From NCBI GenBank assembly GCA_973895155.1, contig OZ316897.1, positions 17,404,058 through 17,468,057 on the forward strand: 64,000 bases of DNA, written 5' to 3'. Both the position numbers and the translations under genes were made by a program. This document shows positions 1 through 64,000 of the stretch, in pieces. Under the pieces are notes generated by a model that worked only from the letters and a program-made list of their open reading frames with translations, was not told the DNA's origin and searched no databases. Source of the stretch: Marsupella aquatica (lineage: Eukaryota; Plantae; Marchantiophyta). How positions within the stretch are numbered: the first letter of the stretch is position 1; each line of letters starts with the position of its first letter.

Positions 1-630
1 CTTATCTGCCAACCATTGCTCATCTATGTCAGGCCCATTGCGAAATGCATCCTTGATTTGGTTGATGACCCTCTTTCGCTCTGCCTTCTCAATCTTCCCC
101 CACTGCATGCCTCGTGAGAAATTGCTTGTGATAATTTGCTTGATTGTGCTCTTAGCCCCTGCATATGCTAGCTCAGTTGGAGTCCCACTCGTCTCCAAGG
201 CAATGAATGGAAGTTTTTCTCTTGCTTCCTCTTTCTGACGTTGCTCCTCCCTCTGTTTTTGAATTGAATCTCTCTCCTCTCTTCTCTTCTGCTTCTCTAG
301 GGCTTGAGGAGAGGCAACTCCCGACTTAGTTCTTTCCTCTCTCTTCCTTTTTTTCTCTCTAGCCTTCTCTTCAGCTGCGGCCCTCTCCTCCCCCTCTCTA
401 GTAGCTTGTCCTGCTACAATCCCAGTTTGCAAAACCTGTCCAAGAATGGCACTCAAAGAGGCAAGCCCTGCTGGAGAATTGAGATTCACTTCTCCCAATT
501 GTGCAGCACTGAGATGTTGGGCCACTAAGTCTGCCCAGGCATTCTTCTCTTTCTCTGGATTTCCCCCATTGCCACTACCACTACCACTACCACTACCACC
601 TTGCCCTCCACTCCCCTCACCGGTAGCCAT
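1..630 (-). CDS. TnpA-like (CACTA accessory) protein, N-terminal part, runs off window edge
   Basis: Manual translation from ATG at 630 gives 210 codons with no stop: MATGEGSGGQGGSG...coiled K/E/R tract...LPFIALETSGTPTELAYAGAKSTIKQIITSNFSRGMQWGKIEKAERKRVINQIKDAFRNGPDIDEQWLADK. Architecture resembles the TnpA-like ORF at 25475. Absent from the ORF track because it has no stop in the window. Confidence 0.55.
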   Translation of the reverse strand, partial: MATGEGSGGQGGSGSGSGSGNGGNPEKEKNAWADLVAQHLSAAQLGEVNLNSPAGLASLSAILGQVLQTGIVAGQATREGEERAAAEEKAREKKRKREERTKSGVASPQALEKQKRREERDSIQKQREEQRQKEEAREKLPFIALETSGTPTELAYAGAKSTIKQIITSNFSRGMQWGKIEKAERKRVINQIKDAFRNGPDIDEQWLADK

Positions 631-1059
631 AGCTCCCCTCTCTCACAGTCTCCCTCGTACTGTTGCGCGCGCCCCGGCCCTTCTCGTCTCGCTCAAAAAC
701 TGAAATGAGCCCGAATGCGAGCTCCCGCCGATGTTTACGCCGTTCAAAAACGGGTTTGCGATGACATACGCATGGGAAACTGCGAAGCCCGCGCCCTCGC
801 AAATAGTCTCGCAACTTGCGAGGCACTTCCGAATCTATTCCCTTCGCAAAGCCATCGCAACCCGCAGAAGACCCAAAAAATTGTTCTCGGCCTCTGTTTT
901 TGCGAAGCAAGTGCGAAGGTCGTAGGTTCGCAAAAATATTCTCTAACTTGTGAAATAATTTGCGAGGCAGGTCTTATTGGTTTAGGGTTGGAAAACACTT
1001 TGGGGTGTCAAACGGCTATTAAGGTTTGTCAAACGACATTTAAGGTATGTTAAGTGCCC

Positions 1060-1920
1060 ATAAGTTAACATGGAAGGGGTGTCAATGGATGTTTGGGTTG
1101 TAAGGATAACTAGAATATAAGTTAACAAAGGTTTGGGTTTAATTAAAGGTTAGGTTTATATTTGGTTTTAATCTAGGAGTATTTGGTTTAATTAAGGGGG
1201 TTAAAACTTGGGTTAGGTTGGAATAAAAGGGTTGGGTTTAAATTAATGGGTTTGGCTTAGGGTTCAAGGTAGAGGTTTGCATTAGGTTGTGAGTAATTAC
1301 AGGGGTTGGGTTTGGTTTTAGTTGAGGGGTTGAATTGTGGTTGTTTTTTAAAGGGATTGGGTTTGGTTTTTAGTTGGGGGGTTTAATTGTGGTTTTTTTA
1401 AAGGGGTTGGGTTTCTAATGTAAGTGTTTGGGTTGGGGTGTAACATGATATAGGGTTGGATTTGGTTCTAATTGAGGGGGTACAATTTTTGCTTAAGTTT
1501 TAAAAAAGGGCCTCAATTTAGGGGTTAGGGTGAAGTTTAGAATAACTATAGGGGTGGGGGTTGGCCTATATAGGTAAAGTAAGGTGTAGATAGGGTAAGA
1601 GTTTTATATGTAATTGGGGGATTTGGGTTGGGTTTAGGGTAAAGGTTTGAAATTTTAATGAGGGATTTGGGTATTGGTTAGGATAAGGGTAAGGGTTTAG
1701 GGTGCTTGAGGGATTTGGGTTAGGTTTTAATGAAGGGTTTCATTTCATGGTTTGGGTTTAGGGTAGGGGTTTGGGTTTAGGGTAAAGGTTTGAATTTTTA
1801 ATGAGGGATTTGGGTATTGGTTAGGATAAGGGTAAGGGTTTAGGGTGATTGAGGGATTTGGGTTAGGTTTTAATGAAGGGTTTCATTTAATGGTTTGGGT
1901 TTAGGGTAGGGTTTGGGTTA
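1060..1920 (+). repeat. G/T-rich degenerate telomere-like (TTTAGGG/GGGTT) tract including a ~142-bp tandem duplication (~1628-1769 and ~1770-1911)
   Basis: Many GGGTTTAGGG/TTAGGG motifs with strong strand asymmetry; two near-identical adjacent copies. Confidence 0.8.
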
Positions 1921-2351
1921 CTTATATTTCTTTGTCTATCTCATTAACATGGAGAGGAAAACTCTTTGGCGTTGTAGGGCACTTCCCCATGTTTTTTAAA
2001 GTTTTGGCTAATGCATGATAATGCCTTGCGAGAGCCCGGGCATCTGAAAGGTATAACATTTTCTCATGCATTTCTAGTCATTGCTGTAAATATGGAGGGT
2101 TACAATCTATCATCCTTTTTTTCTGGTTCACCATAAGGCATGGCTTAATTCATTGTATATTGGCAGATTTTCCCCTCCTTCCAGATTTGGTTCATGAAAT
2201 TTGAGCCACAAGATCCGTCAAGGCATTGCTAAGCCCGGGTCTCATAAAGGTATTTTTCTGTCAATTCTTTTTAATATGTTTAGGTAGGGATTATCAATGA
2301 TGGTTTTGGTGAAGTTTTTACTAATCGCCTTCCAATTGCTATACTTGTCAG

Positions 2352-2585
2352 ATGTCTTCATCCTCTACAACTTCCACCACATCAGATTCCTCTTCCGATG
2401 AAGAAAGTCATCCTCCTCCTCAACCTGAACCAACCGTACGTCGACCTAGTGGTCCACCACGCCAACTTTGTGGTTGTAAAAAATGTGTGGGGATGGTTGT
2501 CCAAAAGTCATATGTATGTGCGGAGCACATTGCTCGATATGGCCAACATCGAGGTCTTACACCGGGAGCTTCTTCATCCCGTATG
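2352..2585 (+). CDS. First coding exon of element-1 transposase unit (transposase-associated Cys/His domain)
   Basis: ATG immediately after a TGTCAG acceptor. CGCKKC...VCAEHIARYG matches the CPCxxC...HL N-terminal motif of TnpD (compare MRCPCTQC...HLHLLRH at ~21000). Phase-0 GTGAGT donor at 2586. Confidence 0.6.
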
Positions 2586-3095
2586 GTGAGTTGTAAACTT
2601 ACTATGATTTCCATTTTATTTTGTAAATCTTGCTAGGTAGCATAAAATAAAATTTGGGAGGTTCATCACACTCACTTGGTTCCATTTCTTCCTATAGGTA
2701 TCCAGTAGGCCTACACCCACTACACCAACACCCTATGTTCCCTCACAAGGAGTTCTAGATGCTATAGGCTCGGCACTTTCACAAGCTTTTCGTTTAGTGG
2801 CAGCAGGGCAAGGTAGTGTTAGGACAATTAAGGGTGACGGTATTGTTACAAGCCCGGGGTCCTCACTTCTTTTCTTCCTACCCATCACGCGCGAATAAGT
2901 ATAGGGTTTTTTAATTGGGTTTAGTGAAATACTTTTAAATTTTTGTTGAAGAACATTAGGGTTATTTTAATCCAATTTTGAGAATTCTAAAAATCATAGG
3001 GTTTTTTTAAATCAAATTTGGGAATATTCTTAGAATATTCCATTAAATTAGGGGTAAAAAAATTCCTAAAAAAACTTTATTGACTTAACTTTTAG

Positions 3096-3827
3096 GGTGT
3101 TTATTCCCCCAAAACTTCGCGCGTGATATGGGACACCCCTTGGATTGAGGCCCCCGAGGTTACAAGAGGGAAAAAAAAGTCAAAAAGACAGCCTAGAGGG
3201 GAAGTGGATCAGTACACTTGTAGGGTTGATGGTAGATGGGGCCCTTGTACCTTCACAGGGAAGTGTGTTCCTATCATAAAGGATTGGAATCCGGAGTGCC
3301 TTGGTTTGCCATGTGATATAACCTATGGTGAGGAGATAGAAGTTTGGGGAAGACGTTGGGTTGTCAAGAGTTCGACCCTAGGGGAGAGGCATGGGTATGG
3401 GATTTTCTCTTGTCAGGACATTATTGTGGATGATATGGGTGGAAAAGGGCGCTCTTCAGATGGACCAACGTTGTTCCCGTATGGTGGACCCATTTACAAG
3501 AGGAGACATTGGAACATGATCCTTGTTCAACACCCTGAGTGGAAGACTTATGCATTGGACATGGATACTTTTGATGGTTGCACCAGAAAGTATTGTGACC
3601 AGCGTATAATTGATGGTGATCCCATCCGTAGTGGGAATATTGCCGGTTTCATCAACAATACTGTGGGGACCCGGCCTAAGCGTAGGAAAAACTGTGAATG
3701 GGTTTTTGTTGATGGTCCCCCTCCAGCCCCTTATGGGCAGAGATATCATCATGACCATTGTCTAGTTGTAGCTAATAGGACCATTCTGGTTGGAGAGGAG
3801 TTGTTTACACATTATGAATGGGATTAG
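3096..3827 (+). CDS. SET-domain protein (putative lysine methyltransferase) carried by CACTA element 1
   Basis: SET motifs in order: VKSS..G..HGYGIF (GxG), LFPYGG, GNIAGFINNT (RFINHS-like), LVVANRTILVGEELFTHY (ELxxDY). ORF track 3123-3827; in-frame TTTTAG acceptor at 3095. Confidence 0.8.
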   Translation, partial: GVYSPKTSRVIWDTPWIEAPEVTRGKKKSKRQPRGEVDQYTCRVDGRWGPCTFTGKCVPIIKDWNPECLGLPCDITYGEEIEVWGRRWVVKSSTLGERHGYGIFSCQDIIVDDMGGKGRSSDGPTLFPYGGPIYKRRHWNMILVQHPEWKTYALDMDTFDGCTRKYCDQRIIDGDPIRSGNIAGFINNTVGTRPKRRKNCEWVFVDGPPPAPYGQRYHHDHCLVVANRTILVGEELFTHYEWD

Positions 3828-3977
3828 GATTACTTTAGGGACACGTATTATACGTTCATCGTATGTGAACGTATGTTTTATAATGACATGTTCTTTTTAT
3901 ATTGTTAATAATATGTTTCGAGCACTACTATATTTGGCGTTAATTTCATTGTGAATACTTTATTGTATTTTCTATAG

Positions 3978-6900
3978 AATGTGCGGCCTAGTCAAGATAT
4001 GTTGCCAAGGAGGTTGAGAGCTACATATCAAGAAATGGGCTTGCCACAAGACGGGGAAACATCATCAGCAGATTCCTCATCAAGTGACAATGATAATGAC
4101 AGTCCAGATGAAGGGGCACCTCGGACAGATTATGAGGTCATGCAAGACCAAGAGTCAGCCATGGATGACTTCATGACAGATTGGTTTGGTGTAGACATTG
4201 GTGGTGAAGGAGGTGTCCCACCCAATGAAGGAGACCCTCCACCAAATGTTGCACATGATCCAAGGCCTCAACGTACACCTGAAGGACAAAAACAATGGGA
4301 AGAAGCTGAGGCACATGCTAGAACACCTATTTATGGGGGTGCTCGTTTGAATAGACTATCTGCCATCTTGGCATTGATGAATCTTCAGGCAAAACACAAG
4401 GCAAGCAATGCGCTACTATCGGATTTGTTTGCAATTTGCCATGATCTCTTGTTACCTAGTGAAAATGTGTTGCCAGGAACTTGGAAGGAGGCAAAGAGGG
4501 TTCTATCATCCATTGGCATGGAATACCATATCATTCATGCTTGTGTGAATGACTGCATTCTCTATCATGAGACCAATGCCAGCGCAACTGAGTGTCCAAT
4601 TTGTCAAGAGCCTCGATATGAAACCAACATGTTGACCTCAAAGGTGCCTAGAAAAGCTGTTCGTTGGTTTCCTATTATTCCTCGATTGTTGCACATGTAC
4701 CGATGTTCTGACTTGGCAGAATTGATGGTATGGCATAAGACACATCGATCAGAGGCCGGTGTCATGCGGTTGCCAGTTGATTCCCCTGCTCACAAGCATG
4801 TGGAGTCACAATGGCCAGAATTTGCACGTGACCCTCGTCATGTGAGGTTGGGGTTGGCATCAAATGGGGTAAGCCCACACTCCCTTGGAGGGAAAGGGCG
4901 CCCTACTTCGGTTTGGCCGGTGGTTGTTATGAATTACAACCTTCCCCCATGGTTGTCCATGAAAAAGGGATTCTTATTGCTATCATTGATTATCCCAGGT
5001 CCATCTAAGGTAAAAAACATGGACACCTACTTGGCGCTCTTGGTTGGGGAACTCCATAAATTATGGGGGGGTGTATGGGCATATGATGGTCGGACAACTA
5101 CAGGAGGGTTACCACGTGTCTTCCAATTGAAGGGAATCATTATGTGGACCATGCATGACTATCCAGGTGAGTGGTATGGATTTGTATTTTTTTCATGTAT
5201 TGGAGATCAAGTTTGTTTGGAAGGAAGTCCCTCTTTAATTCTATGTACATGAACTTTTCAATTCCTTTGACTCTAATTGAGAATGTTATTTTGTGAGCAG
5301 GGTTTGGGTTTGTTTCTGGGTTCCAAACTCAAGGGTACAAGGCATGCTCCACTTGTGGTCCAAGCCTTCACGATATGGCCAAGTACTCAAAATGGCTGCA
5401 CAAGATAATCTACCTTGGTCATACCAAGTTTCTTCCACTTGGGCATCACATGAGGTCTGACCCCCTTTTGTTTTCAGACTTTGACATGATCAATGGTGAT
5501 GAGCGTGAGATACCTGACCGCACAACATTTTCATATTGGAAGTCCATAGCTGATAGGGTGGCAGACCCTGAAGATGCCATGGGATTTGATGGTAGTGGAT
5601 TGACAAGGTGGGGTATACTGGCCACTTTTCCCTATTGGCCTGAGTTGAAGATTCATCACTTGTTAGACCCCATGCATATAGAGGGAAATGTTGGGAAGGC
5701 TTTGATCAAGCACTTTTATGGGGAAAAGAACATTAATTTTAGGGAGGCATGCCAGGATCTAGAACGACATCCAGATGTATGGATAACAGTTGATGAATCC
5801 ACAAGGATGGAACATCGTCCTTCAGCTCCATGGGTTTTGAGTGTTGGTGAAAGAAGAGAGTTTCGACAACGCATAGGGCAGATGCGGTTTCCTACAGGCT
5901 ATGGTGCCAATCTACGTAAGGCTTTTGGGATGGAGGACAGTCATAAATGGCCAATGTATCTCAAGACACATGACTATCATCGTTTACTACAACATATACT
6001 TCCTGTGGCAATCATAGGTTTGGGGAGTGAAGAAGTGCAAGACGCCCTTTGGTCACTGGGCACTTTGTTGAGATGGATATGCTCAAAGGAAATATATGAA
6101 GAAGAGATACCACGGATGGAGGTATTGGCAGCAGAGGTGGTATGCAAGTTGGAGAAGGCCCTCCCTCCTTCCTTCTTTGATTGTCAGGTGCATCTTCTCG
6201 TTCATCTTGTGAGGGAGGTTGCCATTGCCGGTCCGGTGCATTGTAGGTGGATGTATTGGCTGGAAAGGTATATGGCCGTGTTAAAGGCTTATGTACGGAA
6301 CCGTGCATGAGTGGAGGGGAGCATGGCAACTGGATACTTGGCAGCTGAGAGTATGTTTTATTGTAGTAACATCTTAGCTACCATTGATCCTAGTTTTCCA
6401 CGCACTTGGATGGAAGAGAGGGAAGTGGAGGAGGACCGTTTAACAGGTGCAAAAAAAACACGCTTACTAACCGCAGTGGAGCTGACACAGGTTAGTACTT
6501 TCATGTTGAGTAACAGCAATGTGATGGAAGATTGGAGAGAGTTTTATGAGGATGCAAAGAGGGAGAGTCGTCGCCCAAGGATCTTTCCAAAGTTCCTTGA
6601 GTATATGAAGGAGAAAGTACTTCAGTTGGATGCTATGGTGGCCCAAGGTGAGAATGTATCACATTTTCCAGATATGACTCATGAGGTTCGAACAATTGTT
6701 CATGGTCCTTTAAGACTTGTTCAAACCAGAACAGCAATGTGGACATAAGGGAGGCATTTCAGGATTTCTGACCTTGATGAGAAGAGGGGAAGAACTTTTG
6801 ATTGTGGAGTTCAAGGGCAGTTCATGCAAGATTCACAAAGTAGCCGTCATGACACTAATGTGATCAGAGATGTGGTGCCTCACTATGGGAAGATTGAGGA

Positions 6901-7246
6901 GATCTTGATCATATCCTATGATGCCGATTCCAAATTTGAAGAGTATGTCTTCAAGTGTAAGTGGTTCAAAATTCACCTGGTTGGTGATAATCGCACGGTA
7001 CTTCTTGATGAGTGTGGGTTTACTCGACTGAAGACATCAGCAACTAGCTTTCAACCATCTCATTGGCAAACGTCTGAACCATTTACATTCCCAAGTCACC
7101 TTGAGCAGTGTTTCTATATTCCGTACCCACCAGACCTAGAGTGGTCAGTTGTTATACCGTATGTGCCACGGTCCCGTTCCATTATCTCGGAAAAACCTGA
7201 CGTTATTATTGTGTCAAATGGAGGCGAGGATGAGGACCAGGTTTGA
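3978..7246 (+). pseudogene. CACTA TnpD transposase pseudogene (Transposase_21/DUF4218/DUF4216-type regions)
   Basis: Motifs IHACVNDC, WFPIIPRL, WPVVVMNYNLPPW, HDYPG, LDPMHIEGNV, KTHDYH, FFDCQVHLLVHL, WMYWLERY. Intron 5167-5300 is phase-compatible. In-frame stops at 6308-6310 (TGA) and 6746-6748 (TAA). LASNG where intact TnpD has LxxDG. Confidence 0.9.
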
Positions 7247-8274
7247 TGCACTAGTAGTAAAACTTGTTGTGGGCCCAGAATTTGACCCTAAACTAACTAT
7301 CATGGTTTTATTTATATTAACATATTACTTTTCTTCTTTTGTTTTACAAACACTTAATTGGACTTTGAAATTTCATCTCACTGTTATATATGCAACCTTA
7401 GCCGTTTCCAAAGCTATCCTCATGCATGCCACCTTTTTGAAAACCCTAGCTGTAACCTAAACACATGCATTCTCCATCTTGTAAAGAAACTCTCTCAAAC
7501 ATTTCCATTCTACAAAATTTTCAAACAACTCTCTTTGCAAAACATTCTCAAGCTTGTCAAGAAGCAACTTCTGAACACTTTGTGAATAACACACCATCGG
7601 TAATTGTGATGCCAATGTGTTCTCAACTTTGCGAATCAACTAGATTCGGTAACTTGCGACTATTTATGCTTCACAATATTGTGCGAAGCTAATAGGTTCA
7701 CAATATATATTTGAGTACATTATTATCGCTAAATTATGAAACAAAAGAGATCCAAATGCAGTCGCAATGGTCGCGGATCCACAAATACTTTGCGAGACGA
7801 ATAGTATCTGAAAGAGTTGCGAATTCAATCCGATCTCAAACAAATTGCGAGGTATTTAGCTTCGCAACACCATGTTGCGAACTTGTGAGCATGGTTTATT
7901 GTGATGCGTGTTTGATCACAAAATATCTGAAGTCGATGACATCGCAAGACCATCCCGACGTCAAAAAAAAGCTTCGCAAAAGGGGCCAATATGTAGTAGT
8001 GGTGTTCGTGCCATGCCTTTGGGTCATATGGCAGAATAGTCATCATCGAATCCCTTAAAAGAAACTCAGACTGCCAGGGCCGAGGCTGACATACAAATAC
8101 ATAATATACTGATGATAGGTGATACAAAAATTAGTGTTGGCATCCGCTCATACACTCTTACAAAATGACCATTCAAGAGGTCATGTGAACTGCTAACTTG
8201 GCTATCATCCCTGCACAAACTAATCTCCTGCGTAGACTAACAATCTGCGCAATTTAACCTCCCTATGCATGTAC

Positions 8275-8790
8275 CTACTCGCCATCTTGAAGCTCTACAA
8301 GGCCTAACACAAAAGGGTCCGTGTTCCAGAGCTGACACACTTTCCAGGCCCTCTTTTTTGCAAAAACCTCATTGTACTTAACGTCCGCGTCTGGATCTAC
8401 ATCACATGCTGAACACCGAGCATCCAAAGCATGTACACACCCTGCACCAACAGTGATCTGAACACCATTCATCGTCTGAGTGAACATAATGGACTGTGGA
8501 TCGACATACTTTTCCCACATGGTTTGGCGAGTCATACGGGATGGACGATTAGAACCAAACATAATGCCAATAGGCCAAGTCCCTCTCAACATGCCTAATG
8601 CCTTTAGCTTACGTCGCAACCTCACTGCTTTCTCATAGAGAAGGCCTACAGATTGGCTTCGGGTGGTTACCATGGTGTCTTTTGCACCGTTACCTCCGTA
8701 GAAGGCAAAGACAGAGGGTCTGAAAATCAAGCCTACCAAAGCTGGTCCACATGACAAATCCTCCTGCAACAACATCATCCGGTGTGTCAC
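8275..8790 (-). CDS. Hypothetical protein; probable last exon of a multi-exon minus-strand gene starting near the GC-rich region ~10300-10680
   Basis: 171-aa ORF with an internal TTGCAG acceptor; upstream donor-like sites (e.g. ~8870). No recognisable domain. Confidence 0.3.
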   Translation of the reverse strand: MTHRMMLLQEDLSCGPALVGLIFRPSVFAFYGGNGAKDTMVTTRSQSVGLLYEKAVRLRRKLKALGMLRGTWPIGIMFGSNRPSRMTRQTMWEKYVDPQSIMFTQTMNGVQITVGAGCVHALDARCSACDVDPDADVKYNEVFAKKRAWKVCQLWNTDPFVLGLVELQDGE

Positions 8791-11700
8791 TCACTGTACT
8801 ATAAAAATGGACAAACTGAGCATCACAAATTGCAAATAGAGCGAATGTTTCAGGGATTTGGCTAACTTACTTGGCCTCTAGAAATCGACAAAACTTCCCG
8901 CTCCCACAACTTCGTGTGGAGCTTTGGATTTGTTACATCAAAGCTCCTTGAGATCCACCTCTCCCCAACCTTGATGATTCACCTAAAGTTTGCTGCAGAA
9001 TTTGGGGCAATGGTAGCCATCCCAGATTAAAATTTGTTTATCAAACTCAACTGCACAAACTGCAAATGAATACCTTGCGGCCTTAACCCTTGACGCAATA
9101 CAAGTGACCAAGGAAGTTCATTCCTGATTGGTGCGTACCTCAGTCTCCTTTGTCCACTGATCCTCTGATCGTGACCCGGGTCCTCAAAGCTGAATCTTCC
9201 TCAAAGCTGAATCTTCCAACCTCCACTCTGCTCAACTAAGCCCGATGGATGATCACTGCAACTGCTTACAAATGTCTGCGACCAAACCAGGAAAAGCGTT
9301 ACTTACAGACCAACACCCTAGCCAGTGAAGGAGCTGCAAATGGAGTCCAAAAAGTGGTGGAAGATTAAGTATGAGAGTAGACCTAAGGCAATAGCAGAAG
9401 GCAAGTCAGAGCAGAATAAAATAAGACATAGGAAGCCGGGGAGGAATCAGAAGAGCGATGGCAAGCGCTTCAACCTAAGCGCAGAAATTAAGAGCTTAAG
9501 AAGTCCTAGAGACGGTTGCTAAAGGAACTCAAGAGCAATTGCAACATCCGAGGCAATGCCATTTGGCGATATATAGTGAATGCAATATCGTCAACCAAGA
9601 AATGCAGTTCACTTGAGGGACTGTCACTACATTCAGGACTACATCGTGTGGGTTTTGTTCAGTCTAATGCAGGGAGAGGGTTACCTTGTTGCACCAAACC
9701 GGAAGGTGATCGCTCCTTAGCCTTCTAGGGGGTATCCTTCGATGATATCTGAAAAGGCCCACAGGCATCAGCTAAAAGCATGTAAACTCTACATCCATCC
9801 TTCCATTGAAAAACTCTCTCAACATTGAAAACCAGATGGCTTACCGTGCTCAATTGATGTGTCCACTCCCAGAAGAGTCAACACGCAACACTGAAGCTTT
9901 CACTATCTCCTTCGATCACTGGGTTTCTCAAAAATGATCTGCAAGAAAAACATCTCCACAATGAAGCACTCAAGCTGGCAGCGTTTGCAAATCCAATGAA
10001 ATGTCACTCATGTCGATCGCATCAAGATCTTAAGGATAGTCACAATGACTTAGAACAATCCATTGAAATCCAGCCAAATGCATTGGCAGTCAAAGGCACG
10101 TAAATCCTACAAATCACAATGCAGTGGCGTGCAAATCCGCAAGTTGGCACAATTACAGCCAAATCCAGGAAACATTGAGGCAACACATAGAACATTGAAG
10201 ACATAATCGGGGAGATAACAATGCATGCCTCAAATGTGGAAGGTTCACAGAGCATTTGAGTGGGTGAGATTGAGACGACCTTGACAATCGCAATGTCGGG
10301 GAAGACCTTCCAAACTAAGGACCTTCAAAGCTAGCACTCAGCGATGCTGGGCAAGAGCAAGAACAGGCAAACGAGGGCCAACAATGTCGGATGCGGATCG
10401 ACAATGGTGGACAAGGCCAAAGCAGCAATGGCGGACGAGGAGCAGCAATGGCGGACAAGGAGCAGCGATGGCAGAGGATTGATGATGATGGACGAGCAAC
10501 GATGGCGGTCGAGCAATGATGGCGGCCGAGCAGCGATGGCGGCCGAGCAGCGATGGCGGACGAGCCAGGAGCAAGCAGAAGGCATCAGGGAGCGGGAGTG
10601 CGAGGCGAGAGCGAGCGCGAGGCGAGGTGAGACCGAGCGCAAAGGAAGAATGAGGAGCAGGGGTACGAGGGGGGGCTGACCCCAGGCGGTGACGGTCTCA
10701 TGACTAAACCCTAAACCTTAGGGTTCATAACGTAGGCGAGGCCATGGATCGCCGATTCAATGGCTTCGATTCGCTCTCCCTCTAATCCAACGGTTTTAGT
10801 CATCCCCGATGTGTTTTCTTAAATTCCCCGCCAAAACCCCCACCACTCCACACACCTGGTCCATCCCCATTGCCCCGGGATCGCCCCCAATCCTCCCTTC
10901 AAAACTTTTCTAGCTTAGCATAGCCAGTATTAACATTTTAATTTATGAAGGAGATATGGATACTGTAAGGATAATACACGTGTACCAATTATAATTTGAC
11001 ACGTGTACCAATAATATGATGCCGCGTGTCGCTACCTATTGATTTACCCTTCCGCAAAAGTAAGCAGGATGACATTTCAAGGGGTCTTACGAAATTACAA
11101 AGTGGTTTCGGTATATATGCGGTGGTTGCGGAATTGTGAGCAAATTATAAAAATTACCGCCGAAGGGATAAAAATGACCCTTGAACGATTCTCACGTCCT
11201 CCCCGTATTAGAAAGGAGTGGGGGCCCAGGGGTCAGGGCTAGGGTCGGGGCGGCTATTTTTGCGCCGACCTGCGCTCCAAAAACAACCGCGACCAGGGAG
11301 AAGCGGGGTTCAATGAGAGGTCGAAGGGTATGCGAGTGTGTAAGGGGCAAAAGGGTTAAAAAGGCCAGTTACAAACCTAAATTGCTGCCGATTCGAATGA
11401 GAAAACAATGAGTTACCGATGGGATTTGTTGCCAAATCACATCGACGCCATTTGCAACTCCAACACTGTAAAAGCTTCCACCACGTTGCCTTCACACCAC
11501 GTCAAGTGCCAATCCCAAACTCAAAACAATTACCTTGCCACGATCAAACTGTTGAGCCGTAGCACTACGCAATGTTTCCACTGAGTCGGACGTCACAAAG
11601 AGAAACCCAGTTCAGATGGAAATGAGCTCCATAGCTTGTGAAAAACCTAAACGCCTCCTTCACTCGTCATGTCGCATTTGGTAACAACTCGACAACAATC

Positions 11701-14700
11701 CTGCTACCAAAATGATCAGCTTGCTTCAACCTTCAACTTGAGCTATAATGTGTGATCCCTCCCGCACCGTATAGCTCACACTGTTGAAAAATGCAAACTC
11801 CACTAGTAGAAACCGGGGCAATTTAGACCATACCTTATAGGACTAAGCCCACTAAGTCCTTTTTCCATACTTGAAACGACTCGCACCCATTGCACCAGTT
11901 TTGTTGAAGACTACAAAAGACTATTAGTGTTTTATGGTTCACTAAAAGACTATGAGAAGTAACCTTGCTACTTTGTGAACGGTGAATAGTCTAGCACATC
12001 ATGGGTAATGTTCACTTATGTTGAGGAGGGGTAATTCTGTAAAGAGGGAGATAGCAAGGGGCATAACTCAATAAATGGCCTTATTTGTGACAAAAAAGGT
12101 TTTGGAGTGAGGTTCATGGAGGGTGGACTACGGAGGGATCGATTACTAACTCCATCAATAAAAGGCCAAGATGCACAAAGGTAGATTTGTACCGGTCTCA
12201 AGGGGGTGTGGGTTTAGGGTTAGGGGGTTGTCCAGGCAAAGAACACTCGATTGAAATAGTGACGCAATGGTTTAGGGTAAAGGAACATGTTTAGGGACCC
12301 TAACTTGTTTGCTGCCTTGGGAGGATCTTGAGAGCCTGAGCTTGCAAGCGGCATGCACTCTAAAAATGGCCCTTGGCATTGCAAAGATAGTCTGGCCACA
12401 GTCGAGTTGTGAAGACGTTTAGGGGGTTTATATGTCAAGGCTAGGGGGTGGCTGGGTTTTCACTAAAGGGGGTTTAGGGGGGTTTGATGTCAAGGGTCGG
12501 GGGTTGCATGTTAAGGGGATGGGGGTTTAGGAACCATTGGATCGTTGGCATCATGTCCATTGACATCATGTTCCCCATCATGTCCATTGACATCATATAT
12601 GTCGGGAAAGATAATTGACAAATTATTCATGAGGGTAGGCAATTTGGACAATGTTCAATTGTGTTCAGGAGGGGTAATTGCATAAATTAAGAGGGTGATG
12701 ACAAGGGGCATCACTCATTAAATGGCCTTATTTGTGACCAAAAGAGGTTTGGTTTAATGAAGTTCGATCACCACAGATATTTGCTAAGGCCAAAGTATTT
12801 GTTTAGCGACACTACACTAAGTTGTCACTCACAACACTTGAGTGAATGGAGGGGGTTTATGGAGGGTCAGGATAATCTTGCCGTTACCATGTCGGCAACA
12901 CCAGTGACTTTGGTAAGGGTATCCCAAGCTAGGGGCCTGTATCGCTTGCAGTACCGTTTGGACACCCGAGTCGCGCGACCGTTGGAAGGGAACAAGCCGG
13001 TTATGCAACTTTGCTTACACTTAGCAGGTTGTTGATGTGTTTAGGGATCCCGCCACATTCCCAACTTGCGGAGCAAGGTTTATTGTGTTCTCTTGGTGGG
13101 ATCGGGAGTTTAGGGATTGGAGCAAGGTTTTATCGTGTTCTCTCGATGGGATTGGGAGCTTAGGGATCGGAGCAAGGTTTTCCGTGTAATCTTGGTGGGA
13201 ACGTCTCTACAGTGAGGTTTAGTGTTCCCATTTTCTTGTGGTCGGCTCTGTGGAATCCGAGAAGAGGGATCGGGAGTTTAGGGATGCTGCAATGACCGGC
13301 TCTCGAAGGGTGAGGTGAGACAACCTATTCAACGCCCTTTTGCTGCACCCTTAAGCTGTTGAGCTGCCATTGAGCTGGTGAAGCTGCATGCGGGTTGCAT
13401 CTGTTCTACGGGCGCACTATCTGCCTGGTTTATGGATTGTGGACTTTGTGGGGAGCGACAATCGGTAACAACGTGAAGGCCATCAGAGGCTGGGCAAAGC
13501 AGTTTAGGGTGCTGTGGTCGAGGAGGAGCTCACCACAAATTGGGGAGAAGACGTGGGTGACGAGCTGGGGGCGGGGAGGAGCTGCAGTCAGGGAGGATAC
13601 AGACCGTCTACAGAACGACTGGCAGTCGGAGCGGCGCAGGAGCTTAGAGTGGGCCAACGCCAGCTGAATACAAGCCAGGAGTTGCATAAGGTGAGAGTCC
13701 AAGTTTTGTGTTGCTTTAGTGTTCGAGCAGCGTGCTGCCATTTCAGCCATAGTGCACCGCCTTTGAAGCTCCCATTGTCAGGGCTGGTAAGACATCACGG
13801 CTACATTGCTTTTCTTTGTTGTCCTCTGTCTTTTTGTGGGGACAACCTACTTGATTTGAGCTGCGCAAATCGTCATAAGTTAAGGCATGCGTCATGCCAT
13901 CTGGATAGTGTGCCACCGAACTGTGGGAGGATGAGCAACGCGTGGCTGTAAGCAGGTATTCTGTCAGCACAGGCGAGACTTCATTGTTAAAATCCTATTG
14001 CCTGCAATGTGTCTTGTAATGTGTTTTTCCTCATTCAATCAGGAGCTGAGAAGGGTATTGTTAGGCTTCAATTACTCTGTGTTTTTCTCCAGCTCCATGG
14101 TACAGTTTGTGCTTTGTCTGGCGCCCATGCTCCGTCGATCGTAGAGCTAGGTCAACCGAGCTTTGAAGAGGGAGGCTGTGGGAGCTCCTTACTGTGCTGC
14201 AGCTGCTCTTCAATCAACGGTGTAGAGATTGTAGCTACGATCAGTGTTTGCGGAGCTGCCAGCCGGGTGCTTCGATAGTAGAGAAGAGCAGCCACAGTGA
14301 TTCAGTCCTTCTCCTATGTGCAACCAAGGACCCCCTGTGCATCGTAAAGTGTGACCTCGGAGCTGAGCTGCGCACTGTCTCTATTACATGCCTTGTTGTT
14401 CTCTATTACATGCCTTGTTCTCCCGTCCACTATTTCCTGTGATTTTCTTTCTTCTAGAAGAGAATGGTGATTTCTTCTTCAATCAAACAAAACCCCACCC
14501 AACCACCACCCAAGAACGTGGGGTGCGCGCTTCTCAATCCTCCTCAAACTGGCCCCAAGTCTGCTGAAACCCCATATATTACCCACCGGCACCAAGGGTC
14601 CAGTCCCAACCCGTCTTCCGCTTGCCACCCTCCTCACTCTCTCGCGCATCTATCTCCCGATATTTCACGCACAGCCGAGCCCACCAAAAGCTCTCTCCCT

Positions 14701-16606
14701 ACAATCCCTCCTAAATCAACTTTCTCGTTTCCTGTTGCTGCTGATGTATGTTTGTTCTCCCCTATTTTTGTTTACTGATTGGTCTCTCCACACTTCCTGC
14801 TTGACATTACTGTTTTGCTCCTCCTGGATCCAAACATGCCTTGTGCCCCGTGCTCCAACCTGCATCCTTTTCTTTACTGAGGGGGGGACCACAGCCTCCA
14901 GCCATACCTTGTGGCAGGCCTGGTCAAGACGGTGGTCGGTAGCTCGTTTTTGCTTTTTTCTCTTTTGTTTCCCAAGCTTCTGGGCGAGGGCATTACCATT
15001 CTGGATTCTCCGCGAGGCGCCACTAGCTTTTTTTCTCGGTTGCCCGTGTGCCTGCCTTCTTAGTTTTGTTTTTTCCTCAAGTGACCGGGCCATCGCTGTA
15101 TGCAGATTTTTCTTGTTGTATTCATGTACAATATTTTATTGTTCTATCTAGGTTGTGGCAAGCCAACAAACTGTTGACAACCAACATGGAATAACAACTA
15201 TGCAGTGCAATGGCAGAGGACACTGTCCAATATAGGAATGACATGGTTATGTTTTCAATTCCCTGCTTGGATGAGGCGTGGTGTTGCTTGTAATCATGTA
15301 TTTCTTCACACTAGAAAAGCAGTCTGTCGGATGAGGTTGTCGGGATTGTTTGTGGGTCAGTCATCTTACGGACACCTAGCAACGTCAAATGAATGGTGGA
15401 AACGGGCCATGTTGTCATTTTGAAATTTGTCTTTCCTTTTGCCATGCTACCCAATCATTTTGTTAGTCCATGAGTCATAGATTCATAGATTCTATGTTTT
15501 GTGCTTTGTCTAGAATGCTATGGCGCCCATGCTACAATTTGTGGTTTTTGTCTAAGCACAAATCCTCTCTGTGCCTGGTCTCTGTGTACCGTCATTTGGA
15601 TTGATTGTGCAGACGTTTCCTCTTCTCCCAGTCCTTGTCATCCACCAGCCAAAGCACATTGGATTGTTTTCAAAGGAGGGCTGTGTAGTTCGGAGGGTTT
15701 GATCTATGCAGCGGATTTGAGCAGATTGGCGGTTGTTAGTTTCTTCTTGTAAAACCTGTCTGTCTTTTCTGCTTTTGGCCATGCTCCTTCACTTGTTGCT
15801 GCAAGCTCAATGTGCTTCAGCTATGGCAATATTCACTTACCCTGTCCCAACGGCACTGCCATGAGCTGTAGGACAGCCAACAGAAGCAGATTGTATCAAT
15901 TGCATGTAAGTCAGGGTATTTTATGTATTGCGGAACAACTGTCCAAGTATGCTGCAATGGTCCATCTTGCAGAGCTGAATGAGCCAATTTCATTTTCCCT
16001 GTGCACTTCTATTTCTCAGAGAATTCCCTGGTCATGCTCATTTCCCCCAGAGTTAGAAAACAAAGAAGAAGAGCTGACTAATTGTAATTCCAATCCATAT
16101 CCTGATCGGTCAAGGATTGTTCACTACATTGGCCTTGTCATTGGCCGAGGTCACCAAATTTTGCTTGGTTTCATTCCTGTGGAGCACTGCTGTGATGGAT
16201 TTGTCGTAGCATTCTGCAAACTCTCACGGTTTGCTTATGGCCATTATTTGCAATTTGCTGCTACTAATATGTCTTCTTCTAAGCAGCATACACCAGAAGT
16301 AAGCAATAGTGGAGGTTTAACTGCACATCAACACATCTAGTGAACTACCTCTCTGCTGCTCACTGGAGGGTGAGACTTTCACTCTTTCTGGATATTGTAG
16401 TTTGTAAGCAAGTTGATTAGGAGTGTTTCATGCTATGTTTACACTGTGACCCCTAGCTGGAACCAATGGAATGACACAGTGAGTGGGAACTGATAATTTA
16501 AGGTTGGTTGCTGTTGGTGAGGCAAGTACAGCTCCTGCTCACCTTGCTGATCGAAGGTGCTTATCAGAGGACGTGAACACACGACATCTCCACAAAAGCA
16601 ACACTT

Positions 16607-17056
16607 ATGGTGAGGACCCGCAACGCTGAACATGTGCGGCTTGCACGCAAGGCAGAGATGTTGCGCCTTGAGTATGTCAGACTTGGGATCCTTCCAGCCC
16701 AGTCTGCATGGTACTTTGAGTACCCAGTTGTTGCCAGGAACAACTACAGTCGGCCTGTACCTGCTTCTCCACCCTTCCCAACATCCTTGGTATTTCTGTC
16801 TCTTGTACATGACCCGCCACAAATTAGGGCCCAAGGGTGTGTGCACAGTTGCCAATATGACTGTCCTGCCTGTAGGGCTTCTGGCCTAGAGTTGGATGAC
16901 CGTTCTCTTGGATGTCGGTTTTTTCACAGAGCACAATGTATCATCTGGAACCACTCGCCATCCTGCAGTGTGCCTGGCAATGTCACTTGTCCTGCCCTCC
17001 CAGACCCCACCACCGGTCACTTTGGTGTCTACACATGTTTGGATCACACGCTCTAG
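16607..17056 (+). CDS. Cys/His-rich hypothetical protein, possible degenerate zinc finger
   Basis: 149-aa ORF MVRTRN...CVHSCQYDCPACRASG...GCRFFHRAQC...VYTCLDH; co-oriented with the cargo cassette. Confidence 0.4.
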   Translation: MVRTRNAEHVRLARKAEMLRLEYVRLGILPAQSAWYFEYPVVARNNYSRPVPASPPFPTSLVFLSLVHDPPQIRAQGCVHSCQYDCPACRASGLELDDRSLGCRFFHRAQCIIWNHSPSCSVPGNVTCPALPDPTTGHFGVYTCLDHTL

Positions 17057-17725
17057 AGGACCACTTGTCACACCACATGCACAAACCAGAGACCATTGAC
17101 CTATAACTTAACACTTTGACTTGAACAGAGAGGATATTTACTTAAGATTTTGAATTATGACCAATTTTGGGTCCAGGGTTTAGGGTCAACAGTACATAAC
17201 TTATCCTATTATGGCTGCACTAAGTACAATATCCTAATTTAAGAGGCTAGCAAGCTCACTTAAAAGTCTCCTTTCAAAGACTGGAATTAATGGGCCATGT
17301 GATAACCTGGAAAAAGTGATTTATGCCTAACTTATTTGTCTCATTCACTATCATAGCCTATTTAGGATGTATAAATTACAACCCTGATCACACTGCTTGA
17401 TACCAATCCTGTTCAAAAAATGCCTGTTTTACATGTCACGACTGTTATATGTGATTCAAATGCATTAAATCTTGTTGCAGATCTCCTTTGGTGAATCATA
17501 GCCACAAAATTGAGGTGTAGGTGGAGCTATTGTACGAGGGGATCAGTTTTTAGTGTGGGCTCAACAAACCAAAAAGTATGTCTACTCTGCACATGTGTGT
17601 GAACATTTCATTGCAGTAGCAATTGCCACTCTAGTCTATATGCTACACTGTACTTTTTGTACACTGCACTAAATTGTATTGTCTGTGCACTCTGCTAAAT
17701 TGTACTATCTGTCTCATGCGTAGGC

Positions 17726-18406
17726 ATGGCACGCCCTAAAATCCGAGCCAAGAAGCGGGGGACAGAGGTGAGCAACACAGGTGTAGTTGGGCCAGATGGT
17801 AGTAACTTCTCCGCAAGTCAGATTTTCCAGAAGGCAGCTCATTGTTGTGCCATTTGTGACGATGGTGGTGACTTAGCCATATGTGAGGGCCCTTGCATGA
17901 GGCATTTCCACCTCAACCCGGAGTCTGACCTTGCTGCAGAAAACAACTGTCCAGGGGTGGGCCTCCCGTCAGCACACCAAGGAGGCTGGATGTGCACTGA
18001 TTGTTTGGAGAAGCAGGCTAAGTGTGCACAGTGTGGGAAGTTGGGGTCTTATGAGGGCTCTGTTGATGCTCCACCACTTGTTAGGAAATGCCCTGACAGA
18101 TATTGTGTGAGGTTCTTTTGTTTTTCATGTTTGCCCGATCTTGCCACAGCTTGCCCACTTCATAAGTGCAAGGCATGTGGTCAGCACGATGAAGATTTCT
18201 GGGTGGACATAGTCCACTGTGTTAGGTGTCCCACCATGTGGCACTTTCATTGTTTGAAGGAGCGTCAAGCAGAAGGCTATGCTTGTGACAGACACATCTA
18301 TGATCACTCTGCACATGGTGTTGATCGATGGATCTTCTATTGTCATCGCCATGCCATAGATCCTACTTTGCACACTCCCATGAGAGATCACATTTCTTGG
18401 CTTTGA
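17726..18406 (+). CDS. Stand-alone EDM2/NSD-type composite PHD-finger protein (TE cargo)
   Basis: CAICDDGGDLAICEGPCMRHFH...C..C...CAQCGKLGS...CPLHKCKAC...HCVRCPTMWHFHCL...IFYCHRHAIDPTLHTPMRDHISW follows the recalled EDM2 PHD region (CAICDNGG..CCEG.C.RSFH...CPLHKC..C...CRRCP..YH..CL...IYC..HEID..L.TP.RDH). Basic N-terminus RPKIRAKKR. Acceptor AG at 17722-17723. Confidence 0.85.
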   Translation: MARPKIRAKKRGTEVSNTGVVGPDGSNFSASQIFQKAAHCCAICDDGGDLAICEGPCMRHFHLNPESDLAAENNCPGVGLPSAHQGGWMCTDCLEKQAKCAQCGKLGSYEGSVDAPPLVRKCPDRYCVRFFCFSCLPDLATACPLHKCKACGQHDEDFWVDIVHCVRCPTMWHFHCLKERQAEGYACDRHIYDHSAHGVDRWIFYCHRHAIDPTLHTPMRDHISWL

Positions 18407-19006
18407 ACCTGAATAATGTACATGCATAGTGCACCTGATGTGGATACCTTGGAGATTGCAGACATTCCAATTTTGAGAAGAAGGACCTCTGTAGGAGAGG
18501 ATGCTTAGGCAACAAGTACCCTAAGTTCATTACTTGTTCCTGGGTACATGCCTTCAAAATCTCCCCTTAAGCCTTCTAGGAACTTTTTTAACTCTGCAAT
18601 CATTTTGATCACGACTTACATGACACTGCTTAAATTAAATCAGGACTTCTCATTATGAGCATATAAGTTACAAGGCTATTTAATTTGCGAGAATTCCCTT
18701 AAAGTGTACCAACATTTTGTATTCTCATTGAATGTCTGCCCCCATACGAAACATCTGTATGTGGCATCACAAAACAATTGCACTTGTCACCTTCAATATT
18801 GTGAAGGCACATATTCAAACTATGAAGTGCATGCTTGCAGGTGTCTAGTACGTTTGTCCCAATATTTCTCCCGTTTGGAATCGGAGCAGAGACTCACCAG
18901 ACGACTGGACTGGACCAAGTTATAAACGCAGCATTTTAAGGGCCCTCCGATTATCAGGTGAACGCATTATCTTCCGGTCTGCAGTGATTAGGTGGCCCGT
19001 GTGTAC

Positions 19007-19855
19007 ATGGCCTCTAGGAAACGTACAAATGTTGACCACCCGCCTTTGTTGGCTGGAATCAAAGCCATTTTGATTCCTGGCCACTATGGGTTCACCCAAG
19101 TGAGTTGGCCAATCGTACAAAAACGATTCTCAGAGTTCCATGGGACTGAAGTCAAGGACATCACTCCACAGACTACACATGTTGTTGCGGGGACATGGCT
19201 GGATGTGATGAACAAGTGGTCATGGTCCTTCATTGATTCTGCGATTACCAACCAAGGTCTAAAAGTAGTTGAAGTCTCTTGGCTGACCGATTCTGTTAAA
19301 CATAGGTGTGTACAGAGTACTGAGCAATATGAGTTGTGGGAGAGTGAGGAGGCCACTGCAGAGGCTTTGGCTGAAAAGGAAGCCTATGAAGCAGCGGCAG
19401 AGAAACCCAACTTTGCTTCTGTCCAATATGGACCTGTTGTCAACATAGGACACCATCCTATGCGTGCAGATGCTATATTGAATGAGCATGGCAAGGAGAG
19501 AAATACCATTATGAAGGGGTTCAGTGTGGTATTTGCAGAAGAAGGAATTGGGGAGACTAAGTGCAGACTGTACAAGTCTATAGTTGTTGAGCTAGGTGGG
19601 ACAGTGGAGGAGAGTCTAACAGAAACCTCCACTCATGTTGTAGGTCTGTCATACATGAAAATATGCAGAAAATTCTTTAAGACAACAGTGCGTGATTTTG
19701 TCATGAACAACAATCTTTGGGTGCTTTCCCCTGATTGGCTTCTGGAATCAGCAGCTAGAGGGAAGCGACAGAATGCTTGGGACTTTGATATTTTTGAGGC
19801 CTGGCCCTCCAAGATTCAGCGGAGATGTATGCTTAGCAAAGGTGGGAGAGAGTGA
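19007..19855 (+). CDS. Tandem BRCT-domain protein (TE cargo)
   Basis: Two BRCT repeats: ...HGTEVKDITPQTTHVVA...VVEVSWLTDSVK...EQYEL and ...LGGTVEESLTETSTHVVG...VLSPDWLLESAARGKRQN. First ATG 19007 (ORF track from 18992). Confidence 0.85.
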   Translation: MASRKRTNVDHPPLLAGIKAILIPGHYGFTQVSWPIVQKRFSEFHGTEVKDITPQTTHVVAGTWLDVMNKWSWSFIDSAITNQGLKVVEVSWLTDSVKHRCVQSTEQYELWESEEATAEALAEKEAYEAAAEKPNFASVQYGPVVNIGHHPMRADAILNEHGKERNTIMKGFSVVFAEEGIGETKCRLYKSIVVELGGTVEESLTETSTHVVGLSYMKICRKFFKTTVRDFVMNNNLWVLSPDWLLESAARGKRQNAWDFDIFEAWPSKIQRRCMLSKGGRE

Positions 19856-20031
19856 GGAGTAGGAGTCCCTCATATTTTTGTATAAATCACAATTTTGTAA
19901 TAAATGTGATCCTTGAACTAACTCATCTTGTCATGGTTGGTCGCAGTTGAAGTGATTGTTGTTTCCTGCTGCGTGGGGTGTGACTGTGAATCTACTTGCT
20001 GGGCTCTGTTTGGCTGAAGACTTTGGTGGGT

Positions 20032-20565
20032 ATGCTGCCTCTTCCAGACCGTCAGGCCCTGTGTAGGGTCCTCCTACGGGTTGCATCGTGCATGGCTACT
20101 GCTTGGGCTTACTTGTGTGGATTGGTAACCAGACAGAGTGTAGCTCCATCCGAGATAATGCCTGCAGACCTTGGATGTGTTGTGAATGCTGTGGTGAATG
20201 AGGATGCACAGTCGGAAGAGGACATTTACTTTTCAGCAGATGAGTTAGACAAGCACGATGCTGTAGGTGGTTCCTTGTTGCCTGATTTGGCAGATGATAT
20301 AGTTCTTACACATGTCTGGCCGAGGGTTCTTGTGGTGTCTGGCGCACAAGATATCTGCAAATATAGACTAATTAGTACCCAGTGGAGGGACTTGGTAGCA
20401 ACATGTGCACCATGGAGGGCACTGCTGCCACTGCTTGTAGGCACGGATCGAAGACCACCATGGCATGAGCAGGGTTTAGACCTTGATGACTTAATGTACA
20501 TGCCTGAGTACCTCAGGGCTGAGTGGCATCGACAACAAGATTGGTATCCGTATTTGATGTGGTAG
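20032..20565 (+). CDS. F-box motif protein (TE cargo)
   Basis: SLLPDLADDIVLTHVWPRV...ICKYRLISTQWRDLV fits the F-box consensus LP.LPDD+...+..R+...+R.VC+.WR.L+. First ATG 20032. Confidence 0.7.
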   Translation: MLPLPDRQALCRVLLRVASCMATAWAYLCGLVTRQSVAPSEIMPADLGCVVNAVVNEDAQSEEDIYFSADELDKHDAVGGSLLPDLADDIVLTHVWPRVLVVSGAQDICKYRLISTQWRDLVATCAPWRALLPLLVGTDRRPPWHEQGLDLDDLMYMPEYLRAEWHRQQDWYPYLMW

Positions 20566-20891
20566 TAAGATGAGGACATCTCACACCGGTCTCGCACCTG
20601 GCACCTGTGTCTATGACTATACATGATTGGACTCTGATATGGTCATGGATGTACGTGCAGAGGCAGTACATGTGAGGACAGCGGAGGAGTTGACATCCTC
20701 AAACATTTAGGAATTTTGTCTCATTCACTTGAGAATAGGTACATGACTCAGGCACCTATATTTTTTGTTTTTTTGTTTTTTTGGAACGTTACGTATTTTG
20801 GCAAGTACAGTCGGGGGTGAAATCCTTAACAGGAAGTGTATTTTTCACTTGCATAATAAAATGACAGGGTGCTGAGTGCGTGTGTATAGTG

Positions 20892-23800
20892 ATGGCTCCA
20901 AGGTTGCCTCTTCACAACCCATTTAGGATTAGGCATCATGATTCTAAATTGTGGATGCGTGAACAAGCCCGGGCCGCCCAAGGTAGGAGTAGGAGGATGA
21001 GATGCCCATGCACACAGTGCCAAGGATTCAAGTCATTGAGTTTGAACACTGTGCACCTTCACCTGCTGCGGCATGAAAGGCACCCTCGGTGGAGGGTTTG
21101 GAATGTACCAGCAGAAGAAGACTCCTCTGATGAAGAGTGGAGAGCTGACTTTGTGGATTCTAATACAGCTAGGCGTAGAGACTACGTAGAGCAGGACATA
21201 GACTGTGCAGAGGATGGTCCTGGGGTCCAACATGAGAACGTGGATGACCAAGATGGAGATGCAGAGGCAGTCACTGAGGACGGTGGGATGGATGTCCCAA
21301 GAATGGTTCAAGAGATTTTTGAAGACCTTGATGCTTTTTACGACACAGTGGAATCAGAAGAGGACAATGAACCGCAGCCACACATTGGCGACGGCCAAGC
21401 TGAACCTGACTTTGACATTGGGGAAGGTGCAGCAGAGAGGGAGTGGGTGTTTGGGGGCCCAAAACACATCAAAGAAGCTTGCATTCCTATCTACGAGGGG
21501 TCGAACTGCTCCAAGCTGGGTTTTGTCGTGTTGTTGTTGAACATCTGTGGCAATCACAATGTTCCCAATATATTTGTGACAGAGTTGTTGACCTTCCTGC
21601 GCCGAAATGTGTTACCAGATGGTAATTCAATTCCAAAAAATATGTACGAGGCTAGGAAATTGATGTCTAACCTTGGGCTGAACTATGTGTCTATTGACGC
21701 ATGCCCTGATGGGTGTGTTCTCTTTCGCAAAGAGCATGCAGATAAATTGACATGCCCTCATTGTGGTAAGCACAGGTACAAGAATGTAGGGAAATGTACA
21801 CACCCTGCCAAGGTTCTTCGTCATTTTCCTCTCATTCCTAGACTACAACGTCTGTTTAGATGCCCTGCCATTTCCAAGCTGATGACATGGACTCCTGATA
21901 ACAAGAGCAGTGATGGCCTGCAGCGTCACATTGGAGATTCCAACCATTGGAAATTTGTTGATGAGAGGTGGCCACAGTTTGCTGCAGAGAAGCGGAACTT
22001 TCGATTTGGTCTATCACTGGATGGAGTAAACCCATTTGGAGACAAAAACAACCGTTATTCATGTTGGCCGGTTACGCTGCTAAATTACAACCTTCCCCCA
22101 TGGATGACTACAAAGAGGTTTTTTGTCATGATGGTGCTGTTAATCCCTGGACCAGCTTCTGTGACCGAGCAATTCATAGATATCATGTTGGCTCCAGCAG
22201 TGGAAGAGTGGAAGACTTTGTGGATAGAAGGGGTGTTAACCCATGATGTTCTGAAGGGGCTTCTTCGACCCAGCCCCTTTAGACTGCATGCAATTTGTTT
22301 GCTGGATATAGCAGATTACCCAGGCTATGGCATCATATCTGGACGAGTGACAAAGGGCTATGTGGGGTGCACACCATGTGGGAAAAATGTGACAAGTGAG
22401 TGGTCGCATGCCCTGCACAGTATGAAATTTCAGGGGCATAGAAGGTATCTGCCTGTTGATCATCCTTACAGGCACACACGGTCTCAAATTGCACACTTCA
22501 ACAACAAAACAGAGCTTCGTGGCCCACCACAGAGGGTCACCAGAGAGCAAGTCCTGAGGTGGGCAGCCAGGAAGGCTGATTGGGACAAGAGAAGTGCCAC
22601 TGATCGAGAACCTGAGGATCCAGTGGTGAAACACGGTGTGAAAAGACAGACCTTGATGGACTTGGAGTTGGAGTACTGGAGGGTAATGTACTTAGCCTCC
22701 AGCCCCTGTATGATTGCAATTTTAGATTGGAGCAATGGTGGATTGATGTTGGTTACAATCCTCCTATGTGGTTAATTAGTGTTTCTGTTGTTGAATTCTT
22801 TGCTTTGTGGAGTGCAGGAATTCGAGCCCAGCAAACACAATGTGGACGTCATGCACATTGAGAAAAATATTTGTGAGAGCTTGCTGAAGTTCTTGTCGGG
22901 TGAGAAAGATACAGGAGCAGTTCGAGCTGATATGCAACAGAAGGGGATTCGCCCTCACCTTTGGTTGAAGCCCCATGCAAGCAATCCCAATGTACTTCTC
23001 AAGTTCCAAGCTCCCTATGTGTGCACACAGGATGAATGGAAGACATTCTTGTATAGATTGAGCTGTCTGAAAGTGCCCTCTGGCTATGCTGGTGCCTTCA
23101 AGAAGCATATTACAAAGAATAAACTTGGCAGTATGAAAACACATGACTACCATGTGTTGATGCAGCACATTCTGCCCCTATGCCTCAGAGGTCTCATGCA
23201 GAAACCAGTCCATAATGTCATTCTTCGACTGTGCAATGTATTTCGCCGTATATGTGTGAAAGTGTGGGATCCCCAAGGATTGGAGCAGTTGAAGCAGGAT
23301 GCTGCTTATGTCCTCTGTGACTTGGAGATATACTTCCCCCCTGCTTTCTTTGATGTTATGACTCATCTCCTAATCCATGTGGTAGAAGAGCTAGGGCAGT
23401 ATGGGCCAGTCAGTACCAGATGGATGTACCCTATGGAGCGATACATGAAGTTGTTGAAAGGTCATGTGAGAACATACTACAGGCCAGAGGCTTCCATGGC
23501 ATTGGGGTACATTAAGGATGAGACGTTGGGATTCCTAACAGAGTACATGGCTGGGTCTGGTGAAGCTATGACAAGAGTTTGGAAATCTGGTGAAGATGAT
23601 GGAGTGAGTGGCGAGGTTGTTGAAGGTGTGGGACGTGCTGTTCAGCTGCCTGTTGCGATTCGAGACAAGGCTCATTCATATGTGCTGGCAAACACAGAGC
23701 CTATGCAACCATGGTGGAGGTGAGTGATTGAATTGACTTGCCTTTGTTGTGATGCTTCTTGTCTGTTCCAAGGGTGATCTTAGGTTGTCATGTGTTGTTT

Positions 23801-24592
23801 AGACCTAACTATGCCTGTACCTCATATTGCAGGGAATATGATATGCAAAAAGCTGCACACTCTGGGCAGCAGGATCCCTTCCCACAGTTCGAGCAGTGGA
23901 TTCGGGTGACAATTCGAGAGCATAGTAGACATCACCCAGATATGGAGAAGGATTTGTATCTTCTATCTGTGCCACCACGATTGTCTATTCTGACCTACAA
24001 ACGGATGAGAGCTTATGGAAATCATTATCGAGTGAGGGATGAGCAGGGTGACCATTGTGTATCATATGATTGTGGTTTGATTTCTGTGTTTGAGCAGAGA
24101 ACCTCTGAAGAACAGAGGGGGTGGATGAAGATGGGTTACGTGGGGGAGTTGACCGACATTTGGGTGTTGAATTATGGTAACACAAGTGTCCCAGTGATAT
24201 TGATGAAGGGATCATGGGTGAAATCAGAGTGGCAGAGACCAAGGGCCACCATGAAGCGTGATCATGATGGGTTCTTGTTGGCCAATTTTAGGTCCAGAGT
24301 ACCAGAATGGTCTGAGCCTTTTGTTTTCCCTAGCCAAGTTGAACAGGCTTTCTTTGTAGATGTGGAGGAGTCACATGGCTGGAGGGTGGTATGCCATAGC
24401 CAAGCACGGAACAGGCGGATGGATGGAAGTAAAGTAGAGTTCAGTTTGGATGACCATGCTGCATTCGAGCATCCTAGTCATGAGACTGTACTTCCAACTC
24501 GGGCAGGGACTGACTACATCCCCTTAACATTGAGAGAGACATATGATGAACCTGGGCAAATGGAATATGATGAGGTTGATGATTTGCAATAG
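20892..24592 (+). CDS. CACTA TnpD transposase, apparently intact; exons 20892-22682, 22818-23719, 23833-24592 (~1150 aa)
   Basis: CPCxxC N-domain, IDACPDGC, LSLDGVNPF, NYNLPPW, ADYPGYG, DVMHIEKN, KTHDYH, FFDVMTHLLIH, WMYPMERY, EPFVFPSQVEQAFFV. Both GT-AG introns join in frame. Confidence 0.95.
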
Positions 24593-24769
24593 GCAACAGC
24601 TGGCGATTGGCAAGTATGAGGTTGAGGATGACTACCTGCACAGAGTCACAGAACGGGAATTGCTGCCTGGAATGATGTTTAGGATAGTTGGATATGCATG
24701 AAATTGATTGATACTTTGAATTTAGTGTGCTGATTCTCCCTGTTTGGTTGTGGGTGCTGTGCAGAAGCT

Positions 24770-27700
24770 ATGGGGGAAGAGGGTGATGACATGGAGACAG
24801 ACATGGGGCTTGGAGAGTGGGGTGAAGAGGAAAGATTGGATATGGATGGAGACCCAGATGCAGGGGGCTCACAGAAAAATGCACCTGTGCAGGATGCACA
24901 GGGCCCTCATCAAGTCCCAGGTAGGTGGGCAGCTAGAGAGAAATCACATAATCCATACCCTAGAAGGAGCCAGAGTTATTGGCAAGGGACGCCTGATAAT
25001 TATGATGATGACTATGATGGAGCAGAAGATGGATGGGATGAATATGAACACCCAGAGCGTGGTAGAGACGGGTACAGAGGGCAATGGACAGGTGAGGAGG
25101 ATGATTGGACAAGTAAGTGCCTTGTGCTAGTGATTTTGTGATGGTAGTAGAGATTTAGCTCAATATGGACTTATCTGATGTGTAGCTAGGGCAAAGAGTT
25201 TATCTTACAGGTCCATGAGTGTGGCATGTACCTGTTGGTATGCAGACTCTGATTGGGACAATCACGAAAACAACAAAGGCCATCCACGTTCAGATAGGCG
25301 GCAATCATTCACAGGCGGGAGAAACGGCCCTAATTCATCAAGACAAAGCAATAGGACAGGTGGTCCAGAACCATCTATGCGCCAAGGGAGAGGTAACTTG
25401 GTCATTGCAGAATTGCTCTGAAGTCCAGTGTATATTTGGCAGCAGGATTTATGATTCATACTTACCTAATGTAAGTGACTGTAAATGGATCCTGTAAATG
25501 TGCAGGGACTCCAGGGAGGTTTGGACAATGCAATCCAGGCCGTGGGGGGAGATCAGGCCGTGGAGGGACCCCAGGCCGTGGGGGGACACCAGGCCGTGGA
25601 GGGACACCTAGTAGCGCTTCAGGGAGTACCAAGGCAGGAGACAGTAACAAATTTGGTAAAGTAGAAGTGAATTCCGAAGGTTGGATAACTCCCACATGTG
25701 ATGGTAAGAACCGTTGGCATTCTGACCTAAGAGGAGAAGTATTGCGTTGGTTAGATTTGAGCATTACAGAGTTTAGGAGTCAGAACAAAGCTGATTGGGC
25801 TGCTATCTGCAAGGACATTCTTGAACGGTGGGACTATGTTGGTAATGATGGTAAGGGCCCAGTTGAAGATTGCATATCAGATTATGCAATGAGGATTTTG
25901 AAACAAGAGAGGCATAGGTTGAAAAGGATGTGGATAGACAATGGTTCTAACAGGAGAATGCCACCACCCCCATCATTGGAACTGGATCAATGGACACGGT
26001 TAATCAAAGGGTTCATGTCGGAGGCTGGACAGAGCAAGAGTGAACTGATGTCAAATGCTCGAGGCAAAGTGAAACACCTTTCACAGGCTGGGAGAGGAAG
26101 TTATGCTCCAGTGAAAGAACAATTGGTAAGGCAGTGACATGCCTAATAGTAAGCCTCAAACTTATCATCTTGCTACCATTATTACATTTTCATTGACAAT
26201 CAACACTTGGTTTCATTCATATGTATGTTGATGTGGACTGCAGAAGAAATTGACAGGTGAAGAACCATCAGCACAAGAAGTGAGAGAGGAGTTCATGAAA
26301 CAAAGGAGTGAGGTGACAAGTGTGACTTCCAAACAGGTGATTATGTTGTAATTCTATATGTTCTGTGACTATTTGGCCTTGAGCATCAGAAAGAATTGTA
26401 GTAGGAAGTAAGCAACCAGTTCTTGGGGACAATTATCTGAGATATGTAAACTGTGTTATGACAGGGAACTGTTACAACTCTCACAAAGATGTCTGAACGG
26501 TTGAAGTCATTAGAGTGTGGACTCCCTCGAGTGGAAAGTAAATTGGCTGATCGTTTGGATATTGTGGAGGCATCTGTAGCGAACCTTCTTGCATCAGTGG
26601 AATCTAATTTCAAGCTTGTGATTGAAAAATTGGGTGGTTCCCAACCAAACAATGAGGGCAACATTGTACAAAGTGTGCCCTTGTTAACAAAAAAGGGAAT
26701 TGGCAAATCTGACACAGGTATGCAATGAGGATTTTGAAACAAGAGAGGCCCATTGTTCATTGTGTCCTATGTTCAAATGTTAGAAGTAAGTTTTCATGAA
26801 TTGAGTGAATGGTTTGAATGCAGGAAGAGTGGAGGCAGAGAACCTGGACCCTGTAATCGGTAAGCAGAATGGCAAAAAGGTTGCTGAGACAGGTAACCTG
26901 CTATGATCCAGTACATTACATTTGAAAAGTGCATGGAGTTTTGTGAAGCTTAAGCCGGTTGGAGGTAATCTTTTCTGTAAGAATTGGTTGGATAAACTGG
27001 GAATTGAAGTGACATCATGATTGATGTATCAGGTGATTCAAAGAGCAATGAAAAAGATGTGCCCAGTGCCTCAGTGACCATAGCCAAGGAGGTATCAGGT
27101 AAGCTGATGCTTTAAATTCCTCTCCTACCATTGTTGAGAAACAATTCAGTGGTTAATAGATTGAACCTGAATCTTGTGGTCTGTTTATTGATCAGCAGAA
27201 GCAGACATGGAGGATATGGCAATGGCAAAGAAGGGGAAGAAGGCTGTTCATAATGGTAAGGAGATAGTGACAACTTTGTGGATGGTGACATGTACATGGC
27301 GCACATGTGATGAGTGATTCACTTATGTTGGACAATGCATTGAATTGTAGTTGATGCAGAGTTGACAGACTCTCAACCAAGTGGGAGCAGGGTGAAGCGA
27401 CGTCGAAACTTGGGAGCAACATTGGATGCAAGTAAGATTGTAGATGCTTCAATTGAAGCAAGTACAATGTTAGCAGATACTGAGATGATGTCGCAGGGAA
27501 ATCCTGCTACACAATCGGAAGTGTCAAATATGGATGCAGATTCTTTGAAGAAGAGTGTAGCCAATTCTCGATCACCAGCACAAAACACTCGTGCCAAAGT
27601 CATGACTCGCAACCAAGGTATGAATAATGTCATGTATAAGCCACCCAGGAAAGCCAAGAAAAACAGCCAGGGTAAGGTGGAGGTGATAGCCACAGCAGAG

Positions 27701-27955
27701 CCAGTCCATAATCTTCTATCATGGGAGAATGACTCGCAGGTATGTGTGGGTACAGGCATTTTGCGACCGGATCATGCTAAATTCCATGGCAAAGTGGTCC
27801 CGGATGACCATGTAGTAGTGTTGTTGACTACAGTGATTGTATCTGATTGTAATTTGCCATTTCCGAATAGAGACGATGATCCACCTCAAGAAATAATTGC
27901 AGATGCAGTAGGATCTCTTGTGCTCTGGCCATCAGAGTGTGTTAGTCTGCAGTGA
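24770..27955 (+). CDS. TnpA-like multi-exon CACTA accessory gene
   Basis: Series of short exons with GT/AG borders (24770-25112, 25246-25392, ~25506-26125 and others). Core ILERWDY...ILKQERHRLKRMW..PPPP...QWTRLI. C-terminal En/Spm-type domain (VGTG...FHGKVVPDDHVVV...LPFP...DAVGSLVLWP). Exact exon chain not fully resolved. Confidence 0.7.
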
Positions 27956-29081
27956 CTGAATACAAGTGTAGATAGAATCATGTGAATTGTGTTACATTTT
28001 GACATTGCCTTGGAAAAATCCAAGAAATATCTGTACCAATTTTTCCATTTGGTAAAGAGGATGAAGGAGCCGTTGTGTGTGACATTGATATTTCTGAATT
28101 CTGTATGTATGAAACAAGTGATTGATGTCAAACTATGGCTCTATGGTGATTGTCTATGATACTTGAATCTGTTTTGTATCAATTCAGTATTAGTGTGTAT
28201 GGTATAGACGAATGCTTTGTGACCTTCTTTGTAGTCTATGATGTTTGAATCTGTGAATTCATATTAGTGTACATGGTATAGAAGATGGTTTCTGAAAATT
28301 TGTGTGAGGTTCTAATGTTAACATGGTGAATGGTGACCTTATAGAGTGAGTTCATTCCAAGTACACAATAAAACATGAATGAAATGTGTTATTTGTGCAC
28401 AAGAGTGAGTTCATTCCAAGTAGTATAGTGGGGTCTTCATCACTCATTTCCAGTTGACATGAAAGACTTGTACATACCCCACAAAGTGTCTACTTTAGTC
28501 GTTTTATAAACCCCCACAAAGTGTCTACTTTAGTCATTTTATAAACCCACAAAGTATATTTAAAGACTACCCTCCATAACCTTTTGAGTTGTTCCCAACG
28601 ACTCACCATCGCAGCCCATAAAAGACTGAAAAAGACTCACCAAAGCTACCCACACAAAGACTAAAATAGACTGAAAATCCAGTCTATTAAACGACTTATA
28701 AACCAGTTCTATAAAGGACTCAGTTGATTATAGTAACAAAACATACGACTCGCAGTCCTATAAAGGACTAGAGTCCTTCCCAGTCGTTTCCAAGTCCTAT
28801 ACGGTATTGAATAGTCGTTTAATGGGGTCTAAATACCCCCCGGTTTCTACTAGTGCTCTAGTTTCTCCCCCAAAAAGCCGTCAAACACGAATAAAACTTG
28901 AACGACGCAAAATTCAATTCCTCCGCACCACGGATATCGATCAGCAAGTTCTAACCACCGTCAAAAAGCGCTCTCACTAACCTATCCGCTCAGCCACACA
29001 CATTCAAGTTTTATGCAACAAAACTCTGAATGTACCATTGAGTACAATGAATGCTGGAAAACCTCGTCACCTCCCAGACAT

Positions 29082-29093
29082 GCTCTGATACCA
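29082..29093 (-). promoter_or_regulatory. Primer binding site (tRNA-iMet) of LTR copy A
   Basis: Minus strand TGGTATCAGAGC, 2 nt from the LTR end. Confidence 0.9.
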
Positions 29094-29095
29094 AT

Positions 29096-29432
29096 TGTTG
29101 AGCAGAGACAACATTTGCAACTGCAAGCCCATGAACCATCCAATGCACAAGAGTCGACACAAAGAGATACATGGTTCACCTCCACATGAGACTACGTCCA
29201 CAGGAACACACAAGAGCTTTACTGCACTCTAGGCGGACCAGCCATACCAAGCATCCACAACACAAGCTCTCCCTATCTCTCAACTAGCTCCGTAACAATG
29301 AGCCTAAGTTCCATTAGGGGTCTGGCATCAGCCTCAGCAATATGCACAATAGCACTCTCGCTAACATTAGCTAAGTCCTAACTCGAGTTAGACTAACTTT
29401 GGTTAGCTCATGAGCCACAAGACTAGAGAACA
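29096..29432 (-). mobile_element. LTR (copy A), with 8-bp deletion near its outer end
   Basis: TGTTGAGC...AACA termini; homologous to 38401-38744 and 55228-55571. Confidence 0.85.
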
Positions 29433-30869
29433 GGCTATAGGGGCGCGGGGTTAAGGCAAGGCCGGCAGCCGAGCACGAGGAGGGCATAAAGGGGCGACGC
29501 GGGCGCGCCTGCTGCCCATGGCAGGCGAGCGCAAGCAGGTGGCAGCGAGGCGTCGGCAGCCTAAGGCAGGGCACGGGGGATGCGAGGGGCAAGTCAGTGG
29601 GCCGGGAGGGGAGAAACGTTGGCAGCGCATGAGCGCGCATGAAGCGACGGCCGGTGCTACGCAGCTTGCCACTGCGCTAGAAAAAATGGAGTGTGGGGGG
29701 GACCGTATGCGAGGGGGAGTATCGCGTGTCAGGGAGGGGGGAGGTCGGGTGTGTGTATACAAACTCAAATACACACTCAAGGCCCCCCTTTAGACCCCCT
29801 TTAAGTCAAAAACTTAACCATAAACCAAACAATGCTAATTTCTTACCTCAACAACCTCGGTTTACACAAAGAAAAAGATTAGTGCCGACGGGTTAAAGTT
29901 GCCAAACTTCACCGGCAAGGTTTGCAAGCTCCGCCGTGGAAAAACTTTCCGTCCTGTCACACTCAATCTACGTCAAGTGCCAATCCCGGGCTCAAAACAA
30001 CCGCCTTGCCGCGATCAAATCGTTGAGCCATAGCACTTTGCGTTTCTTCCACCGAGTCGGACGTAACAAAGAGAAACCTGGTTCAGATGGAAACAAGCTC
30101 CATCACTCTATTCATTAAAACTGGAATTTCTAGAGTCCAAAAGTTGATGCTCAAAAGTATTATTTTGCTACCCAAAATTTCACAAAATTTGCCCCAAAAG
30201 TATATATTTGGTAGGCCAAATGTACACTTTTTGTGGTCTAAAATTACACTTCTTGTACCTAAATTATTAAATAACTAAATAGTAATTTATAATTAATTAA
30301 GATTCATATAATATAAATTTATATTATTATACTATATAGTATCATTATTATTATATAGTCTAAAAAAGCATATCAATGAATAGAATATAACAATCTATAT
30401 ACAATATATTAAATTAAAATTATTGGGAATACATGAATGACTATATCAGTTTAGTCAATCGTCTCTACCCTAAGTAACACTAGTAAATATGGTAGTTTGA
30501 CTGTCAAGGGTAGCAAGTGATGAATGGTCATTTGTCCTTATTAATTAAGGGTAGAGATTGCAACCACCCTAATCTCCTATCTATGTAAGAACTTATATTT
30601 ATCATACTTAGATGGTCGAGATAGTCTAGACCCAAATGGAGGGTTTATCTTTGACTAAATATTACACTCATGACTCTCTTAGTTGGTAGAAATCATTTGA
30701 GCAAGCAAGTCCAGACCTTGAAAAATCAAATTTCATACCTTGGTTGCACACCACCTACGACACTATATTCCAGAACTTATAGGATAGGTACAACAATTAT
30801 CATAATAACTTGGCTCCACAAAAGACCTAAAGCAAAACCCCTTTGAATCTTTTGGACTCCAGATGATCG

Positions 30870-33800
30870 ATAGCCTCCAAGTGCTAATAGTTTTCAGGAC
30901 TCTAAAATCAGAGTAAGGACAAGAGGCTCGAGATGATCTAAAGCCTCCATGCACTTCAATTTTTTGCACTCTAAAACCAAAGTCAAGACAAGAAGCTCGA
31001 GATGAGCTAGAGCCTCCAAGCGCTTTCAATTTTCAGCACTCTAAAACCAAAGTTAGGACAAGAGGCTTGAGATGATCAAGAGCCTTCAGGCGCTTCAATT
31101 TCCACAGTCTAAAACCAAAGTCACGACAAGCTAAGAGTCTCAATGCAAGACTATCTAGAGCCTCCAAGCACTTGAAGTTTTTGGACTCTAAAACATAAGT
31201 CAAGACAAGAGACTCGAGATGATCTAGAGCCTTAGACTGTTTCAATTTTTTGCACTTTAAAACCAAAGTCAAGACAAGAGGCTCTATACAATCTAGAGCC
31301 TCCAATCGCTTCAATTTTATGCACTCTCACACTAAAGTCAAGACAAGAGGCTCAAGATGATCTAGAGCCTCGGTCCAAGTGCTTTAATTTTGTGAAGTCT
31401 AAAACCAAAGGCAGGACAAGAGGCTCGAGATGATCTAGAGCCTCCAAACGCTTTAATTTCTACACTCTAAAACCAAAGTCAAGATAAAAGGCTTGAGATG
31501 ATCTAGAGCCTTCGAGCGCTTCAATTTTTTGCACTCTAAAACCAAACTTAGGACAAGAGGTTTCAAATGATCTAGAGCCTCCAAGCGCTTCAATTTTCTG
31601 CACTCTAAAACCAAAGTCAGGCCAAGAGGCTCGAGATGATCTAGAGCCTCCCAGAAGTTTTCTACACTGTAAAACCAAACTAAGGACAAGAGGCTCGAGA
31701 TGATCTAGAGAGCCTCCAAGCGCTTCAATTTTCCTTGGAATGGTAGCCATTTTATAAATTTCAGTTCCCCCGCGAAAAGCCCCACGGGGAGGGCGCACAA
31801 ACAAATCATATTCACGGGAGACAGCCAAGATAGAACAGAGGACCAAACCTCAAAAAATCACCTCAATCCCACATCAGGCAAGGAATTAACCTCCCCGGCA
31901 ATACCTAACAGCAAAAGAGGACAACCACACAACCTAATAACCAACCATAGGGCATCCCTGCCCCCAGAACCATACATTCATCGGTCTCAACGTTCCAACC
32001 TCACAGCAAAATCAGAGTCATCTAGCGGAAGTGAAACTGGTCCCCCCACCGCCGAGCCAGCTCCTGCGAAGTCCATCAATACATGATTTGGCCCGTAGCA
32101 GGCGAGTGCACTTCCTACCCGGGGTGGGCAACGCCGACCAGCAGCGAATAAGTTCTCCACTGCCTCCGACGGGACAAGTCCCAGGTCAAACACACGTCTC
32201 CCCCCCGTCTGAAACATGTGAGTGTTTCTCCCAATCTAGAGCCTCCAGAGAATCTGGTGTAAGACAAAAAATTGCGCCACTCCCACAGGCTCCCTCCCAC
32301 AGGCTGCATCTAAAAGCGCTTCAATTTTGTGCACTCTAAAACCAAAGTCAGCACAAGAGGCTTGAGATGATCTAGAGACTCTGAGTGCTTGAAATTTTTG
32401 GACTCTAAAACCAAAGTCAAGACAAGAGGCTCAAGATGATCTAGATCCTTCGAGGACTTTAATTTTTTGCACTCTAAAACTAAATTCAGGACAAGAGTCT
32501 CGAGATGATCTAGAGACTCTGAGCATTTCAATTTTGTGCACTTTCAAACCAAAGGCAGGACAAGAGGCTCAAGATGATCTAGAGCCTCAGAGTAGTTTAA
32601 TTTTCTGCACTCTAAAACCAAAGTCGAGACAAGAGGCTTGAGATGATCTAGAGCCTATGAGGGCTTCAATTTTCTGCACTCGAAAACCAAAGTCAAGACA
32701 AGAGGCTTAAGATGATCTTGAGTCTCCAAGCAGTTTTCAACATTGTAAAACAAAACTAAGGACAAAAGGCTCAAGATGATCTAGAGCCTCCGAGCGCTTC
32801 AACTTTTTGCACTCTAAAACCAAAGTCAGGACAAGAGGCTCGAGATGATCTAGAGCCTCCAAGAAGTTTTCTACACTAGAAAACCAAACTAAGGACAAGA
32901 GGCTTGAGATGATCTGAGCCTCCAAGAAGTTTTCTACACTGTAAACCAAAGTCAGGACAAGAGGCTCAAGATGATCTAGAGCCTCCGAGCGCTTCAATTT
33001 TCTGCACCCTAAACCCAAAGTCAGGACAAGAGGCTCGAGATGATCTAGAGCCTCCAAGAAGTTTTCTACACTATAAAACCAAACTAAGGACAAGAGGCTC
33101 GAGATGATCTAGAGCCTTCGAGCAATTCAATTTTCTGCACCCTAAAACCAAAGTTAGGACAAGAGGCTCGAGATGATCTAGAGCCTCCAAAAAGTTTTCT
33201 ACACTGTAAAACAAAGCTAAGGACAAGAGGCTTGAGATGATCTGAGCCTCCAAGAAGTTTTCTACACTGTAAACCAAAGTCAAGACAAGAGGCTCAAGAT
33301 GATCTAGAGCCTCCGAGCGCTTCAATTTTCTGCACCCTAAACCCAAAGTCAGGACAAGAGGCTCGAGATGATCTAGAGCCTCCAAGAAGTTTTCTACACT
33401 ATAAAACCAAACTAAGGACAAGAGGCTCGAGATGATCTAGAGCCTTCGAGCGATTCAATTTTCTGCACCCTAAAACCAAAGTTAGGACAAGAGGCTCGAG
33501 ATGATCTAGAGCCTCCAAAAAGTTTTCTACACTGTAAAACAAAGCTAAGGACAAGAGGCTTGAGATGATCTAGAACCTCCAAGAAGTTTTCTGCATTGTA
33601 AAACCAAACTAAGGACAAGAAGCTTGAGATGATCTAGAGAGCCTCCAAGCGCTTCAATTTTGTGCACTCTAAAACCAAAGTCAGGACAAGAGGCTCGAGA
33701 TGATCTAGAGCCTCCAAGCGCTTCAATTTCTGCACCCTAAAATCAAAGTTAGGACAAGAGGCTCAAGATGATCTAGAGCCTCCAAGAAGTTTTCTACGCT

Positions 33801-34465
33801 GTAAAACAAAACTAAGGACAAGAGGCTCGAGATGATCTAGAGCTTCCAAGCGCTTCAATTTTCTGCACCCTAAAACCAAAGTTAGGACAAGAGGCTCGAG
33901 ATGATCTAGAGCCTCCAAGAAGTTTTCTACACTGTAAAACAAAACTAAGGACAAGAGGCTCGAGATGATCTAGAGCCTCCAAGAAATTTTCTACATTGTA
34001 AAACCAAACTAAGGACAAGAGGCTCAAGATGATCTAGAGAGCCTCCAAGCACTTCAATTTTGTGCACTCTAAAACCAAAATCAAGACAAGAGGCTCGAGA
34101 TGATCTAGAGCCTCCGAGCACTTTAATTTTCTGCACTCTAAAATAAAAGGCAGAACAAGAGGCTGAAGGTGATCTAGAGCCTTCAAGTGCTTCAATTTTC
34201 TACATTATAAAAGCAAAGTCAAGACAAGAGGCTTGAGATGATCTAGAGTCTTCAAGCACTTCAATTTTCTACCCTATGAAACCAAAGTCAAGACAAGAGG
34301 CTCGAGATGATCTAGAGCCTCCAAGCGCTTCAATTTTTGCACTCTTAAACCAAAATCAAGACATGCAAGAGGCTCGAGATAATCTAGAGCCTCCAAGTGC
34401 TTCAATATTCTACACTATAAAACCAAAGTCAAGACAAGAAGCTCAAGATGATCTAGAGTCTCCTA
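30870..34465. repeat. Satellite array of ~69-bp and ~59-bp units built on the palindrome GAGGCTCGAGATGATCTAGAGCCTC; interrupted at ~31735-32310
   Basis: Dozens of copies of ACAAGAGGCTCGAGATGATCTAGAGCCTCC with two alternating linker types. Confidence 0.95.
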
Positions 34466-35304
34466 GTGCTCCGAGTGGACATCGCAACAAGCAATTGATG
34501 GATGACACATGGTCGATCATGAGTGGTGACAACTGATTCGACTCCGATCTTGACCCTATAGTCTAGCACTAAAACCATGTGGCTACCATATTGATCTCGA
34601 GGCTAGCCCACAGATCTCGACCCAAGCTAAAACTAAGATCTTGAGGCTAGCACATAGATCTCGACCCAAGCTAAAACTAAGATCTAGAGGCTACAACCAA
34701 GATCTCAAAGCAAGAGCAAGAAGCGAGGAGCTCTTGCAAGAAAGAGGATAAAAGGCAAATGAGGAATTCAAATCTCCTCAACGCACTATATGTCATGTCC
34801 AAAGGTAGCACTAGGTAGATACAAGTATGAGAGAGGCATAAGTGTGTCAGGTATGATAAAGCATTTAATGCAACCCGTATGCCCTTGGTGTGCAGTTAAA
34901 GCAATCCGTACACAAATCCGTACGCAGATTGTTGGGCCCTCTCGTGAGTCAGTCGGTGGCATATAATCCTTTGTTCCCAGTTGCAAGGATCATTTTACTA
35001 GTTTCATTTTTGTTGTCATGTTGTTCTCTGGTCCTCTTGCTCTTCCTCTCGCTCTCCCTCTCTCCAAGTCTCTTGAGCTCCTCGCTAATATTTCTATTGG
35101 TCTGAGCTTTGGTTAAGGATAGATCAGGCCAGGTTTTGGGGCAGAGAACCCTAAACCCATAACCCTACCAATTTCTGTAGCAATTATCTAGTTTACCTCT
35201 AGCTAGATAATCTAGAGCCAAGAGTTTATTGTAGCTTTGGCAAGGGTTTGTTTAGGGTGAGGGATGCATTCGTAGTGATCTTTGTGGTAGTTAGAGTCCC
35301 CATT

Positions 35305-36850
35305 TTACTTCGAGATCATCTAGAGCCAACAATTGTGTAAGCTTTGGATACATATTTCTTGATAGTGAAACATCTTCACAGCGGTTTCCTTGGAAGCTTA
35401 GGGACCTTTATTTTGCCTAGAGATCATCTAGAGCCAACAATTGTGTAAGCTTTGGATACATATTTCTTGATAGTGAAACATCTTCACAGCGGTTTCCTTG
35501 GAAGCTTAGGGACCTTTATTTTGCCTCGAGATCATCTAGAGCCAACAATTGTGTAAACTTTGGATACATATTTCTTGAGAGTGAAGCATCTTCACAACCG
35601 TTTCCTTGGAAGTTTAGAGGCCTTTATTTTACCTCGAGATCATCTAGAGCCAACAATTGTGTAAGCTTTGGATACATATTTCTTGACAGTGAAGCATCTT
35701 CACAACCATTTCCTTGGAAGTTTAGAGACCATTATTTTACCTCGAGATCATCTAGAGCCAACAATTGTGTAAGCTTTGGATACATATTTCTTGATAGTGA
35801 AGCATCTTCAGAGCAGTTTCCTTGGAAATTTAGTGGCCTTGATTTTACCTCGAGATGATCTAGAGCCAACAATTGTGTAAGCTTTTCATTGGGTCTCTTG
35901 ATGATTAGAAATTGCTACAATGATTTTTTGAGGCAATTACAAGTCTCAATTTTCCCTCAAGATCAACTATAGCTAACAACTTATTTTACATTTGTGTAAG
36001 GATTTAGTGATAGTTGAGAATCTTTAGAATGATTTCCTTGGTTATTGAGGATCACTATTTCCTCAAGATCATCTAGAGCCAACAATTGTTGTCTCTTTGG
36101 GTAGGTACTTTTGTGAGGAGAAGAGGTTCGTTGGTCATTGATGGAGAGTTAAGGTTGCCTCTAGGATGGTGCAATTTTGGAGTTGACGTTGCCTTTGGGA
36201 TGGTGCAATTTTGGCTAGTGATAGTGATAGTTGTATTTGAAAACTAGCGAGACGTGGAGCCGTAGAGCCCCAAATATTTGGTCCAGCCACTGCACCCACT
36301 AGTATCGATGTTGATGGCCAACACTACGTAAGGAGTATATGGAAACTAGGAAGATTTGGAGCTCCAAATTTGGTGCATAGCTTCAAGTAGAGTTCACCCA
36401 TCCCATTGCTATTCCTTCTCCCACACATGTACGTATTTCTTGATAGTGAAGCATCTTCACAACCATTTCCTTGGAAGCTTAGAGGCCTTTATTTTACCTC
36501 GAGATCATCTAGAGCCAACAATTGTGTAAGCTTTGGATATATATTTCTTGAGAGTGAAGCATCTTTAGAGCAGTTTCCTTGGAAATTTAGGGGCCTTGAG
36601 TTTACCTCAAGATCATCTAGAGCCAACAATTGTGTAAGCTTTTCATTGGGGTCTCTTGATGATTTTTGAGAAATTGCTATATAATGATTTTTTGAGGCAA
36701 TCACAAGTCTCAATTTTCCTTCAAGATCAACTATAGCTAACAACTTATTTTACATTTGTGTAAGGGTTTAGTGATAGTTGAGAATCTTTAGAATGATTTC
36801 CTTGGTTATTGAGGATCACTATTTTACCTCAAGATCATCTAGAGCCAACA
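35305..36850. repeat. ~108-bp tandem array with core CTCGAGATCATCTAGAGCCAACAATTG; part of a ~770-bp segmental duplication (~35660-36425 / ~36430-37190)
   Basis: Repeated unit visible at 35309, 35417, 35525, 35633, 35741, 35849 and again from ~36498. Confidence 0.9.
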
Positions 36851-37314
36851 ACTGTTGTCTCTTTGGGTAGGTACTTTTGTGAGGAAAAGAGGGTTGTTGG
36901 TCATTGCTGGAGAATTAAGGTTGCCTCTAGGATGGTGCAGTTTTGGAGTTAAGGTTGCCTTGGGGATGGTGCAATTTTTACCAGCAATAGTGACAGTAAT
37001 ATTATTTTAAAAACTAGCACAATGTGGAGCTCCAAATATTTGGTTTAGCTGCTGCACCCACTACTATTGACGTTGATGGCCAACACTATATGAGGAGTAT
37101 ATGGAAACTAGCAAAATTTGGAGCGCCAAATTTGGTGCATAGCTTCAAGTGAGAGGTCACCCATCCCATTGTTATTTTTTCTCCCACATGTTTAACTAGA
37201 TAGTTCTCATGTGAAGCATTGTACATGCATTTTTTTTCCATATTTGATGTGTAGAAAATAACTACATAGGGGTTTTATGCACTTCTGAATTCATCTAGAG
37301 TCTCAGTTTAAACT

Positions 37315-37600
37315 CGTTCTTGATGGATTCTTGAGTAATTTGATATTGGATTCTTGTGTGGCCTATTATGAAGGCTCTAGTAAAATGTTCTTGATGGATT
37401 CTTGAGTAATTTGATATTGGATTCTTGTGTGGCCTATTATGAAGGCTCTAGTAAAATTGTTCTTGATGGATTCTTGAGTAATTTGATATTGGATTCTTAT
37501 GTGGCCTATTATGAAGGCTTTAGTAAAATTGTTCTTGATGGATTCTTGTGTGACCTATTATGAAGGCTCCAGTAAAATCATTCTTGATGGATTCTTGTGT
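37315..37600. repeat. ~71-bp tandem repeat (GTTCTTGATGGATTCTTG...GAAGGCTCTAGTAAAAT), ~4 copies
   Basis: Direct inspection. Confidence 0.9.
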
Positions 37601-38386
37601 AGAATTGCTTTTAGTGTGGAGAGTTCCAAGCAACTAGAATAACATGAATTTAGAACCCTATTAATGATCAAAGCATAAGATTAGGGTAGAGATTGTATCC
37701 AAGCTTATATCTTAATTATTAGACTAGATGAATGTTTTATTTATTATCCAACACATTTTATATTTCTATCACCCAAATGTTTTTCTATAGAATCCAAATT
37801 AATATTTATTTTTCCCCAAGGTACAATCTTGATTCCCCAAATGTACATTAAATGGTGCCCAAATGTACAACTTTCACTACCCAAATGTACAATTCTTGTG
37901 CCCAAAAATATATATTTTAGTGCCCAAATGTCCAAAGATCAAAGAATTATCTAGTTTTAATGAATAGAGTGATCTCCATAGCTTGTGAAAAAACCTGAAT
38001 GCCTCCTTCACTTGTCACGTCGCACTCGGTCACAACTCGGCAGCATTCCAACTACCGAAATGACCAGATCGCTTCAACCTTCAACTTGAGCTATAATGTG
38101 CGATCCCTCCCGCACCGCATAGCTCACACTGTTGAAAAATGCAAATTCTAGTCTCTCCCCCAAAAAGCCATCGAACACAAATAAAACCTGAATGACGCAA
38201 ACTTTGATTCCTTCGCACCACGGATACCGATCAGCGAGTTCTAATCACCGATAGAAAGCCCTCTCACTAACCTATCCGCTCAGCCACACACATTCGAGTT
38301 TCATGCGACAAAACTCCGAATGTATCACCGACACTAAACACTGGAAAAAAACCCATCACAAAAAAACCTTGTCATCTCCCAGGCAT

Positions 38387-38398
38387 GCTCTGATACCA
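38387..38398 (-). promoter_or_regulatory. Primer binding site (tRNA-iMet) of LTR copy B
   Basis: Minus strand TGGTATCAGAGC adjacent to the LTR. Confidence 0.9.
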
Positions 38399-38400
38399 TT

Positions 38401-38744
38401 TGTTGAGCATAGACGATATTCGCAACGGCAAGTCCATGAACCATCCAACGTAGAAGAGTCGACACAGAGAGATACGTGATTCACCTCCACATGAGGCTAC
38501 GTCCACGGGAACACACAAGAGCTTTACTGCACTCTGACCGGCCATACCAAACATCCACAGTACAAGCTCTTCCTATCTCTCAACTAGCTCCATAACAATG
38601 AGCCTAAGTTCCACCCAGGGTCTGGCATCAACCTTGGCTATATATATGCACAACAACACTACCGCTAACATTAGCTAAGTCCTGACCCAAGTTAGACTAA
38701 CTGTGGTGAGCTCATGAGTCACAAGACTAGAGCAATATCTAACA
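38401..38744 (-). mobile_element. LTR (copy B), 344 bp
   Basis: TGTT...AACA termini, adjacent PBS, homologous to the solo LTR at 55228. Confidence 0.9.
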
Positions 38745-41700
38745 AAGTAGACAAATGGCAATATAAAAGTATGTCATGTGTACTCTTCCCAATTTGTTTT
38801 TGTTTAATACAATGTTGTATATATAATTTTTTTTTCAACCCCGGGTACCCAACTACATTTTTTTAAGGCAAGCTCATAATTCTTTATAATGACCTTATGT
38901 CCAATTGACTATGTTATATTTTAGTTTAGTCTACTAAACTCTTGTACCTCTCAACTCAAGAATCCAAAAAATGTAAGCAACTTTAAAAAGAAAAAAAAAG
39001 TAACTAACTTATTTTGATGTAAACAAACTTGATAAAGCCAAATTTTTTATGGTTCTTTCAAGGGTTCTTTAATACAAGGGTCTACAACTTAGGAACCATT
39101 TTTACTTAGGAACCATTTTCACCATTTAGCAGAAAGCCCAACAGCGGAAACAGCTTCTTTGGAAGTATCTGCATTACTAGACTGCAGATGAAACAAACAT
39201 AGGATCAAGAGATCTCTTGGATTGCTTGTTATTTCTATGAAGCATAGACTAAATAGTCACAGGCTCCGAGAGTGAAAGTAGTTAGACAAACCTACTCAGA
39301 TATCACCTAGCCACCCTTGCTAAGTGAAAAGAGTACGTTCCTCCTACCCAAAGTCATCGAGGTTCCCCAACAATCTACATCTTCATCCACAATAATACCC
39401 AAACTTTTCTATCCGCAATATTGCATATGTACTACATGTAACTTACGGCAAGAATTAAATATTCTTGCCCGGATTAGCATAAGTTTCACTCTGATCATGT
39501 TATTGGTTCATACTTATATGACAATATGAAAGTAGAATAAAAATCTTCCTATTTCAAAGAAGTTGGACCACCCCATGATCATTAACCTATCCTATATATA
39601 TTAGTGTCATGAGTATGTGAGCTGAACAAGCAAATTCAAGTACAGTCTATGATTCAAGGACAAACTCACAATATTGAGAAGAAAGCTAGAGATACACAAA
39701 AGATATGCCTAATGTACAAATAGTTCCTTGAAACAAATGTATTGCAAGGTAATAAGGCAAAACTTATCAAGTCCCCTGGTTGGAATATCGATCACCTTCA
39801 TCCTACCTTATGTGTTCAGTGACATTTACAACTTCACCTACATTATGTGGGACATTCACCTAGTTTGAGGTCGGTGTTCTTAAATCCTGCTAACAAAAGA
39901 GACAATCCTAGAAATTTTATATTTTCCCCTAGTAACAAGTTAAATTGCTAATAAAATCTCAAATGGAAGCTTGTAGACTTATCTACAAACACTAGGACTA
40001 GCCATAAATTTTTAACCAGAGCTCCATTGTTGGGCTATAAATTAGTGCCAATGAGTCCTAAATGGGTAATGGTGTTGAAACTTCTATAGCAACAGCAAAA
40101 TAAGTGTTTGTTTGTACTGTTACCAAGGAGGTTGTGTGGTAGAAGGGATGGAGCTGAAGCAGGAGACACACGTACCACTAAACATTGGACAATCAGCTAG
40201 AGTGCAATCAAACTGATCAAAAATTCACTTTGTCACTGGCTCAAGTAATCCAAAAACATAACTTAAAAAGAAAACATATTTTGATGTAAAAAAAACTTGA
40301 TCAGAGCCAAATTTTGTGGTTTTTTAATACAGGGGTCTACAACCAAATTATCCAGCATTTTAGAATTTTAGAATTTTATGTGAAAAAAGAAGAAAACCAA
40401 ACCTTTTATATGACCCTGACTATTTCTAAAAGTAGAAAACCGAAGGTTTTTCAAATATTTAATTTTTCATATAGCCAGTTTTTTAGTCCATATGAAAATA
40501 TAGACCTCTGCTTATTATACAAAATTTATTTACCCTGGATTCCAACAGGGCCACTCAGGTTGGACAACCAAGCCACCTACATATAAAAAAATGCTACTAC
40601 TTGTCAAAAGCACCATGGAAGAGAGGGAGATCAAGCTGGACTCACCAAGCCGGGGACCAAGCAGCCCCGAAGAAGCATCCTGGCCATCGAGTGAGCCAGA
40701 TAGTAAACTGCATCTGGTCAAAATGATGTTAGAAAACCCAACGATAATTATAGGTCGCTGTCATTTGGCCCCTGTATATCCCTCCAAAGGTTCTTCAATA
40801 TATGTAGCTAGTAGTACTGAAAGCTAAAGCGGTGACTCCTGCACTCCTGTGAATTGATTCCAAGATGTAGTTGATTCCGAGATGTAGTGGCATGTGGTGT
40901 GTAGTCCCTCGTAGAACTGCACTAAGTGCCCATTTGATCTACGTACTGATGTGGTTAGCTGTTCCTAATTTTTCTGATTAATGTGAGTTTACCTTTTTAA
41001 AACTATTCCTTTTTAAATCAAGTTAAGTTCCCTTTCGATCACTTGATCACATCAAGTTAGCTAGACATACGCAACAACAGATACCTGAACGAATCATTAG
41101 CTAAGACAAAGGAAGAATTAACAGAATAACCTCATTGTCTATCCTGCAAATATGTATAGACGGTGCTCCATAAACTTGGATCTGTAGCTGAAGGCCTAAA
41201 GGAAGTTTCAGCCTTGTCTAATGCACAAAAATGTTGATTTCGAGATGTAGTGCCGGCCTTATTACAGATCTAGTGCAGTACCCCAAGGAGGACCCCTTAA
41301 TTCATTAAGTTCCAAATCAAAATTCGTGCAGCCGATTATGCATGACTGTGCTGTTAAGCACAGGTTGTAGTGATTTCATTTACTGGGTTTAGAATTTATC
41401 ATAAAAAATATTCTTCATTGTTTGTTAGAGATATTATGGAATTAGGCCAGAATGTAAAGAACCAATGGAGGTAACATGGCATCTGGAGACAACGTAAAAC
41501 CAATGTAATGTTTTTTGTTTCCTGAATTTCCAATAGTACGTTAATTCTCTTTTTATCTATATATATTCAGAAATTTGGGTTCATCTGTTTTAATTTATCG
41601 ATGTTGACAGTCCCCAGAAAACAATGACTTAATTTTGAGACTATTGGGGCAGATTAGATGGAGACACTAAAAAATACTGGAGGTGATTTGTGGGAGATAT

Positions 41701-43826
41701 GCAAGGGTGGTTGTGGCCTTCATTGTATGCAGTCTACGTACAACAAAAGTAGTGATTCTTGGACTGCCCACATGTGGTATGCATGAAAGTAATGCAGACA
41801 AATTATATATCAGAAGATTTCTACCGAGATCTGAGCTTAGCTAGCTTGTGCTGCTAACATGTACTCTCTTGGCTGTCCAGGCGTCACAAGCCGGCTCATG
41901 ATGCCAATGTATTTAGCAGTACTTTCAGGAGTTTTGGATAAGTGGCTAATTACAGCTGATGACCATTCTCACTAATCAACTCTAATAAGATCCTTCAATA
42001 TCCCTGACCCTATTATAGGATTTTGAGGCCTGTGCCCTGAGGAGGATGACCTAGAAGATATCCAAGATATCTCACTTGTGAATAGAGTAATGAACGTTTT
42101 GCTGAGTTCTAGAAGTAAGAAAAGTATAGTCTGAAGTACTCAAAGCTACTAAATCAGTGTAATGTTAGTCATTCTACAGGGATAAATAACGTGTTTTCAT
42201 AGTAATCTGAAGACAGTGACCAGAATATTAGCAAATCCATAACAAAAGAAGAAAACATCGAGAATTCCTATATTTGTTATATTGGACTGCATTTTTTGGT
42301 AGTTTACTTGAATCGATGTTTATGTTAATTTTTCAGATCGAAGTTCTTGGGGATGTTCGGCGATCTTGAAGATGCAAAAACGTTTCCTTCATTTCCCTAC
42401 CAGTATTTAATTCCTTTCATGACCTAGATGATGCTTAATTCCATTATTTCAGTAAGCATTAATTCTCGAACACATCTTTCATATATCTTTCTCGATATGT
42501 TGTAATTAATGCTAGTTATTTCATTCGAAAAGAAACGCTTGCAGGACGGTAAGCTAATAAATATAGTGGTACTCATTTGTGTAGATGGTATCAGATGGTA
42601 TGAAGACGGTATCAGAAGCAACTTCAGTCTGAGTGGGAGCCAAGTTAGCCTCAAAGAACGTCACATGCACGTACCCAGAAAAATGAACCACTACCAGCTG
42701 GCTGCAAGCTGTTTTGGGAAGAGAAAAAATCCAACTAAGCTTTTTATTAGTTTTTTTGAGTTGTCTGATTATAGCTAGCCTAGAGTTATTTATTAGGCAC
42801 ATATATCATAGCAGCGCACGCGCATGACATTTTGAGAACACTGGAGCCTCGAAAGAATGAGTCAAGACACTGCTGTATAATTATGTAACTCCTTACTTCC
42901 AATCGAAAGAATTACTCAGAACCTGCTTATTAAGCTTTCTAGTGATCCGTCTCCGGCTCTCCCAACCCAGATATGGACCAAAGGCCCTAAAATCTTGCCC
43001 TGGTCTTGTCATTTATAAGCCCCAGCCTACTGGTGCGAAATGTAATATTGATCTATGGCTTGAAAACTAAAGAGTTATATATATTATTATGCATCATGCT
43101 GCAAGCGGGTTAGTTTCTGCAGAAAACAAAGTGAACAAGAAGTCCGATCTGTAATTCCTTTGGAAGAGAGGTGAAGTTTCGATCATTTGAGAGGGCCGGA
43201 CGAACTACTCAATTTACCTGCAAACATTATCAACACCAACATCACACGACCTGTGTAGTACGTATTTCCAGTATCATCTAGCTACTATTTTGGCAATCCT
43301 TCAGATCGAGTAGCTTGCTTTAATTGGGTGCTGGACTCTGACCAATGCGTTTCATGCTGTGTTATATATACTATGCAGTCTATGCTTTGCGAGGTAAGTG
43401 TGCTTAGCGCGCACTCCAGTCTGTCTTGTTAGTAGCCTCACACCATTTGATTACATATTAATTTTACAACACTAGAAGCTACAATCAAATTAATGTAGAT
43501 TACTTTCAAATTGTTTGAGATTTTACAAATCAGTCCATCAGATGTTTACCAGATGAACTTCCATCATCAGATGGAATTCAAATGACAGTAACAAACTGAA
43601 GGAAATAATAAAACCTCTATGTATGGCCGCATGTTCGACCCAAATCTAAAATATATATATATATATACACGAGGGCAACAAGCACAGAGTTAATATCTCC
43701 TAAGACCCAACTAATATCCATCATTGTCTCTAACCAGTACTTCATGCAGTCTCTAAGCCCCAATTCCGAACCTCAGTGTCACTAGAATCTTGCTATAACA
43801 AGCTCAACGTCCACAACGTTTCTGGA

Positions 43827-46379
43827 TCACTCAGAAACAACAACGATGTCTCTTCCTGTTGCACCATAGTAGCAATTACAGGAGTTGCTGCGTGAGGAGG
43901 AAGGACGAGTCCTTGAATCTTTTGCCAACATAGTACCTAAACGAGCTGCTGGAAAATACGAGCTGCTACGTGAGGAAGTACGAGTCCTTTCACTTTTTGC
44001 CGCCACAGTAAGTACCAATAGGAGTTGCTGGACAATGGGAGCTGGTGCTTGATGAACATGGAGTCATTTCAGGTTTTGCCTCCACAGAAGCAGCAGAAGC
44101 TGCTTGGCAATAGGAGCTGCTGCTTGAGGAAGATCCAGTCCTTTCAGGTTTTTCCGCCACAGTACCAAGACGAGCTGCTGGGCAATTAATAGGAGCTGCT
44201 GCGTGAGGAAGAGCCAGTCCTTGAATCTTTTGCCGACATTCCACCCATAGGAGCTGCTGGACAATAGGAGCTGCTGCGTGAGGAAGAGTGAGTCCTTTCA
44301 GGTTCTGCCACCACAGTACTAGCAGGAGCTGCTGGGCAATAGGAGCTGCTGCGTGAGGAAGAGCCAGTCCTTTCAGGTTCTGCGACCACAGTACTACCAG
44401 GAGCTGCTGGGCTATAGGAGCTGTTGCTTGAGGAAGAGCGAGTCCTTGATTCTCTTGGAGCTGCTGGGCAATAGGAGCTGTTGCGTGAGGAAGATCCAGT
44501 CCTTTCAGGTTCTGCCGCCACAGTACCAAGACGAGTTGCTGGGCAATAGGAGCTGCCGCGTGATGAAGAGCCAGTCCTTGAATCTTTTGCCGACATTCCA
44601 CCTATAGGAACTGCTGGACAATAGGAGCTGCTGCGTGAGGAAGAGCGAGTCCTTTCAGGTTCTGTCACCACCTGCACAGTACCAGCAGGAGCTGCTGGGC
44701 AATAGGAGCTGTTGCTTGAGAAAGAGCGAGTCCTTGAATCTCTTGGAGCTGCTGGGCAATAGGAGCTGCTGCGTGAGGAAGAGCGAGTCCTTGAATCTCT
44801 TGGAGCTGCTGGGCAATAGGAGCTGCTGCGTGAGGAAGAGCGAGTCCTTTCAGGTTCTGCTGCCACAGTACCAAGACGAGTTGCTGGGCAGTAGGAGCTG
44901 CTACGTGAGGAAGAGCGAGTCCTTGAATCTCTTGGAGCTGCTGGGCAATAGGAGCTGCTGCGTGAGGAAGAGCGAGTCCTTGAATCTCTTGGAGCTGCTG
45001 GGCAATAGGAGCTGTTGCGTGAGGAAGAGCGAGTCCTTTCAGGTTCTGCCGCCACAGTACCAAGACGAGCTGCTGGGCAATAGGAGCTGCTGCGTGAGGA
45101 AGAGCGAGTCCTTTCAGGTTCTGTCACCACAGTACCAGCAGGAGCTGCTGGGCTATAGGAGCTGTTGCTTGAGGAAGAGCGAGTACTTGAATCTCTTGGA
45201 GCTGCTGGGAAATAGGAGCTGCTGCTACGTGAGGAAGAGCGAGTCCTTTCAGGTTCTGCCACCACAGTACTAGCAGGAGCTGCTGGGCAATAGGAGCTGT
45301 TGCTTGAGGAAGAGCAAGTCCTTGAATCTTTTGCCCTCATTCCACCTATAGGAGCTGCTGGACAATAGGAGCTGCTGCGTGAGGAAGAGTGAATCCTTTC
45401 AGGTTCTGCCACCACAGTACCAGCAGGAGCTGGAGCTGCTGGGCAAGAGGAGCTGCTGCTTGAGGAAGAGCGAGTCCTTTCAGGTTCTGCCGCCACGGTA
45501 CCAATAGAAGCTGCTGGACAATTGGAGTCGCTGCTTGAGGAAGTGCGAGTCCTTCCACGTCTTGCCGCCATGGTACGAATAGGAGCTCCTGGGCAATAGG
45601 AGCTGCTGCGTGAGGAATAGCGAGTCCTTTCCTTTCAGGTTCTGCCACCACGGTACTAGCAGGAGCTGCTGGGCAATAGGAGCTGCTCTTAAGGAAGAGC
45701 GAGACCTTTGAGGTTCTGCCGCCACAATACCAATAGGAGCTGCTGGGCAATAGGAGCTGCTGCGTGAGGAAGAGTGAGTCCTTGAAAGATAGCTGCTGCC
45801 AGAACAACTCTCCACATAGCTCGGGAGGTATCTGTTAGATTTGCTGTCATTACTGTTGCGAGTATCTGAGAAGTACAGATCCTTAGACGAGGAGCAGACC
45901 CCAAACAGATGATTCCCCTTCCGCCTCTTAGGAGCATTCGTCAATTCCTACCACTCGTCGTTACTGGTCAAGTAAGGGGCAGAATTGTCTGCTTCGAAGC
46001 TGGAGAATGAGTTCTCATCCGTTGAGGAGAAGGAAAAGTATTCTGTACAGTCCACACTTTCATCAGTGGTGGACTGTGGCGAACAGTCCACGACAGATCT
46101 GGAGTAGTAGGTCCTATCTGAGTATTTAAATGTGCACTAGAGGCTCTCATCCGTGGAACTGTAGTCCGACCTGGAAATGACATAGGTGTCAGAAAACTCA
46201 TCTGCACTGCCCCCAGAAGCCGTGTAACTGTCCAAATCTGTGTCGGAAATGGAATCGCCGGAAGTCTCTGGAAAAGGATCTGTGCTGCTTCCAGAGTTGG
46301 TGTGACTTTCCTTCTCGTAAGAATCTGCGTCATTGCTTTCAGAGCTGGTGTCTCTCCGAATGGTAAGAATCTGTGCCAT
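43827..46379 (-). pseudogene. Ser/Arg-rich repetitive protein pseudogene (acidic Ser-rich N-terminus + ~25-aa/17-aa repeats PERTRSSSRSSSYCPAAPAGTVVAE)
   Basis: ORFs 46137-46523 and 45480-45944 share a frame separated by stops. The repeat continues in a shifted frame (44186-45571) and decays to 43827. Confidence 0.5.
43860..45790. repeat. Minisatellite of 75-bp/51-bp units (GGAGCTGCTGGGCAATAGGAGCTGCTGCGTGAGGAAGAGCGAGTCC...)
   Basis: More than 20 visible copies. Confidence 0.95.
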
Positions 46380-47677
46380 TGAAAGAGCCACTCGTAGGTT
46401 CAGGGCCGCCTTTGCCACAACTGCTGGAGGAGAATCGGCGCTGACAATCCATCGTGAGATCGGAGGAAGGAGAAGCTCAAAGACGCAGTAGGATGTACTT
46501 GGGCACGAAAGCAAAATCAACACGAGAAATGGATGTCGGATCGAATGAATGAACTTGACAGTGAATGTTTGTCCTTAAATGCTGTCTATAGAAAGAACTA
46601 GATCACTAGTCAGTTCAATGTTCAACCCCAAGCTGACAGGAAAGTTCCGGTTCGTCGTTGCATCCCGACAACAACAAAACCTACACATACGTGTATGATC
46701 CAGTTTTATCAGTTTGAACAGACTATTGACCATGTTAATTTTCTAGGGCACTGTCAATTGGCAGTTCCAACCGGAACTCCTTTCACTATCTGCGTCAGGT
46801 GTTTGGTTCGTCAGGTGTTTGGTTCTGAAGAATCAGCACTTCGTAAGCCTTTCTTAATCCTTTCTTACATCATAACCTTCCATCACAAGCCGCATTCCTA
46901 GAAGTTTGGCATCGACGATTTGACATTCAAGAATCAGGGGGTCGTTTTCACAAATTTGGCATCCCAAATCTGGTAGCGAAAGAAACTTGAGAGCGGTGTT
47001 AGACATTTTCTAGTGAACTTCGGTAATGCAATCAAGTGTTGGGCCATCCATTAAGAATTTTAATGGCGGACAATTTTTCCAACCGTTGCTATTTCGGGCG
47101 TTACCCACAACAGCCAAGAACTGCTCTTTGACATGGGCTACTAATTCCTATAGGCCCGTTTCCTATCTTGGGGAATAAACGAAATTCGGAGCATTTCGCC
47201 CAGGGGCATGACTTATTTTGCCTCCCGGTTCCACTTTGGTCACACTGTTGGCTTCCAGTATGGTGAAAGGCGACCGCACCATAAGGTAACCCCTGCTCAA
47301 AACCTTGCAGCAGTCACAACATCACCTCCAGAAGACTTGAAATTAAAACAGATTGCATGAGAACTTCACTTAGACAGCTACCTATAAAATTAATTCATTC
47401 GCCAACTTTGCAATTGCGGACTGCTACTAAGAGCTGCCCAGTTCGAATATTTATGCCTGCAGTGGTCAGCTCTATGTACAAGACAGCAGACGATTACTAC
47501 TGAGGACCTGATCATCAAATCAAAGACTCTGATCGAACCATTGAAGATTTGAATTACGAAACACTCAGGAGACTGGCAGAACGCTATTATCAGGGCTTGT
47601 GACGAGTTTCATTATCTGCAACCCAACTGAAATGACATGATCGTGTCTAACTCAATAAATTATCATACAAGGTAACA

Positions 47678-48335
47678 TCATTGGCTGCCAGGAGCCTCAA
47701 AATCATTGATGGGTGGCACAAATGTGCAGCAAAAGGATTCCTTGTCTTTGAGAACCAACGAAGTTCCATCCGGATTCCACTTCAAGTCATTGGCAGCAAA
47801 ATTAGGGAGTGGTATATTCACACAACAGGCCCCAGCTGGTGTCCACATGTACAAACTTGAACTCCCAGTGCAAAATGCAAGACGTGTCTGCATTGGATCC
47901 CATGCTGCTGCACGAATTGTCTTCTTTTGTGTGAGAATGGCCACCAACTCCAGGTGAGCAACATCCCAAATCCAGAGAGCATTTGCCATGTTATCATTAC
48001 GTGTAAGGATGAAACAACTGTCTGGGCTCCAGGAAAGTAAACCTGATTATACGAAGATCCGATACAACATTTCAAGACTTAGAATAACCATCGTAACAAT
48101 AATATATCAGCTCAAGAAACTATCGAGAAGCTTATCCAAAAATTTCACGCGACTACAGTAATCTTGCTTCTACCCGCATTGAGAATGTTAACTAAGAATC
48201 CCAACAGGTGAGCAAATGAGAACACGTGAGGAATGCAAAGCTTACCAAGGCCTTGCTTTGGGATTGGGCTTATTGGGGTGGGGCTTTTCAGATTTCATTG
48301 TCACTGCTGAGAAGTCAACGACCTCATGTGTTCTG
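47678..48335 (-). pseudogene. WRAP73: WRAP73/WDR8-like WD40 protein, last two exons only, with frameshift
   Basis: Exon 48042-47678: GLLSWSPDSCFILTRNDNMANALWIWD...AAAWDP..RLAFCTGSSSLYMWTPAGACCV.IP...LKWNPDG..LVLKDKESFCC. Upstream exon KPHPNKPNP-(extra A)-KQGLG is out of frame by 1 nt. No earlier exons recognised. Confidence 0.75.
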
Positions 48336-50429
48336 GTTGGTCCTTCAATTGGTTTGTCAGTGTCCTTGGAGCCAAGTCTTATTCATTAAAATGTGAGCTA
48401 TTTCCTCTCAAAGCTACCTCTGATCAGTGTGTAATACTTCAAAAAACAAAGAAACCTCCATCAGGAAACCCTGAAAATCTGTCGAAACAGATGGTTTTGC
48501 TAATTCAGTATGACGAGGATAAGTAAAACAAAATGAATAAAAACATTATCTCGGACCTAGAAATGGACAAGCAAATAACATTCCGGTAATAGGTAGAGAG
48601 AGTGGGAGGAAATTATCATTTAATCAAAGAAGCGCAAAAAGCACTATTCTCTAAAATAGTGAATGTTTTTAACTGTCTACCGAGGTTCAATAAGGGCACC
48701 TCGGTATTGGAGGAAGCACCCAATGAACTCAAAATTAAAGATGTGTGAATGCATCTAACTTGGTCCAAACTTAGATTATGGAAACTGCCCTCTCAATTGT
48801 CACTCTGAAATTTCGTGACAAGGAAGGGGAAGAGACCTGGCCTTTTCGTGACTATATTTATTGTAAGATTTGGCTTCATTCAAATTTTGTAATGACATAC
48901 AATTAGTTGTAGTTGTTCATCCTTAAGTTAAGATTTGAATTAAGCTTAGTTGCTAACAATGCCACTCACTGGAAGAATTCCAGCCCAGGGTCCTCAATTA
49001 CTTTTTCCCAACCAGTCAAACTCAAATAGATATAAAGTATTGGTTTTAGGGGAATACTTACCGGTTTTGTAAAAAATTGATAAGGGTTTGAAAATCAAAC
49101 TTTTTGGCATTGCAAAAATATAGAATCTAAAGCCCGGGGTGAACAGAGACATCTGCCCATCCCCATGAACTGCATAAAGCAATCTCTGCTTTACATGACT
49201 GAAAAAGAAAAAGGAACAGGCGGATCGCGCGAATGGCAGTTAACTACTTGACTACCTTTTGGAGAAAATAGTAAAAACTTCAAAACATGTTTTCTTAAAA
49301 AGGACTCTGTTTAGTGTAATGTTAAACATATGGCTTAGTTAACAGCGTTGCTTGGAGAAGAATGCTTCTTTGTCTTGAAGTTAAAATCTTAATTCAATTG
49401 AAGGAAGCAAAGTGCATCAAAGCGTGATCAAAAACATTTGCCACACTCCATTGCTCAATATCATGGATCTGAGGCCGCAGCTGGAGTTAATTGTCAAGTC
49501 GTCGCGAACTGACGTAGCACAGTTTAGGAATGTGCATGATGTCTACAACTTACTTTACAGGGACATGAAAGTTGTAACTATTGGGACATGAACTACATAG
49601 ATTCAATGAACGAACGAAACACGTGCCGTATGAATTCATGGATTGAATCGATAGTTTAAAATTCGGAGCCAATTCTTATTGAAAGTAGGCAGCAACAAGA
49701 GGGCCAAACATAGCAACATCAAATTATTAGCTTGAATTCCAAACTTTTGGCGGGCTCGCCGATCATGTTTCGGACAAGTCCGACCGACAGGTTTGAAGCA
49801 AGAGAATTTGTTCTTTGTTGATTGAAATTTTGAGGACTTGCAGTGGGAGCGATGGAGTTGGAGGCGGAGGGTCCAGTCTACAATCCAGAAAGCGATTCGA
49901 TAGTCCAACTACAACCCACAAAGCATTCAACAGTCCAACTGCAATCGAGAAAGGAACAAAACAGCAGCACGGGCCCGTTGTAATGCCAATGACGTCACTG
50001 CTATGACATATTAGACATGTTTCCACTCACGGCCCCGATGACTTCCTGGAATGCGAGATATCCTTAAACAGAAATTTCTGTTAAGAACCCTGGAATGCGA
50101 GATATCCTTGAACAGATTTTCTGTTAAGAACCACTCTCAGAACTTTAGAGTGCAGTAGACATAATCCACCCTGTAGTGCTAGTTTGCATTGAATTTTGTT
50201 GTAGACCTCAACTTTCTTGAGTGGAATCTACAAGGCCAGTCAATTTTCTCTCCAAGTACGTAGTAAACTTATCGATTGTACCGTCCTTCCTCATATATGG
50301 CTGAGATCCCATCTTCTTCCCAGGCCGTTTCCAAAGTGCTTCCTCTACATCCTCAATCAACTTTAAATCCTATGGCTGCAGTCTCAAATCGAAACTTGTC
50401 TCAACTTGTTCTGGCCGTCTTATAAATAA

Positions 50430-51590
50430 TTAGATGGAATCAACTCATCTACAGTGAAGATCTTATACATCAGCCGCCTCATTTCTGGTCGTCCTTAGAC
50501 TACATCGCCAAGACCATGAATAGCATGTTGCACACTTGTAGTCGCAAAGTTGCGCAGGCGACGGTTTCTCTCAAATTGATCTATACGTTCTTCACCGTAT
50601 ATGATGTGTTGATGCAATTATTTCTCTCTCAAGGTTCGTCCGCATATCCGATTTAAGACTTCAGAGGAAAGTACCTGCAAGCCACCTGCTTTTCGTGTCC
50701 TTTCAGCCCCTCCAATTCTTCATTGTGAAACAAAATCCGGTCCAATGAAGCCTGTTCGAACCAGTATGGGAGCAACTTCTTGCTAGTCAAATTAAAACTC
50801 TATCCCTCATTGTTCCTACTCTCTCTCCCTGGGATAATTCTGTAGAAAGAGCTCACAGAGTGCAAGCCCTGTTACAAACTGCCCCAAAAACCAGAGGCGC
50901 GAATGCCCTATTCCTACCCATTTAGTTTTACCACGACGAGTGAACTGATAATTGAATGCAAGGAAAAGAAGGAATCTAAAATGGCTGACAGAACTATCTT
51001 CCCGAGGCTCTAGAACTTCAAGGTCGTAACCTAAAGCATTCTTCGCCTCGAGGAGATATTCGTCCATCCATTGCTCGTCGTCTTTCGTCAGCCTTTTCAC
51101 GGGGAGACACGAGCTCAACAAAGGGAAGGAATTCAGCTGCAATTGCGGCCTCTGAAGGAACCGCTCCGCCAATTTCTGGTCACTCAGCGGCGGCTTCAGG
51201 ATCAGCTGCCGCAGAGTAGGCTTCTTCTTTTCCTCATGTTGCTTTGGGAGGGAAGGAGGCGACGCGATACTGTCCTCCGCCACAGGATCTGAGAGCGTCG
51301 ACAGACTGCACACATAACTCCCCTTTCGAACTCAGCGTCGATCAAAGTAACCCACACCTTGGAGTCCAGGAAGACCTTGCTGCTCTGCGTGGGGGCACCA
51401 CCCTCGACCTCAGAACCACCACCGTCCTGATTGGAAGCCGCCCGCGCGGTCCTTCGCCTGCTCCTGTCCACATTCCTCACCGCACCTATGAGGATACCAC
51501 CACCACACTCGACCCCGACTCGTCCTCTTCTTTTTGCTCTTAATTTTGATGATAGTTGGCATCCTCTCCCATTGAAGACTAAGCATTGTC
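50430..51590 (-). pseudogene. RNC1: Chloroplast RNase III-domain splicing factor RNC1 pseudogene
   Basis: PPLSDQKLAERFLQRPQLQLNSFPLLSSCLP...WMDEYLLEAKNALGY...GHSRLWFLGQF...FLQNYPRE, then frameshifts (AG slippage, 1-nt loss). The C-terminal LNRICGRTLREK*LHQHIIYGEE..FERNRRLRNFATTSVQHAIHGL...RRLMY lies directly next to the N-half (middle missing) and contains stops. Confidence 0.85.
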
Positions 51591-54500
51591 ATGACGATCC
51601 ACAACTACTTGTTTCTGCGTACATGGAAGACCTTCACTTGTCTAAACATGGCATTCCGTGGTGCTGCTACGTTACGCCACTTTAACATTACACTCCCCAC
51701 AAATTCACTCTCTCAATTTTCTCAAGATTCTGCGGAAGCTAAACTCAATATCGCCCACCTTCACCAATCTTGATTGTCGGAGCGTAGAGTTCTGCTTACG
51801 GTAAAGAGACCAACAAATTGCCTGACTACTCTTCCTCTACATACCCATAAGAGTATGAGAAGATATAGGATCCCCAACCCGCTGGTGGACGGAGCTCGTG
51901 GGTGTGCCATGAGATTGTCGACAACTACTGTACTGTAGCTGAGGAGCTTCTTGTTGCCAAGAATGGAAAAGATGTGGAACCCATTTTGGGCTTCGGCCAA
52001 AGGCAGCAGCAGCGACTGTAGGCAGACACAGGTCGGTGTGTGTTAATTTTTTACGCCCAGGTGGGCATGAGAGTCGGAGAAAGTTGTGTGAACAGCAGCA
52101 GCTGAAGCCCGAGCTGAAGTTTTTGACGCCCTGAACTGATGCTGCTAGACAGCTGCGGCCTAATCACGAAAGACGATACAGTTTTAACAACCGGCCTTTG
52201 TGACAGACACAAGCTCTCTTGAAGCCCAGTAATAAGCAAACCGCCTGCAGTTGTAAACAAATCTCAATACTCAATTTGGTCCCCACCAAACATACAGTAC
52301 CCTTTTTCTCCCTTCGAACATCCCCATTCAATTCATACATCCTCTTCAATCAAGTTGCATGGCCATAAATCAGGACTTACTCATTCAGAAAAAGGATTTC
52401 TCCTTAGTAAACATCTACTGTGGTGCCCAACGAAGGACGATACCGAGTGCTGATAACCGGCTGTTTCAACACAAGTTCTCCAATCCCGGTAAGCAAAATG
52501 TGAGCCTGTTTAAACGAGAAAATACTGATATATTAGCTAGTCTAATAGTGTATACATTTTCAAAGTCCAAAACATGAAATCTGGTTTAATTAATTATTGG
52601 ATTAGTTATAAATTTGAAAGTTTCAAGTTTTTGCACAGGACATGTGCAAACCTGATCATCCCTAGGGTAGAGAGGTTGTTGTTGACCTGACAGTAAGGGT
52701 GACCACTCAGGCCATTACTCCATTCGAGAGTGAGAGTGACTGACCATTGACCACACTATTGGGTTATACTGTATGAACTGGCCCAGTCCAATTTAACCAT
52801 GATCAAGTTGTCGTGTCATCACCTGAGATTCCAGTACAGTATGGTACACTACCCTGTACCAACAATATAATTCCAGAACGGTGTCACATAAGTGACAGCT
52901 AAGATCACTCCAAAGTTGGGACTCAGCACTGTCGCCATGGGCTAACCACAACAAAAATTCTAGTGTTCGACTTCTAGTGTCATGACTTTTATCTCTTCCT
53001 GAGAGGTAAATTGAAATCTCAGCTTTTTTCTTTTCCCATTCTACTTTTTGCCATTGCAATTACTGGAATTTCCATTAGTGAGTTAAATGGCTCCTAGAGT
53101 CGGTCACTTTGTTTTTCCCTGGCACCGTTTTGAAACACTATGGCCAAGAAAATGTTGAATACTTAACAGCTAGTGAATGAAGTAAATGATCTCACAAGAT
53201 GTTATTCAAAAAACAACATCATCACCATCCTTGGCGTTGCCCCCTTGCTGACTCTTTCTTTTTTCGCGTTGAAATTTTGTTGACCGTTTCTCTGATCAGT
53301 TCTCTCGCTAAAGATCGGTATCAGCTGTCATGTCAATGTCACTACTTCCGTATGGTTGCATCCAAAATAATGATTCAGTTGAGCATAACAACCAACCAAC
53401 CCTGCCAAATGCCAAACAGCTGCAATAATCATTCTGGAAAGTCCAACTTGCACTCATGAGTTTCCAGTGTTGTATGGAAAGAAAGAAAGAAAAGAAAGCT
53501 TAGTCCAGATCATAATGCATTGGTTCCTCTGCAATGGACCATGATAGACACCTACAACCCTATTTTTGAGGTGCATCACAATTATCATCTAGTGGAGTGC
53601 ACGTTACAAGTCCACAGAATAATAATAAAAAGGAAGTAATTGGCTGTAAACAACAAGTATGGATTTAGCTGCTCTTGAGACCCAAAAGAGAACATGTTTC
53701 TACAAAGAAAATGTAATATTTGAGTTCATCTGAGTTGTTTGTCAAAACACTGTGGTCTATCATTGCAATCTTTTCTAATGACAATCTGGCGCTTTACAGT
53801 ATGCAATCAAATTGCTTTACCAACATTTTGAACCAGAACTCCAGAGGGTCAAGTCAAAGTAAATCGAAGGTTTTGTTATGTACAATCCATATCGTTGACG
53901 AGGAACCTGACTTTGGGCAGGATTGTGGATAGAGATTATTGATTCCAGACCAATCATTTCATCAGTTCATGATTTTTTACTTTCCTTTTCTATTCATTTG
54001 CTTTAGTCGTGATAATGTTTAAGTCAGAGATGGAATCGTTGAATTCTCGGAAGTTGGATTGACACACGATTGCTTGAGTAGTCAGACCTACTCTGTCTAT
54101 CTACTGTTCGTATATATGTGTGAAGACAAAAAGTTGAATTTCATGACAAAAAATAAAATTAGACCTTGTGATACTGACTGTTTCTGTCAAGGCAAATATA
54201 TCATTCTGACAAGCTTGCTCCTTGATGCCCCTCCGGAAAGATATGATATTGAATGCCAGCTTTGTATTATTAAGAGACTATTAAAAGAATTGCTCAAACA
54301 TAGTCCTTAATATGCCGACACATCCTTGCTACCAAACTACACTAAAAAGGTGTCGTGCTTCCATGTCTTTAAGTTTTTGCACTATGGATACATGCATAGA
54401 GAAACCACTTAACAACAATCCCCAAGAGAAGTTCATGTCCATGTCCCTAGTTATGAGAAAAGAGAGCAGGTAATTAAGCCATTTAGTGAGCCTCATTGAC

Positions 54501-55227
54501 AGGTTGAACATGCTTTTAGAGACTAAAGAAATTCCAACTTGTGGCAATGCTATTGTAACTATGTTTAAGGAATATTTCTTCCTCATTCTCTATTTTTTAA
54601 AGGGGGAACTGCATTTGAGAGAATAGTGCAACTGGCTTTGAAGACAAGGGAAACCCCGTTATCTGTTTGTATTTTTGAGTTTGTAAGCATTTTTTAGATT
54701 TGTTTAGGGAACCATTGCATAGCTTGTTTGAGAGGCTTTCCAGTTCTCTTTCCTTTTGTCATTTGCCTACTCCAACGTCTAAATGTTGTCACAATGTTAT
54801 TAATATGATTATTGTGTCATCTATCGTCACATCAATTTGAAGTTGGAGTTCTGGAGGACATTGTGAGATAGTCAGTATGGGTATTAGAGCAATGTTAGAC
54901 ATGCACCCCGACTGCGTTGTACTTCAATGGATGTCTCTAATGTTTTCAATATAGTCTCATTTGCAGCCATAATATGTTCATTGAGGTATAGATTTACACA
55001 TCCAATCTCTTATCTTGTTTTTTCCCAAGTATTTTTACTCATTGGAGACCCACTTCTTATACAGTCATTGCATCCTTAGAGGAAGTAAACCTCTAATTCT
55101 TCTACAAAAGGTACATGTTAGTGGGATCCTTTGGGTGGCCCTCTGTTCTTCATGAACACTATCATGACAAACCAAACATAAAGTGTGTTTAGGATTTTGG
55201 AAAAATCACTGAAAGTTACCTCAATTT

Positions 55228-55571
55228 TTTTGAGCATAGAAGACATTCGCAACACCAAGCCCATGAACCATCCAACGCACAAGAGTCGACACAGAGAGAT
55301 ACGTGGTTCACCTCCACATGAGGCTATGTCCACGGGAACACACAAGAGTTTTATTGCACTCTAGGCCGACCGACCATACCAAACATCCACAGCACAAGCT
55401 CTCCCTATCTCTCAACTAGCTCCGTAACAATGAGCCTAAGTTCCACCAGGGCCTGGCATCAGCCCTGGCTTAATACACAACAGCACTACCGCTAACATTA
55501 GCTAAATCGTAACCCGAGTTAGCCTAGCTGTAGTTAGCTCATGAGTCACAAGACTAGAGCAATATCTAACA
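55228..55571 (-). mobile_element. Solo LTR, 344 bp, 5-bp TSD AATTT
   Basis: Homologous to 38401-38744. AATTT at 55223-55227 and 55572-55576. No PBS or internal sequence adjacent. Confidence 0.92.
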
Positions 55572-58546
55572 AATTTCAAATACACACATCCGTTGATAAA
55601 GTTTTTGTGGACCCATGATATGGGATAGTAACACATTTCAAAAGTATTTCCAACCCCTAACTTTTGGAATGTTCCAGGAATATTCTCAGGTTTTTGTTTT
55701 CAAACACCCTGTAATAGGTGAGGACCCCGGGTACATTGTATCACATTTTGGATTCAAAGCACAATTTGAAAAACAAAACCTCATGGACTGGTTTCAGCCA
55801 TCAATGGATTAGAAAAGTTGAACCGGGATAAAACTTTAACCATAGGTGAAATACTCTACTACGTAGAAGCGGGCGTAGAAGCTGCCATCTCCAAATAGAG
55901 TAGTTTTACTTGACCCATTCAAATACTTCATCTTCATGAACAATAGGCAATCCACTCCCTCCTTTTTAGACCATAGAAATGTACTAAAGTTGGATTCCAA
56001 AAGTGCATATAGGAATGGAAATATGCCCAAATCTACCCTGTGTTTGGAATGGGCAAGCTATGTCTATAGTGCTTTGATTGCCTGTACAACAATTAAAAAA
56101 AAACGAAATGCAATGACTGTAACTGTTGTACCTTAAGTATCCTAGCTGAAAACATTCAAAAGCTGGCAAAGGCATTTCTTCAAGAATTTCCCACGGCCCA
56201 GATACAAAAACCTTGTATAAAATGTGACACTAACAAAAGGAACTTGCATCAAGAACATACGTTCAAAGCGCCCTTCAAGAGCATCAAAATTAGAGCCTAA
56301 GAAATGACCATCCTAACAAATATCTTGCAACATGCCAAGGTACAATGGAGGCAACGTCCCTCTACATGACAGTCCTTGCTGAGACTTGATATAAGTGAGA
56401 TGAGAGGTGGTGGTTGTTTCCTGGTCCTGTGCTATATAGATTGCACATTGATCTACCATGGTACATCAAGATGGTAGACGTATTGTGGCTGAAGTTGTAG
56501 TAGCAACCCTTTGCATAAGGGCATCATCAGGATAATGGCGTCACAAGCATGGGTAGGAACAACATGAGCAGTAACGGCAAAAGAAGACAATTATGCAACA
56601 CGAGATCCCTTTCTCACCCTAGCTAGTGAGATATTTGAGAGATGTCATTTTGTACTTTGTTTTCCCTTATAATAAATTGTGTTTTGTTCATCCCTTATAA
56701 TAAATTGATCATTACTCTCTCCAAGTGGGTCCCTTTTGTAATAAATTGGTCATTTACTCGCTCGGAAGTAGTTTCAGAAAGTTGAATGAGACAACGTTTT
56801 GGTCCACCAAAGTGGCTTTGAACAAAAGTTCACGCCTAGACCATGCACAATTTTACACCTGTACCTTTCCTTTAGTTACCTTCCAAAACATTATTTCCAT
56901 AGGGCGACTAGGTACGAAATAATTCTGTATTGTTTTCTCAAGATTCTATATTGAAATCAAATAGATTCAAGAGTGTATGTATGAGTTACCAAAATTTGAT
57001 AATCAACAAAGGAAGGATTCCGGTGGAACCTGAGAGCTTCTTTGGCAAAGGAACTTGTCAGATTAGCTCCTGTCGTCAAAGGATGTGCCTAATAGCGGGA
57101 AGGAAAGGAATGCTCGTGCAGACATGACCCTACATTTGGTATAATTTCCAACTGGAGCCGAATTTTCTGCATCTGCTCAATTCTCATCATCATTGAAAAA
57201 CACTCCCAAGCTTATTACCTTCCACCTGTTTTAAAGTACATGTAGATCTGACCAAAAATTCACCGACGGTGACTAGCCATTTCATCTACTGGCAGGAGGG
57301 GAGTGATATCATCGAGCTCGGGAAGATCTCATTGAAAAAGGCTCAGAACCTAGAAAACATCCAGGAAAGAGAGTCGAAAATCATGTGCAGAGCTAGATGA
57401 CAGGAACGAGACAGCAAAGTCCAGTTCATTTGCGAGTTTGAGAATATATCTGATCTCTACATAATTCAGAGTGGTCCTATGAACCCTGGAATCTACCCCA
57501 AGCAACTAGATAAATCCAAAACACAAAATAGGTAACAACGAATTGTAACACTCACTGACGGATTGTATCATGGCTAGTCTGGTCTCTAAAGGGACAGGAG
57601 CCCTAGTAGGTTGGGAAGGGTTTTCTCAAAGTTGTCCAAGTGAAAAACAGCGGAAGTTACCTCTCAACATCTATCGTCACGCTCAAAAACAAGCTACGAT
57701 AGACGGACAACCAGACTTAGTTTTGGCATGCAGTCAACACTTTCTGCGCCCAAGAACAGATGATGGAATATGATGGCAGATGCATGTAAGTATTCAGCAC
57801 CATGGGCCATCCAAGAAACACGGCATGTGCACTTTGAAACCATTCGCATTATTTCAATAATCGTAGAACAATTCTAAAAGAGTATCCATTTGAATAGCAC
57901 TTCCAGGAGAGCTATACCAACCGAAGTAACGTTCAGAAGTGCACGCCATGTTTTGGATTCCAATAATGTACACGAGTGCCAGATGTACAACTATGATACA
58001 GACACTATGAGCTTTGAAGTAGGCACAAAATAAATGGGAACCTAAACTGCCCTGCTCCACTTATAGAGCGGATTGTGGAGCAAAAGGACTGGAGTACTTG
58101 CACTGGACATCAAGTGTTTTTCTTGATTCTGGCTTATAGAATCTTCCTATGAATGGTAGAAGCAGTCACAGAGGGTCTGACCGGCCCATGAATAAGGTCT
58201 TGAAAGGATGCGCAGACAGTTTTTTTCGTATACCAGGTCGGTCTGAGAATTAAATGGTCCCCAATGCTTCTCCATATACGAGTCCCTGAAAAGTGCGGAG
58301 AAGACAACACCTTCGCGAAGCGAGGGGAAAAATAGTGGGTGAAAGTATCCTGACCTGGTTAAGAGATGATGCTGTCCAGGAAGGCCAAAATCCGTGAAAC
58401 GCTCTTTGTCCAAGCATTTAATTCCAAGACGATAGAATCTTTACCATCGCAGCAGCCATTTACGATACCGAGTAGAATCTCTAGCGTCCAAACGTTTGAT
58501 AAGAGTATGTCAAAAGTCTGCCCTTGCAACCATTTACATCACCGAC

Positions 58547-60719
58547 CTAGTAAGCCAACTCTGAACCCCTCAAAGAACAGTGCTTCTTGATCCAAATCGC
58601 AATCTCTTCTGCACATGCCTCCGCCTGCCTGGTGTTAACAAGAATGTCCAAGGTAGCGAACTCATGCACTGCATCCGTATACTCTACCACTGTGGCTTCC
58701 ACGTGGGCTTTTCTAAGAGCCTCAGTGTAAGCTATTGCTCTGTCCTTCATCCAATCCAGCTCTGCTACCACCGTAAGAGTTGGAGGCATCTGCTTTGTGG
58801 GAAAGTCTTCATCCACAACAAGAGGATTCGCAGCTGGATGGTCCTCAACAGAATCACTTGGTAAGAATAGCTTCCACGCAAGTAGGCAAGAAGCTTTATC
58901 GAAGAAGTAAGAGTTGGACAGCTTTATTTCTGATGGAGTAGGCACCTTCCCAAAGAAAAACGGGTACATAAGAGCTTGGCCTATCAATTTGAGAGGATCC
59001 AGTGAACTACGCCCTCTTACATATCGGCGTGCAACATGGTCGGCAATATTACCCCCGTTGCTGACTCCAAGCAGAACGCACCTGCAAAGAAAATCGGGCT
59101 AAAACTCGTCAGGAAAAATAGGCAACTCCTCTAAGATAATTCCAGTTCCAGAGTAGCTTTTCGTCAACTTGTGACGGGAAATAAGCACTATTAATCCGTC
59201 CTCGGTATCAGATATTCATAGAGTTGCAACGAGGAAAGTTGAGGTCTCTCATGATCTGTAACCAATGCAAGACTACGAGACCTCTGCTTTGCGAAAGAGA
59301 ACTAAATGGCTATCCTGTGGACAATTCAAAAGGAGGACAAAGTGTCATGGGTTAATCATCCCTAAAATTTACAAGCTGTAGACATCTTCACGCGAAGCGG
59401 TCCAATGTAAAGAGATAAAGGCAAGGCTCCAAAGAACAGCAAGCACTTTTGAGCCTGTTGCCAATCAGACCCCAGTTCCGGGTGGTAAAGACAATTGCAA
59501 TCGCAACATCGAGTACATGCAAAGGTTTATCAATTTCGTCGTACGATAAGCGGGTTTGATCCCCACAAAAACCTCCTCGCCAAAACGGTTGCAATTTCCG
59601 GCAGTTAAAACACTTTCGGCTGTAGTAGTATCCTGGAGAGACTGGAATGCCAATCCCGAGACAACCGAGAATCGAATAAGACTGGAAATGAAAACGTCCG
59701 AGACCATTGAGATGATTGGAGAAACCGCCGAAAGGAGATTAGTATTGTCACTTATCCTTCCCCTCTGCTCCGAGTTAAGGATGTAAGGTCAGAGAGAAGA
59801 GAGGGAAGAGCATTAAACATGATTCTTCACTAAGTCTTCATCACGGATGGTTGGTGTGGAAAGAGATAGTAAAATACCGGGAAGGATCTCCATGAGCAGC
59901 GAGCCAGGGCTCCACAACATTGTCCCCGAACGAATCAACCAACTCTCGGTACATCTCCGAGCCCTTGTAGAGGTAGCCAGAAGGAACATGTTCGAGAGAT
60001 TTGTTGCACTCGGCGAGATTCGCCTGTGTCGCAAGCCACCTCAAAGCTTCGAAGCCATCGTCAAATGCTGCTGGATACTTGTGCTCGGGGGCCAACCTGT
60101 AACCCACGGCGATTACTATGGAATTGCAAAGCTTGGCCATTCTCCTGCAAAACAAGTCGTTCGACGGAGAATCCTTACTGCCTATAACGAACCCACCTCC
60201 GTGAAATTGTAACACAATCGGGAGCTTCTTATGACTCCTCACTGAGTTGGCAGGCAAATAGCCCTGATAACCAGGCGGAATGGTTTCAGCTGACTTCTGA
60301 TCTGCAACCCATCCTCCTCCAGATGTAGGTTTCCTAGCCACGCCTCCTCCACTCCTCGCCTCCTCTCTTCGGTGATTCTGTCCTCTGTTCTCCTCCGTTT
60401 CCCATTCCTTCTCGAGGACCGAATCATGGCCCCGGACGAAGCCTAAAACGTCCGCTGCGGTGACCTGCGCGATTTGATCTCGCGGGAGAACAGTTTGGGG
60501 GAGAAAGATGCGAAGAGAAAGGGAAGTGAAGGGGTCAATGTTGATATCTTTCGTTGCCACTCCGTCCACAAAGGATGCATTGGCTGGTACTCCCGTCGAA
60601 TTTGCCCGTGACGTAACGCCATGTCCATCTTTGTTGCCCGAGACACCGGTCTGGTGCATACGACGTCTCAGTAACAATTTGAAGAACACACTGTACAACT
60701 TTACGCCGATGCTGGGCAT
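58547..60719 (-). CDS. Carboxylesterase CXE11/CXE16-like alpha/beta-hydrolase; exons 60719-59878 and 59081-58547 (458 aa)
   Basis: MPSIGVKLYSVFFK, QFHGGGF, YRLAPEH.YPAAFDD, EPWLAAHGDPSR|CVLLGVSNGGNIA (GxSxG), ELDWM, VHEFATLD. Phase-2 GT-AG intron joins in frame. Confidence 0.93.
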
Positions 60720-61190
60720 CTCCACTCGTTCGGTGGTCCCCTGTCTGCCAAACACTCGACTCCGCTTCAGATCGATAATAATTGCTCACAAGAAAGTTGG
60801 AGAGGGAAAGAGAGAGAGAAAACGAGAGAAGATAATCATTCGATCATCTCCACTCATTCGGCGGCCCCCTGTCTGCCAAACACTCGACTCCGCTTCCGAT
60901 CGGTAAGAATTGCTCACAAAAAAGTTGGAGAGAGAAAGAGACGGAAAGAGAGAGAGAAATCGAGAGAAGACAATCAATCGATCATCTCCACCCGTTCGGT
61001 GGTCCCCTGTCTGCCTAACACTCCACTTCGCTTCGGATCGATGATAATTGCTCACAAGAAAGTCGGAGAGGGAGAGCGAGGGAGAAAACGAGAGAAGATA
61101 ATCAAATCACTGGTCATCTCCACCCGTTCGGTGGTCCCGTCTGCCAAACACTCCACTCCGCTTCAGATCGACAATAATTGCTCAAAAGAA
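60717..61190 (-). repeat. Four ~130-bp tandem copies of the carboxylesterase 5' leader/start-codon region
   Basis: CATCTCCAC(T/C)C(G/A)TTCGG...CTGCC(A/T)AACACTC...GCTCAC units start at ~60717, 60845, 60983, 61115. Confidence 0.9.
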
Positions 61191-61627
61191 GGGCAGAGAG
61201 AGAGGCACAAAGAGAGGCAGAGAGAGAGAGAATGAGAGAAGACGATCAATAGAGACGGACTGGTCAAACGGAGTGGGCGGAGAGGAGAGGAGAGGAGAGG
61301 AGAAGGGAAGGAAGGAGGGGAGTAAGTTGCAGCGATGGCGGAGAGCGCGTGAGTGGAACGATGGCGAGACGAGGTCGGGTGGTGGTCCAGCAGACGCACG
61401 CTGTTTTGAACGAGGAAGGCGGAAGCGGGCGGAAGCTGAGGAAGGAAGGTGCGCAACACCGAGACTGAGTCTACGGGCTGTGTTCCATTCGCCCCTGTTT
61501 GGCTATTTGAGGCCCACCCCCTTTTGCGACCCCCTCCAGCATTGTTGGAGCGAATCTCGGGCTTATGTCATTTTGGGGTCACCCTCAATAAGTGTCCCAA
61601 CGGGAAGGCAGCCGGCACCTTCCTCTT

Positions 61628-61815
61628 CCCAGTTCCGCCCCCCTTTGAGACTGGTGGGGGCGGTTGCAGGGAAAACCCCCCAGTTCTGCCCCCCTTTTGA
61701 CTCATGGGGGCGGTTGCAGGAAAATCCCCAATTTCGCCCCCATTTCGACTGATGGGGGCGGTTGCAGGGAACATCCTCAGTTCTGCCCCCATTTCGACTG
61801 ATGAGGGCGGTTGCT
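61628..61815. repeat. ~50-bp GC-rich tandem repeat (GCCCCC...GGGGGCGGTTGCAGG), 4 copies
   Basis: Direct inspection; each unit can fold back on itself. Confidence 0.85.
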
Positions 61816-64000
61816 GAGAAAATACTACCTGCACTAGCTTGTCTTTCTTGTGCTCCTTGTGCTGTTGTGTCCACTTGATGGAGCTTTGACTGCAAATGTC
61901 CCCTTCTGTTCCAACTTGCGGCATGAGTTATTTTCTTATCTCGAGGTGCATGCCCATGAATTCTCTCAAAGGCTTCAATTCAAGAGTGGCAGGGCTGAAA
62001 GGAAAGCTTGTCCTTATGGACTTTTGGTTGCAAGTGTTCATTGAATTGAGTTTATTTTGTTTTTGACCATTGAGAAAACTACTTGATGTTTAGTGAGTGC
62101 AATATGAAGCACTCACTCTACCCATCAGTTCCATAGCAGTGAGGCTTGATAAGGTACTAAAATGACGTAAATGACATAAATATGCCTTAAACTTCATCTT
62201 TTATTTTTGTTGAACTCTGAAAAAAGGGGATGGAGTAACGGGCTGGATGGAGAATACATAGCTACGAGCATAAACCCAAATTTGCAATCATTGGTAATCT
62301 GGCCAGGCACTTACAAGGTACTTTTTGCACAGAACTGTAACCAACTGTATCCAAACGTATTTTTATGTGTATTTTTATGTTTTAGTTCAGTCTATCCAGG
62401 TTGACTAGTGTATGGGGGGCTTGAGCAACAATGTATGGGTCCATGGAGGCCTTAATATCAACAAACTAGCATTTCAGGTTTTTAATAAACCCAAAATTGG
62501 CAAACTAGCATTGGGACAGAGTGAAACGACCTATGAATGAATTTCCATTTCAATCTCTCCACACATATGAATGATGTGTTCTGTCTGATTCCCTTCACAA
62601 GTGTGCTTTCATAAATCACAAATAAGCTTGGGAGGGAATGAGAAGGTTTATGTCATTTGGTACAATCTAATACAAAAATTTTTTATCACATCATCAATGA
62701 TGTATAAATGGCTTGATAATTGGGTAAAACAATGATATGGCTGGGACAGAAGTTTACCCTTTACTATATCATTGTTTGGCCCAGGATAATTGTGTCCCTG
62801 TTATAGATCATTATTTAGTCCCACTTGTATCACTACTTTCTGTAGAAAGTATGCATGACTGAGATAGTTCCAAATGATGTTAAGCTTCCCATCTCCTGTA
62901 GTGTATAAAACCAAATTCACATCATCTAAAAAAGCAAAGTACGCCTAAAGGAATAAATGGCCTTACAACCGCTATAATAAATCACAGAATTGACAACGGC
63001 TTTGGAATAACCTGACATGAGGGATAAAAGCAGGGGGAACCTAGGGCAAGCAGGGGTGAGCCTAGGGTAACAAAAACATACCAGCTTCCAAATCCTCGAG
63101 CAAATGGTTCAGGTAGTGCTACTTATTTGAGGTGCTGTGTTTTCCTTTCAGTTAGATTTCCTCAAATGATCCAAACTTAGTATTTTCCCAATTTTTCCAT
63201 TTGATACAAAATTCATATTTTACAACTTTTCCCGTTTCCTATATCTCAGCAGGTCATGAAACTCAAGTTTTGATCTTAGGTGAGATTTCCTTAAGGTTTA
63301 ACTTTATGAAATGACACATATATCAATTTTTGTTTGTTTGTTTTCTTTATCTCAGGCTGTCATGAATGTCAATGTTATGTGAGATTCCCAGCAATTTGTC
63401 ATCTGAAATGGTGCAGAGATTGATATATTCGTTTCTGTTAGATTCTTTACTTTAAAGGTGCTTGTAAATAGTATGCATTGTAAAGCACTGCAGCCTTTGC
63501 CCTCACTGGAACCATCAGTTCCCATAATAAATCAAATGTGCATGTGCTGCTGACAATCCATTCAAAACAGGTTACATTGAGGAAAAACTCCAATATGTTT
63601 ATGTTTGCTCTGTATCTATTTGTTGCATGCACGTGCCTGTCTCACGAACAGAGAGTTGAGAGATAGAAGAAACAAAATCATAACATGAGCCCCTTGGCAA
63701 AATAAATTCATGAAATAGTCAGTGATGAACGAAATGATAGCAGACCAGGGTGGGCAAAACCGTGAAAGGCTAGTTACAGTATCAGCCCTTACTATCTCCT
63801 TACAACTAGAATAACTGCAGTGATTCATGGTTTTCCATCTGGAGTGTTGCTGCCCCCCTTCTTTTCTACCTAAAAAATGGTCTAGATATCGCTAATCATG
63901 CCCACCTCAAGAAGTTTCGAACGAGGAATATTGAGTGACACTAAGGACGACCTGCAGTTATTCTGGAGAATCTGATAGCCATAGTCGATCACAAGCTTTC

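Follow-up and report, generated by a model that had tools for sequence, protein, structure and literature searches.

Why would a CACTA transposase gene contain an open reading frame for a SET domain, and how could the two be expressed together? The question is raised by a locus in the liverwort Marsupella aquatica, and we addressed it within a window of 64,000 nucleotides of contig OZ316897.1, which is the whole stretch of DNA that was analysed. A first-pass annotation of the window had proposed that one promoter could serve either a Zn-motif-SET protein or the transposase. Our analysis suggests, with a probability of about 0.6, that the CACTA transposase gene carries a conserved SET exon, and that the first coding exon would be spliced either to this exon, as a terminal exon, or past it to the body of TnpD.

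The body of the transposase is encoded on the + strand, downstream of the SET ORF. Its first exon (3978–5166) begins in phase 0 after ...tatag, encodes a Cys/His region and the N-terminal part of Transposase_21, and ends in a phase-1 donor. The remaining part (5301–7246, +) encodes the end of Transposase_21, DUF4218 and DUF4216. These assignments come from Pfam matches (Transposase_21, E = 1.6e-37; DUF4218, E = 2.1e-24; DUF4216, E = 4.4e-07) and from tblastn, which used P0099, P0105 and P0107 for the first exon; by tblastn, the window sequence is collinear with plant TnpD proteins. Two in-frame nonsense codons noted in the first-pass annotation are indeed present, at 6308–6310 and 6746–6748, the first of them aligned to a Pro in three homologues. 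No convincing pair of CACTA termini was identified: a motif scan gave five matches in the window, not above the chance level of 2.8, and the best 30-nt pairing (18/30) was without a TSD; the 5ʹ end of the element may lie beyond the window. Judging from its coding sequence, the element is a decayed bryophyte CACTA copy of the En/Spm type, with a TnpD transposase.

The SET ORF occupies 3096–3827 (+). It has 243 codons and no internal stop, and its first ATG comes only at residue 111. Pfam SET (PF00856) matches residues 140–240 (nt 3513–3815) at E = 2.8e-5 and 24.9 bits, where the cut-off is 22.4. Pfam SET scores are marginal in the family as a whole (17–36 bits): the domain was detected in 20 of the 28 family proteins scanned (E ≤ 0.01), and 10 of these 20 scored at or above the cut-off. 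A phmmer search of PDB sequences with the single SET ORF gave no match at E ≤ 10, and a family profile matched LegAS4 over the whole domain (E = 5.7e-6). The SET fold that the first-pass proposal presupposes is also predicted from structure. AlphaFold, given an alignment of 71 family sequences, produced a model with a pLDDT of 89.8 and a pTM of 0.84; prediction from 32 close homologues instead gave a pLDDT of only 37.9. With the former model, Foldseek returned 297 PDB matches at E ≤ 0.001, the top ones being MLL1, SET8, LegAS4, ATXR5 and G9a. Alignment with VIA-align gave Z scores of 11.0–12.3 and rmsd values of 2.2–3.3 Å over 117–135 residues, and SET methyltransferases account for 50 of the 50 matches listed. 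The structural match covers model residues ~24–222, corresponding to nt ~3228–3824. By family profile and predicted fold, the SET ORF encodes a divergent SET-domain protein.

Is the protein likely to be an enzyme? The motifs were read correctly in the first-pass annotation: the GxG motif is kept as GYG (in GERHGYGIF), the terminal Tyr is kept in ELFTHY, INNT stands in place of INHS (FINNT), and the ORF ends three residues past the Tyr, leaving no post-SET. In an alignment of 71 rows, G79, G81, P107, G110 and Y113 are conserved in at least 90%, and both GxG glycines are nearly invariant. The Asn of the N-H-S/C motif is found in 62 of 71 rows, including the window copy, and the catalytic Tyr of ELxxxY in 54 of the 60 rows with a residue at that position. 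The His of the N-H-S/C motif is replaced throughout, by Ser (66/71), Asn (4/71, among them the FINNT of the window) or Arg (1/71). This family-wide loss, together with the lack of a post-SET and the marginal Pfam scores, is what might be expected of a catalytically dead SET domain whose role is binding or regulation; it might, for instance, compete with TnpD by way of a shared N-terminus, or bind histone tails. We consider a dead domain doubtful, however, since purifying selection has preserved GxG, Asn and Tyr, the other positions for SAM binding and catalysis, and LegAS4, the closest solved sequence relative, reads YINFS at the motif. LegAS4 has Phe where the His would be; hence, solved SET proteins do not all have the NHS His. 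LegAS4 is an active histone methyltransferase. According to the title of PDB entry 8swi, a histone H3 peptide was present in its crystals. We predict, from sequence and model, that the product of the SET exon is a lysine methyltransferase.

The exon structure of the locus differs from that first proposed. Exon 1 (2352–2585, +) provides the start codon and encodes an acidic, Ser-rich N-terminus with a CxCxxC...H motif. As the first-pass annotation stated, it ends in a phase-0 donor, ATG|GTGAGT. Its match to Pfam Transpos_assoc is weak (E = 0.0086) and under the Pfam cut-off. Equivalents of exon 1 stand at the head of gene models P0001, P0004, P0064, P0031 and P0037, and at 650–883 of a related metagenome contig, L001; the dN/dS of exon 1 between the window and L001 is 0.06–0.26. 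The first-pass annotation had joined exon 1 to the SET ORF by a 2585→3096 junction. The conserved junction is instead 2585→2698: the junction in P0001, ...GASSSRM|VSSRP..., corresponds to window 2585|2698, and L001 has an intron at the matching place (884–994). Both put the intron that follows exon 1 at 2586–2697 (+; GT...tatAG), directly ahead of the conserved SET exon. The SET exon then runs from 2698 to 3827 as one exon, containing linker and SET domain, in the relatives from Sphagnum, Calypogeia and the metagenome contig. The region before the SET ORF, previously taken for intron, includes a linker of 50–90 residues that is coding in these relatives. All of these junctions are based on sequence and on gene predictions by other annotators, which may themselves lack transcript support.

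In the window copy, the SET exon is in two parts. Part A (2698–2852, +), which aligns to homologues, contains the conserved stretch PYVPSQGVLDAIG and the start of the variable linker. Part B (3167–3827, +) contains the basic linker RGKKKSKRQPRG, a conserved N-terminal subdomain and the SET domain, and closes with the stop codon TAG (3825–3827). Between them lies an insertion at 2853–3166, with no strand assigned, made up of 306 bp and the second copy of an 8-bp target duplication. Deleting these 314 bp restores a single open frame from 2698 to 3827.

The insertion is flanked by the direct repeat GTTACAAG at 2845–2852 and 3159–3166. An identical 8-mer at such spacing occurs by chance at 4% of window positions, so the target duplication alone is weak evidence. 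The insertion also has imperfect TIRs of ~45 nt, with matches at 11/13 of the outer and 12/12 of the inner nucleotides of its termini, a G+C content of 35%, and a DNA hairpin fold with a z-score of -4.9. Its 13-nt terminus occurs four times in the window, against 0.15 expected; a second full copy was not found there. The site is empty in relatives, the insertion being missing from L001 and from all aligned protein homologues. We conclude that it is a MITE-like non-autonomous DNA element. It contains a stop codon (2896–2898), the acceptor at 3095 proposed in the first-pass annotation, and the first 21 codons of the SET ORF. Because the insertion interrupts the SET exon, the frame from 2698 now stops at 2896–2898. 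Thus, of the two acceptors described as phase 0, that of the TnpD body (3977/3978) stands, whereas that at 3095 has the stated phase but belongs to the insertion. Similarly, the SET domain is uninterrupted, as claimed, but its exon is not. The sequence indicates that the conserved product could not be made from the window copy unless the insertion were spliced out. Both genes of this copy are thus decayed, the SET exon by its interruption and TnpD by its two nonsense codons.

Other copies of the family establish that the SET exon is not peculiar to the window. There are 39 close homologues, which fall into clusters of up to 360 members. These clusters are spread across many chromosomes, in six Sphagnum species and in Calypogeia fissa, which has the nearest SET copy (76% identical). 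The named distant members of the family come from Riccia sorocarpa; a Riccia protein, P0252, has Zn motif and SET at ~34% identity. Identity of the window SET is higher to Sphagnum (58–79%) than to Riccia (~35–46%), a pattern that calls for old lineages or horizontal transfer as its explanation. Exon 1 is joined to the SET exon in gene models P0001 (351 aa), P0004 (343 aa) and P0064 (359 aa), and likewise in S. fallax models of 343 aa. The first-pass annotation had suggested a search of other copies; across the family, the SET exon is multicopy, and Sphagnum and Riccia gene models show it in collinear order with TnpD: the SET part leads into the TnpD body in P0031 (Sphagnum) and in P0099, P0100 and P0298 (Riccia), and P0099 aligns collinearly with the window, its SET part at 3252–3674 and its TnpD part at 4140–6391. 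Among 279 candidates obtained with the SET query, no fused forms of greater length were found, which is weak evidence; the Riccia fusions surfaced through a TnpD query. In a metagenome scan, L001 was the one true relative (L002 and L003, with 25–36% identity over short stretches, were left out), and it matches the layout of the window in exon 1, intron, SET exon, spacer and acceptor.

The position of the SET exon supports its placement within the transposase transcription unit. An independent insertion of the SET segment, bounded by a TIR and TSD, was considered and rejected: no inverted repeats were found around the segment, and it occupies the same place in Sphagnum, Calypogeia and Riccia. 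The dN/dS check suggested by the first-pass annotation gave 0.10–0.22 for the SET part (window versus L001, 195 codons). This shows that the SET exon is under purifying selection, with dN/dS about 0.1–0.2. Comparison of sequences and gene models shows that arrangement and coding sequence alike are conserved across mosses and liverworts. Capture of host fragments is frequent in plant DNA transposons, and the decay of the window copy would suit a passively captured, Pack-type fragment of a host gene, without function for the element and open here by chance. This explanation is highly improbable, given that moss and liverwort copies have the same exon at the same place, with 40–76% protein identity and a dN/dS of ~0.1–0.2. 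Furthermore, the family forms a small clade of its own (89 representative clusters at E ≤ 0.001 among 1.84 billion), and its scanned proteins have at most SET and Transposase_21 domains.

How might one transcription unit yield both proteins? By analogy with TnpA and TnpD of En/Spm, we propose that one promoter is combined with alternative splicing and polyadenylation. Splicing of exon 1 to the SET terminal exon would give a Zn-motif-SET protein of ~350 aa, the predicted lysine methyltransferase; splicing past the SET exon would join exon 1 to the TnpD body. The A+T-rich spacer between the SET stop codon and the TnpD acceptor (3828–3977, +; ...tatAG) would then serve the SET mRNA as its 3ʹ UTR and, when TnpD is made, form the final portion of the intron. 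In L001, the spacer is 220 nt long and ends in ...catag|AATATG; the two spacers are poorly conserved (74/149 aligned bases). A 2585→3978 splice would be phase 0/0, placing the Zn motif ~340 residues ahead of Transposase_21, as compared with ~310 in a second element of the window. The TnpD of this second element is 31% identical and is without SET; its Transposase-associated motif and Transposase_21 lie within a single ORF, which indicates that the motif is normally part of TnpD.

A direct junction between exon 1 and the TnpD body was not seen among the gene models examined, and the fused models P0031, P0099 and P0100 exit the SET exon through an internal site. Exon 1 is also only weakly similar to TnpD N-termini (E = 0.063 and 5.4). 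Moreover, TnpD could start by itself from a conserved Met (MLPRRL, nt 3999 of the window), which P0099 shares (..DIEMLPRRLQ) and which recurs where L001 ends (AATATG). These observations would be consistent with two tandem genes and no alternative splicing: a two-exon Zn-motif-SET gene polyadenylated within 3828–3977, and a TnpD gene starting from Met 3999, with separate transcripts. Such an arrangement is possible but on the unlikely side. The opening of the TnpD ORF coincides exactly with a phase-0 AG, itself conserved in L001, and the residues NV, which follow the 3977 acceptor and precede the first Met, are also present in Riccia P0099. The distance from SET stop to acceptor, only 150–220 nt, leaves little space for a promoter. 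Finally, canonical TnpD has an N-terminal Transposase-associated motif, and exon 1 is its only source here. We favour the alternative use of a shared exon 1, with the SET exon as a terminal exon.

If exon 1 is shared in this way and the SET product is active as a methyltransferase, the common N-terminal Zn motif could lead the SET domain to whatever target the N-terminus of TnpD recognises, and the basic linker could serve in nuclear localisation. In this way, the element might place marks on its own chromatin or control how it transposes. A more speculative and rather improbable extension is that a land-plant CACTA lineage, kept in mosses as well as liverworts, supplies a histone lysine methyltransferase of its own; brought to the DNA of the element through the shared Zn module, the enzyme would write a chromatin mark that counters or tunes silencing by the host. 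If true, this would be a transposon-encoded chromatin “writer” in plants, produced when a transposase gene uses an alternative terminal exon. The Zn motif common to transposase and SET product would suggest a means of aiming it. There is also a practical consequence: hundreds of bryophyte records named “SET domain-containing protein” most likely represent transposon genes rather than host chromatin regulators.

To our knowledge, few anti-silencing functions have been described in plant transposons. The example cited in PMC12730594 and bioRxiv 10.1101/2025.02.11.637652 is VANC of VANDAL, there described as an anti-silencing protein that lowers DNA methylation. A conserved, selected SET gene in a plant CACTA element would add a second anti-silencing route, via histones. 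In our functional model, the SET element would resemble VANDAL as a plant DNA transposon encoding a factor for its own chromatin state; as VANC is described, it differs in being a non-SET protein that acts on DNA methylation.

SET genes in transposons have been reported before, and the bryophyte CACTA case is a new variant on them. They are described in HarbingerS and MuDR of Phytophthora (Kojima and Jurka 2014, as cited in PMC12730594), and in Helitrons and Plavaka PAG2 of the red alga Bostrychia (bioRxiv 10.1101/2025.02.11.637652). In these sources, Plavaka is a member of the EnSpm/CACTA superfamily, and PAG2 additionally has a DNA methylase domain. The shared feature is a SET accessory ORF in a DNA transposon, which here occurs in many copies and species. 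By description, the SETs of HarbingerS, MuDR, Helitrons and Plavaka are separate accessory genes, in oomycetes, red algae and other hosts; compared on that basis, the present case has a land-plant (bryophyte) host, a plant TnpD-type transposase, a nested SET exon and a predicted shared first exon. Among Creative Commons PMC papers and bioRxiv, we found no report of a SET gene in a CACTA element of bryophytes or other land plants.

The closest protein and the closest gene organisations come from three different systems. LegAS4/RomA of Legionella (PDB 5czy, 8swi, 8sr6) is the best solved sequence relative and a top structural match, with Z = 11.7 and 25% identity, and it likewise lacks the His of N-H-S. 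It is, however, a secreted bacterial effector with ankyrin repeats, only ~21–25% identical, and we do not claim a common origin. In SETMAR, a primate host gene captured a mariner transposase as a fusion. There, as here, one transcription unit holds a SET domain and a DNA transposase; in the bryophyte element, by contrast, the SET domain is carried by the transposon, and alternative products are predicted rather than a fusion. In the CACTA element En/Spm, one transcription unit gives two proteins, TnpA and TnpD, by alternative splicing. The bryophyte element resembles it in being a CACTA element with a TnpD-type transposase (Transposase_21, DUF4218, DUF4216), and in the shared first coding exon and phase-compatible alternative acceptors that its sequence suggests. 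It differs in that the second product would be a SET-domain protein, not the DNA-binding protein TnpA, and in that the SET exon lies upstream of the TnpD body, within the predicted first intron of TnpD.

The transposase unit of element 1 opens with exon 1 (2352–2585, +), an open exon with an ATG at its start and ATG|GTGAGT at its end. The encoded peptide has an acidic, Ser-rich N-terminus followed by a CxCxxC...H motif; its match to the Pfam Transposase-associated domain is weak (E 0.0086, under the cut-off). A TnpD-type CACTA transposase runs from 3978 (+), with Transposase_21 (Pfam E 1.6e-37), a phase-1 intron (5167–5300) that precedes the end of Transposase_21 and DUF4218 (E 2.1e-24), and DUF4216 further downstream (E 4.4e-07). 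This frame has two in-frame stops, 6308–6310 and 6746–6748; at the first, three homologues have Pro and tblastn alignments read through. Between exon 1 and TnpD lies an open frame of 243 codons (3096–3827, +) that matches Pfam SET at 24.9 bits (cut-off 22.4), bearing out the placement of a SET ORF between the Zn-motif exon and TnpD in the first-pass annotation.

The exon map of that annotation has to be corrected. The close protein relatives (39 matches, 56–79% identity; Sphagnum species plus the liverwort Calypogeia fissa) have gene models of 343–359 aa, in which exon 1 is followed by ...GASSSRM|VSSRP..PYVPSQ.., a variable basic linker and SET. Their VSSRP... part corresponds to window positions 2698–2852. 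The layout is matched in L001, a genomic metagenome contig with 65% identity: exon 1 (650–883) is followed by an intron, then by a single, uninterrupted linker and SET exon (995–1783) and a 220-nt spacer whose end, ...catag|AATATG, is the counterpart of ...tatag|AATGTG at 3977|3978 in the window. The homologous models and L001 thus make 2698–2852 exon rather than intron, and the conserved SET-exon acceptor is 2697|2698. The acceptor first proposed, at 3095, lies inside a 314-bp segment (2853–3166) that splits the SET exon in the window.

From its sequence features, we read 2853–3166 as a MITE-like insertion. The direct repeat GTTACAAG lies on both flanks (2845–2852 and 3159–3166), the terminal inverted repeats are imperfect (CCCGGGGTCCTCA versus CTCGGGGGCCTCA, plus an inner 12/12 match), G+C content is 35%, the hairpin fold has a z-score of -4.9, and L001 and all aligned homologues lack the segment. 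The duplication alone is weak evidence, since an identical 8-mer occurs at that spacing at 4% of window positions. In silico removal leaves a single open frame, 2698–3827. The 13-nt terminus of the insertion has four matches in the window (0.15 expected) and recurs at 48984 and 55731. These two copies (48984–48996, +; 55719–55731, -) face inward across 6.7 kb. From 48982, the first 84 nt show 69% similarity to the insertion, and no matching 8-bp duplication was found at the two copies, which may be the ends of one larger relative or ends independent of each other.

The SET ORF had been described as uninterrupted. Its 243 codons are indeed open, but its conserved exon is split, and reading in from 2698 meets a stop codon at 2896–2898. 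The first 21 codons of the ORF are insertion sequence, as is the acceptor at 3095, and its first ATG does not come before residue 111. The window copy could apparently make a SET protein only via unusual splicing: GT at 2845 and AG at 3158, if used as a predicted splice pair, would remove the insertion exactly, and a putative junction from 2585 to 3096 would likewise keep the frame. A split SET exon and two stops in TnpD mark this as a dead copy of the element.

Is the domain a SET domain? A PDB search with the single sequence gave no match, and a structure model from 32 close relatives had a pLDDT of 38; a model from 71 diverse family members was confident (pLDDT 89.8, pTM 0.84). The predicted fold is that of SET methyltransferases, as first supposed: Foldseek retrieved 297 matches in the PDB (E<=0.001), with MLL1, SET8, LegAS4, ATXR5 and G9a at the top, and VIA-align gave Z 11.0–12.3 and rmsd 2.2–3.3 Å over 117–135 residues, with 50 of the 50 matches listed being SET methyltransferases. 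The family profile matched LegAS4 in the PDB at E 5.7e-6, covering the whole domain. Across the 71 aligned rows, the family retains the GxG glycines, Asn (62/71) and the C-terminal Tyr (54 of the 60 rows ungapped at that position). At the His position of N-H-S, 66 rows have Ser and 4, the window included, have Asn; LegAS4 has Phe. The predicted protein has no post-SET because it ends only 3 residues past the Tyr. The motif reading made at first (GxG and terminal Tyr kept, INHS His replaced, no post-SET) agrees with this. Methyltransferase activity of the predicted protein is plausible.

The family is multicopy (clusters of 360, 226, 168 and 112 members, spread over numerous chromosomes in six Sphagnum species), and its named members are from bryophytes only. 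Single gene models extend across the SET part and on into the TnpD body in Sphagnum jensenii (P0031) and Riccia sorocarpa (P0099, P0100 and P0298), and P0099 is collinear with the window when mapped. In the window, the SET segment is not flanked by inverted repeats, which rules against a separate insertion and, with these gene models, upholds SET as part of the transposase unit. Between the window and L001, dN/dS is 0.10–0.22 for the SET part and 0.06–0.26 for exon 1, at a near-saturated dS of about 0.9–1.8. Judged by these comparisons, the SET exon is a component of the transposon and selection acts on it; at family level the feature is genuine and conserved. The family also forms a small, separate clade and does not derive as a copy from a standard host SET gene, since a scan of 1.84 billion representatives gave only 89 clusters at E<=0.001. 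The window SET is 76% identical to one Calypogeia (liverwort) copy, 58–79% to other close homologues, mostly from Sphagnum (moss), and about 35–46% to Riccia (liverwort) copies, the contrast being drawn between proteins P0001–P0039 and P0099, P0100 and P0225–P0252. This departure from the species tree suggests ancient lineages of the element or its horizontal transfer.

How might one unit yield both proteins? The exon 1 donor, the SET-exon acceptor and the TnpD-body acceptor (3977|3978) are all phase 0, so the phase compatibility first noted stands with the SET acceptor moved to 2697|2698. In element 2, the second CACTA element (20865–24589, +; TnpD 31% identical to that of element 1), the Transposase-associated motif and Transposase_21 share one ORF, and the motif is therefore normally the TnpD N-terminus. 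From this and the matching phases, we infer that exon 1, the SET exon and the TnpD body are transcribed as a single unit, in which the SET exon would serve as an alternative terminal exon within the first TnpD intron: splicing exon 1 to it would give a Zn-motif-SET protein of ~350 aa, and skipping it would give TnpD. The common N-terminus would take the SET domain to whatever the TnpD N-terminus binds, which suggests that the SET protein marks the element's own chromatin or regulates its transposition. Alternatively, there could be two tandem genes, with TnpD starting independently at an available conserved Met (MLPRRL, 3999); the weak exon-1 match fits this, and none of the homologous gene models inspected joins exon 1 straight to TnpD. 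However, the phase-0 acceptor at 3977|3978 has its counterpart in L001, and our analysis makes alternative splicing the most likely working of the unit.

Element 2 contains no SET. On the same strand, just 5ʹ of it, lie ORFs with matches to NSD-type PHD fingers (17699–18403, +; E 1e-5 to 5e-3, under Pfam cut-offs) and to BRCT (18992–19852, +; E 6.5e-14), which could belong to a neighbouring host gene or a chromatin-related CACTA accessory gene. Upstream of the element 1 transposase unit, and divergent from it, an open frame of 214 aa (1–642, -) continues past the window edge; it is Gly/Ser-rich, then Glu/Lys/Arg-rich, has no Pfam match, and may or may not be part of element 1. Between the two, degenerate repeats of the GGGTTTAGGGT type, which resemble plant telomeres, fill about 1 kb (960–1920). 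Large tandem-repeat arrays occupy 30889–34400 (unit about 69 nt), 35194–36750 (about 108 nt) and 43897–45800 (about 75 nt); a long ORF in the last (44186–45634, -), with a weak Pfam match lacking a significant stretch, is probably a repeat artefact.

SET genes within DNA transposons as such are already reported. HarbingerS and MuDR elements of Phytophthora carry them (Kojima and Jurka 2014, as cited in PMC12730594). According to a preprint on the red alga Bostrychia, they occur there in Helitrons and HarbingerS, and Plavaka, which branches within the EnSpm/CACTA superfamily, has a PAG2 protein combining DNA methylase and SET (bioRxiv 10.1101/2025.02.11.637652). Our literature search, covering Creative Commons PMC papers and bioRxiv, turned up no paper describing a SET gene in CACTA elements of land plants. 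The host group and the plant TnpD context appear to be new, as does the nesting of a SET exon in the transposase gene, with a first exon that the two would have in common. The parallel for a choice between SET and TnpD is the TnpA/TnpD pair of En/Spm: like that pair, the unit described here would give two alternative products.

Follow-up and report, generated by a model that had tools for sequence, protein, structure and literature searches.

Why a transposon of the liverwort Marsupella aquatica should carry reading frames resembling chromatin, repair and ubiquitin modules is the question raised by this locus. It lies in a 64,000-nucleotide stretch of contig OZ316897.1 (the window, to which all coordinates refer), where the original prediction placed a complete CACTA transposon at 16607-27955. 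The element is complete, but it begins 4.8 kb earlier; position 16607 is the start of a fourth ORF that the prediction had not listed. The actual element, of the CACTA (EnSpm) type, spans 17,055 bp (11801-28855, plus strand). Its 18-bp terminal inverted repeats (11801-11818 on the plus strand, beginning with CACTA, and 28838-28855 on the minus strand) match perfectly and are flanked by the trinucleotide CTC on both sides (11798-11800 and 28856-28858). Filtering left three CACTA/CACTG terminal pairs in the 64 kb, of which this one alone has a target duplication. The element is inserted in an LTR-element-like repeat, and an LTR-type primer site lies about 230 bp away. A paralogue of this repeat at 37970-38398 is unbroken and has a single trinucleotide at the insertion point, and a contig from public run X2 connects position 11791 with 28856 through six letters, the length of an empty site. 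The only candidates for subterminal repeat arrays are short AAGACT-type 7-mers, three to four copies per end.

The left portion of the element (11819-16606, plus strand) has no assigned gene and presumably contains promoter and leader; within it, the 12.7-15.6 kb segment probably varies between copies, since its coverage is thin in runs X1 and X2. At the other end lie the two transposase genes, both on the plus strand and both open once GT-AG introns are spliced out, in agreement with their predicted intactness. TnpD (20892-24592; 1150 aa; predicted exons 20892-22682, 22818-23719 and 23833-24592) contains Transpos_assoc, Transposase_21, DUF4218 and DUF4216 domains, the first and last of which score below cut-off when the exons are scanned split. 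The TnpA-like gene (24770-27955; 747 aa) has nine predicted exons, eight introns of 100-140 nt and a weak Transposase_24 match (E=0.002). The interval 11801-28855 is an intact, multi-copy CACTA transposon with long-retained accessory genes.

Three uninterrupted ORFs lie head-to-tail on the plus strand ahead of TnpD, each with an ATG and a stop codon; the prediction that they are intronless and have their own starts holds at the level of coding DNA, though a spliced exon further upstream is possible. In 2000 second-order Markov simulations run on the region, three ORFs as large never arose. The fourth frame, ORF0 (16607-17056, plus strand; 149 aa, GC 53%), has a Cys/His-rich C-terminus and is assigned to no family; the chance of a frame of its size in the region is about 5%, and an ESM Atlas search with it returned nothing usable. 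An NCBIfam scan of six cargo-type or SET proteins gave no matches. The possibility that the cargo ORFs serve as alternative terminal exons of one leader was rejected, acceptor scores before six ATGs being not above background (fractions 0.06-0.88). Comparison with public runs revealed 108 indels and 86 joints besides those listed; all five listed indels in 16607-20891 lie in spacers (p about 0.01-0.03). Only three of 40 listed variants fall in cargo ORFs, two silent and one replacement.

The first of the three ORFs (17726-18406, plus strand) specifies a 226-aa protein, here named mini-EDM2, made of a basic leader and an EDM2/NSD-type composite PHD only. Three NSD-type PHD models align with it in sequence order, each slightly below the Pfam cut-off; a profile search matches NSD2 (E=9e-11), and its host relatives carry the name EDM2. 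The predicted composite EDM2-type PHD identity is secure. Because the ORF stops at the PHD, omitting the N-terminal RFD and the methyltransferase-like ELP domain, and because the RFD is confined to host matches, the protein is best described as EDM2-derived and not as an EDM2. Its predicted model has a pLDDT of 74 and its fold matches are PHD folds, all with Z under 6. The acidic residues that precede the first PHD cysteine in host EDM2 are absent; the histone mark read may therefore differ from that of EDM2.

Identity to host EDM2-like proteins is at best 28-35% (the genome of its own host lay outside the comparison), and members of the PHD-only group are 36-82% identical. In trees drawn from hand-picked subsets (52 and 32 of the 142 rows covering more than 150 profile positions), PHD-only proteins formed one clade, with support of 100/95 in the first, where ten such rows sit on a long branch apart from the 42 others, and 100/100 in the second. 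As to the donor lineage, PHD-only proteins and short liverwort EDM2-like paralogs share one side of a branch with support of only 39/55. The PHD-only relatives agree in start, length and C-terminal end, and also in an internal shortening and a His-to-Cys ligand swap. Five of them retain 22/22, 22/22, 20/22, 20/22 and 18/22 of the cysteines, as against 163/204 to 60/192 of the other residues (Fisher p 0.01 to 3e-7). When the ORF was mutated neutrally to 54% or 40% identity, the frame stayed open in 1/300 runs each, a test biased by the fact that databases contain only called ORFs. Judged by eye, only 6 of the 19 PHD-only-type relatives are whole; the frame is lost within the domain in about six, and the remainder are partial or decayed. 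A metagenome scan yielded 9 of 221 stretches, all host-like at 26-46% and none with similarity to TnpD, BRCT or F-box; none of 42 pattern matches in viral contigs proved to be a relative.

The second ORF (19007-19855, plus strand; 282 aa) matches Pfam BRCT over two stretches (E=6e-14), and its predicted tandem BRCT nature is likewise secure. The two domains are 24% identical, with a linker of about 50 aa between them. In tandem BRCTs of the BRCA1 type, which bind phosphopeptides, the first repeat holds a phosphate pocket of Ser-Gly and Lys, and the linker is short. In a weak alignment with BRCA1 (E=0.05), Tyr/Phe-Gly occupies the Ser-Gly place and a Lys lies near the second pocket site; the pair does not clearly preserve the phosphoserine pocket, as far as this alignment indicates. 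PDB searches matched ligase IV, BRCA1, Rtt107 and TdT at E values of 0.006-0.4, and a resemblance to the BRCT of plant DNA polymerase lambda is possible. A same-size relative is 61% identical, and neutral mutation to 61% left the frame open in 0/300 runs.

The third ORF (20032-20565, plus strand; 177 aa) has an acidic patch, a weak F-box-like motif around aa 87-130, followed by only about 45 aa, and a short conserved tail. The motif recurs in three relatives (Pfam E=0.001-0.035, against 0.1 for the protein in the window), yet all scores, 13-19 bits, fall below the 20.5 cut-off. F-box chains in the PDB match at E=0.6-0.7; the fourth-ranked Atlas match is an F-box cluster (0.91; 82/256 features in common), and the predicted model is unusable (pLDDT 41). 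The predicted F-box identity is plausible but not secure. Relatives of the same size are 51-55% identical, and neutral mutation left the frame open in 0-1 of 300 runs.

Public runs contain the cargo in other copies and other organisms; the ORFs are not limited to a single copy. In run X1, cargo bins lie at 0.95-2.45 times the depth of TnpA bins, summed contig depth not being equivalent to copy number. ORF0 and the PHD gene reach twice the TnpA depth and are for that reason likely to be present on other elements as well. In run X2, from another organism, BRCT bins amount to only 0.36-0.46 of TnpA depth. Diverged matches in run X7, which bears another organism label, heap on PHD (1483/1018), F-box (271/248) and TnpD (up to 2936), with flanking bins at 9 and 3.7 and no high-depth match in BRCT bins. 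The F-box ORF is frameshifted by a 43-nt skip at 20195-20239, seen in the main contig of X5 (depth 42.7) and in part of X2 (8173), and a joint at 19452-19544 in X1 falls within the BRCT linker. Compared with the PHD gene, BRCT and F-box appear the more labile, and they look like optional cargo, not fixed partners.

These observations bear on the proposal that the ORFs constitute a retained toolkit and not a passive capture. The data support the second part: the cargo ORFs are old, retained modules and, in the data seen, not recent captures, because the PHD-only clade is well supported (100/95), stands at 35% identity at most to host EDM2-like proteins and conserves its cysteines. Among the host proteins compared, the near-identity to host fragments that would have spoken for capture is absent for the PHD ORF. 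The notion of a set kept together fares less well in view of the lability of BRCT and F-box, and disruptions both in the F-box frame and among the PHD-only relatives speak against a fixed toolkit.

EDM2, which binds H3K9me2 chromatin, is known to suppress proximal polyadenylation and to lower H3K9me2/CHG at COPIA4; at Mu1 it promotes silencing marks (PMC7529245, PMC3632883). We propose, with a confidence that stops just short of an even chance, that mini-EDM2 acts as a histone-tail reader shielding element copies from H3K9-methylation-linked silencing. Directed to the nucleus by its basic leader, it would bind heterochromatic nucleosomes in the manner of EDM2 and, devoid of RFD and methyltransferase-like parts, compete with host readers; alternatively, it would promote read-through along the element's long transcript. 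With lesser weight, the two-BRCT protein would bind repair factors where excision or insertion leaves breaks, and an SCF ligase would be the partner of the F-box-like protein. A broader version, in which a land-plant CACTA clade has long carried the mini-EDM2 reader and BRCT/F-box adaptors as a working kit blocking the H3K9me/CHG loop on the copies of its own family, strikes us as rather doubtful.

Unequal module depths across X1, X2, X5 and X7, with the doubled ORF0/PHD depth in X1 and the F-box frameshift in X5, could also mean that the ORFs have no shared job, having been acquired at different times and exchanged between transposon families. Selection would then keep the PHD gene for a benefit unrelated to anti-silencing, with BRCT and F-box drifting in and out. 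Accessory genes of Plavaka elements and fungal TET genes do switch transposon families (10.1101/2025.02.11.637652, PMC12730594). Set against this are the open, same-size relatives of all three ORFs, at 51-82% identity or below, and the joint occurrence of PHD and F-box matches at high depth in X7; on balance we hold the explanation to be unlikely, though deserving serious attention.

Chromodomains of some retrotransposon integrases tether integration to chromatin, and the PHD-only protein might similarly steer insertion by holding the transposition complex at heterochromatin or at other repeats. The location of this copy within another repeat, close to the primer site, and the binding of EDM2 to H3K9me2 chromatin (PMC7529245) would fit; a single insertion, however, and a PHD encoded separately from TnpA and TnpD make this improbable. 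That the PHD-only proteins are a small gene family of non-seed plant hosts, taken up whole by the element, is highly improbable: none of 13 PHD-only relatives looked up occurs in annotated NCBI or UniRef proteomes, frameshifted relatives are frequent and PHD match depth in X7 resembles that of transposase matches, even if diverged relatives are known from short contigs, with transposases not in view, and the EDM2-like genes of Marchantia include short ones, among them one encoding 280 aa. Passive capture in the Pack-CACTA style, recent enough for the host gene fragments not to have decayed, is the least probable account, for although such fragments are common in CACTA elements (PMC8978399, PMC13317346), many PHD-only relatives look broken and the own host genome lay outside the donor comparison, the PHD ORF reaches no more than 35% identity with the host EDM2-like proteins seen, falls in a separate clade, keeps its derived features and cysteines across 36-82% divergence and accompanies open transposase genes.

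Mini-EDM2 is a small candidate for histone-level counter-defence, demonstrated anti-silencing proteins of plant transposons being rare (PMC12973397), and a natural minimal construct for the EDM2 composite PHD acting alone. It shares with EDM2 and EDM2-like proteins the whole composite PHD unit, the C-terminal Cys/His extension and the terminal TP-RDH motif (PMC7529245), but is transposon-borne, 226 aa long as against 700-1600, and has a second finger about 25-30 aa shorter, with the His-to-Cys swap. VANC/KIU of VANDAL MULEs provide a parallel as separate ORFs of host chromatin-factor origin that a plant DNA transposon has kept; they belong to another superfamily, with MAIN-like and Ulp1 donors, and VANC binds DNA motifs with demonstrated anti-silencing, whereas mini-EDM2 is a putative histone reader (PMC13317346, PMC13547354).

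The cargo itself is less surprising than had been supposed, since 17-19 kb EnSpm/CACTA elements with three accessory genes, one bearing a SET domain, have been published. Red-algal giant Plavaka elements, of this superfamily, carry a PAG1-3 cassette beside the transposase, chromatin-related and mobile between families (10.1101/2025.02.11.637652), and En/Spm elements of Chondrus measure 16-20 kb with 4-5 ORFs (PMC6431247). Plavaka cargo consists of enzymes (adenine methylase-SET, ParB-2OG oxygenase); the M. aquatica element has binding modules only, with canonical plant TnpD plus TnpA, and no Pfam match to PAG2 methylase-SET or PAG3 ParB-2OG was obtained in the ORFs scanned, which for the small frames of the 5' region comprised four of them and ORF0. 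Fungal TET/JBP-bearing EnSpm and other DNA transposons, and SET-bearing HarbingerS and MuDR, likewise carry host-type epigenetic cargo with a proposed role in silencing escape, but these are enzymes of fungi and oomycetes, not a reader-only protein of a land plant (PMC12730594). The same backbone, with the four TnpD domains and Transposase_24 and with extra host-derived sequence, is found in Pack-CACTA elements and in angiosperm CACTA elements that carry Peptidase_C48 or captured fragments; they differ from the M. aquatica element, with its whole, old, conserved ORFs and open TnpD/TnpA (PMC8978399, PMC13317346). No report of PHD/BRCT/F-box cargo in a plant TnpA/TnpD element was found in the literature searched, whose scope excluded Repbase, subscription journals and supplementary tables, where such elements may be described. 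With the M. aquatica element, the giant cargo-bearing CACTA elements seen in red algae and fungi also include canonical TnpA/TnpD elements of plants.

A recurring strategy had been suggested on the grounds that a neighbouring CACTA element carries a SET domain. The SET ORF is confirmed (Pfam SET, E=2.8e-5), but the left end of that element lies outside the window and its TnpD has stops. Were the broader version correct, this SET cargo would join mini-EDM2 in a second plant anti-silencing system, working through histone marks rather than the DNA motifs of VANC. The two elements also differ in composition, as noticed post hoc. The M. aquatica element is depleted in CG but not in CWG (observed/expected 0.91-1.0 in cargo, TnpD and TnpA), in contrast to the depleted neighbouring CACTA and LTR repeat (0.55-0.79); between the two TnpD genes the difference has p=0.007. 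The contrast, at most an indirect hint of anti-silencing, sets one element against a few and is confounded by age. The intervals 46-54 kb and 62-64 kb are likewise free of CWG depletion, whereas mild depletion (0.83) is seen in the 5' region of the element itself.

A search of the window for CACTA/CACTG terminal pairs yielded three candidates, and a target duplication was found at only one of them, the plus-strand element at 11801-28855. Its inverted repeat is a perfect 18 bp and CTC flanks each end. The flanks are the halves of one repeat, matching 37970-38148 (88%) and 38147-38398 (80%); this paralog of the target (37970-38398) carries no insertion and has one trinucleotide at the corresponding site. 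In a contig of public sequencing run X2, six letters separate 11791 from 28856. The complete CACTA transposon of the original prediction is thus real and well bounded, with its terminal repeat, CTC duplication and uninterrupted target paralog. The right flank leads into a primer-binding-site-like motif (approximately 29084-29093) and an LTR-like repeat recurring at 38.4 and 55.2 kb; therefore, the repeat hosting the insertion is likely to be an LTR element. Members of this LTR-element-like family occupy 8002-11800, 28856-29853, 37970-38732 and 55230-55559. The element's 5' interior (12674-15608) is likely to vary among copies, since its depth is several-fold below that of the rest of the element in runs X1, X2 and X5, and X2 and X5 show a 1.7-kb skip at 13806-15498.

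Both transposase genes, predicted to be intact, have open frames after splicing as predicted from sequence. TnpD (1150 aa; predicted introns 22683-22817 and 23720-23832) contains all four usual domains; alternative splice models are also open, the one chosen having the best splice sites by eye. The TnpA-like gene (747 aa) has eight predicted GT-AG introns. Four ORFs lie upstream of TnpD on the same strand: ORF0 (149 aa; 16607-17056) and ORFs of 226 aa (17726-18406), 282 aa (19007-19855) and 177 aa (20032-20565). No trio of the size of the last three arose in 2000 simulations; a 149-aa ORF arose by chance in 4.7%. Two of the three modules originally proposed were recovered. The 226-aa ORF matches three NSD-type PHD models in order, its profile matches NSD2 (E=9e-11) and its predicted structure contains PHD-like units (pLDDT 74); the 282-aa ORF has two BRCT domains. 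The F-box signal of the 177-aa ORF falls below threshold and is stronger in its relatives. ORF0 has a Cys/His-rich tail, and domain and family comparison of its protein assigns no family. Its bins have the greatest depth within the element in X1 and X2, and it may be a fourth cargo gene.

Word-based searches, covering proteins of near-query length, identified relatives of the PHD ORF (5 of 94 candidates; 36-82% identity, 217-245 aa), the BRCT ORF (1 of 772; 61%, 294 aa) and the F-box-like ORF (3 of 100; 51-55%), all from unannotated assemblies. The PHD profile, run against 1.84 billion representatives, gave 549 matches. Further short PHD-only proteins head the best 150. After them come long proteins of the hosts, which go by the name EDM2 in angiosperms and are listed as hypothetical in Marchantia, Riccia, Calypogeia and Diphasiastrum; identity of the PHD ORF to the EDM2-like host proteins among these is 28-35%. 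A tree places ten PHD-only proteins in a single clade (100/95), set apart by a long branch. Common to them are a basic leader, a second finger that is shortened and has a His-to-Cys swap, the lack of an acidic run ahead of the first finger and a C-terminal H-I-S-W; Cys is retained far above other residues. The divergence from hosts, separate clade and Cys conservation bear out the view that the cargo is more than passive capture, and the PHD-only proteins appear to constitute a family without a previous name, mini-EDM2. Under neutral change to the relatives' distances the frame seldom stays open, a comparison biased by the databases' preference for open frames. Judged by eye, 6 of the 19 PHD-only-type relatives are whole, and about 6 of 19 are out of frame mid-domain. 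A mobile gene present in many copies, some of them dead, would be expected to look like this, but it is also a sign that many copies are non-functional. Some PHD-only features resemble those of short liverwort EDM2-like paralogs, a candidate donor lineage with which the PHD-only proteins group at 39/55 in a tree. These liverwort proteins (P0061, P0021, P0016, P0029, P0033, P0019) form a clade of 280-770 aa, ending shortly past the PHD unit.

Part of 17000-24600 was found in 10 public runs, which come from 8 studies and bear six or more organism labels; four of these runs have at least half of it, and one may be the window's own source. When run contigs were compared with the window at 82% likeness, cover extended across both cargo and transposase in 4 of 12 runs. 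Relative to TnpA bins, cargo bins reach 0.95-2.45 in X1; in X2, ORF0 and PHD are at about 1, F-box at 0.6-0.8 and BRCT at 0.4, summed contig depth not being equivalent to copy number. X7, which bears a different organism label, shows diverged matches of high depth at PHD, F-box and TnpD bins only, and at one loose end the PHD frame continues with a similar peptide. All five cassette indels among those listed lie in spacers, but a skip of 43 nt puts the F-box ORF out of frame in the main contig of X5 and in part of X2, and the joints listed include one within the BRCT linker in X1. No listed contig spans two cargo genes. From these depths, indels, skip and joint, the cassette is not limited to this copy; within it, the PHD gene has the look of a stable core and the BRCT and F-box genes look variable. 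More distant relatives are known by sequence rather than by position with respect to CACTA ends.

Cargo-bearing CACTAs are a known kind of system; what is new here is a variant with a mini-EDM2 family. No plant TnpA/TnpD element with a PHD-only gene derived from EDM2, or with BRCT cargo, was found in the literature searched, Repbase and supplementary tables aside, nor was PHD-only or BRCT cargo found in the available portions of PMC12973397, PMC13547354, PMC13317346 and PMC6431247. According to the EDM2 literature (PMC7529245; PMC3632883; PMC8762163), EDM2 binds chromatin marked by H3K9me2 and, within heterochromatic introns, suppresses proximal polyadenylation; it also affects silencing marks, which go down at COPIA4 and up at Mu1. 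An element-encoded derivative consisting of the reader alone would be likely to sit on EDM2-type H3K9me2 nucleosomes without the effector parts; there it could shield the element from H3K9me/CHG silencing or, alternatively, aid read-through of the long element transcript. We tentatively regard shielding or read-through, taken together, as the likeliest role. The BRCT and F-box-like proteins might act as their domain names suggest.

CG is depleted in the cargo, TnpD and TnpA (CG/GC 0.31-0.35) but CWG is not (0.91-1.0 of expectation), whereas the neighbouring CACTA and LTR repeat are CWG-depleted (0.55-0.79). Between 11801-28855 and its surroundings (1-11800 and 28856-30100), CG depletion is common to both and CWG depletion confined to the neighbours; the two TnpD genes differ in CWG content (p=0.007). 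This contrast offers a post-hoc hint that fits the proposed role in shielding or read-through; it is confounded by age, and some other stretches of the window also lack depletion.

The neighbouring CACTA (3096-3827 and 3978-8001) is distinct: its TnpD is 32-36% identical to the element's and has in-frame stops. Its right end is at 8001, its left end lies outside the window, and CWG depletion is strong. As originally noted, it carries a SET domain, in an ORF directly upstream of TnpD (Pfam SET, E=2.8e-5). Elsewhere, tandem arrays have units of approximately 69 bp (30857-34400), 108 bp (35194-36750) and 75/57 bp (43878-45783), the last with long open frames of repeated Ser/Cys/Pro-rich units. 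A two-exon host carboxylesterase gene of the hormone-sensitive-lipase family, with normal CG content, occupies the minus strand at 58547-60785.

Follow-up and report, generated by a model that had tools for sequence, protein, structure and literature searches.

How does a transposon carrying several closely spaced genes on one strand express them all? For this locus a sequence-only reading had proposed a single promoter, whose transcript carries a non-coding exon at 17481-17575 that is spliced alternatively to an acceptor before each of five ORFs. This model is an extension of the tnpA/tnpD logic of maize Spm, and would work as a complex retrovirus does. We find that the stretch in question is the gene-bearing core of a complete cut-and-paste transposon, a plant CACTA element of 17 kb, and that the all-from-one-transcript idea is likely to be only partly right.

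Structure of the element

The complete element is a CACTA (En/Spm-type) DNA transposon of 17,055 bp, at 11801..28855 on the + strand of the window (the whole 64-kb stretch of DNA that was analysed). Its CACTA ends are terminal inverted repeats with a perfect 18-nt match (CACTAGTAGAAACCGGGG at 11801..11818 on the + strand and its partner at 28838..28855 on the - strand, inverted-repeat pair I18), and a CTC target duplication flanks it (11798-11800 and 28856-28858). One contig of run X4 joins position 11800 to 28864 with eight other letters between them, an empty-site-like form. Nine copies of the telomere-like GTTTAGGG occupy a 5′ subterminal zone (12212..13509, + strand), and AAAGACT repeats are found close to both ends of the element (11916 and 11945; 28462-28656). 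Behind the subterminal repeats lies a GC- and CpG-richer zone (12801-13800), with strong donors at 13691 and 13787.

The element holds six genes on the same strand, four accessory ORFs and then the two transposition genes. The accessory ORFs encode, in order, a Cys/His protein of 149 aa and proteins of triple-PHD, tandem-BRCT and F-box-like type; TnpD follows with 3 exons and the TnpA-like gene with 9. The cassette had been described as five ORFs, and this count has to be raised to six, the additional conserved ORF (16607-17056) lying further upstream. The short intergenic gaps that had been estimated at about 180 to 600 bp are real; between successive ORFs from PHD to TnpA-like they measure 600, 176, 326 and 177 nt, and over all six ORFs they range from 176 to 669 nt.

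The transposon family is high-copy in genomic sequencing runs, and we examined its copies in genomic contigs, in which introns are retained. Among the indels listed, all four that fall within TnpD/TnpA-like exons (21243, 21266, 27046 and 26843) are multiples of three. Among those listed outside these exons, none of nine in a first set and two of eleven in a second are multiples of three, both of the latter being 3 nt long and intronic.

The transposition genes

TnpD (20892..24592, + strand) is a transposase of 1150 aa, with exons at 20892-22682, 22818-23719 and 23833-24592. The exon borders follow from frame continuity; intron 1 was set by hand and its GT and AG were checked. The protein matches Transposase_21 (4.3e-60), DUF4218 (2e-27), DUF4216 (3.7e-6) and the Transposase-associated domain (1.7e-4). 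The TnpA-like gene (24770..27955, + strand) encodes 751 aa in nine exons, with an open frame over eight GT..AG introns. Its exons lie at 24770-25112, 25246-25392, 25506-26125, 26244-26336, 26465-26717, 26824-26892, 27033-27098, 27196-27255 and 27351-27955. A match to Transposase_24 is sub-threshold (E 0.026), and the putative ‘TnpA’ label comes from position, as in Spm, and from exon structure only. The ten frame-keeping introns inferred for the two genes are 95-140 nt long.

Accessory genes

The first accessory ORF (16607..17056, + strand) encodes a conserved 149-aa Cys/His protein with the motif C-x-H-S-C...C-P-x-C-R. It has 11 library matches at E <= 0.001, four of these at <= 1e-30, with 28-56% identity, and C78, H80, C86, C89 and R90 are invariant in the family alignment. 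A search of the ORF against Pfam matched no family, and its structure model (pLDDT 66.5) has no fold match at E <= 0.001.

The second ORF (17726..18406, + strand) encodes a 226-aa triple-PHD protein with an NSD/EDM2-like module. NSD-type PHD models of Pfam match it, all slightly below their cut-offs, while the family profile matches the PHD region of NSD2 at 9.4e-11, and also that of NSD3. There are five homologues (217-245 aa, 38-82% identity), in each of which a MAR motif stands at the start or close to it, and DHISW at the end or close to it. Residues 40-225 also align (30% identity, E 1e-19) with the PHD region of a 1295-aa plant-type protein with RFD and PHD parts (contig L002), whose architecture suggests an EDM2 orthologue.

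The third ORF (19007..19855, + strand) encodes 282 aa with two BRCT stretches (PF00533, 6.1e-14). It has one homologue, P0001, of 294 aa, with 61% identity and the same start region; a sequence search for relatives of solved structure found none. The fourth (20032..20565, + strand) encodes a 177-aa F-box-like protein with three homologues (51-55% identity). The Pfam F-box model reaches at best 19.3 bits on this family against a cut-off of 20.5, so that none of the four members attains it. An atlas lead points to an F-box cluster with a score of 0.91; the structure model (pLDDT 40.6) is too poor for use. Some family copies carry a frame-breaking deletion of 43 nt (20196-20238), therefore this ORF is not kept by every copy. 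The PHD, BRCT and TnpD labels of the sequence-only reading thus hold, on domain or profile matches, but F-box is sub-threshold and TnpA is a label of the kind described above.

Stand-alone homologues of about the same length, with 28-82% identity, exist for every accessory ORF, and this indicates that the four are real, conserved genes. In the alignments of the 149-aa, PHD and F-box-like families, the starts and ends of the proteins and the Cys/His columns are for the most part conserved. We propose that the four accessory proteins influence chromatin and protein turnover in the host, to the benefit of the element; their roles would be the reading of histone marks, phosphopeptide binding and SCF-type targeting.

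Splice acceptors before the start codons

The sites on which the single-promoter proposal was built are exactly where they were said to be. The TTGCAG has its last base at 17480 and the GTATGT its first at 17576, the named YAGs end at 17723 (TAG) and at 18840, 18984, 19946, 20867 and 24764 (all CAG), and the ATGs at 17726, 19007, 20032, 20892 and 24770 agree with the ORF list. Are these acceptors closer to the start codons than we expect by chance? From the PHD, BRCT, F-box-like, TnpD and TnpA-like ATGs, the nearest upstream YAG is 2, 15, 85, 2 and 5 nt away. Against 2327 other ATGs in the window this gives p values of 0.08, 0.38, 0.91, 0.08 and 0.17 (Fisher combined 0.11), and so the sites are present but their closeness is within chance. 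For BRCT and TnpD, other YAGs are closer to the ATG than those that had been chosen.

We also scored the acceptors with a weight matrix trained on the element's own ten inferred TnpD and TnpA-like introns, a noisy matrix with leave-one-out scores from -0.4 to 9.9. Six of the seven named acceptors are in the top 1.8-12.5% of 888 AGs, but 17723 stands at 41%, and equally good sites occur about once per 300 nt.

More conspicuous are the AG-free tracts upstream of some acceptors. Those before 17480, 17723 and 19946 measure 113, 87 and 79 nt, ranking 2, 6 and 9 among the element's 1234 AGs. For AG-free tracts that end at most 250 nt before a start, the maximum lengths are 113, 100, 79, 84 and 37 nt (in the order above), with p values against the rest of the window of 0.021, 0.029, 0.11, 0.089 and 0.67 (Fisher combined about 0.006). 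This statistic was chosen post hoc, after the data had been seen, and the long tracts, which precede four of the five starts, give a hint in that sense. Pyrimidine-rich promoter or terminator sequence would give the same pattern.

The 95-nt candidate exon and all acceptor-to-ATG stretches are free of ATGs, and upstream ATGs crowd every gap as far as the proposed acceptors. The ATG-free leader is largely a matter of construction, because the ATG-free runs before the starts measure 7-173 nt and ATGs are spaced 49 nt apart on average.

The candidate exon itself (17481..17575, + strand) is bounded by an acceptor that scores 5.5 (top 3.6%) and a donor at 17576 that scores 5.1 (top 4.2%). From this donor, a candidate leader intron of 148 nt (17576..17723, + strand) would extend to 2 nt before the PHD ATG, with a GC content of 0.39 and a T content of 0.38, compared with 0.39 and 0.35 in the ten inferred introns. 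Its acceptor has a poor matrix score (-1.5), yet follows the 87-nt AG-free tract. In some copies 17586-17668 is exchanged for 40 other letters, with both splice sites intact. If transcription started near 17400, the upstream ATGs at 17420, 17433, 17449 and 17460 would be part of the PHD leader; they fit better with 17480 as an acceptor fed from further upstream, as had been supposed. That said, the 149-aa ORF lies upstream of this exon and therefore cannot use it.

A second candidate intron, of 151 nt (24614..24764, + strand; CAA|GTATGA...TGCAG|), falls in the gap that separates the stop codon of TnpD from the start codon of the TnpA-like gene. Its donor is the best in the gap, with a score of 3.6, but only in the top 9.4% of GTs, and its acceptor scores 4.9 behind an AG-free tract of 37 nt. 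Both candidates are roughly of the size and composition of the ten inferred introns. A scan of this 177-nt gap for TATA and AATAAA found neither. The gap fits splicing of the Spm type, with a candidate intron that would match the maize Spm layout.

Promoter-like and poly(A)-like signals

TATA[AT]A[AT] occurs only twice on the + strand of the 17-kb element, each time in a gap upstream of an ORF. The first, TATAAAT at 17370..17376, is 356 nt before the PHD ATG. The second, at 19881, shares the 176-nt gap between BRCT and the F-box-like ORF with an AATAAA at 19899 (together 19881..19904, + strand); it lies within an AT-rich stretch and equally could be part of the BRCT 3′ end region. The 15-nt motif TTTGTCTCATTCACT has just two exact copies in the window (pairwise BLAST E 1.7e-4), both on the + strand. 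One (17335..17349) is 35 nt upstream of the first TATAAAT, and the other (20715..20729) precedes the TATA-like TATATTTT (20758) by 43 nt and the ATG of TnpD by 177 nt. Of six AATAAA on the + strand of the element, three follow stops, those of BRCT, the F-box-like ORF (20855) and the TnpA-like gene; the last (28367..28372, + strand), 412 nt after the stop, probably marks the 3′ end of the last unit. These counts, two TATA boxes and six AATAAA, are small. Taken as motifs, the TATA boxes, the shared 15-nt sequence and the AATAAA signals point to more than one promoter.

How are the six genes transcribed?

In the single-promoter model, a promoter located at the 5′ end or close to it would give a single long pre-mRNA, and a common leader would be spliced alternatively to each ORF to yield five or six proteins. 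The shared strand and short gaps, the acceptor-like sites with their long AG-free tracts, the ATG-free leader stretches, and a TnpD-TnpA gap with a donor-like 24614 in place of TATA or AATAAA are all in keeping with this. So is the GC- and CpG-richer zone with its two donors, which we take to resemble the first exon of Spm. Spm and ATENSPM3/7 are precedents. However, YAG closeness is at chance level among frequent acceptors of equal quality, exon 17481-17575 is not common to all genes, and the cassette has TATA boxes, the repeated 15-nt motif and AATAAA signals within it. The model also needs introns of 1.3-7.2 kb in an element whose introns are 95-140 nt, and Arabidopsis CACTA families differ among themselves, between one spliced gene and separate tandem genes (excerpts of PMC13547354). 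We consider it improbable. Could the genes instead be six ordinary ones, TnpD and TnpA included, each with its own promoter and poly(A) site, and the YAGs unused chance matches? The YAG statistics and the internal signals agree with this, and separate genes are mostly the rule in Arabidopsis multi-gene transposons (same excerpts). But there is hardly space for both a 3′ end and a promoter in gaps of 176 and 177 nt, neither TATA nor AATAAA is found between TnpD and TnpA, four of the five starts have AG-free tracts of 79-113 nt upstream, unusual lengths for the window, and unspliced leaders would carry the ATGs that crowd each gap. This makes six fully separate genes rather unlikely, though less so than a single promoter.

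A further view is that the accessory ORFs are inert captured pieces of host genes, with neither a role nor regulated expression. Capture of host gene fragments by CACTA elements is the topic of a title in the reference list of PMC2613891, the PHD module is similar to a host-type RFD and PHD protein, and the F-box-like ORF is broken in some copies. Yet all four ORFs are complete, and their homologues of similar length largely keep starts, stops and zinc-binding residues at 28-82% identity, which is unexpected for decaying fragments; we think this view very improbable.

The reading we prefer, to which we would give slightly less than an even chance, is a complete CACTA element with four accessory genes, in which the acceptors are likely used only locally and several promoters are predicted for the six genes. 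All starts, splices and poly(A) sites proposed here are inferred from short motifs. A promoter region at about 17335-17400 (15-nt motif and TATAAAT), or one further upstream, would produce transcripts that begin with a short leader without coding sequence. In the PHD mRNA the 148-nt intron would be spliced out, the BRCT mRNA would be spliced to 18840 or 18984 instead, and both would end near AATAAA 19899. For the F-box-like ORF a separate start (TATAAAT 19881) and a separate end (AATAAA 20855) are predicted. TnpD would start behind the second motif copy (20715) in a transcript that continues through the TnpA-like exons, the two products being separated by Spm-type alternative splicing at acceptor 24764.

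Comparison with known systems

In maize En/Spm, Antirrhinum Tam1 and Arabidopsis ATENSPM3/7, one transcription unit gives TnpD and TnpA by alternative splicing; that maize Spm makes both from one unit is stated in excerpts of PMC2613891. The present element is like En/Spm in having CACTA inverted ends, subterminal repeats and a target duplication of 3 bp, and in the order of its same-strand genes, a Tnp2-type TnpD ORF followed 3′ by a TnpA-like gene with many exons. Here too the TnpD-TnpA gap is devoid of promoter and poly(A) motifs and has an acceptor right before the TnpA start, with splicing that is putative. Unlike En/Spm, it has four extra conserved protein genes upstream of TnpD and promoter-like and poly(A)-like motifs within the cassette. 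It is also 17 kb long, whereas Spm is 8.3 kb (PMC2613891), and CACTA elements of full length canonically contain two ORFs (excerpts of PMC4158355).

In Arabidopsis, some CACTA families have one alternatively spliced gene, and in others, EN/SPM2, 5, 6 and 9, TnpD and TnpA are distinct genes in head-to-tail arrangement (excerpts of PMC13547354). The element resembles the latter in having tandem same-strand genes, but has six where those excerpts describe two, and its 177-nt TnpD-TnpA gap is, in contrast, without TATA or AATAAA.

Among known proteins, the closest likeness is to plant EDM2 and EDM2-like PHD proteins and to the PHD modules of animal NSD methyltransferases; the 226-aa ORF aligns over the whole PHD module with the 1295-aa plant-type protein. 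The transposon ORF differs in being the PHD module alone, without RFD or the C-terminal part, and in being encoded within a transposon.

VANC, of Arabidopsis VANDAL21, has an anti-silencing role. VANDAL21 (Mutator-like; VANA, VANB, VANC) is, like the present element, a multi-gene DNA transposon with accessory proteins thought to handle host chromatin. The excerpts of PMC13547354 list VANB and VANC under that term, accessory proteins. Unlike VANDAL21, our element belongs to another superfamily and encodes unrelated proteins, and its set of PHD, BRCT and F-box-like genes is one that those excerpts do not describe for VANDAL21.

Results

A CACTA element with six genes, four of them conserved accessory genes

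The window contains a complete CACTA (En/Spm-type) DNA transposon of 17,055 bp on the + strand (11801-28855), recognised by its ends, its target duplication and its transposase domains. The terminal inverted repeat, CACTAGTAGAAACCGGGG, is perfect over 18 nt (11801-11818 and 28838-28855) and has the CACTA...TAGTG form, and a 3-bp target site duplication, CTC, flanks the element on both sides. The subterminal zones carry GTTTAGGG nine times within 12212-13509, and AAAGACT twice near the 5' end and five times near the 3' end. A search of the whole element against Rfam gave no matches. In one contig from the genomic run X4 position 11800 is joined to 28864 across 8 other letters, which resembles an empty site; the flank seen in this contig is itself a high-copy repeat. 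The host site of the element (28759-29355 and 11301-11800) is another very high-copy repeat, and in the genomic run X1 the summed depth of the right flank is 10-20x that of the element. Frames nearby have matches to ferredoxin-thioredoxin reductase and to alpha/beta hydrolase; from these and the Transposase_21, DUF4218, DUF4216 and Transposase-associated domains we take the window to be plant-type.

The anatomy of the element, with six genes of which four are conserved accessory genes, is solid. TnpD (1150 aa, +) has three exons, 20892-22682, 22818-23719 and 23833-24592, whose borders were checked by hand on the sequence. It is a Tnp2-type transposase, matching PF02992 (Transposase_21) at 4.3e-60 (203 bits) and DUF4218 at 2e-27, together with a Transposase-associated domain and DUF4216, the last at 27.8 bits, below the 30.6 cut-off. 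The TnpA-like gene (751 aa, nine exons, 24770-27955, +) fits the second CACTA gene by its position; its match to Transposase_24 is sub-threshold (E 0.026, 15.1 bits against a cut-off of 28.7). TnpD lies 5' of the TnpA-like exons on the same strand, which is the Spm-type order.

Four accessory genes lie 5' of TnpD, all on the + strand. The first (16607-17056) encodes a 149-aa Cys/His protein that was absent from the list of the sequence-only reading. It has 11 library matches at E <= 0.001, four of them at <= 1e-30. Eight homologues align at 28-56% identity with C78, H80, C86, C89 and R90 invariant, and their starts are aligned as MVRTR or a close variant. The protein belongs to no Pfam family, and its structure model (pLDDT 66.5) has no fold match at E <= 0.001. 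Upstream of this gene there is a further 176-aa ORF (15810-16340, +) without a Pfam match, and a donor-like GAA/GTAAGC (top 0.5% of GTs) lies near its end, at 16299.

The second accessory gene (17726-18406) encodes a 226-aa triple-PHD protein. Its scores against the Pfam NSD-type PHD models are just below the cut-offs (25.8 and 24.4 against 27, and 17.2 against 23.9 bits), whereas both of the homologues that were scanned pass at least one PHD model (P0004 with 27.7 bits, P0006 with 29 and 27.8). Over 159 positions a profile of six family members matches the NSD2 PHD region (9.4e-11). An MAR motif at or close to the start and a DHISW motif at or close to the end are present in all five homologues (217-245 aa, 38-82% identity). 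Residues 40-225 also align, at 30% identity and E 1e-19, with the PHD region in a protein of 1295 aa on the metagenome contig L002. In this protein an RFD domain precedes three PHD models, a layout that we take to be the architecture of plant EDM2. When metagenomes were scanned with the PHD alignment nine loci were found (26-46% identity), none of which was identified as the transposon, and the three that were inspected (on contigs L001, L002 and L004) look like host-type PHD genes. A scan of viral contigs gave no match, and one of prokaryote genomes a single chance-level match, to a bacterial bin.

The third gene (19007-19855; 282 aa) is a member of the BRCT family, with PF00533 matched over two stretches at 6.1e-14 (52.5 bits against a cut-off of 21.3). 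Its one homologue, P0001 (294 aa, 61% identity), has the same start region and scores 56.4 bits against the same model; a sequence search of the BRCT ORF against solved structures gave no matches. The fourth (20032-20565; 177 aa) has three homologues at 51-55% identity and is best called F-box-like, as it scores 13 bits against the F-box models (PF00646 / PF12937), where the cut-off is 20.5. None of the four family members reaches this cut-off, the best scores being 19.3 and 17.7. The leads to an F-box are an Atlas F-box cluster (score 0.91) and, by eye, an LPxD..W..V motif; the structure model (pLDDT 40.6) is too poor for a fold search.

Copies of the family and a second CACTA element

The element family is high-copy in genomic runs from three organisms. 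The contigs from these runs keep introns, e.g. one X1 contig spans 21528-23171 without a gap. In all the runs examined the summed contig depth of the 5' region 12370-15783 is several-fold below that of the rest of the element, and 13807-15497 is absent from some contigs. The 5' leader region thus varies among copies, and most family members seem to have one that is different from, or shorter than, that of the copy in the window. Among the family-copy indels listed, all four that fall in exons of TnpD or of the TnpA-like gene have a length divisible by three, against none of nine elsewhere in a first comparison and two of 11 in a second (both 3 nt and intronic), a pattern that speaks for constraint on the transposition genes. 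Some copies lack 43 nt of the F-box-like ORF (20196-20238), which speaks against constraint.

The window also hosts a second, unrelated CACTA-type TnpD at about 3978-7246 (+; region 1500-7250), with Transposase_21 at 2.8e-38 and DUF4218, and 24-36% identity to the TnpD of the main element. Directly upstream, in the same frame, an open frame (3096-3827) passes the SET domain cut-off (24.9 against 22.4 bits) and has no sequence match among solved structures. The 5' side of this element (1500-1920) is rich in GGGTTTAGGG-type repeats, and the plant telomere heptamer (G)GTTTAGGG underlies the subterminal repeats of both elements (12212-13509 and 1500-1920). Taken with the modules of the main element, the SET frame means that two CACTA families in the window carry chromatin-type modules 5' of TnpD.

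Candidate promoter, poly(A) and splice signals

The + strand of the element (17 kb) has only two copies of TATA[AT]A[AT]: one at 17370, with the PHD ATG 356 nt downstream, and one at 19881, with the F-box-like ATG 151 nt downstream. They have the context TGTATAAAT in common. AATAAA occurs six times on this strand: twice in the 5' subterminal zone, once within the TnpD coding sequence, and at 19899 (44 nt past the BRCT stop), 20855 (290 nt past the F-box-like stop) and 28367 (past the TnpA-like stop). The 15-mer TTTGTCTCATTCACT has exactly two copies in the 64-kb window. One, at 17335, lies 35 nt upstream of the first TATA box; from the second, at 20715, it is 43 nt to TATATTTT and 177 nt to the TnpD ATG. 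No wider similarity surrounds the two copies, and the gaps are otherwise alike only in short shared motifs. Together these features suggest that putative promoter modules lie inside the element, ahead of each of PHD, the F-box-like ORF and TnpD.

The gap between TnpD and the TnpA-like gene (24593-24769, 177 nt) contains neither TATA[AT]A[AT] nor AATAAA or one of its listed variants, and at the level of motifs it lacks both a promoter and a poly(A) signal. Its best donor is CAA/GTATGA at 24614 (top 9.4% of GTs). The candidate intron from here to 24764 would be 151 nt, close to the inferred introns of the element (95-140 nt, GC 0.39). The 10-mer TTGGCAAGTA occurs in the gaps before both TnpD (20798-20807) and the TnpA-like gene (24607-24616), with E 0.04. 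It contains the donor-like CAA/GTA, lies 63 and 151 nt upstream of the respective acceptors 20867 and 24764, and is possibly a repeated donor context or a chance repeat.

The sequence-only reading had proposed that a common non-coding exon (17481-17575, donor 17576) is spliced to an acceptor shortly before each ORF: 17723 for PHD, 18840 or 18984 for BRCT, 19946 for the F-box-like ORF, 20867 for TnpD and 24764 for the TnpA-like gene. The sequence has every one of these sites at exactly the coordinate named. YAG acceptors do precede the starts, but their proximity is not beyond chance when the nearest-YAG distances are compared with those of 2327 other ATGs (Fisher p 0.11), and before BRCT and TnpD there are YAGs nearer than those chosen. 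Scored with a noisy acceptor matrix built from 10 inferred introns of the element, for which about one comparable site is found per 300 nt, the named acceptors rank among the best 1.8-12.5% of 888 AGs, except for 17723 at 41%. The tracts without AG before 17480 (the acceptor of the proposed exon), 17723 and 19946 are unusual: they are 113, 87 and 79 nt long and rank 2, 6 and 9 of 1234. Such a tract of at least 79 nt ends no more than 250 nt upstream of four of the five start codons. Compared with the rest of the window the p-values are 0.021, 0.029, 0.11, 0.089 and 0.67 (about 0.006 combined), from a test devised after the data had been seen. These tracts do not separate the models, since core-promoter or 3'-end sequence rich in pyrimidines would produce them as well. 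The observation of acceptors before each ORF is real, but it is mostly at chance level.

The candidate intron at 17576-17723 is 148 nt long with a GC content of 0.39 and a T content of 0.38. In some copies 17586-17668 is replaced by 40 other letters and both splice sites are intact; this is consistent with an intron, but is no proof of one. With the conserved 149-aa ORF 5' of it, the exon that precedes this candidate intron cannot be common to all of the genes. A common exon could lie further upstream.

Discussion

How are the six genes of this element transcribed? Our preferred reading, which we hold tentatively and with a little less than even confidence, is a hybrid of several promoters, local splicing and an Spm-like link between TnpD and TnpA. 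Several promoters would serve the genes of the element, short leader introns would be removed, one leader may be common to PHD and BRCT, and TnpD and TnpA would be joined as in Spm.

The other readings have to be weighed against the same signals. Fully separate genes, with the named acceptors unused, are a doubtful but still serious alternative: acceptor proximity is at chance level and a TATA box precedes two of the ORFs, while the gap before the TnpA-like gene has neither a TATA box nor AATAAA. The plan of a single promoter for all of the genes we regard as unlikely. With transcription starting near 17400, the PHD leader would contain four upstream ATGs, each of them before 17480, a point in favour of the proposed exon, but the 149-aa ORF upstream prevents this exon from serving every gene. 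That the accessory ORFs are inert captured fragments is extremely improbable; the 43-nt deletion in the F-box-like ORF would fit such fragments, and the homologues of all four ORFs argue against them. Trans-splicing of a spliced leader onto a polycistron was considered and rejected, as the transposase domains and the ferredoxin-thioredoxin reductase neighbour were judged to be plant-type, and to our knowledge no spliced-leader trans-splicing of this kind occurs in plants.

A bolder reading joins three proposals, and we consider it very unlikely that all of them hold. The CACTA lineage would carry its own chromatin toolkit, made up of an EDM2-like histone reader, a BRCT protein, an F-box adaptor and a zinc protein. 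Its six genes would be expressed from one long pre-mRNA by alternative splicing of a retrovirus-like kind. The EDM2-like reader, acting on the methylated body of the element, would suppress the poly(A) signals at 19899 and 20855 and so allow the distal TnpD and TnpA messages to be made. The SET-domain frame 5' of the second, unrelated TnpD in the window suggests, under this reading, that chromatin modules recur as a theme of CACTA elements in this genome. Host EDM2, with IBM2, is described as suppressing proximal poly(A) sites in heterochromatic transposons, for the genes that contain them (PMC10241880).

A high-copy family that keeps four extra conserved genes, for a putative histone-mark reader of the EDM2/NSD type, a BRCT protein, an F-box-like protein and a small zinc-type protein, would be a clear example of lineage-specific accessory factors in a plant DNA transposon. 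Such factors are currently discussed as a means for transposons to choose niches and to counter silencing (PMC13547354). If the genes do share one pre-mRNA, their alternative-splicing programme would exceed in complexity all others known from plant transposons; separate promoters would make the element a compact mobile cassette of six genes.

Both kinds of gene arrangement have precedents among CACTA elements. Two transcripts from one unit are described for maize Spm and Tam1 (PMC2613891) and, as in Spm, for Arabidopsis EN/SPM3 and 7, while in EN/SPM2, 5, 6 and 9 TnpD and TnpA are described as separate tandem genes (PMC13547354). The tnpD message of Spm is reported to consist of the large ORF and the tnpA exons (PMC2613891), and the TnpD-TnpA gap with its candidate intron would give the Spm arrangement. 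In full-text word searches, among the hits listed, which were judged partly by titles and abstracts, no CACTA element was described as carrying PHD, BRCT or EDM2-like genes. The canonical full-length CACTA element is described as having two ORFs (PMC4158355), whereas the element here has four further conserved genes; what is new is this accessory-gene set rather than the splicing.

What the first reader, a model, noticed from the sequence alone, without database searches (positions are those of the whole stretch)
17726..18406. Transposon-encoded stand-alone EDM2-type PHD module
Seen: a 226-aa ORF consisting of an NLS-like start plus the Cys/His array ending IFYCHRHAIDPTLHTPMRDHISW. Known: Arabidopsis EDM2 uses this composite PHD region to read H3 tail marks including H3K9me2. 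With ASI1/AIPP1 it promotes full-length transcripts across intronic heterochromatin. Inference: a reader-only copy lacking EDM2's C-terminal domains could act as a decoy or tether that lets a heterochromatic element be transcribed and processed, or could steer insertion to marked chromatin.
Basis: partly seen in the sequence, partly recalled or inferred. Interest (0 to 1): 0.85.

Follow-up and report, generated by a model that had tools for sequence, protein, structure and literature searches.

The report
Transposon-borne EDM2-type PHD reader gene
A 17-kb cut-and-paste (CACTA) transposon in a liverwort genome carries a small gene made only of the three-zinc-finger module of the plant heterochromatin factor EDM2. 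Related copies keep it intact, and it would likely let the element read, and perhaps blunt, the chromatin marks used to silence it.

Summary
Window 17726..18406 (+) is an intact 226-aa ORF: a basic N-terminal tail followed by three 8-ligand Cys/His fingers.

- **EDM2 type.** It aligns end to end with the PHD module of Selaginella EDM2 (33% identity, E 8e-26), including the closing RDHI motif. It hits the three NSD/EDM2-type Pfam PHD models in the EDM2 order. Its model (pLDDT 87) best matches NSD PHD5-C5HCH tandems (Z 5.6-5.8).
- **Transposon-borne.** The ORF lies inside a 17,055-bp CACTA element (11801..28855). The element has exact 18-nt CACTA inverted ends, a 3-bp CTC target duplication, a paralogous uninterrupted site and a Tnp2-type transposase. 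It is high-copy in public DNA runs of at least three coded organisms.
- **Host.** A liverwort.
- **Conserved stand-alone form.** Eight intact stand-alone relatives (36-82% identity) keep the zinc ligands. Most share the same MAR start and ISW[L/I] stop. They form one well-supported clade, separate from the long EDM2-like proteins.
- **Missing EDM2 parts.** The RFD-like and C-terminal domains are absent, so this is an EDM2-type module, not an EDM2 orthologue.
- **Still open.** Histone binding, expression, splicing and any decoy or tether role are untested. No RNA data could be found. No paper describing such an element turned up.

The parts
11798..11800 (.). Left copy of the 3-bp target-site duplication (CTC)
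   Evidence: The paralogous uninterrupted site at about 38146-38148 reads TTC.
11801..28855 (+). Whole CACTA (En/Spm-type) transposon, 17,055 bp, carrying the PHD gene
   Evidence: Flanks 11623-11800 and 28857-29428 are contiguous in the paralog 37970-38732 (88% and 83% identity). Contigs of four public runs cover every one of 30 bins.
11801..11818 (+). Left terminal inverted repeat, CACTAGTAGAAACCGGGG
   Evidence: exactly 2 matches in the window, in inverted orientation; 0 expected.
17726..18406 (+). The finding: intronless 226-aa ORF, a stand-alone EDM2-type triple PHD module with a basic N-terminal tail
17846..18004 (+). Finger 1 (residues 41-93; ligands C41 C44 C53 C57 H62 C75 C90 C93)
   Evidence: Ligands are invariant in 8 of 8 intact relatives, except C44 (7 of 8). 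Pfam PHD-1st_NSD. The closest solved sequence is AIRE PHD1, E 0.0039.
18023..18163 (+). Finger 2 (residues 100-146; C100 C103 C122 C127 C132 C135 C143 H146). A Cys (C132) stands where EDM2 has His.
   Evidence: C132 in 8 of 8. His at the aligned position in Selaginella and Cynara EDM2. Pfam PHD_NSD gives only a weak hit.
18167..18403 (+). Finger 3 plus C-terminal Cys/His extension (residues 148-226; C148 C151 C165 C168 H173 C176 C206 H209; invariant H194, H222; RDHISWL end)
   Evidence: Pfam PHDvar_NSD. The model best matches NSD3/NSD2/NSD1 PHD5-C5HCH tandems, which I assign to this part from the Pfam PHDvar_NSD hit.
19007..19855 (+). Second accessory ORF, 282 aa from its ATG, tandem BRCT
   Evidence: Pfam BRCT E 6.5e-14 with 2 stretches, BRCT_2 E 3.5e-9. 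Weak BRCA1 BRCT sequence hits, E 0.1-0.7.
20032..20565 (+). Third accessory ORF, 177 aa, F-box-like (lead only)
   Evidence: Pfam F-box E 0.081, below cut-off. Atlas rank 4, score 0.91, only 82 shared features.
20892..24592 (+). TnpD-like transposase region: Transposase_21 (ORF to 22775), DUF4218 (22779-23723, same frame after one stop), DUF4216 (23759-24592, other frame)
   Evidence: Pfam E 4.4e-60, 2e-27, 4.4e-6. Frames.
25475..26137 (+). RGG-repeat ORF with a weak TnpA-type match
   Evidence: Pfam Transposase_24 E 0.014, below cut-off.
28838..28855 (-). Right terminal inverted repeat
28856..28858 (.). Right copy of the target-site duplication (CTC)
37970..38732 (+). Paralogous copy of the insertion target without the element (empty-site-like)

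Best explanation
The ORF is an accessory gene of a multi-copy CACTA transposon of a liverwort. It encodes only the three-finger, six-zinc PHD module of the plant EDM2 family, and it is predicted to be a nuclear histone-H3-tail reader that likely acts in trans for the element as a reader-only competitor on silenced chromatin. Shown: the ORF; its EDM2-type architecture; its place inside a TIR- and TSD-bounded element next to the transposase; the high copy number of the element; and a diversified clade of stand-alone relatives that keep the zinc ligands, the length and mostly the same start and stop. Inferred: it was taken from a host EDM2-family gene and kept by selection on the element. It enters the nucleus through its basic tail and binds H3 tails carrying heterochromatin-type marks, as the EDM2 module does for H3K9me2. 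Having no effector domain, it would occupy those tails and so interfere with host readers that reinforce silencing. One candidate is the EDM2-anchored reader-writer loop described in Arabidopsis. My confidence that it is a conserved, element-borne EDM2-type reader gene is about 0.8. My confidence in the competitor (anti-silencing) mechanism specifically is about 0.3.
For: Identity: ORF; three collinear NSD/EDM2-type PHD hits; the 2 proteins with E<=0.001 among 337 longer candidates are named EDM2 (Selaginella) and EDM2-like (Cynara); residues 40-225 align with Selaginella EDM2 255-440, 33% identity, E 8e-26, to the last RDHI motif. EDM2-likes carry the same three Pfam fingers in the same order. 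Fold: one search gives pLDDT 87.3 and pTM 0.82 with 73 sequences. NSD3 PHD5-C5HCH Z 5.8 (rmsd 2.7, 84 aligned), NSD2 Z 5.7, NSD1 Z 4.6; the next rows score Z 3.5 or less. Transposon: TIRs, TSD, paralogous uninterrupted site; Transposase_21, E 4.4e-60; 607 to 15,233 contig pieces per run laid on the element in 4 runs of 3 coded organisms, with all 30 bins covered. Constraint: one search gives 5 stand-alone relatives of 217-245 aa at 38-82% identity by BLASTP; the top hits are short stand-alone proteins (E 8e-71 to 1e-29), followed by a gap to the long EDM2-like proteins (E 1e-20 and weaker). One search, on 8 intact proteins: 22 of 38 Cys/His positions in the core are invariant against 20 of 150 other positions, and the N-terminal tail diverges much faster (P0003: 9/38 against 111/185). 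Six of 8 stop at the same ISW[L/I] position; the 9 stand-alone rows form one clade (bootstrap 100, SH-aLRT 98). Decayed copies (P0008, P0010, P0011, P0016, P0024) sit beside intact ones, as expected for a transposon gene. Mechanism background: EDM2 binds H3K9me2 and affects H3K9me2 at over 2,000 TEs (PMC7529245, passages). EDM2 anchors the ASI1-AIPP1-EDM2 complex on H3K9me2, and ASI1 recruits SUVH6 in a self-reinforcing loop (PMC9910501, passages). Apart from the poorly conserved tail, the protein has no region outside the module that could serve as an adaptor surface.
Against: No binding, expression or splicing data exist. No RNA holder was listed and every laid run consisted of contigs. Whether the diverged relatives (P0003-5, P0009, P0013) also lie in transposons is unknown, because their DNA could not be fetched; part of the conservation could therefore belong to host genes. 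No dN/dS could be computed. The Pfam hits are each below the gathering score. The careful tree leaves the position of the stand-alone clade among host EDM2-like proteins unresolved, so neither a donor nor a direction of transfer is shown. Marchantia has a host-annotated 280-aa protein (Mp4g03050, P0069) that is also almost only this module, so a stand-alone form is not unique to transposons. PHD fingers can also bind proteins, so an adaptor role is not excluded. This copy has an in-frame stop between the Transposase_21 and DUF4218 ORFs and may not be autonomous.
Confidence: 0.45

Rival explanations
1. Targeting tether. The reader would bind a chromatin mark and, through contacts with the element's transposase, TnpA-like, BRCT or F-box-like proteins, steer excision or insertion to marked chromatin. 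Chromodomains of chromovirus integrases are recalled to work this way.
For: The ORF lies on the same strand and immediately upstream of the BRCT, F-box-like and transposase ORFs. This copy is inserted into another repeat: copies of the target sequence lie at 37970-38732 and 55226-55573. That fits insertion into repetitive chromatin.
Against: None of the 34 relatives scanned has a transposase domain. Outside the PHD module only a fast-diverging 38-residue tail exists. One nested insertion is not a preference.
Confidence: 0.2
2. It is an exon rather than a gene. The ORF would be one coding exon of a longer, alternatively spliced element transcript, as En/Spm makes TnpA and TnpD from one precursor (recalled). 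The real product would then join the PHD module to BRCT or other downstream exons.
For: All ORFs from 17726 to 27955 are on one strand. An AG lies 2 bases before the ATG. 5.9 kb of non-coding sequence separates the left end from the ORF.
Against: The frame closes with TGA right after the module, and there is no GT between the last conserved residues and the stop. The same stop position is kept in 6 of 8 relatives down to 36% identity, and a MAR start recurs. BRCT, ORF177 and the transposase each have their own ATG. No skip-type joint with GT..AG ends was seen near the ORF, but the laid runs were contigs that look like DNA.
Confidence: 0.12
3. Inert passenger. It would be a transduplicated fragment of a host EDM2-family gene that rides along without function and is intact here only because the copy is young.
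For: Plant CACTA and Mutator elements often pick up host gene pieces (recalled; MULE gene capture is stated in the abstract of PMC6446971). Many relatives are truncated or frameshifted.
Against: The stand-alone clade is old and diversified: a stem of about 1.3 changes per site and internal identities down to 36%. It still keeps the ORF length, the start, the stop and the zinc ligands. A contig of another coded organism differs at 30 bases over 227 nt. Applying the 28 differences that were listed individually gives 13 residue changes, many of them conservative, no stop and no ligand change.
Confidence: 0.13

Closest known systems
EDM2 (ENHANCED DOWNY MILDEW 2) and EDM2-like proteins of land plants: their composite PHD module
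   Same: The three fingers come in the same order and spacing, and the alignment runs end to end, including the closing ...YC..H...P.L.TP.RDHI motif. They give the same three Pfam models. They are the best longer sequence relatives. [quoted passage not shown]
   Different: There is no DNMT1-RFD-like N-terminal domain; 6 of the 34 relatives scanned, plus Cynara EDM2-like, have one. Nothing follows the module, so the PGR and ELP / N6-adenine-methyltransferase-like domains listed for EDM2 in PMC7529245 are absent. In finger 2 a Cys replaces the His ligand. Only 31-33% identity. Carried by a transposon.
Marchantia polymorpha Mp4g03050 (P0069), a 280-aa host-annotated PHD protein
   Same: It also consists almost only of this module (residues 78-275 of 280) and ends ...RDHVKFPDPE. 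About 38% identity to the window protein over the matched stretch.
   Different: It groups with the longer liverwort proteins Mp1g03210 and Riccia R1sor_003797, not with the stand-alone clade of the window. It keeps His in finger 2. Its genomic context could not be examined here.
NSD1/NSD2/NSD3 PHD5(PHDv)-C5HCH tandem (PDB 4gng, 4gnf, 4gnd, 9gbf, 2naa)
   Same: These are the best structural matches to the model: Z 5.8, 5.7, 5.6, 5.6 and 4.6, 83-86 residues aligned, 23-26% identity. I assign the match to finger 3 plus the C-terminal extension from the Pfam PHDvar_NSD hit. Entry titles show that these tandems bind H3 peptides, including H3K9me3. The Pfam models that hit the ORF are named after NSD.
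   Different: NSD proteins are SET-domain methyltransferases of animals and fungi with PWWP domains. The sequence match to NSD2 is marginal (E 0.03). Z below 8 is only middling by the tool's own note.
Transposon-encoded epigenetic factors: VANC-type anti-silencing proteins of VANDAL (MuDR), SET methyltransferases of HarbingerS and MuDR families of Phytophthora, TET/JBP dioxygenases of fungal DNA transposons
   Same: The concept is the same: a DNA transposon carries, beside its transposase, a gene acting on the chromatin or DNA marks that silence it (PMC12730594, introduction passages).
   Different: Those are writers, erasers or sequence-specific regulators. This is a reader-only histone-binding module of the EDM2 family in a CACTA element of a liverwort. 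My searches found no paper describing such a case.
Readers fused to transposition enzymes: chromodomain of chromovirus (Ty3/gypsy) integrases (recalled); PHD finger in Rehavkus transposases (PMC6446971, passages)
   Same: A histone-reader fold encoded by a mobile element.
   Different: Here it is a separate ORF 2.5 kb upstream of the transposase start.
En/Spm (CACTA) superfamily, the carrier
   Same: CACTA termini, a 3-bp target duplication, a Tnp2/Transposase_21 + DUF4218 + DUF4216 transposase, a weak TnpA-type match and subterminal repeats.
   Different: Three extra ORFs (PHD, tandem BRCT, F-box-like) lie between the 5' region and the transposase.

Membership tests
EDM2 / EDM2-like (ELP) protein family | Composite three-finger PHD module, collinear with EDM2 over its whole length | tested here: met
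   40-225 against 255-440, E 8e-26; Cynara, E 7e-24; same three Pfam fingers in the same order.
EDM2 / EDM2-like (ELP) protein family | N-terminal DNMT1-RFD-like domain | tested here: not met
   Only 38 residues precede finger 1 and no Pfam hit is found there. RFD is present in Cynara EDM2-like and in 6 of 34 scanned relatives.
EDM2 / EDM2-like (ELP) protein family | C-terminal PGR and ELP (N6-adenine-methyltransferase-like) domains, listed for EDM2 in PMC7529245 | tested here: not met
   The ORF stops right after the module, two residues past the last residue aligned to EDM2.
EDM2 / EDM2-like (ELP) protein family | Groups inside the EDM2-like proteins in a tree | tested here: inconclusive
   In the quick tree of 79 rows it nests with bryophyte and lycophyte EDM2-likes at SH-aLRT 80-88. 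In the careful tree of 30 rows the stand-alone clade is one side of a 100/98 branch and its place among the host groups is unresolved.
EDM2 / EDM2-like (ELP) protein family | Binds H3K9me2-marked H3 tails; works with ASI1/IBM2 and AIPP1/EDM3 | not testable with these tools
NSD-type PHD arrays (Pfam PF23011, PF22908, PF23004) | Scores at or above the Pfam gathering thresholds | tested here: inconclusive
   24.4 against 27, 17.2 against 23.9 and 25.8 against 27 bits: all just below, but collinear. Relatives P0003, P0005 and P0013 pass for one model each.
NSD-type PHD arrays (Pfam PF23011, PF22908, PF23004) | PHD5-C5HCH-like fold of the last finger pair | tested here: met
   Z 5.8/5.7/5.6/5.6/4.6 for NSD3, NSD2 and NSD1 tandems, above the next rows at Z 3.5 or less. 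Foldseek TM (target) 0.59-0.60. The Z values are middling.
NSD histone methyltransferases | SET, AWS and PWWP domains | tested here: not met
   No such Pfam hit in the 226 aa.
CACTA / En-Spm transposons (the carrier) | Terminal inverted repeats beginning CACTA | tested here: met
CACTA / En-Spm transposons (the carrier) | 3-bp target-site duplication | tested here: met
   CTC on both sides; the paralogous site has a single TTC.
CACTA / En-Spm transposons (the carrier) | Tnp2-type (TnpD-like) transposase | tested here: met
   Transposase_21 E 4.4e-60, DUF4218 E 2e-27, DUF4216 E 4.4e-6. One in-frame stop lies between the first two ORFs.
CACTA / En-Spm transposons (the carrier) | TnpA-type second protein | tested here: inconclusive
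   Transposase_24 E 0.014, 16 bits against a cut-off of 28.7.
CACTA / En-Spm transposons (the carrier) | Multiple copies in the genome | tested here: met
   Hundreds to thousands of contig pieces per run over the whole element in 4 runs of 3 coded organisms. One of these runs may be the sample the window was assembled from.

The most novel reading that the evidence does not exclude
A lineage of CACTA transposons in liverworts has turned the histone-reading module of a host heterochromatin factor (EDM2 family) into its own reader-only anti-silencing protein. It may work with the co-encoded tandem-BRCT and F-box-like proteins as a small counter-defence kit. A second, unrelated CACTA family in the same window carrying a SET-domain ORF would then point to repeated recruitment of chromatin genes by these elements.
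Probability: 0.25. Interest if true: 0.85.

Novelty: new variant of a known kind. Interest (0 to 1): 0.6.

Why it matters
Transposons are known to carry writers, erasers or sequence-specific regulators of the marks that silence them. A conserved, reader-only copy of a host heterochromatin reader would be a different tactic: competition for the mark itself.

- **Natural experiment on EDM2.** The module is cut exactly at its domain borders, so it shows what the EDM2 PHD module does on its own.
- **Ready-made probe.** It offers a compact six-zinc reader that could be used to probe heterochromatin in bryophytes.
- **A testable entry point.** It gives a way to study how DNA transposons cope with silencing in early-diverging land plants.
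- **If it proves inert.** It still dates and delimits a clean gene-capture event in a high-copy liverwort CACTA family.

Tried and rejected
- **Genome.** No whole genome is held for the window, so no copy census, no linkage test and no dN/dS were possible.
- **First repeat scans.** The repeat finder reported 0 inverted pairs at minimum length 25. The classical CACTACAA motif gave one irrelevant hit. The ends were found instead from the split paralog.
- **Sequencing runs.** No RNA holder was listed. All laid runs were contigs. No GT..AG skip was seen around the ORF, which says nothing about splicing. X7, X9, X10 and X11 gave only fragments.
- **One variant contig.** The 28 listed differences of an X9 contig fall 13, 9 and 6 on codon positions 3, 2 and 1. 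They change 13 of 77 residues and no ligand. This is too little for a selection test.
- **Complex prediction.** Complex prediction (PHD with BRCT) was never accepted because the queue was full, so no verdict exists.
- **VIA-align.** Busy six times before one search ran.
- **First structure.** The first AlphaFold run, with 8 sequences, was poor (pLDDT 64). It was replaced by the 73-sequence run.
- **Foldseek PZP hits.** JADE1 and BRPF1 had good E-values but TM of only about 0.2, and just Z 2.3-2.5 on one finger in the second look. I did not take them as the fold of the whole module.
- **Liverwort sister group.** The quick tree's grouping of the stand-alone clade with the liverwort host proteins did not survive the careful tree, so I name no donor.
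- **Upstream sequence.** Pfam found nothing credible in nine ORFs between the left end and the PHD gene.
- **SET ORF.** No solved relative by sequence.
- **Earlier findings of this scan.** Nothing on this genome or sequence.
- **Papers not held.** PMC4203584 (EDM2 PHD peptide binding) and PMC5584460 (AAE complex). What they show is cited only through other papers' text.
- **Literature searches.** No description of a CACTA-borne EDM2-type module turned up.
Full report
**Observation**

Window 17726..18406 (+) is an open frame of 226 codons with an ATG start and a TGA stop. The stop-to-stop frame opens only nine codons upstream. tblastn finds no second copy in the window.

Pfam gives three collinear hits: PHD-1st_NSD at 39-93 (E 3.3e-5), PHD_NSD at 96-140 (E 6.3e-3) and PHDvar_NSD at 148-180 (E 1.1e-5). 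Each is just under its gathering score.

**The carrier is a bounded CACTA transposon**

A self-comparison of the window showed that 11623-11800 and 28857-29428 are adjacent in a third place, 37970-38732, at 88% and 83% identity. An alignment of the three junctions and the raw sequence fix the ends:

- Flank ...GCAAA-CTC, then CACTAGTAGAAACCGGGG... at 11801.
- The same 18 bases inverted, ending at 28855, followed by CTC-TAGTT.
- The uninterrupted paralog has a single TTC at that point.

The 18-mer occurs exactly twice in the window, in inverted orientation, with none expected by chance.

The 17,055-bp unit contains, all on the + strand:

| Coordinates | Content | Evidence |
|---|---|---|
| 17726..18406 | PHD ORF | |
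| 19007..19855 | Tandem-BRCT ORF, Pfam BRCT E 6.5e-14 | |
| 20032..20565 | 177-aa ORF, F-box lead only (E 0.081; Atlas 0.91 with few shared features) | |
| 20892..22775 | Tnp2-type transposase, Transposase_21 E 4.4e-60 | |
| 22779..23723 | DUF4218 | |
| 23759..24592 | DUF4216 | |
| 25475..26137 | RGG-rich ORF, weak Transposase_24 match (E 0.014) | |

Nothing recognisable lies in the 5.9 kb between the left end and the PHD ORF. A single in-frame stop separates the Transposase_21 and DUF4218 ORFs. It may lie in an intron or be a defect of this copy.

**Copy number and host**

No genome is held. Eleven public runs hold part of 17500-20700; none is on record as RNA.

I laid four of them (three coded organisms) on 11601-29000. 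They gave 1,124, 15,233, 607 and 6,512 contig pieces and covered all 30 bins. Many pieces were 99% or more alike, for example 6,241 of 15,233 in X2. So this is a high-copy family. One of the runs may be the window's own sample. X2 also has contigs that join 11791 to 28856 and 11800 to 28864 with a few other letters between, which look like further uninterrupted paralogs of the target.

A host gene in the window, a two-exon carboxylesterase at 58547-60719 (-), is 88% identical to a Calypogeia fissa protein and 75% identical to Marchantia MpGID1L1. The genome is therefore that of a liverwort.

**What the protein is**

The word-indexed search found five near-length relatives among 94 candidates: P0001-P0005, 217-245 aa, at 82, 75, 54, 40 and 38% identity by BLASTP, all from unnamed assemblies. 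Among 337 longer candidates it found two, named EDM2 (Selaginella) and EDM2-like (Cynara).

Residues 40-225 align with Selaginella EDM2 255-440 (33% identity, E 8e-26) through to ...YC..H..P.L.TP.RDHI. Cynara gives E 7e-24. The EDM2-likes carry the same three Pfam fingers in the same order.

The exhaustive search gave 247 hits at E<=1e-3. The top hits are short stand-alone proteins (E 8e-71 to 1e-29). After a gap come long proteins with the module at about residues 220-430. I scanned 34 of the 150 listed hits. Six have an N-terminal DNMT1-RFD domain and none has a transposase domain.

A profile built from the six stand-alone proteins scores further stand-alone relatives (P0009, P0008, P0013, P0012) at 174-233 bits. 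Every long protein scores 128 bits or less. The six builders match by construction.

Names for ten neighbours were recovered: Marchantia Mp4g03050 (280 aa), Mp1g03210 and Mp2g00350; two Riccia proteins; Physcomitrium EDM2; two Diphasiastrum proteins; and Miscanthus EDM2-like.

**Trees**

For the quick tree I kept 79 of 156 sequences, those with long module coverage plus five short outgroup rows. The nine stand-alone rows form one clade (SH-aLRT 100) nested with bryophyte and lycophyte EDM2-likes at support 80-88.

For the careful tree I chose 30 rows. The stand-alone clade is again one side of a 100/98 branch, with a stem of about 1.3 changes per site and two internal subclades. Its position among the host groups is unresolved. 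I therefore name no donor.

**Constraint**

I compared eight intact stand-alone proteins (window, P0001-5, P0009, P0013), which are 36-82% identical to the window protein in the alignments.

- In the core (residues 39-226), 22 of 38 Cys/His positions are invariant against 20 of 150 other positions.
- The 24 conserved ligands fall into three sets of eight, which predicts six zinc sites.
- The N-terminal tail diverges much faster. For P0003 it is 9/38 identical, against 111/185 in the core.
- Six of the eight end at the same ISW[L/I] position. P0009 adds two residues and P0003 adds nine.
- A MAR start recurs.
- At finger 2 all eight have Cys where Selaginella and Cynara EDM2 have His.

Other relatives are truncated or frameshifted: P0008, P0010, P0011, P0016 and P0024. 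That is expected for dead transposon copies.

These gene calls are ORF calls on contigs, not verified mRNAs. I could not fetch their DNA, so neither their transposon context nor dN/dS is known.

**Fold**

With 73 sequences AlphaFold gives pLDDT 87.3 and pTM 0.82. The first run, with 8 sequences, gave pLDDT 64.

By VIA-align the best solved matches are:

- NSD3 PHD5-C5HCH: Z 5.8, rmsd 2.7, 84 residues aligned. One such entry is bound to an H3K9me3 peptide, by its title.
- NSD2 PHDvC5HCH: Z 5.7.
- NSD1: Z 4.6.

The next rows score 3.5 or less, and these Z values are middling. Finger 1 alone resembles single PHD fingers solved with unmodified H3 tails (TRIM66, AIRE) at Z 2.2-2.4. By sequence it is closest to AIRE PHD1, E 0.0039.

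**How it most likely works**

Shown: a conserved, element-borne, reader-only EDM2-type module. The rest is inferred.

In Arabidopsis, EDM2 binds H3K9me2 and influences H3K9me2 or transcripts at over 2,000 transposons (PMC7529245, passages). It also anchors the ASI1-AIPP1-EDM2 complex on H3K9me2, while ASI1 recruits the writer SUVH6 in a self-reinforcing loop (PMC9910501, passages).

Its one region outside the module is a fast-diverging basic tail, which is likely a nuclear localisation signal. Such a protein is best suited to occupy marked H3 tails and compete with host readers. I commit to that competitor mechanism at about 0.3. The rivals are:

- Targeting tether: 0.2.
- Exon of a larger spliced product: 0.12.
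- Inert passenger: 0.13.

**Comparison with what is known**

It is a member of the EDM2-type PHD-module family by sequence and architecture. It is not an EDM2 orthologue, because the RFD-like and C-terminal domains were tested and are absent.

As a phenomenon it belongs with transposon-encoded chromatin factors: VANDAL anti-silencing proteins, SET genes of HarbingerS and MuDR, and TET/JBP genes of fungal transposons (PMC12730594, introduction passages). It also belongs with reader domains fused to transposition enzymes, such as the Rehavkus PHD (PMC6446971, passages) and chromovirus chromodomains (recalled).

Seven full-text searches found no description of a CACTA-borne EDM2-type reader. Marchantia Mp4g03050 shows that a nearly stand-alone module also exists as an annotated host gene.

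**Verdict**

I rate it a new variant of a known kind, with interest 0.6.

Noticed in passing
window 2325-6310 (+): A second CACTA-type transposase (Transposase_21 E 2.8e-38 at 3981-5252; DUF4218 at 5375-6310) is only 36% identical to the first. It is preceded by a 243-aa SET-domain ORF (3096-3827, Pfam SET E 2.8e-5) and a weak Transpos_assoc ORF (2325-2636). So two unrelated CACTA families in one window each carry a chromatin-related ORF upstream of the transposase. The SET ORF has no solved relative by sequence. The ends of this element were not found.
   Followed up: partly
window 19007-19855 (+): A tandem-BRCT ORF (282 aa from its own ATG) lies inside the same transposon, 0.6 kb downstream of the PHD gene. 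An AATAAA lies about 45 bases after its stop.
   Followed up: partly
window 20032-20565 (+): A 177-aa ORF inside the transposon has only weak F-box leads: Pfam E 0.081, and Atlas rank 4 at 0.91 with 82 shared features.
   Followed up: partly
window 22773-22775: A single in-frame stop separates the Transposase_21 ORF (to 22775) from the DUF4218 ORF (from 22779, same frame). It is either inside a short intron or a nonsense mutation that would make this copy non-autonomous.
   Followed up: no
window 30857-34470: A satellite array of about 3.6 kb with a period of about 69 bp and 77-85% identity between units lies just beyond the transposon's host repeat.
   Followed up: no
window 43880-45786: An internally repetitive, GC-rich stretch (GC 0.54) with self-matches at many offsets. 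It is overlapped by a 461-aa minus-strand ORF with a below-par FeThRed_B hit (E 3.9e-8, no stretch passing on its own).
   Followed up: no
window 35302-37188: A tandem duplication of about 757 bp (35673-36425 against 36430-37188, 90% identity), plus a 108-bp-offset repeat at 35302-35885.
   Followed up: no
window 58547-60719 (-): A host gene in two exons, a GID1-like / carboxylesterase-11-like hydrolase. It is 88% identical to a Calypogeia fissa protein and 75% identical to Marchantia MpGID1L1, which places the window in a liverwort. Repeats of about 128 bp lie just upstream at 60712-61253.
   Followed up: partly
window 11623-11800 + 28857-29428; 37970-38732; 55226-55573: The transposon is inserted into another dispersed repeat that has at least two further copies in the window, so this is a nested insertion.
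   Followed up: partly

Follow-up and report, generated by a model that had tools for sequence, protein, structure and literature searches.

We analysed a 64,000-nt stretch of the Marsupella aquatica genome (Marchantiophyta; contig OZ316897.1), hereafter the window, in which an open stop-to-stop frame on the plus strand (18992-19855) encodes a protein with two BRCT domains. The gene itself (19007-19855, +) lies between a PHD-finger ORF (17726-18406, +) and a conserved F-box-like ORF (20032-20565, +), upstream of a gene for a TNP2-type transposase (20892-24592, +). The initial annotation, made from the sequence alone, had regarded the BRCT protein as cargo of a mobile element. This assignment holds: the ORF is located inside a CACTA element with perfect ends, a target-site duplication and a paralogous empty site.

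The whole element (CACTA/EnSpm, TNP2-type) spans 11801-28855 (+; 17,055 bp). Its left terminal inverted repeat (11801-11818, +) begins with CACTAG and is 100% complementary to the right one (28838-28855, –) over 18 nt. A 3-bp duplication of the target site (CTC) can be read directly on the left (11798-11800) and on the right (28856-28858), and together with the CACTA inverted ends it identifies the carrier as a member of the CACTA/EnSpm group. By self-BLAST, 11623-11800 pairs with 37970-38148 and 28857-29428 with 38147-38732; the flanks of the element are contiguous in this paralogous repeat copy (37970-38732) of the same window. Direct reading of the empty insertion site (38140-38150) shows the target in single copy, as TTC. 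Short words are enriched towards the ends; AAACCCCC occurs six times within the outermost 1200 nt of the two ends and not once in the interior of the element.

The transposase gene consists of three open pieces (20865-22775, 22776-23723 and 23753-24592), and the breaks between them may represent introns or damage. Its product matches the Pfam families Transposase_21 (E 4.5e-60; 202.9 bits against a cut-off of 28.6), DUF4218 (E 2e-27; 95.7 bits against a cut-off of 27), DUF4216 (E 4.4e-6) and Transpos_assoc, in agreement with a TNP2-type DDE transposase encoded by the element. Further downstream, 25475-26137 (+) is a candidate piece of a second, TnpA-like gene, a lead based on a weak match to Transposase_24 (Ptta/En/Spm; E 0.014; 16 bits against a cut-off of 28.7). 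The window contains a second CACTA-type element to the left of position 11801, in which a SET-domain ORF is found just upstream of the transposase; no ends of this element were found within 1-11800.

Translation of the BRCT gene likely starts at the ATG at 19007, giving a protein of 282 amino acids followed by a stop codon, because the closest relatives (P0002, P0003 and P0005) begin at the aligned position and have a similar basic N-terminus. In the numbering of the open frame, counted from 18992, BRCT repeat 1 covers about residues 17-118 (19040-19345, +) and is followed by an acidic Ala/Glu-rich inter-repeat helix (residues 119-137; 19346-19402, +), the pattern of which recurs in relatives. 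A disordered and poorly conserved linker (residues 138-170; 19403-19501, +) with pLDDT values below 50 at residues 140-168 leads to BRCT repeat 2 (residues 171-272; 19502-19807, +), whose best Pfam stretch is 171-253. Pfam BRCT (PF00533) matches the ORF in two stretches with 52.4 bits against a cut-off of 21.3 (E 6.5e-14), and BRCT_2 (PF16589) with 37.3 bits against a cut-off of 27.3; 16 of the 19 aligned family members likewise match Pfam BRCT models. A phase-1 intron from GT 19842 to AG 20167, which would fuse the BRCT ORF with the one downstream, was rejected because in the relatives P0025 and P0026 conservation of that downstream ORF already begins at its Met, which lies 5' of the proposed acceptor.

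The AlphaFold2 model of the protein (mean pLDDT 80.4) contains two well-predicted alpha/beta domains at about residues 20-115 and 172-265, mostly with pLDDT above 90, and a disordered tail. Repeat 1 shows the succession E24-28, H39-48, E63-66, H69-88, E91-94 and H95-103, and the helix at 119-137 is present in the model. A structure search with VIA confirmed the BRCT fold (Z 16.0 and rmsd 1.9 over 96 residues against the PARP4 BRCT); it returned 48 chains at Z ≥ 8, and among the matches listed almost all are BRCT domains. In tandem BRCTs of the phosphopeptide-binding BRCA1/MDC1 class, the repeats pack head to tail through a linker helix; the window protein has two repeats and such a helix, but how the repeats pack is not confidently predicted, with a pTM of 0.49 and superpositions of the whole tandem at rmsd 13-28 Å and TM 0.25-0.30. 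The repeats are related to each other, since Pfam finds two BRCT stretches and BRCT1 of the window protein aligns with BRCT2 of the relative P0023 (E 4e-7). The two domains and the linker fill the entire 282-residue protein, so that no catalytic domain is present. Two related repeats, an acidic Ala/Glu helix and the absence of a catalytic domain were all features of the initial annotation, and these analyses agree with it.

A more specific proposal, namely that repeat 2 is of the DNA polymerase lambda type, did not stand up to comparison with known BRCT subfamilies. The best match of the family profile is Rad4 (33.7 bits, E 2.1e-7), and the proteins ranking ahead of Pol lambda include Rad4/TopBP1, REV1, Rtt107 and BRCA1. 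In this comparison, in which Pol lambda is represented by the human protein, the Pol lambda BRCT (2jw5) is found at rank 25 of 79 matched sequences, as the seventh protein family (27.9 bits, E 1.3e-5), with a second human entry (9g9l) at E 1.2e-4. By structure, PARP4 (Z 16.0) and XRCC1 (Z 14.3) are the top VIA matches, and Pol lambda follows at ranks 20 (Z 11.3) and 30 (Z 10.6). Repeat 2 alone, searched against the Protein Data Bank, matched no Pol lambda chain at E up to 10. The Pol X BRCTs share the fold with the window protein (Z 11.3 for Pol lambda, 11.0 for TdT and 9.1 for Pol mu), but they are mid-ranked by profile and by structure rather than closest. They also differ in layout: Pol lambda, Pol mu and TdT carry one BRCT ahead of a Pol X catalytic core, whereas the 282-residue protein is a tandem without a polymerase.

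The best profile and fold matches are instead cellular tandem-BRCT adaptors (Rad4/TopBP1, BRCA1, MDC1, MCPH1, DNA ligase IV and XRCC1), which likewise have two BRCTs and an inter-repeat helix, yet their identity to the window protein is only 12-21%. These cellular tandems sit in large multi-domain proteins, whereas the window protein stands alone and has a long disordered linker. In DNA ligase IV, the linker between the BRCTs clamps the coiled coil of XRCC4. The tandem BRCT of Lig4 came first in Foldseek (6.7e-11), effectively tied with Rad4 and BRCA1 (to 1e-9) at TM 0.25-0.30; VIA aligned 191 Lig4 residues at Z 12.9 but with an rmsd of 19.9, and the profile reached Lig4 at E 1e-3 to 3e-3. Judged by these profile and fold comparisons, BRCTs of break response and repair are the closest relatives among solved structures. 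In a weak HMMER alignment to BRCA1 (E 0.1-0.3), the Gly of the Ser-Gly pair that follows strand 1 is kept, and Tyr32 and Ser79 occupy the positions of BRCA1 Ser1655 and Lys1702 (the latter in helix 2), which we take to be the phosphate ligands. Because of these two replacements, a classic phosphopeptide-binding function is doubtful, and the alignment leans towards the phosphate ligands of the BRCA1/MDC1 class being missing from repeat 1.

Based on these observations, we propose that the BRCT protein is the product of a conserved CACTA gene and acts as a non-catalytic two-BRCT adaptor, which would tie the cut-and-paste machinery of the element, or the breaks it makes, to DNA-damage-response and repair proteins of the host. 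We give this reading a probability of roughly 0.4. Cut-and-paste transposases leave double-strand breaks that need repair by the host. The protein would bind host proteins through its BRCT domains, probably not via a classic phosphoserine pocket. We infer that the gene works for the element and is not simply carried with it, that BRCT-mediated protein binding is its mode of action and that it has partners in break signalling or repair. It may, as suggested initially, modulate repair of the element's own breaks. To our knowledge, eukaryotic elements touch repair only via their transposases.

The neighbouring genes point to chromatin as much as to repair; in broader terms, the protein is likely an adaptor to either break-repair or chromatin proteins of the host. 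The PHD, BRCT and F-box-like ORFs follow one another in the same orientation as the transposase; the gaps between them measure 600 and 176 nt, and a further 326 nt precede the transposase gene. The upstream ORF encodes three NSD-like PHD-type fingers; PHDvar_NSD (E 1.2e-5), PHD-1st_NSD (E 3.5e-5) and PHD_NSD (E 5.4e-3) each match it just under the curated cut-off, and AIRE PHD1 (E 0.0047) and NSD2 (E 0.026) are found among structures in the Protein Data Bank. The downstream ORF (177 aa) is 51-55% identical to three relatives, and two of these share its start Met. Three of the four family members match the F-box model (best E 0.0011) and three of four the F-box-like model (best E 0.017). The member from the window itself reaches 13 bits against an F-box cut-off of 20.5, and the family profile meets the F-boxes of FBXW11 and FBXL5 at E 0.6-0.7. 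The structural model of the F-box-like protein is poor (pLDDT 40.6), and a complex prediction of this protein with the BRCT protein gave a score of 0.00, which is no evidence either way. An acidic motif that this ORF seemed to have in common with the one following the BRCT gene of the relative L001 was considered and found unsupported (BLASTP E 13).

This gene order allows a different explanation, in which the PHD, BRCT and F-box-like proteins together form a chromatin or anti-silencing module that reads chromatin at the element or at its targets and hands a host silencing factor to the SCF ubiquitin ligase, or else steers insertion to certain chromatin. The head-to-tail arrangement, the conservation of the F-box-like ORF and the SET ORF next to the transposase of the second CACTA element in the window are consistent with such a module. 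So is the precedent of an accessory gene for a methylase and SET protein in giant EnSpm/Plavaka elements and of VANDAL anti-silencing, as described in the portions of bioRxiv 10.1101/2025.02.11.637652 drawn on here. What speaks against it is that no PHD match, nor the F-box match of the window's own protein, reaches its curated cut-off, that the F-box-like protein folded poorly in the prediction and that BRCT domains are atypical as chromatin readers. We regard a chromatin module as doubtful, while it is the alternative that fares best.

Both themes can be combined in a bolder proposal, which we consider unlikely as a whole. Here, a PHD reader, a stand-alone tandem-BRCT scaffold and an F-box-like protein of a plant-type CACTA family would constitute a three-gene cassette for host manipulation, in which the BRCT protein recruits or diverts the break-repair or ubiquitin machinery of the host at the excision and insertion sites of the element itself. 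It would be the first DNA-damage-response scaffold encoded by a transposon of a eukaryote, and the small orphan family of tandem-BRCT proteins of ~260-320 amino acids that public assemblies contain would be made up of transposon genes of this kind.

Plant CACTA elements often take up pieces of host genes, and the BRCT gene could be a mere passenger, i.e. a host gene or fragment captured by transduplication and copied along without serving the element. A search of 1.84 billion representative proteins returned 17 relatives at E ≤ 1e-3 and revealed no close cellular parent of the gene, which argues against a capture of this kind. With the exception of one 931-residue multi-BRCT protein (E 5.8e-4), all 17 are between 62 and 313 amino acids long, none has the length of Pol lambda, and at least five of those listed are full-length stand-alone tandem-BRCT proteins (264-313 aa). 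Leaving the multi-BRCT protein aside, the longest relative is 321 amino acids, and a word-index search, which is weak evidence in this respect, revealed no longer fused forms. At the closer end, identity stands at 62% (61% by BLASTP). More distant ones with the same layout (P0004, P0006, P0009 and P0014, 264-313 aa, and the cluster member P0023, 321 aa) keep 17-29%, and the start of the complete ORF is conserved. Between P0002 (294 aa) and the window protein, the BRCT domains are identical at 68/102 and 69/102 positions (67-68%) and residues 119-170 at 21/51 (41%), so that the domains are more strongly conserved than the linker. In favour of a passenger, the relative L001 carries an in-frame stop codon that separates its two repeats. 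A metagenome scan with P0023 as query yielded one contig of 1404 nt, with no surrounding context.

Copies of the element were surveyed in four public runs (X1, X2, X3 and X5) of three organisms, which consist of contigs of unstated library kind. In all four, the CACTA element is highly repeated and coverage extends over the BRCT gene: each of the 30 depth bins over 11000-30000, which comprise the element and its flanks, was covered in every run. In run X1, the summed depth of the BRCT bins (2215-2942) is comparable to that of the transposase bins (1918-2695), and the same applies to run X5; in runs X2 and X3, the BRCT bins reach about 40% of the depth of the transposase bins. For the variant analysis, 40 of 60 variant rows were considered, 37 of which lie past the start codon and define 34 variant codons. 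None of the listed variants creates a stop codon, and all three listed rows with indels preserve the frame: +AGT does so by itself, and +C and +AA occur together in the same contigs and sum to +3. The listed variants of the two BRCT domains comprise 10 synonymous and 13 non-synonymous changes (pN/pS 0.37, binomial p 0.018), those of the linker and tails 1 and 10. The listed substitutions show constraint in the cores of the domains. For the whole ORF (11 synonymous and 23 non-synonymous), pN/pS is about 0.59 and not significantly below 1 (binomial p 0.10), a value that a passenger could also show. Taken together, the coverage in all four runs, the in-frame indels and the relatives of the same layout confirm the expectation that the ORF is conserved among copies. 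Given the complete ORF, the retention of its layout in diverged relatives and the domain-specific constraint, we judge a passenger to be distinctly improbable.

The adaptor reading also has to be distinguished from the narrower one in which repeat 2, as a Pol lambda-type BRCT, engages Ku/XRCC4/LIG4 and thereby either recruits end joining to the breaks of the element or competes with it there: human Pol lambda is among the profile and structural matches, Lig4 heads the tied Foldseek rows, and the BRCT of Arabidopsis Pol lambda mediates its binding to LIG4 and XRCC4 (PMC4444747), but with six protein families ahead by profile and 19 entries by structure, no Pol lambda match of repeat 2 alone and no relative of Pol lambda length, we consider it very improbable.

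Among known systems, maize En/Spm is the type CACTA element and encodes the TnpD transposase plus TnpA in one alternatively spliced unit. Like the element of the window, it combines CACTA inverted ends and a 3-bp duplication with short repeats close to the termini, and it has another gene beside its TNP2-type transposase; we know of no BRCT, PHD or F-box-like genes in En/Spm. The VANDAL anti-silencing protein, in the account available to us, is likewise a non-transposase protein of a DNA transposon that acts on host control, an analogy of role only, for which no sequence relation is expected. Our literature search found no report joining BRCT with CACTA or EnSpm transposons, none joining BRAT1, BRP1, BRCT and silencing, and no mention of BRCT, PHD or F-box in the main text of PMC12730594.

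If the BRCT protein indeed acts as an adaptor for the element, this role would give a function to an orphan family of stand-alone tandem-BRCT proteins. A conserved BRCT scaffold on a successful CACTA family would provide a handle on how transposons manage break repair or host control, and on why some CACTA families expand so much. Even as a passenger, the gene would be a clean and dated case in which diverged element families have kept a complete gene.

The giant EnSpm/Plavaka elements of Bostrychia and other red algae are similar in overall construction: in the portions of bioRxiv 10.1101/2025.02.11.637652 used here, they are described as high-copy CACTA-superfamily elements of 17-19 kb with several non-transposase genes beside a DDE transposase. 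Unlike the genes of the window, their PAG1-3 encode an unknown protein, a DNA-methylase and SET protein and a ParB-like/2OG-oxygenase protein, and neither BRCT nor PHD occurs in the main text of that source. A further difference is the transposase, which in the window is a plant-type TNP2 with Transpos_assoc, DUF4218 and DUF4216. The atlas neighbours of this transposase are mostly Streptophyta (score 0.97), and for the BRCT protein they point weakly to Basidiomycota (0.90, 163 shared features).

The tandem BRCT gene lies on the forward strand, in a frame open from stop to stop between 18992 and 19855. Most likely the gene itself spans 19007–19855 and encodes 282 amino acids, since three relatives (P0002, P0003 and P0005) start at a position aligned to the methionine at ORF residue 6; their N-terminus is similarly basic. 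The initial annotation had described two related BRCT repeats joined by an acidic Ala/Glu helix, with no catalytic domain, and this description holds. Pfam recovered BRCT (PF00533) in two stretches (52.4 bits, cut-off 21.3; E 6.5e-14) and BRCT_2 in the same protein with 37.3 bits (cut-off 27.3). An alignment of repeat 1 to the second repeat of the relative P0023 (E 4e-7) indicates that the repeats are related. An AlphaFold2 model built from 19 aligned sequences (mean pLDDT 80.4) contains two well-predicted alpha/beta domains (approximately residues 20–115 and 172–265, ORF numbering), a helix at residues 119–137 corresponding to the acidic Ala/Glu stretch, a disordered stretch at 140–168 and a disordered tail. 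The two BRCTs and their linker fill all 282 residues and therefore leave no room for a catalytic domain.

The gene had also been regarded as cargo of a mobile element, which is confirmed by the exact ends of a CACTA (EnSpm, TNP2-type) transposon of 17,055 bp at 11801–28855. Its 18-nt terminal inverted repeats (11801–11818 and 28838–28855) start with CACTAG and show 100% complementarity, and CTC is found on either side of the element. An empty paralogous site is also present: 11623–11800 matches 37970–38148 and 28857–29428 matches 38147–38732 (self-BLAST), and in this copy without the element one flank runs directly into the other, the junction reading TTC once. The element inserted into a dispersed repeat, of which the window contains at least three occurrences with 83–89% identity (self-BLAST; pieces at 11499–11800, 28857–29428, 29970–30103, 37970–38732 and 55226–55573). 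Short words such as AAACCCCC are concentrated near the element ends (six occurrences in the terminal 2 × 1200 nt, none inside).

All recognisable ORFs of the element are on the forward strand. The BRCT gene is preceded by a PHD-finger ORF (17726–18406) with NSD-like fingers (Pfam E 1e-5 to 5e-3, slightly below the cut-offs), which matched AIRE and NSD2 in the PDB, and followed by an F-box-like ORF of 177 aa (20032–20565). The latter has three relatives with 51–55% identity, two of which share its start methionine. F-box models matched three of the four family members (best E 0.0011; the window's own member stayed below the cut-off), and the F-box regions of FBXW11 and FBXL5 were weak matches to the family profile (E 0.6–0.7). 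The N-terminus of this protein (20032–20140) is modelled as a long hydrophobic helix (residues 7–36, pLDDT ∼57–67) that is conserved in two relatives and may serve as a membrane anchor or form a coiled segment. The TNP2 transposase occupies three open pieces at 20865–24592 (Transposase_21 4.5e-60, Transpos_assoc, DUF4218 and DUF4216). Both its type and its neighbours in the Atlas suggest a streptophyte host. An in-frame stop at 22773–22775 divides the pieces 20865–22775 and 22776–23723, both in the same frame; the transposase of a second CACTA-type element to the left (3096–7246) reads through the matching region. The interruption could reflect a short intron or, alternatively, a nonsense mutation, so this copy is possibly but not certainly autonomous. 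A weak Transposase_24 match (E 0.014) marks a candidate second gene piece at 25475–26137.

A HMMER search of 1.84 billion representatives returned only 17 proteins related to the BRCT protein at E ≤ 1e-3, several of them half-length pieces and one a 931-aa multi-BRCT protein (E 5.8e-4). Their labels are uninformative (one "BRCT domain", several "hypothetical protein"). One of the closest, P0002 (294 aa), is 62% identical overall, with 68/102 and 69/102 identities in the domains and 21/51 in the linker; in a word-index search it was the sole match of similar length, and none was found among longer proteins. The same two-repeat layout is seen in P0004, P0006, P0009 and P0014 (264–313 aa) and the cluster member P0023 (321 aa), which align with 17–29% identity. 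A decayed copy of P0023 (98% identical) is present on the metagenome contig L001, where an in-frame stop (389–391) separates the two repeats. Together with the differing lengths of members within the relatives' clusters, this fits a multi-copy gene, which may or may not be transposon-borne in the distant relatives. In several relatives (P0002, P0004, P0007 and P0023) a conserved aromatic-Glu-x-Trp-Pro motif is followed by an acidic, Ser/Thr-rich C-terminal tail that may resemble casein-kinase-2-type sites; the window's protein has a short basic tail instead.

Public sequencing runs were searched with words of 17600–20900, and five runs from three organisms and three studies contained 47–81% of the sampled words. 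Four of these (X1, X2, X3 and X5) were compared over 11000–30000: all 30 bins were covered in each, with a very high summed word depth which, while not a copy number, indicates a highly repeated element family. Depth in the two BRCT bins (18608–19875) versus the transposase bins (20510–24313) was 2942 and 2215 versus 1918–2695 in X1, 84,587 and 79,149 versus 137,751–243,003 in X2, 19,239 and 27,251 versus 41,610–69,902 in X3, and 288 and 84 versus 55–270 in X5, where one transposase bin reached 7,604. The BRCT gene is therefore part of a large share of the run content. The left arm (12268–15437) had a summed depth far below the rest of the element in the four runs and seems rarer among copies; bins 12902–14169 showed 289–462 in X1, compared with about 2000–4000 from 16072 on, and 3,644–8,259 in X2, compared with 80,000–285,000. 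No Pfam family was found in the left-arm ORFs 14471–15151, 15753–16340 and 16577–17056.

Variants were called on 18950–19900 at 85% likeness, and the best-supported 40 of 60 were used. All three indels among these preserve the BRCT frame: +C and +AA co-occur within the same contigs for a net gain of 3 nt, whereas +AGT lies immediately before the stop. The 37 variants past the start codon fall into 34 codons, 11 synonymous and 23 non-synonymous, and none creates a stop. For these best 40 of 60, pN/pS is ∼0.59 over the whole ORF (p 0.10) and 0.37 in the two BRCT domains (10 synonymous, 13 non-synonymous; binomial p 0.018), and linker and tails hold 1 synonymous and 10 non-synonymous changes, figures in which contigs are non-independent events and most transposon copies decay neutrally.

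Repeat 2 had been likened to the BRCT of plant Pol lambda, which binds LIG4 and XRCC4 through this domain (excerpts of PMC4444747). The likeness holds for the shared fold; a specific affinity finds no support. Against the PDB, the whole protein matched only BRCA1 BRCTs (E 0.1–0.7), and repeat 2 alone matched BRCA1 and Rtt107; even an E limit of 10 brought up no Pol lambda. A family profile scored the solved BRCTs within a narrow band: Rad4 (E 2.1e-7), REV1 (6.1e-7), Rtt107 (7e-7), BRCA1 (3.4e-6), PARP4 (4.2e-6), TopBP1 (5.4e-6), Pol lambda 2jw5 (1.3e-5, rank 25 of 79), Lig4 (∼1e-3), TdT (3.7e-3) and BARD1 (∼9e-3). The top Foldseek tandems, Lig4 (6.7e-11), Rad4 (1.4e-10) and BRCA1 (2.8e-10), are effectively tied because all have TM 0.25–0.30 and a large rmsd. 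For repeat 2, VIA-align placed PARP4 (Z 16.0), XRCC1 BRCT2 (14.3), ECT2 (13.1), XRCC1 BRCT1 (12.9) and REV1 (12.1) ahead of Pol lambda (11.3, rank 20, and 10.6, rank 30), TdT (11.0) and Pol mu (9.1). Taken together, these results describe a BRCT tandem of generic type that stands rather isolated. Repeat 1 probably lacks the classic phosphoserine pocket, since what we take to be the phosphate-ligand positions of BRCA1, placed by a weak alignment, read Tyr32 and Ser79.

In summary, a successful CACTA family carries a complete and conserved gene for a non-catalytic protein with two BRCT domains; its neighbours are the PHD-finger gene, the conserved F-box-like gene and the transposase. CACTA elements with additional genes are already known; our literature search found no link of BRCT to CACTA or EnSpm. 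BRCT is unmentioned in the main texts of two transposon papers (bioRxiv 10.1101/2025.02.11.637652; PMC12730594). We propose that the protein would serve the element as a protein-binding adaptor, most likely to the break response or repair (probability about 0.38), because BRCT tandems overwhelmingly act there, as do all nearest solved relatives, and because the element makes double-strand breaks. A chromatin or anti-silencing cassette formed with the PHD-finger and F-box-like neighbours is a less likely but serious competitor, favored by these neighbours themselves, by a SET ORF in the window's other CACTA element and by accessory chromatin genes published for EnSpm/Plavaka elements (excerpts of bioRxiv 10.1101/2025.02.11.637652). 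That the gene is a passenger appears unlikely, and a specifically Pol lambda-like end-joining decoy is highly improbable, the likeness being limited to the fold.

The left element (3096–7246, forward strand) encodes a diverged TNP2/CACTA-type transposase in pieces 3978–5252, 5297–6310 and 6749–7246, 24–36% identical to 20865–24592 by aligned segment; no DNA-level match between the two was among the self-BLAST matches listed (E ≤ 1e-10, length at least 80). The SET-domain ORF (3096–3827, forward strand; Pfam SET 24.9 bits, cut-off 22.4) lies directly upstream of this transposase. The ends of the left element were not found within 1–11800. Self-BLAST offsets revealed tandem-repeat arrays with periods of ∼70 bp (30857–34470), ∼108 bp (35281–37188) and ∼77 bp (43872–45786). 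A reverse-strand ORF of 482 aa (44186–45634) matches FeThRed_B (32.1 bits, no passing stretches), probably spuriously, as it lies inside the third array. On the reverse strand, 58547–60785 is likely a host gene for an alpha/beta-hydrolase (Abhydrolase_3), whose two ORF pieces (59841–60785 and 58547–59098) suggest one intron.
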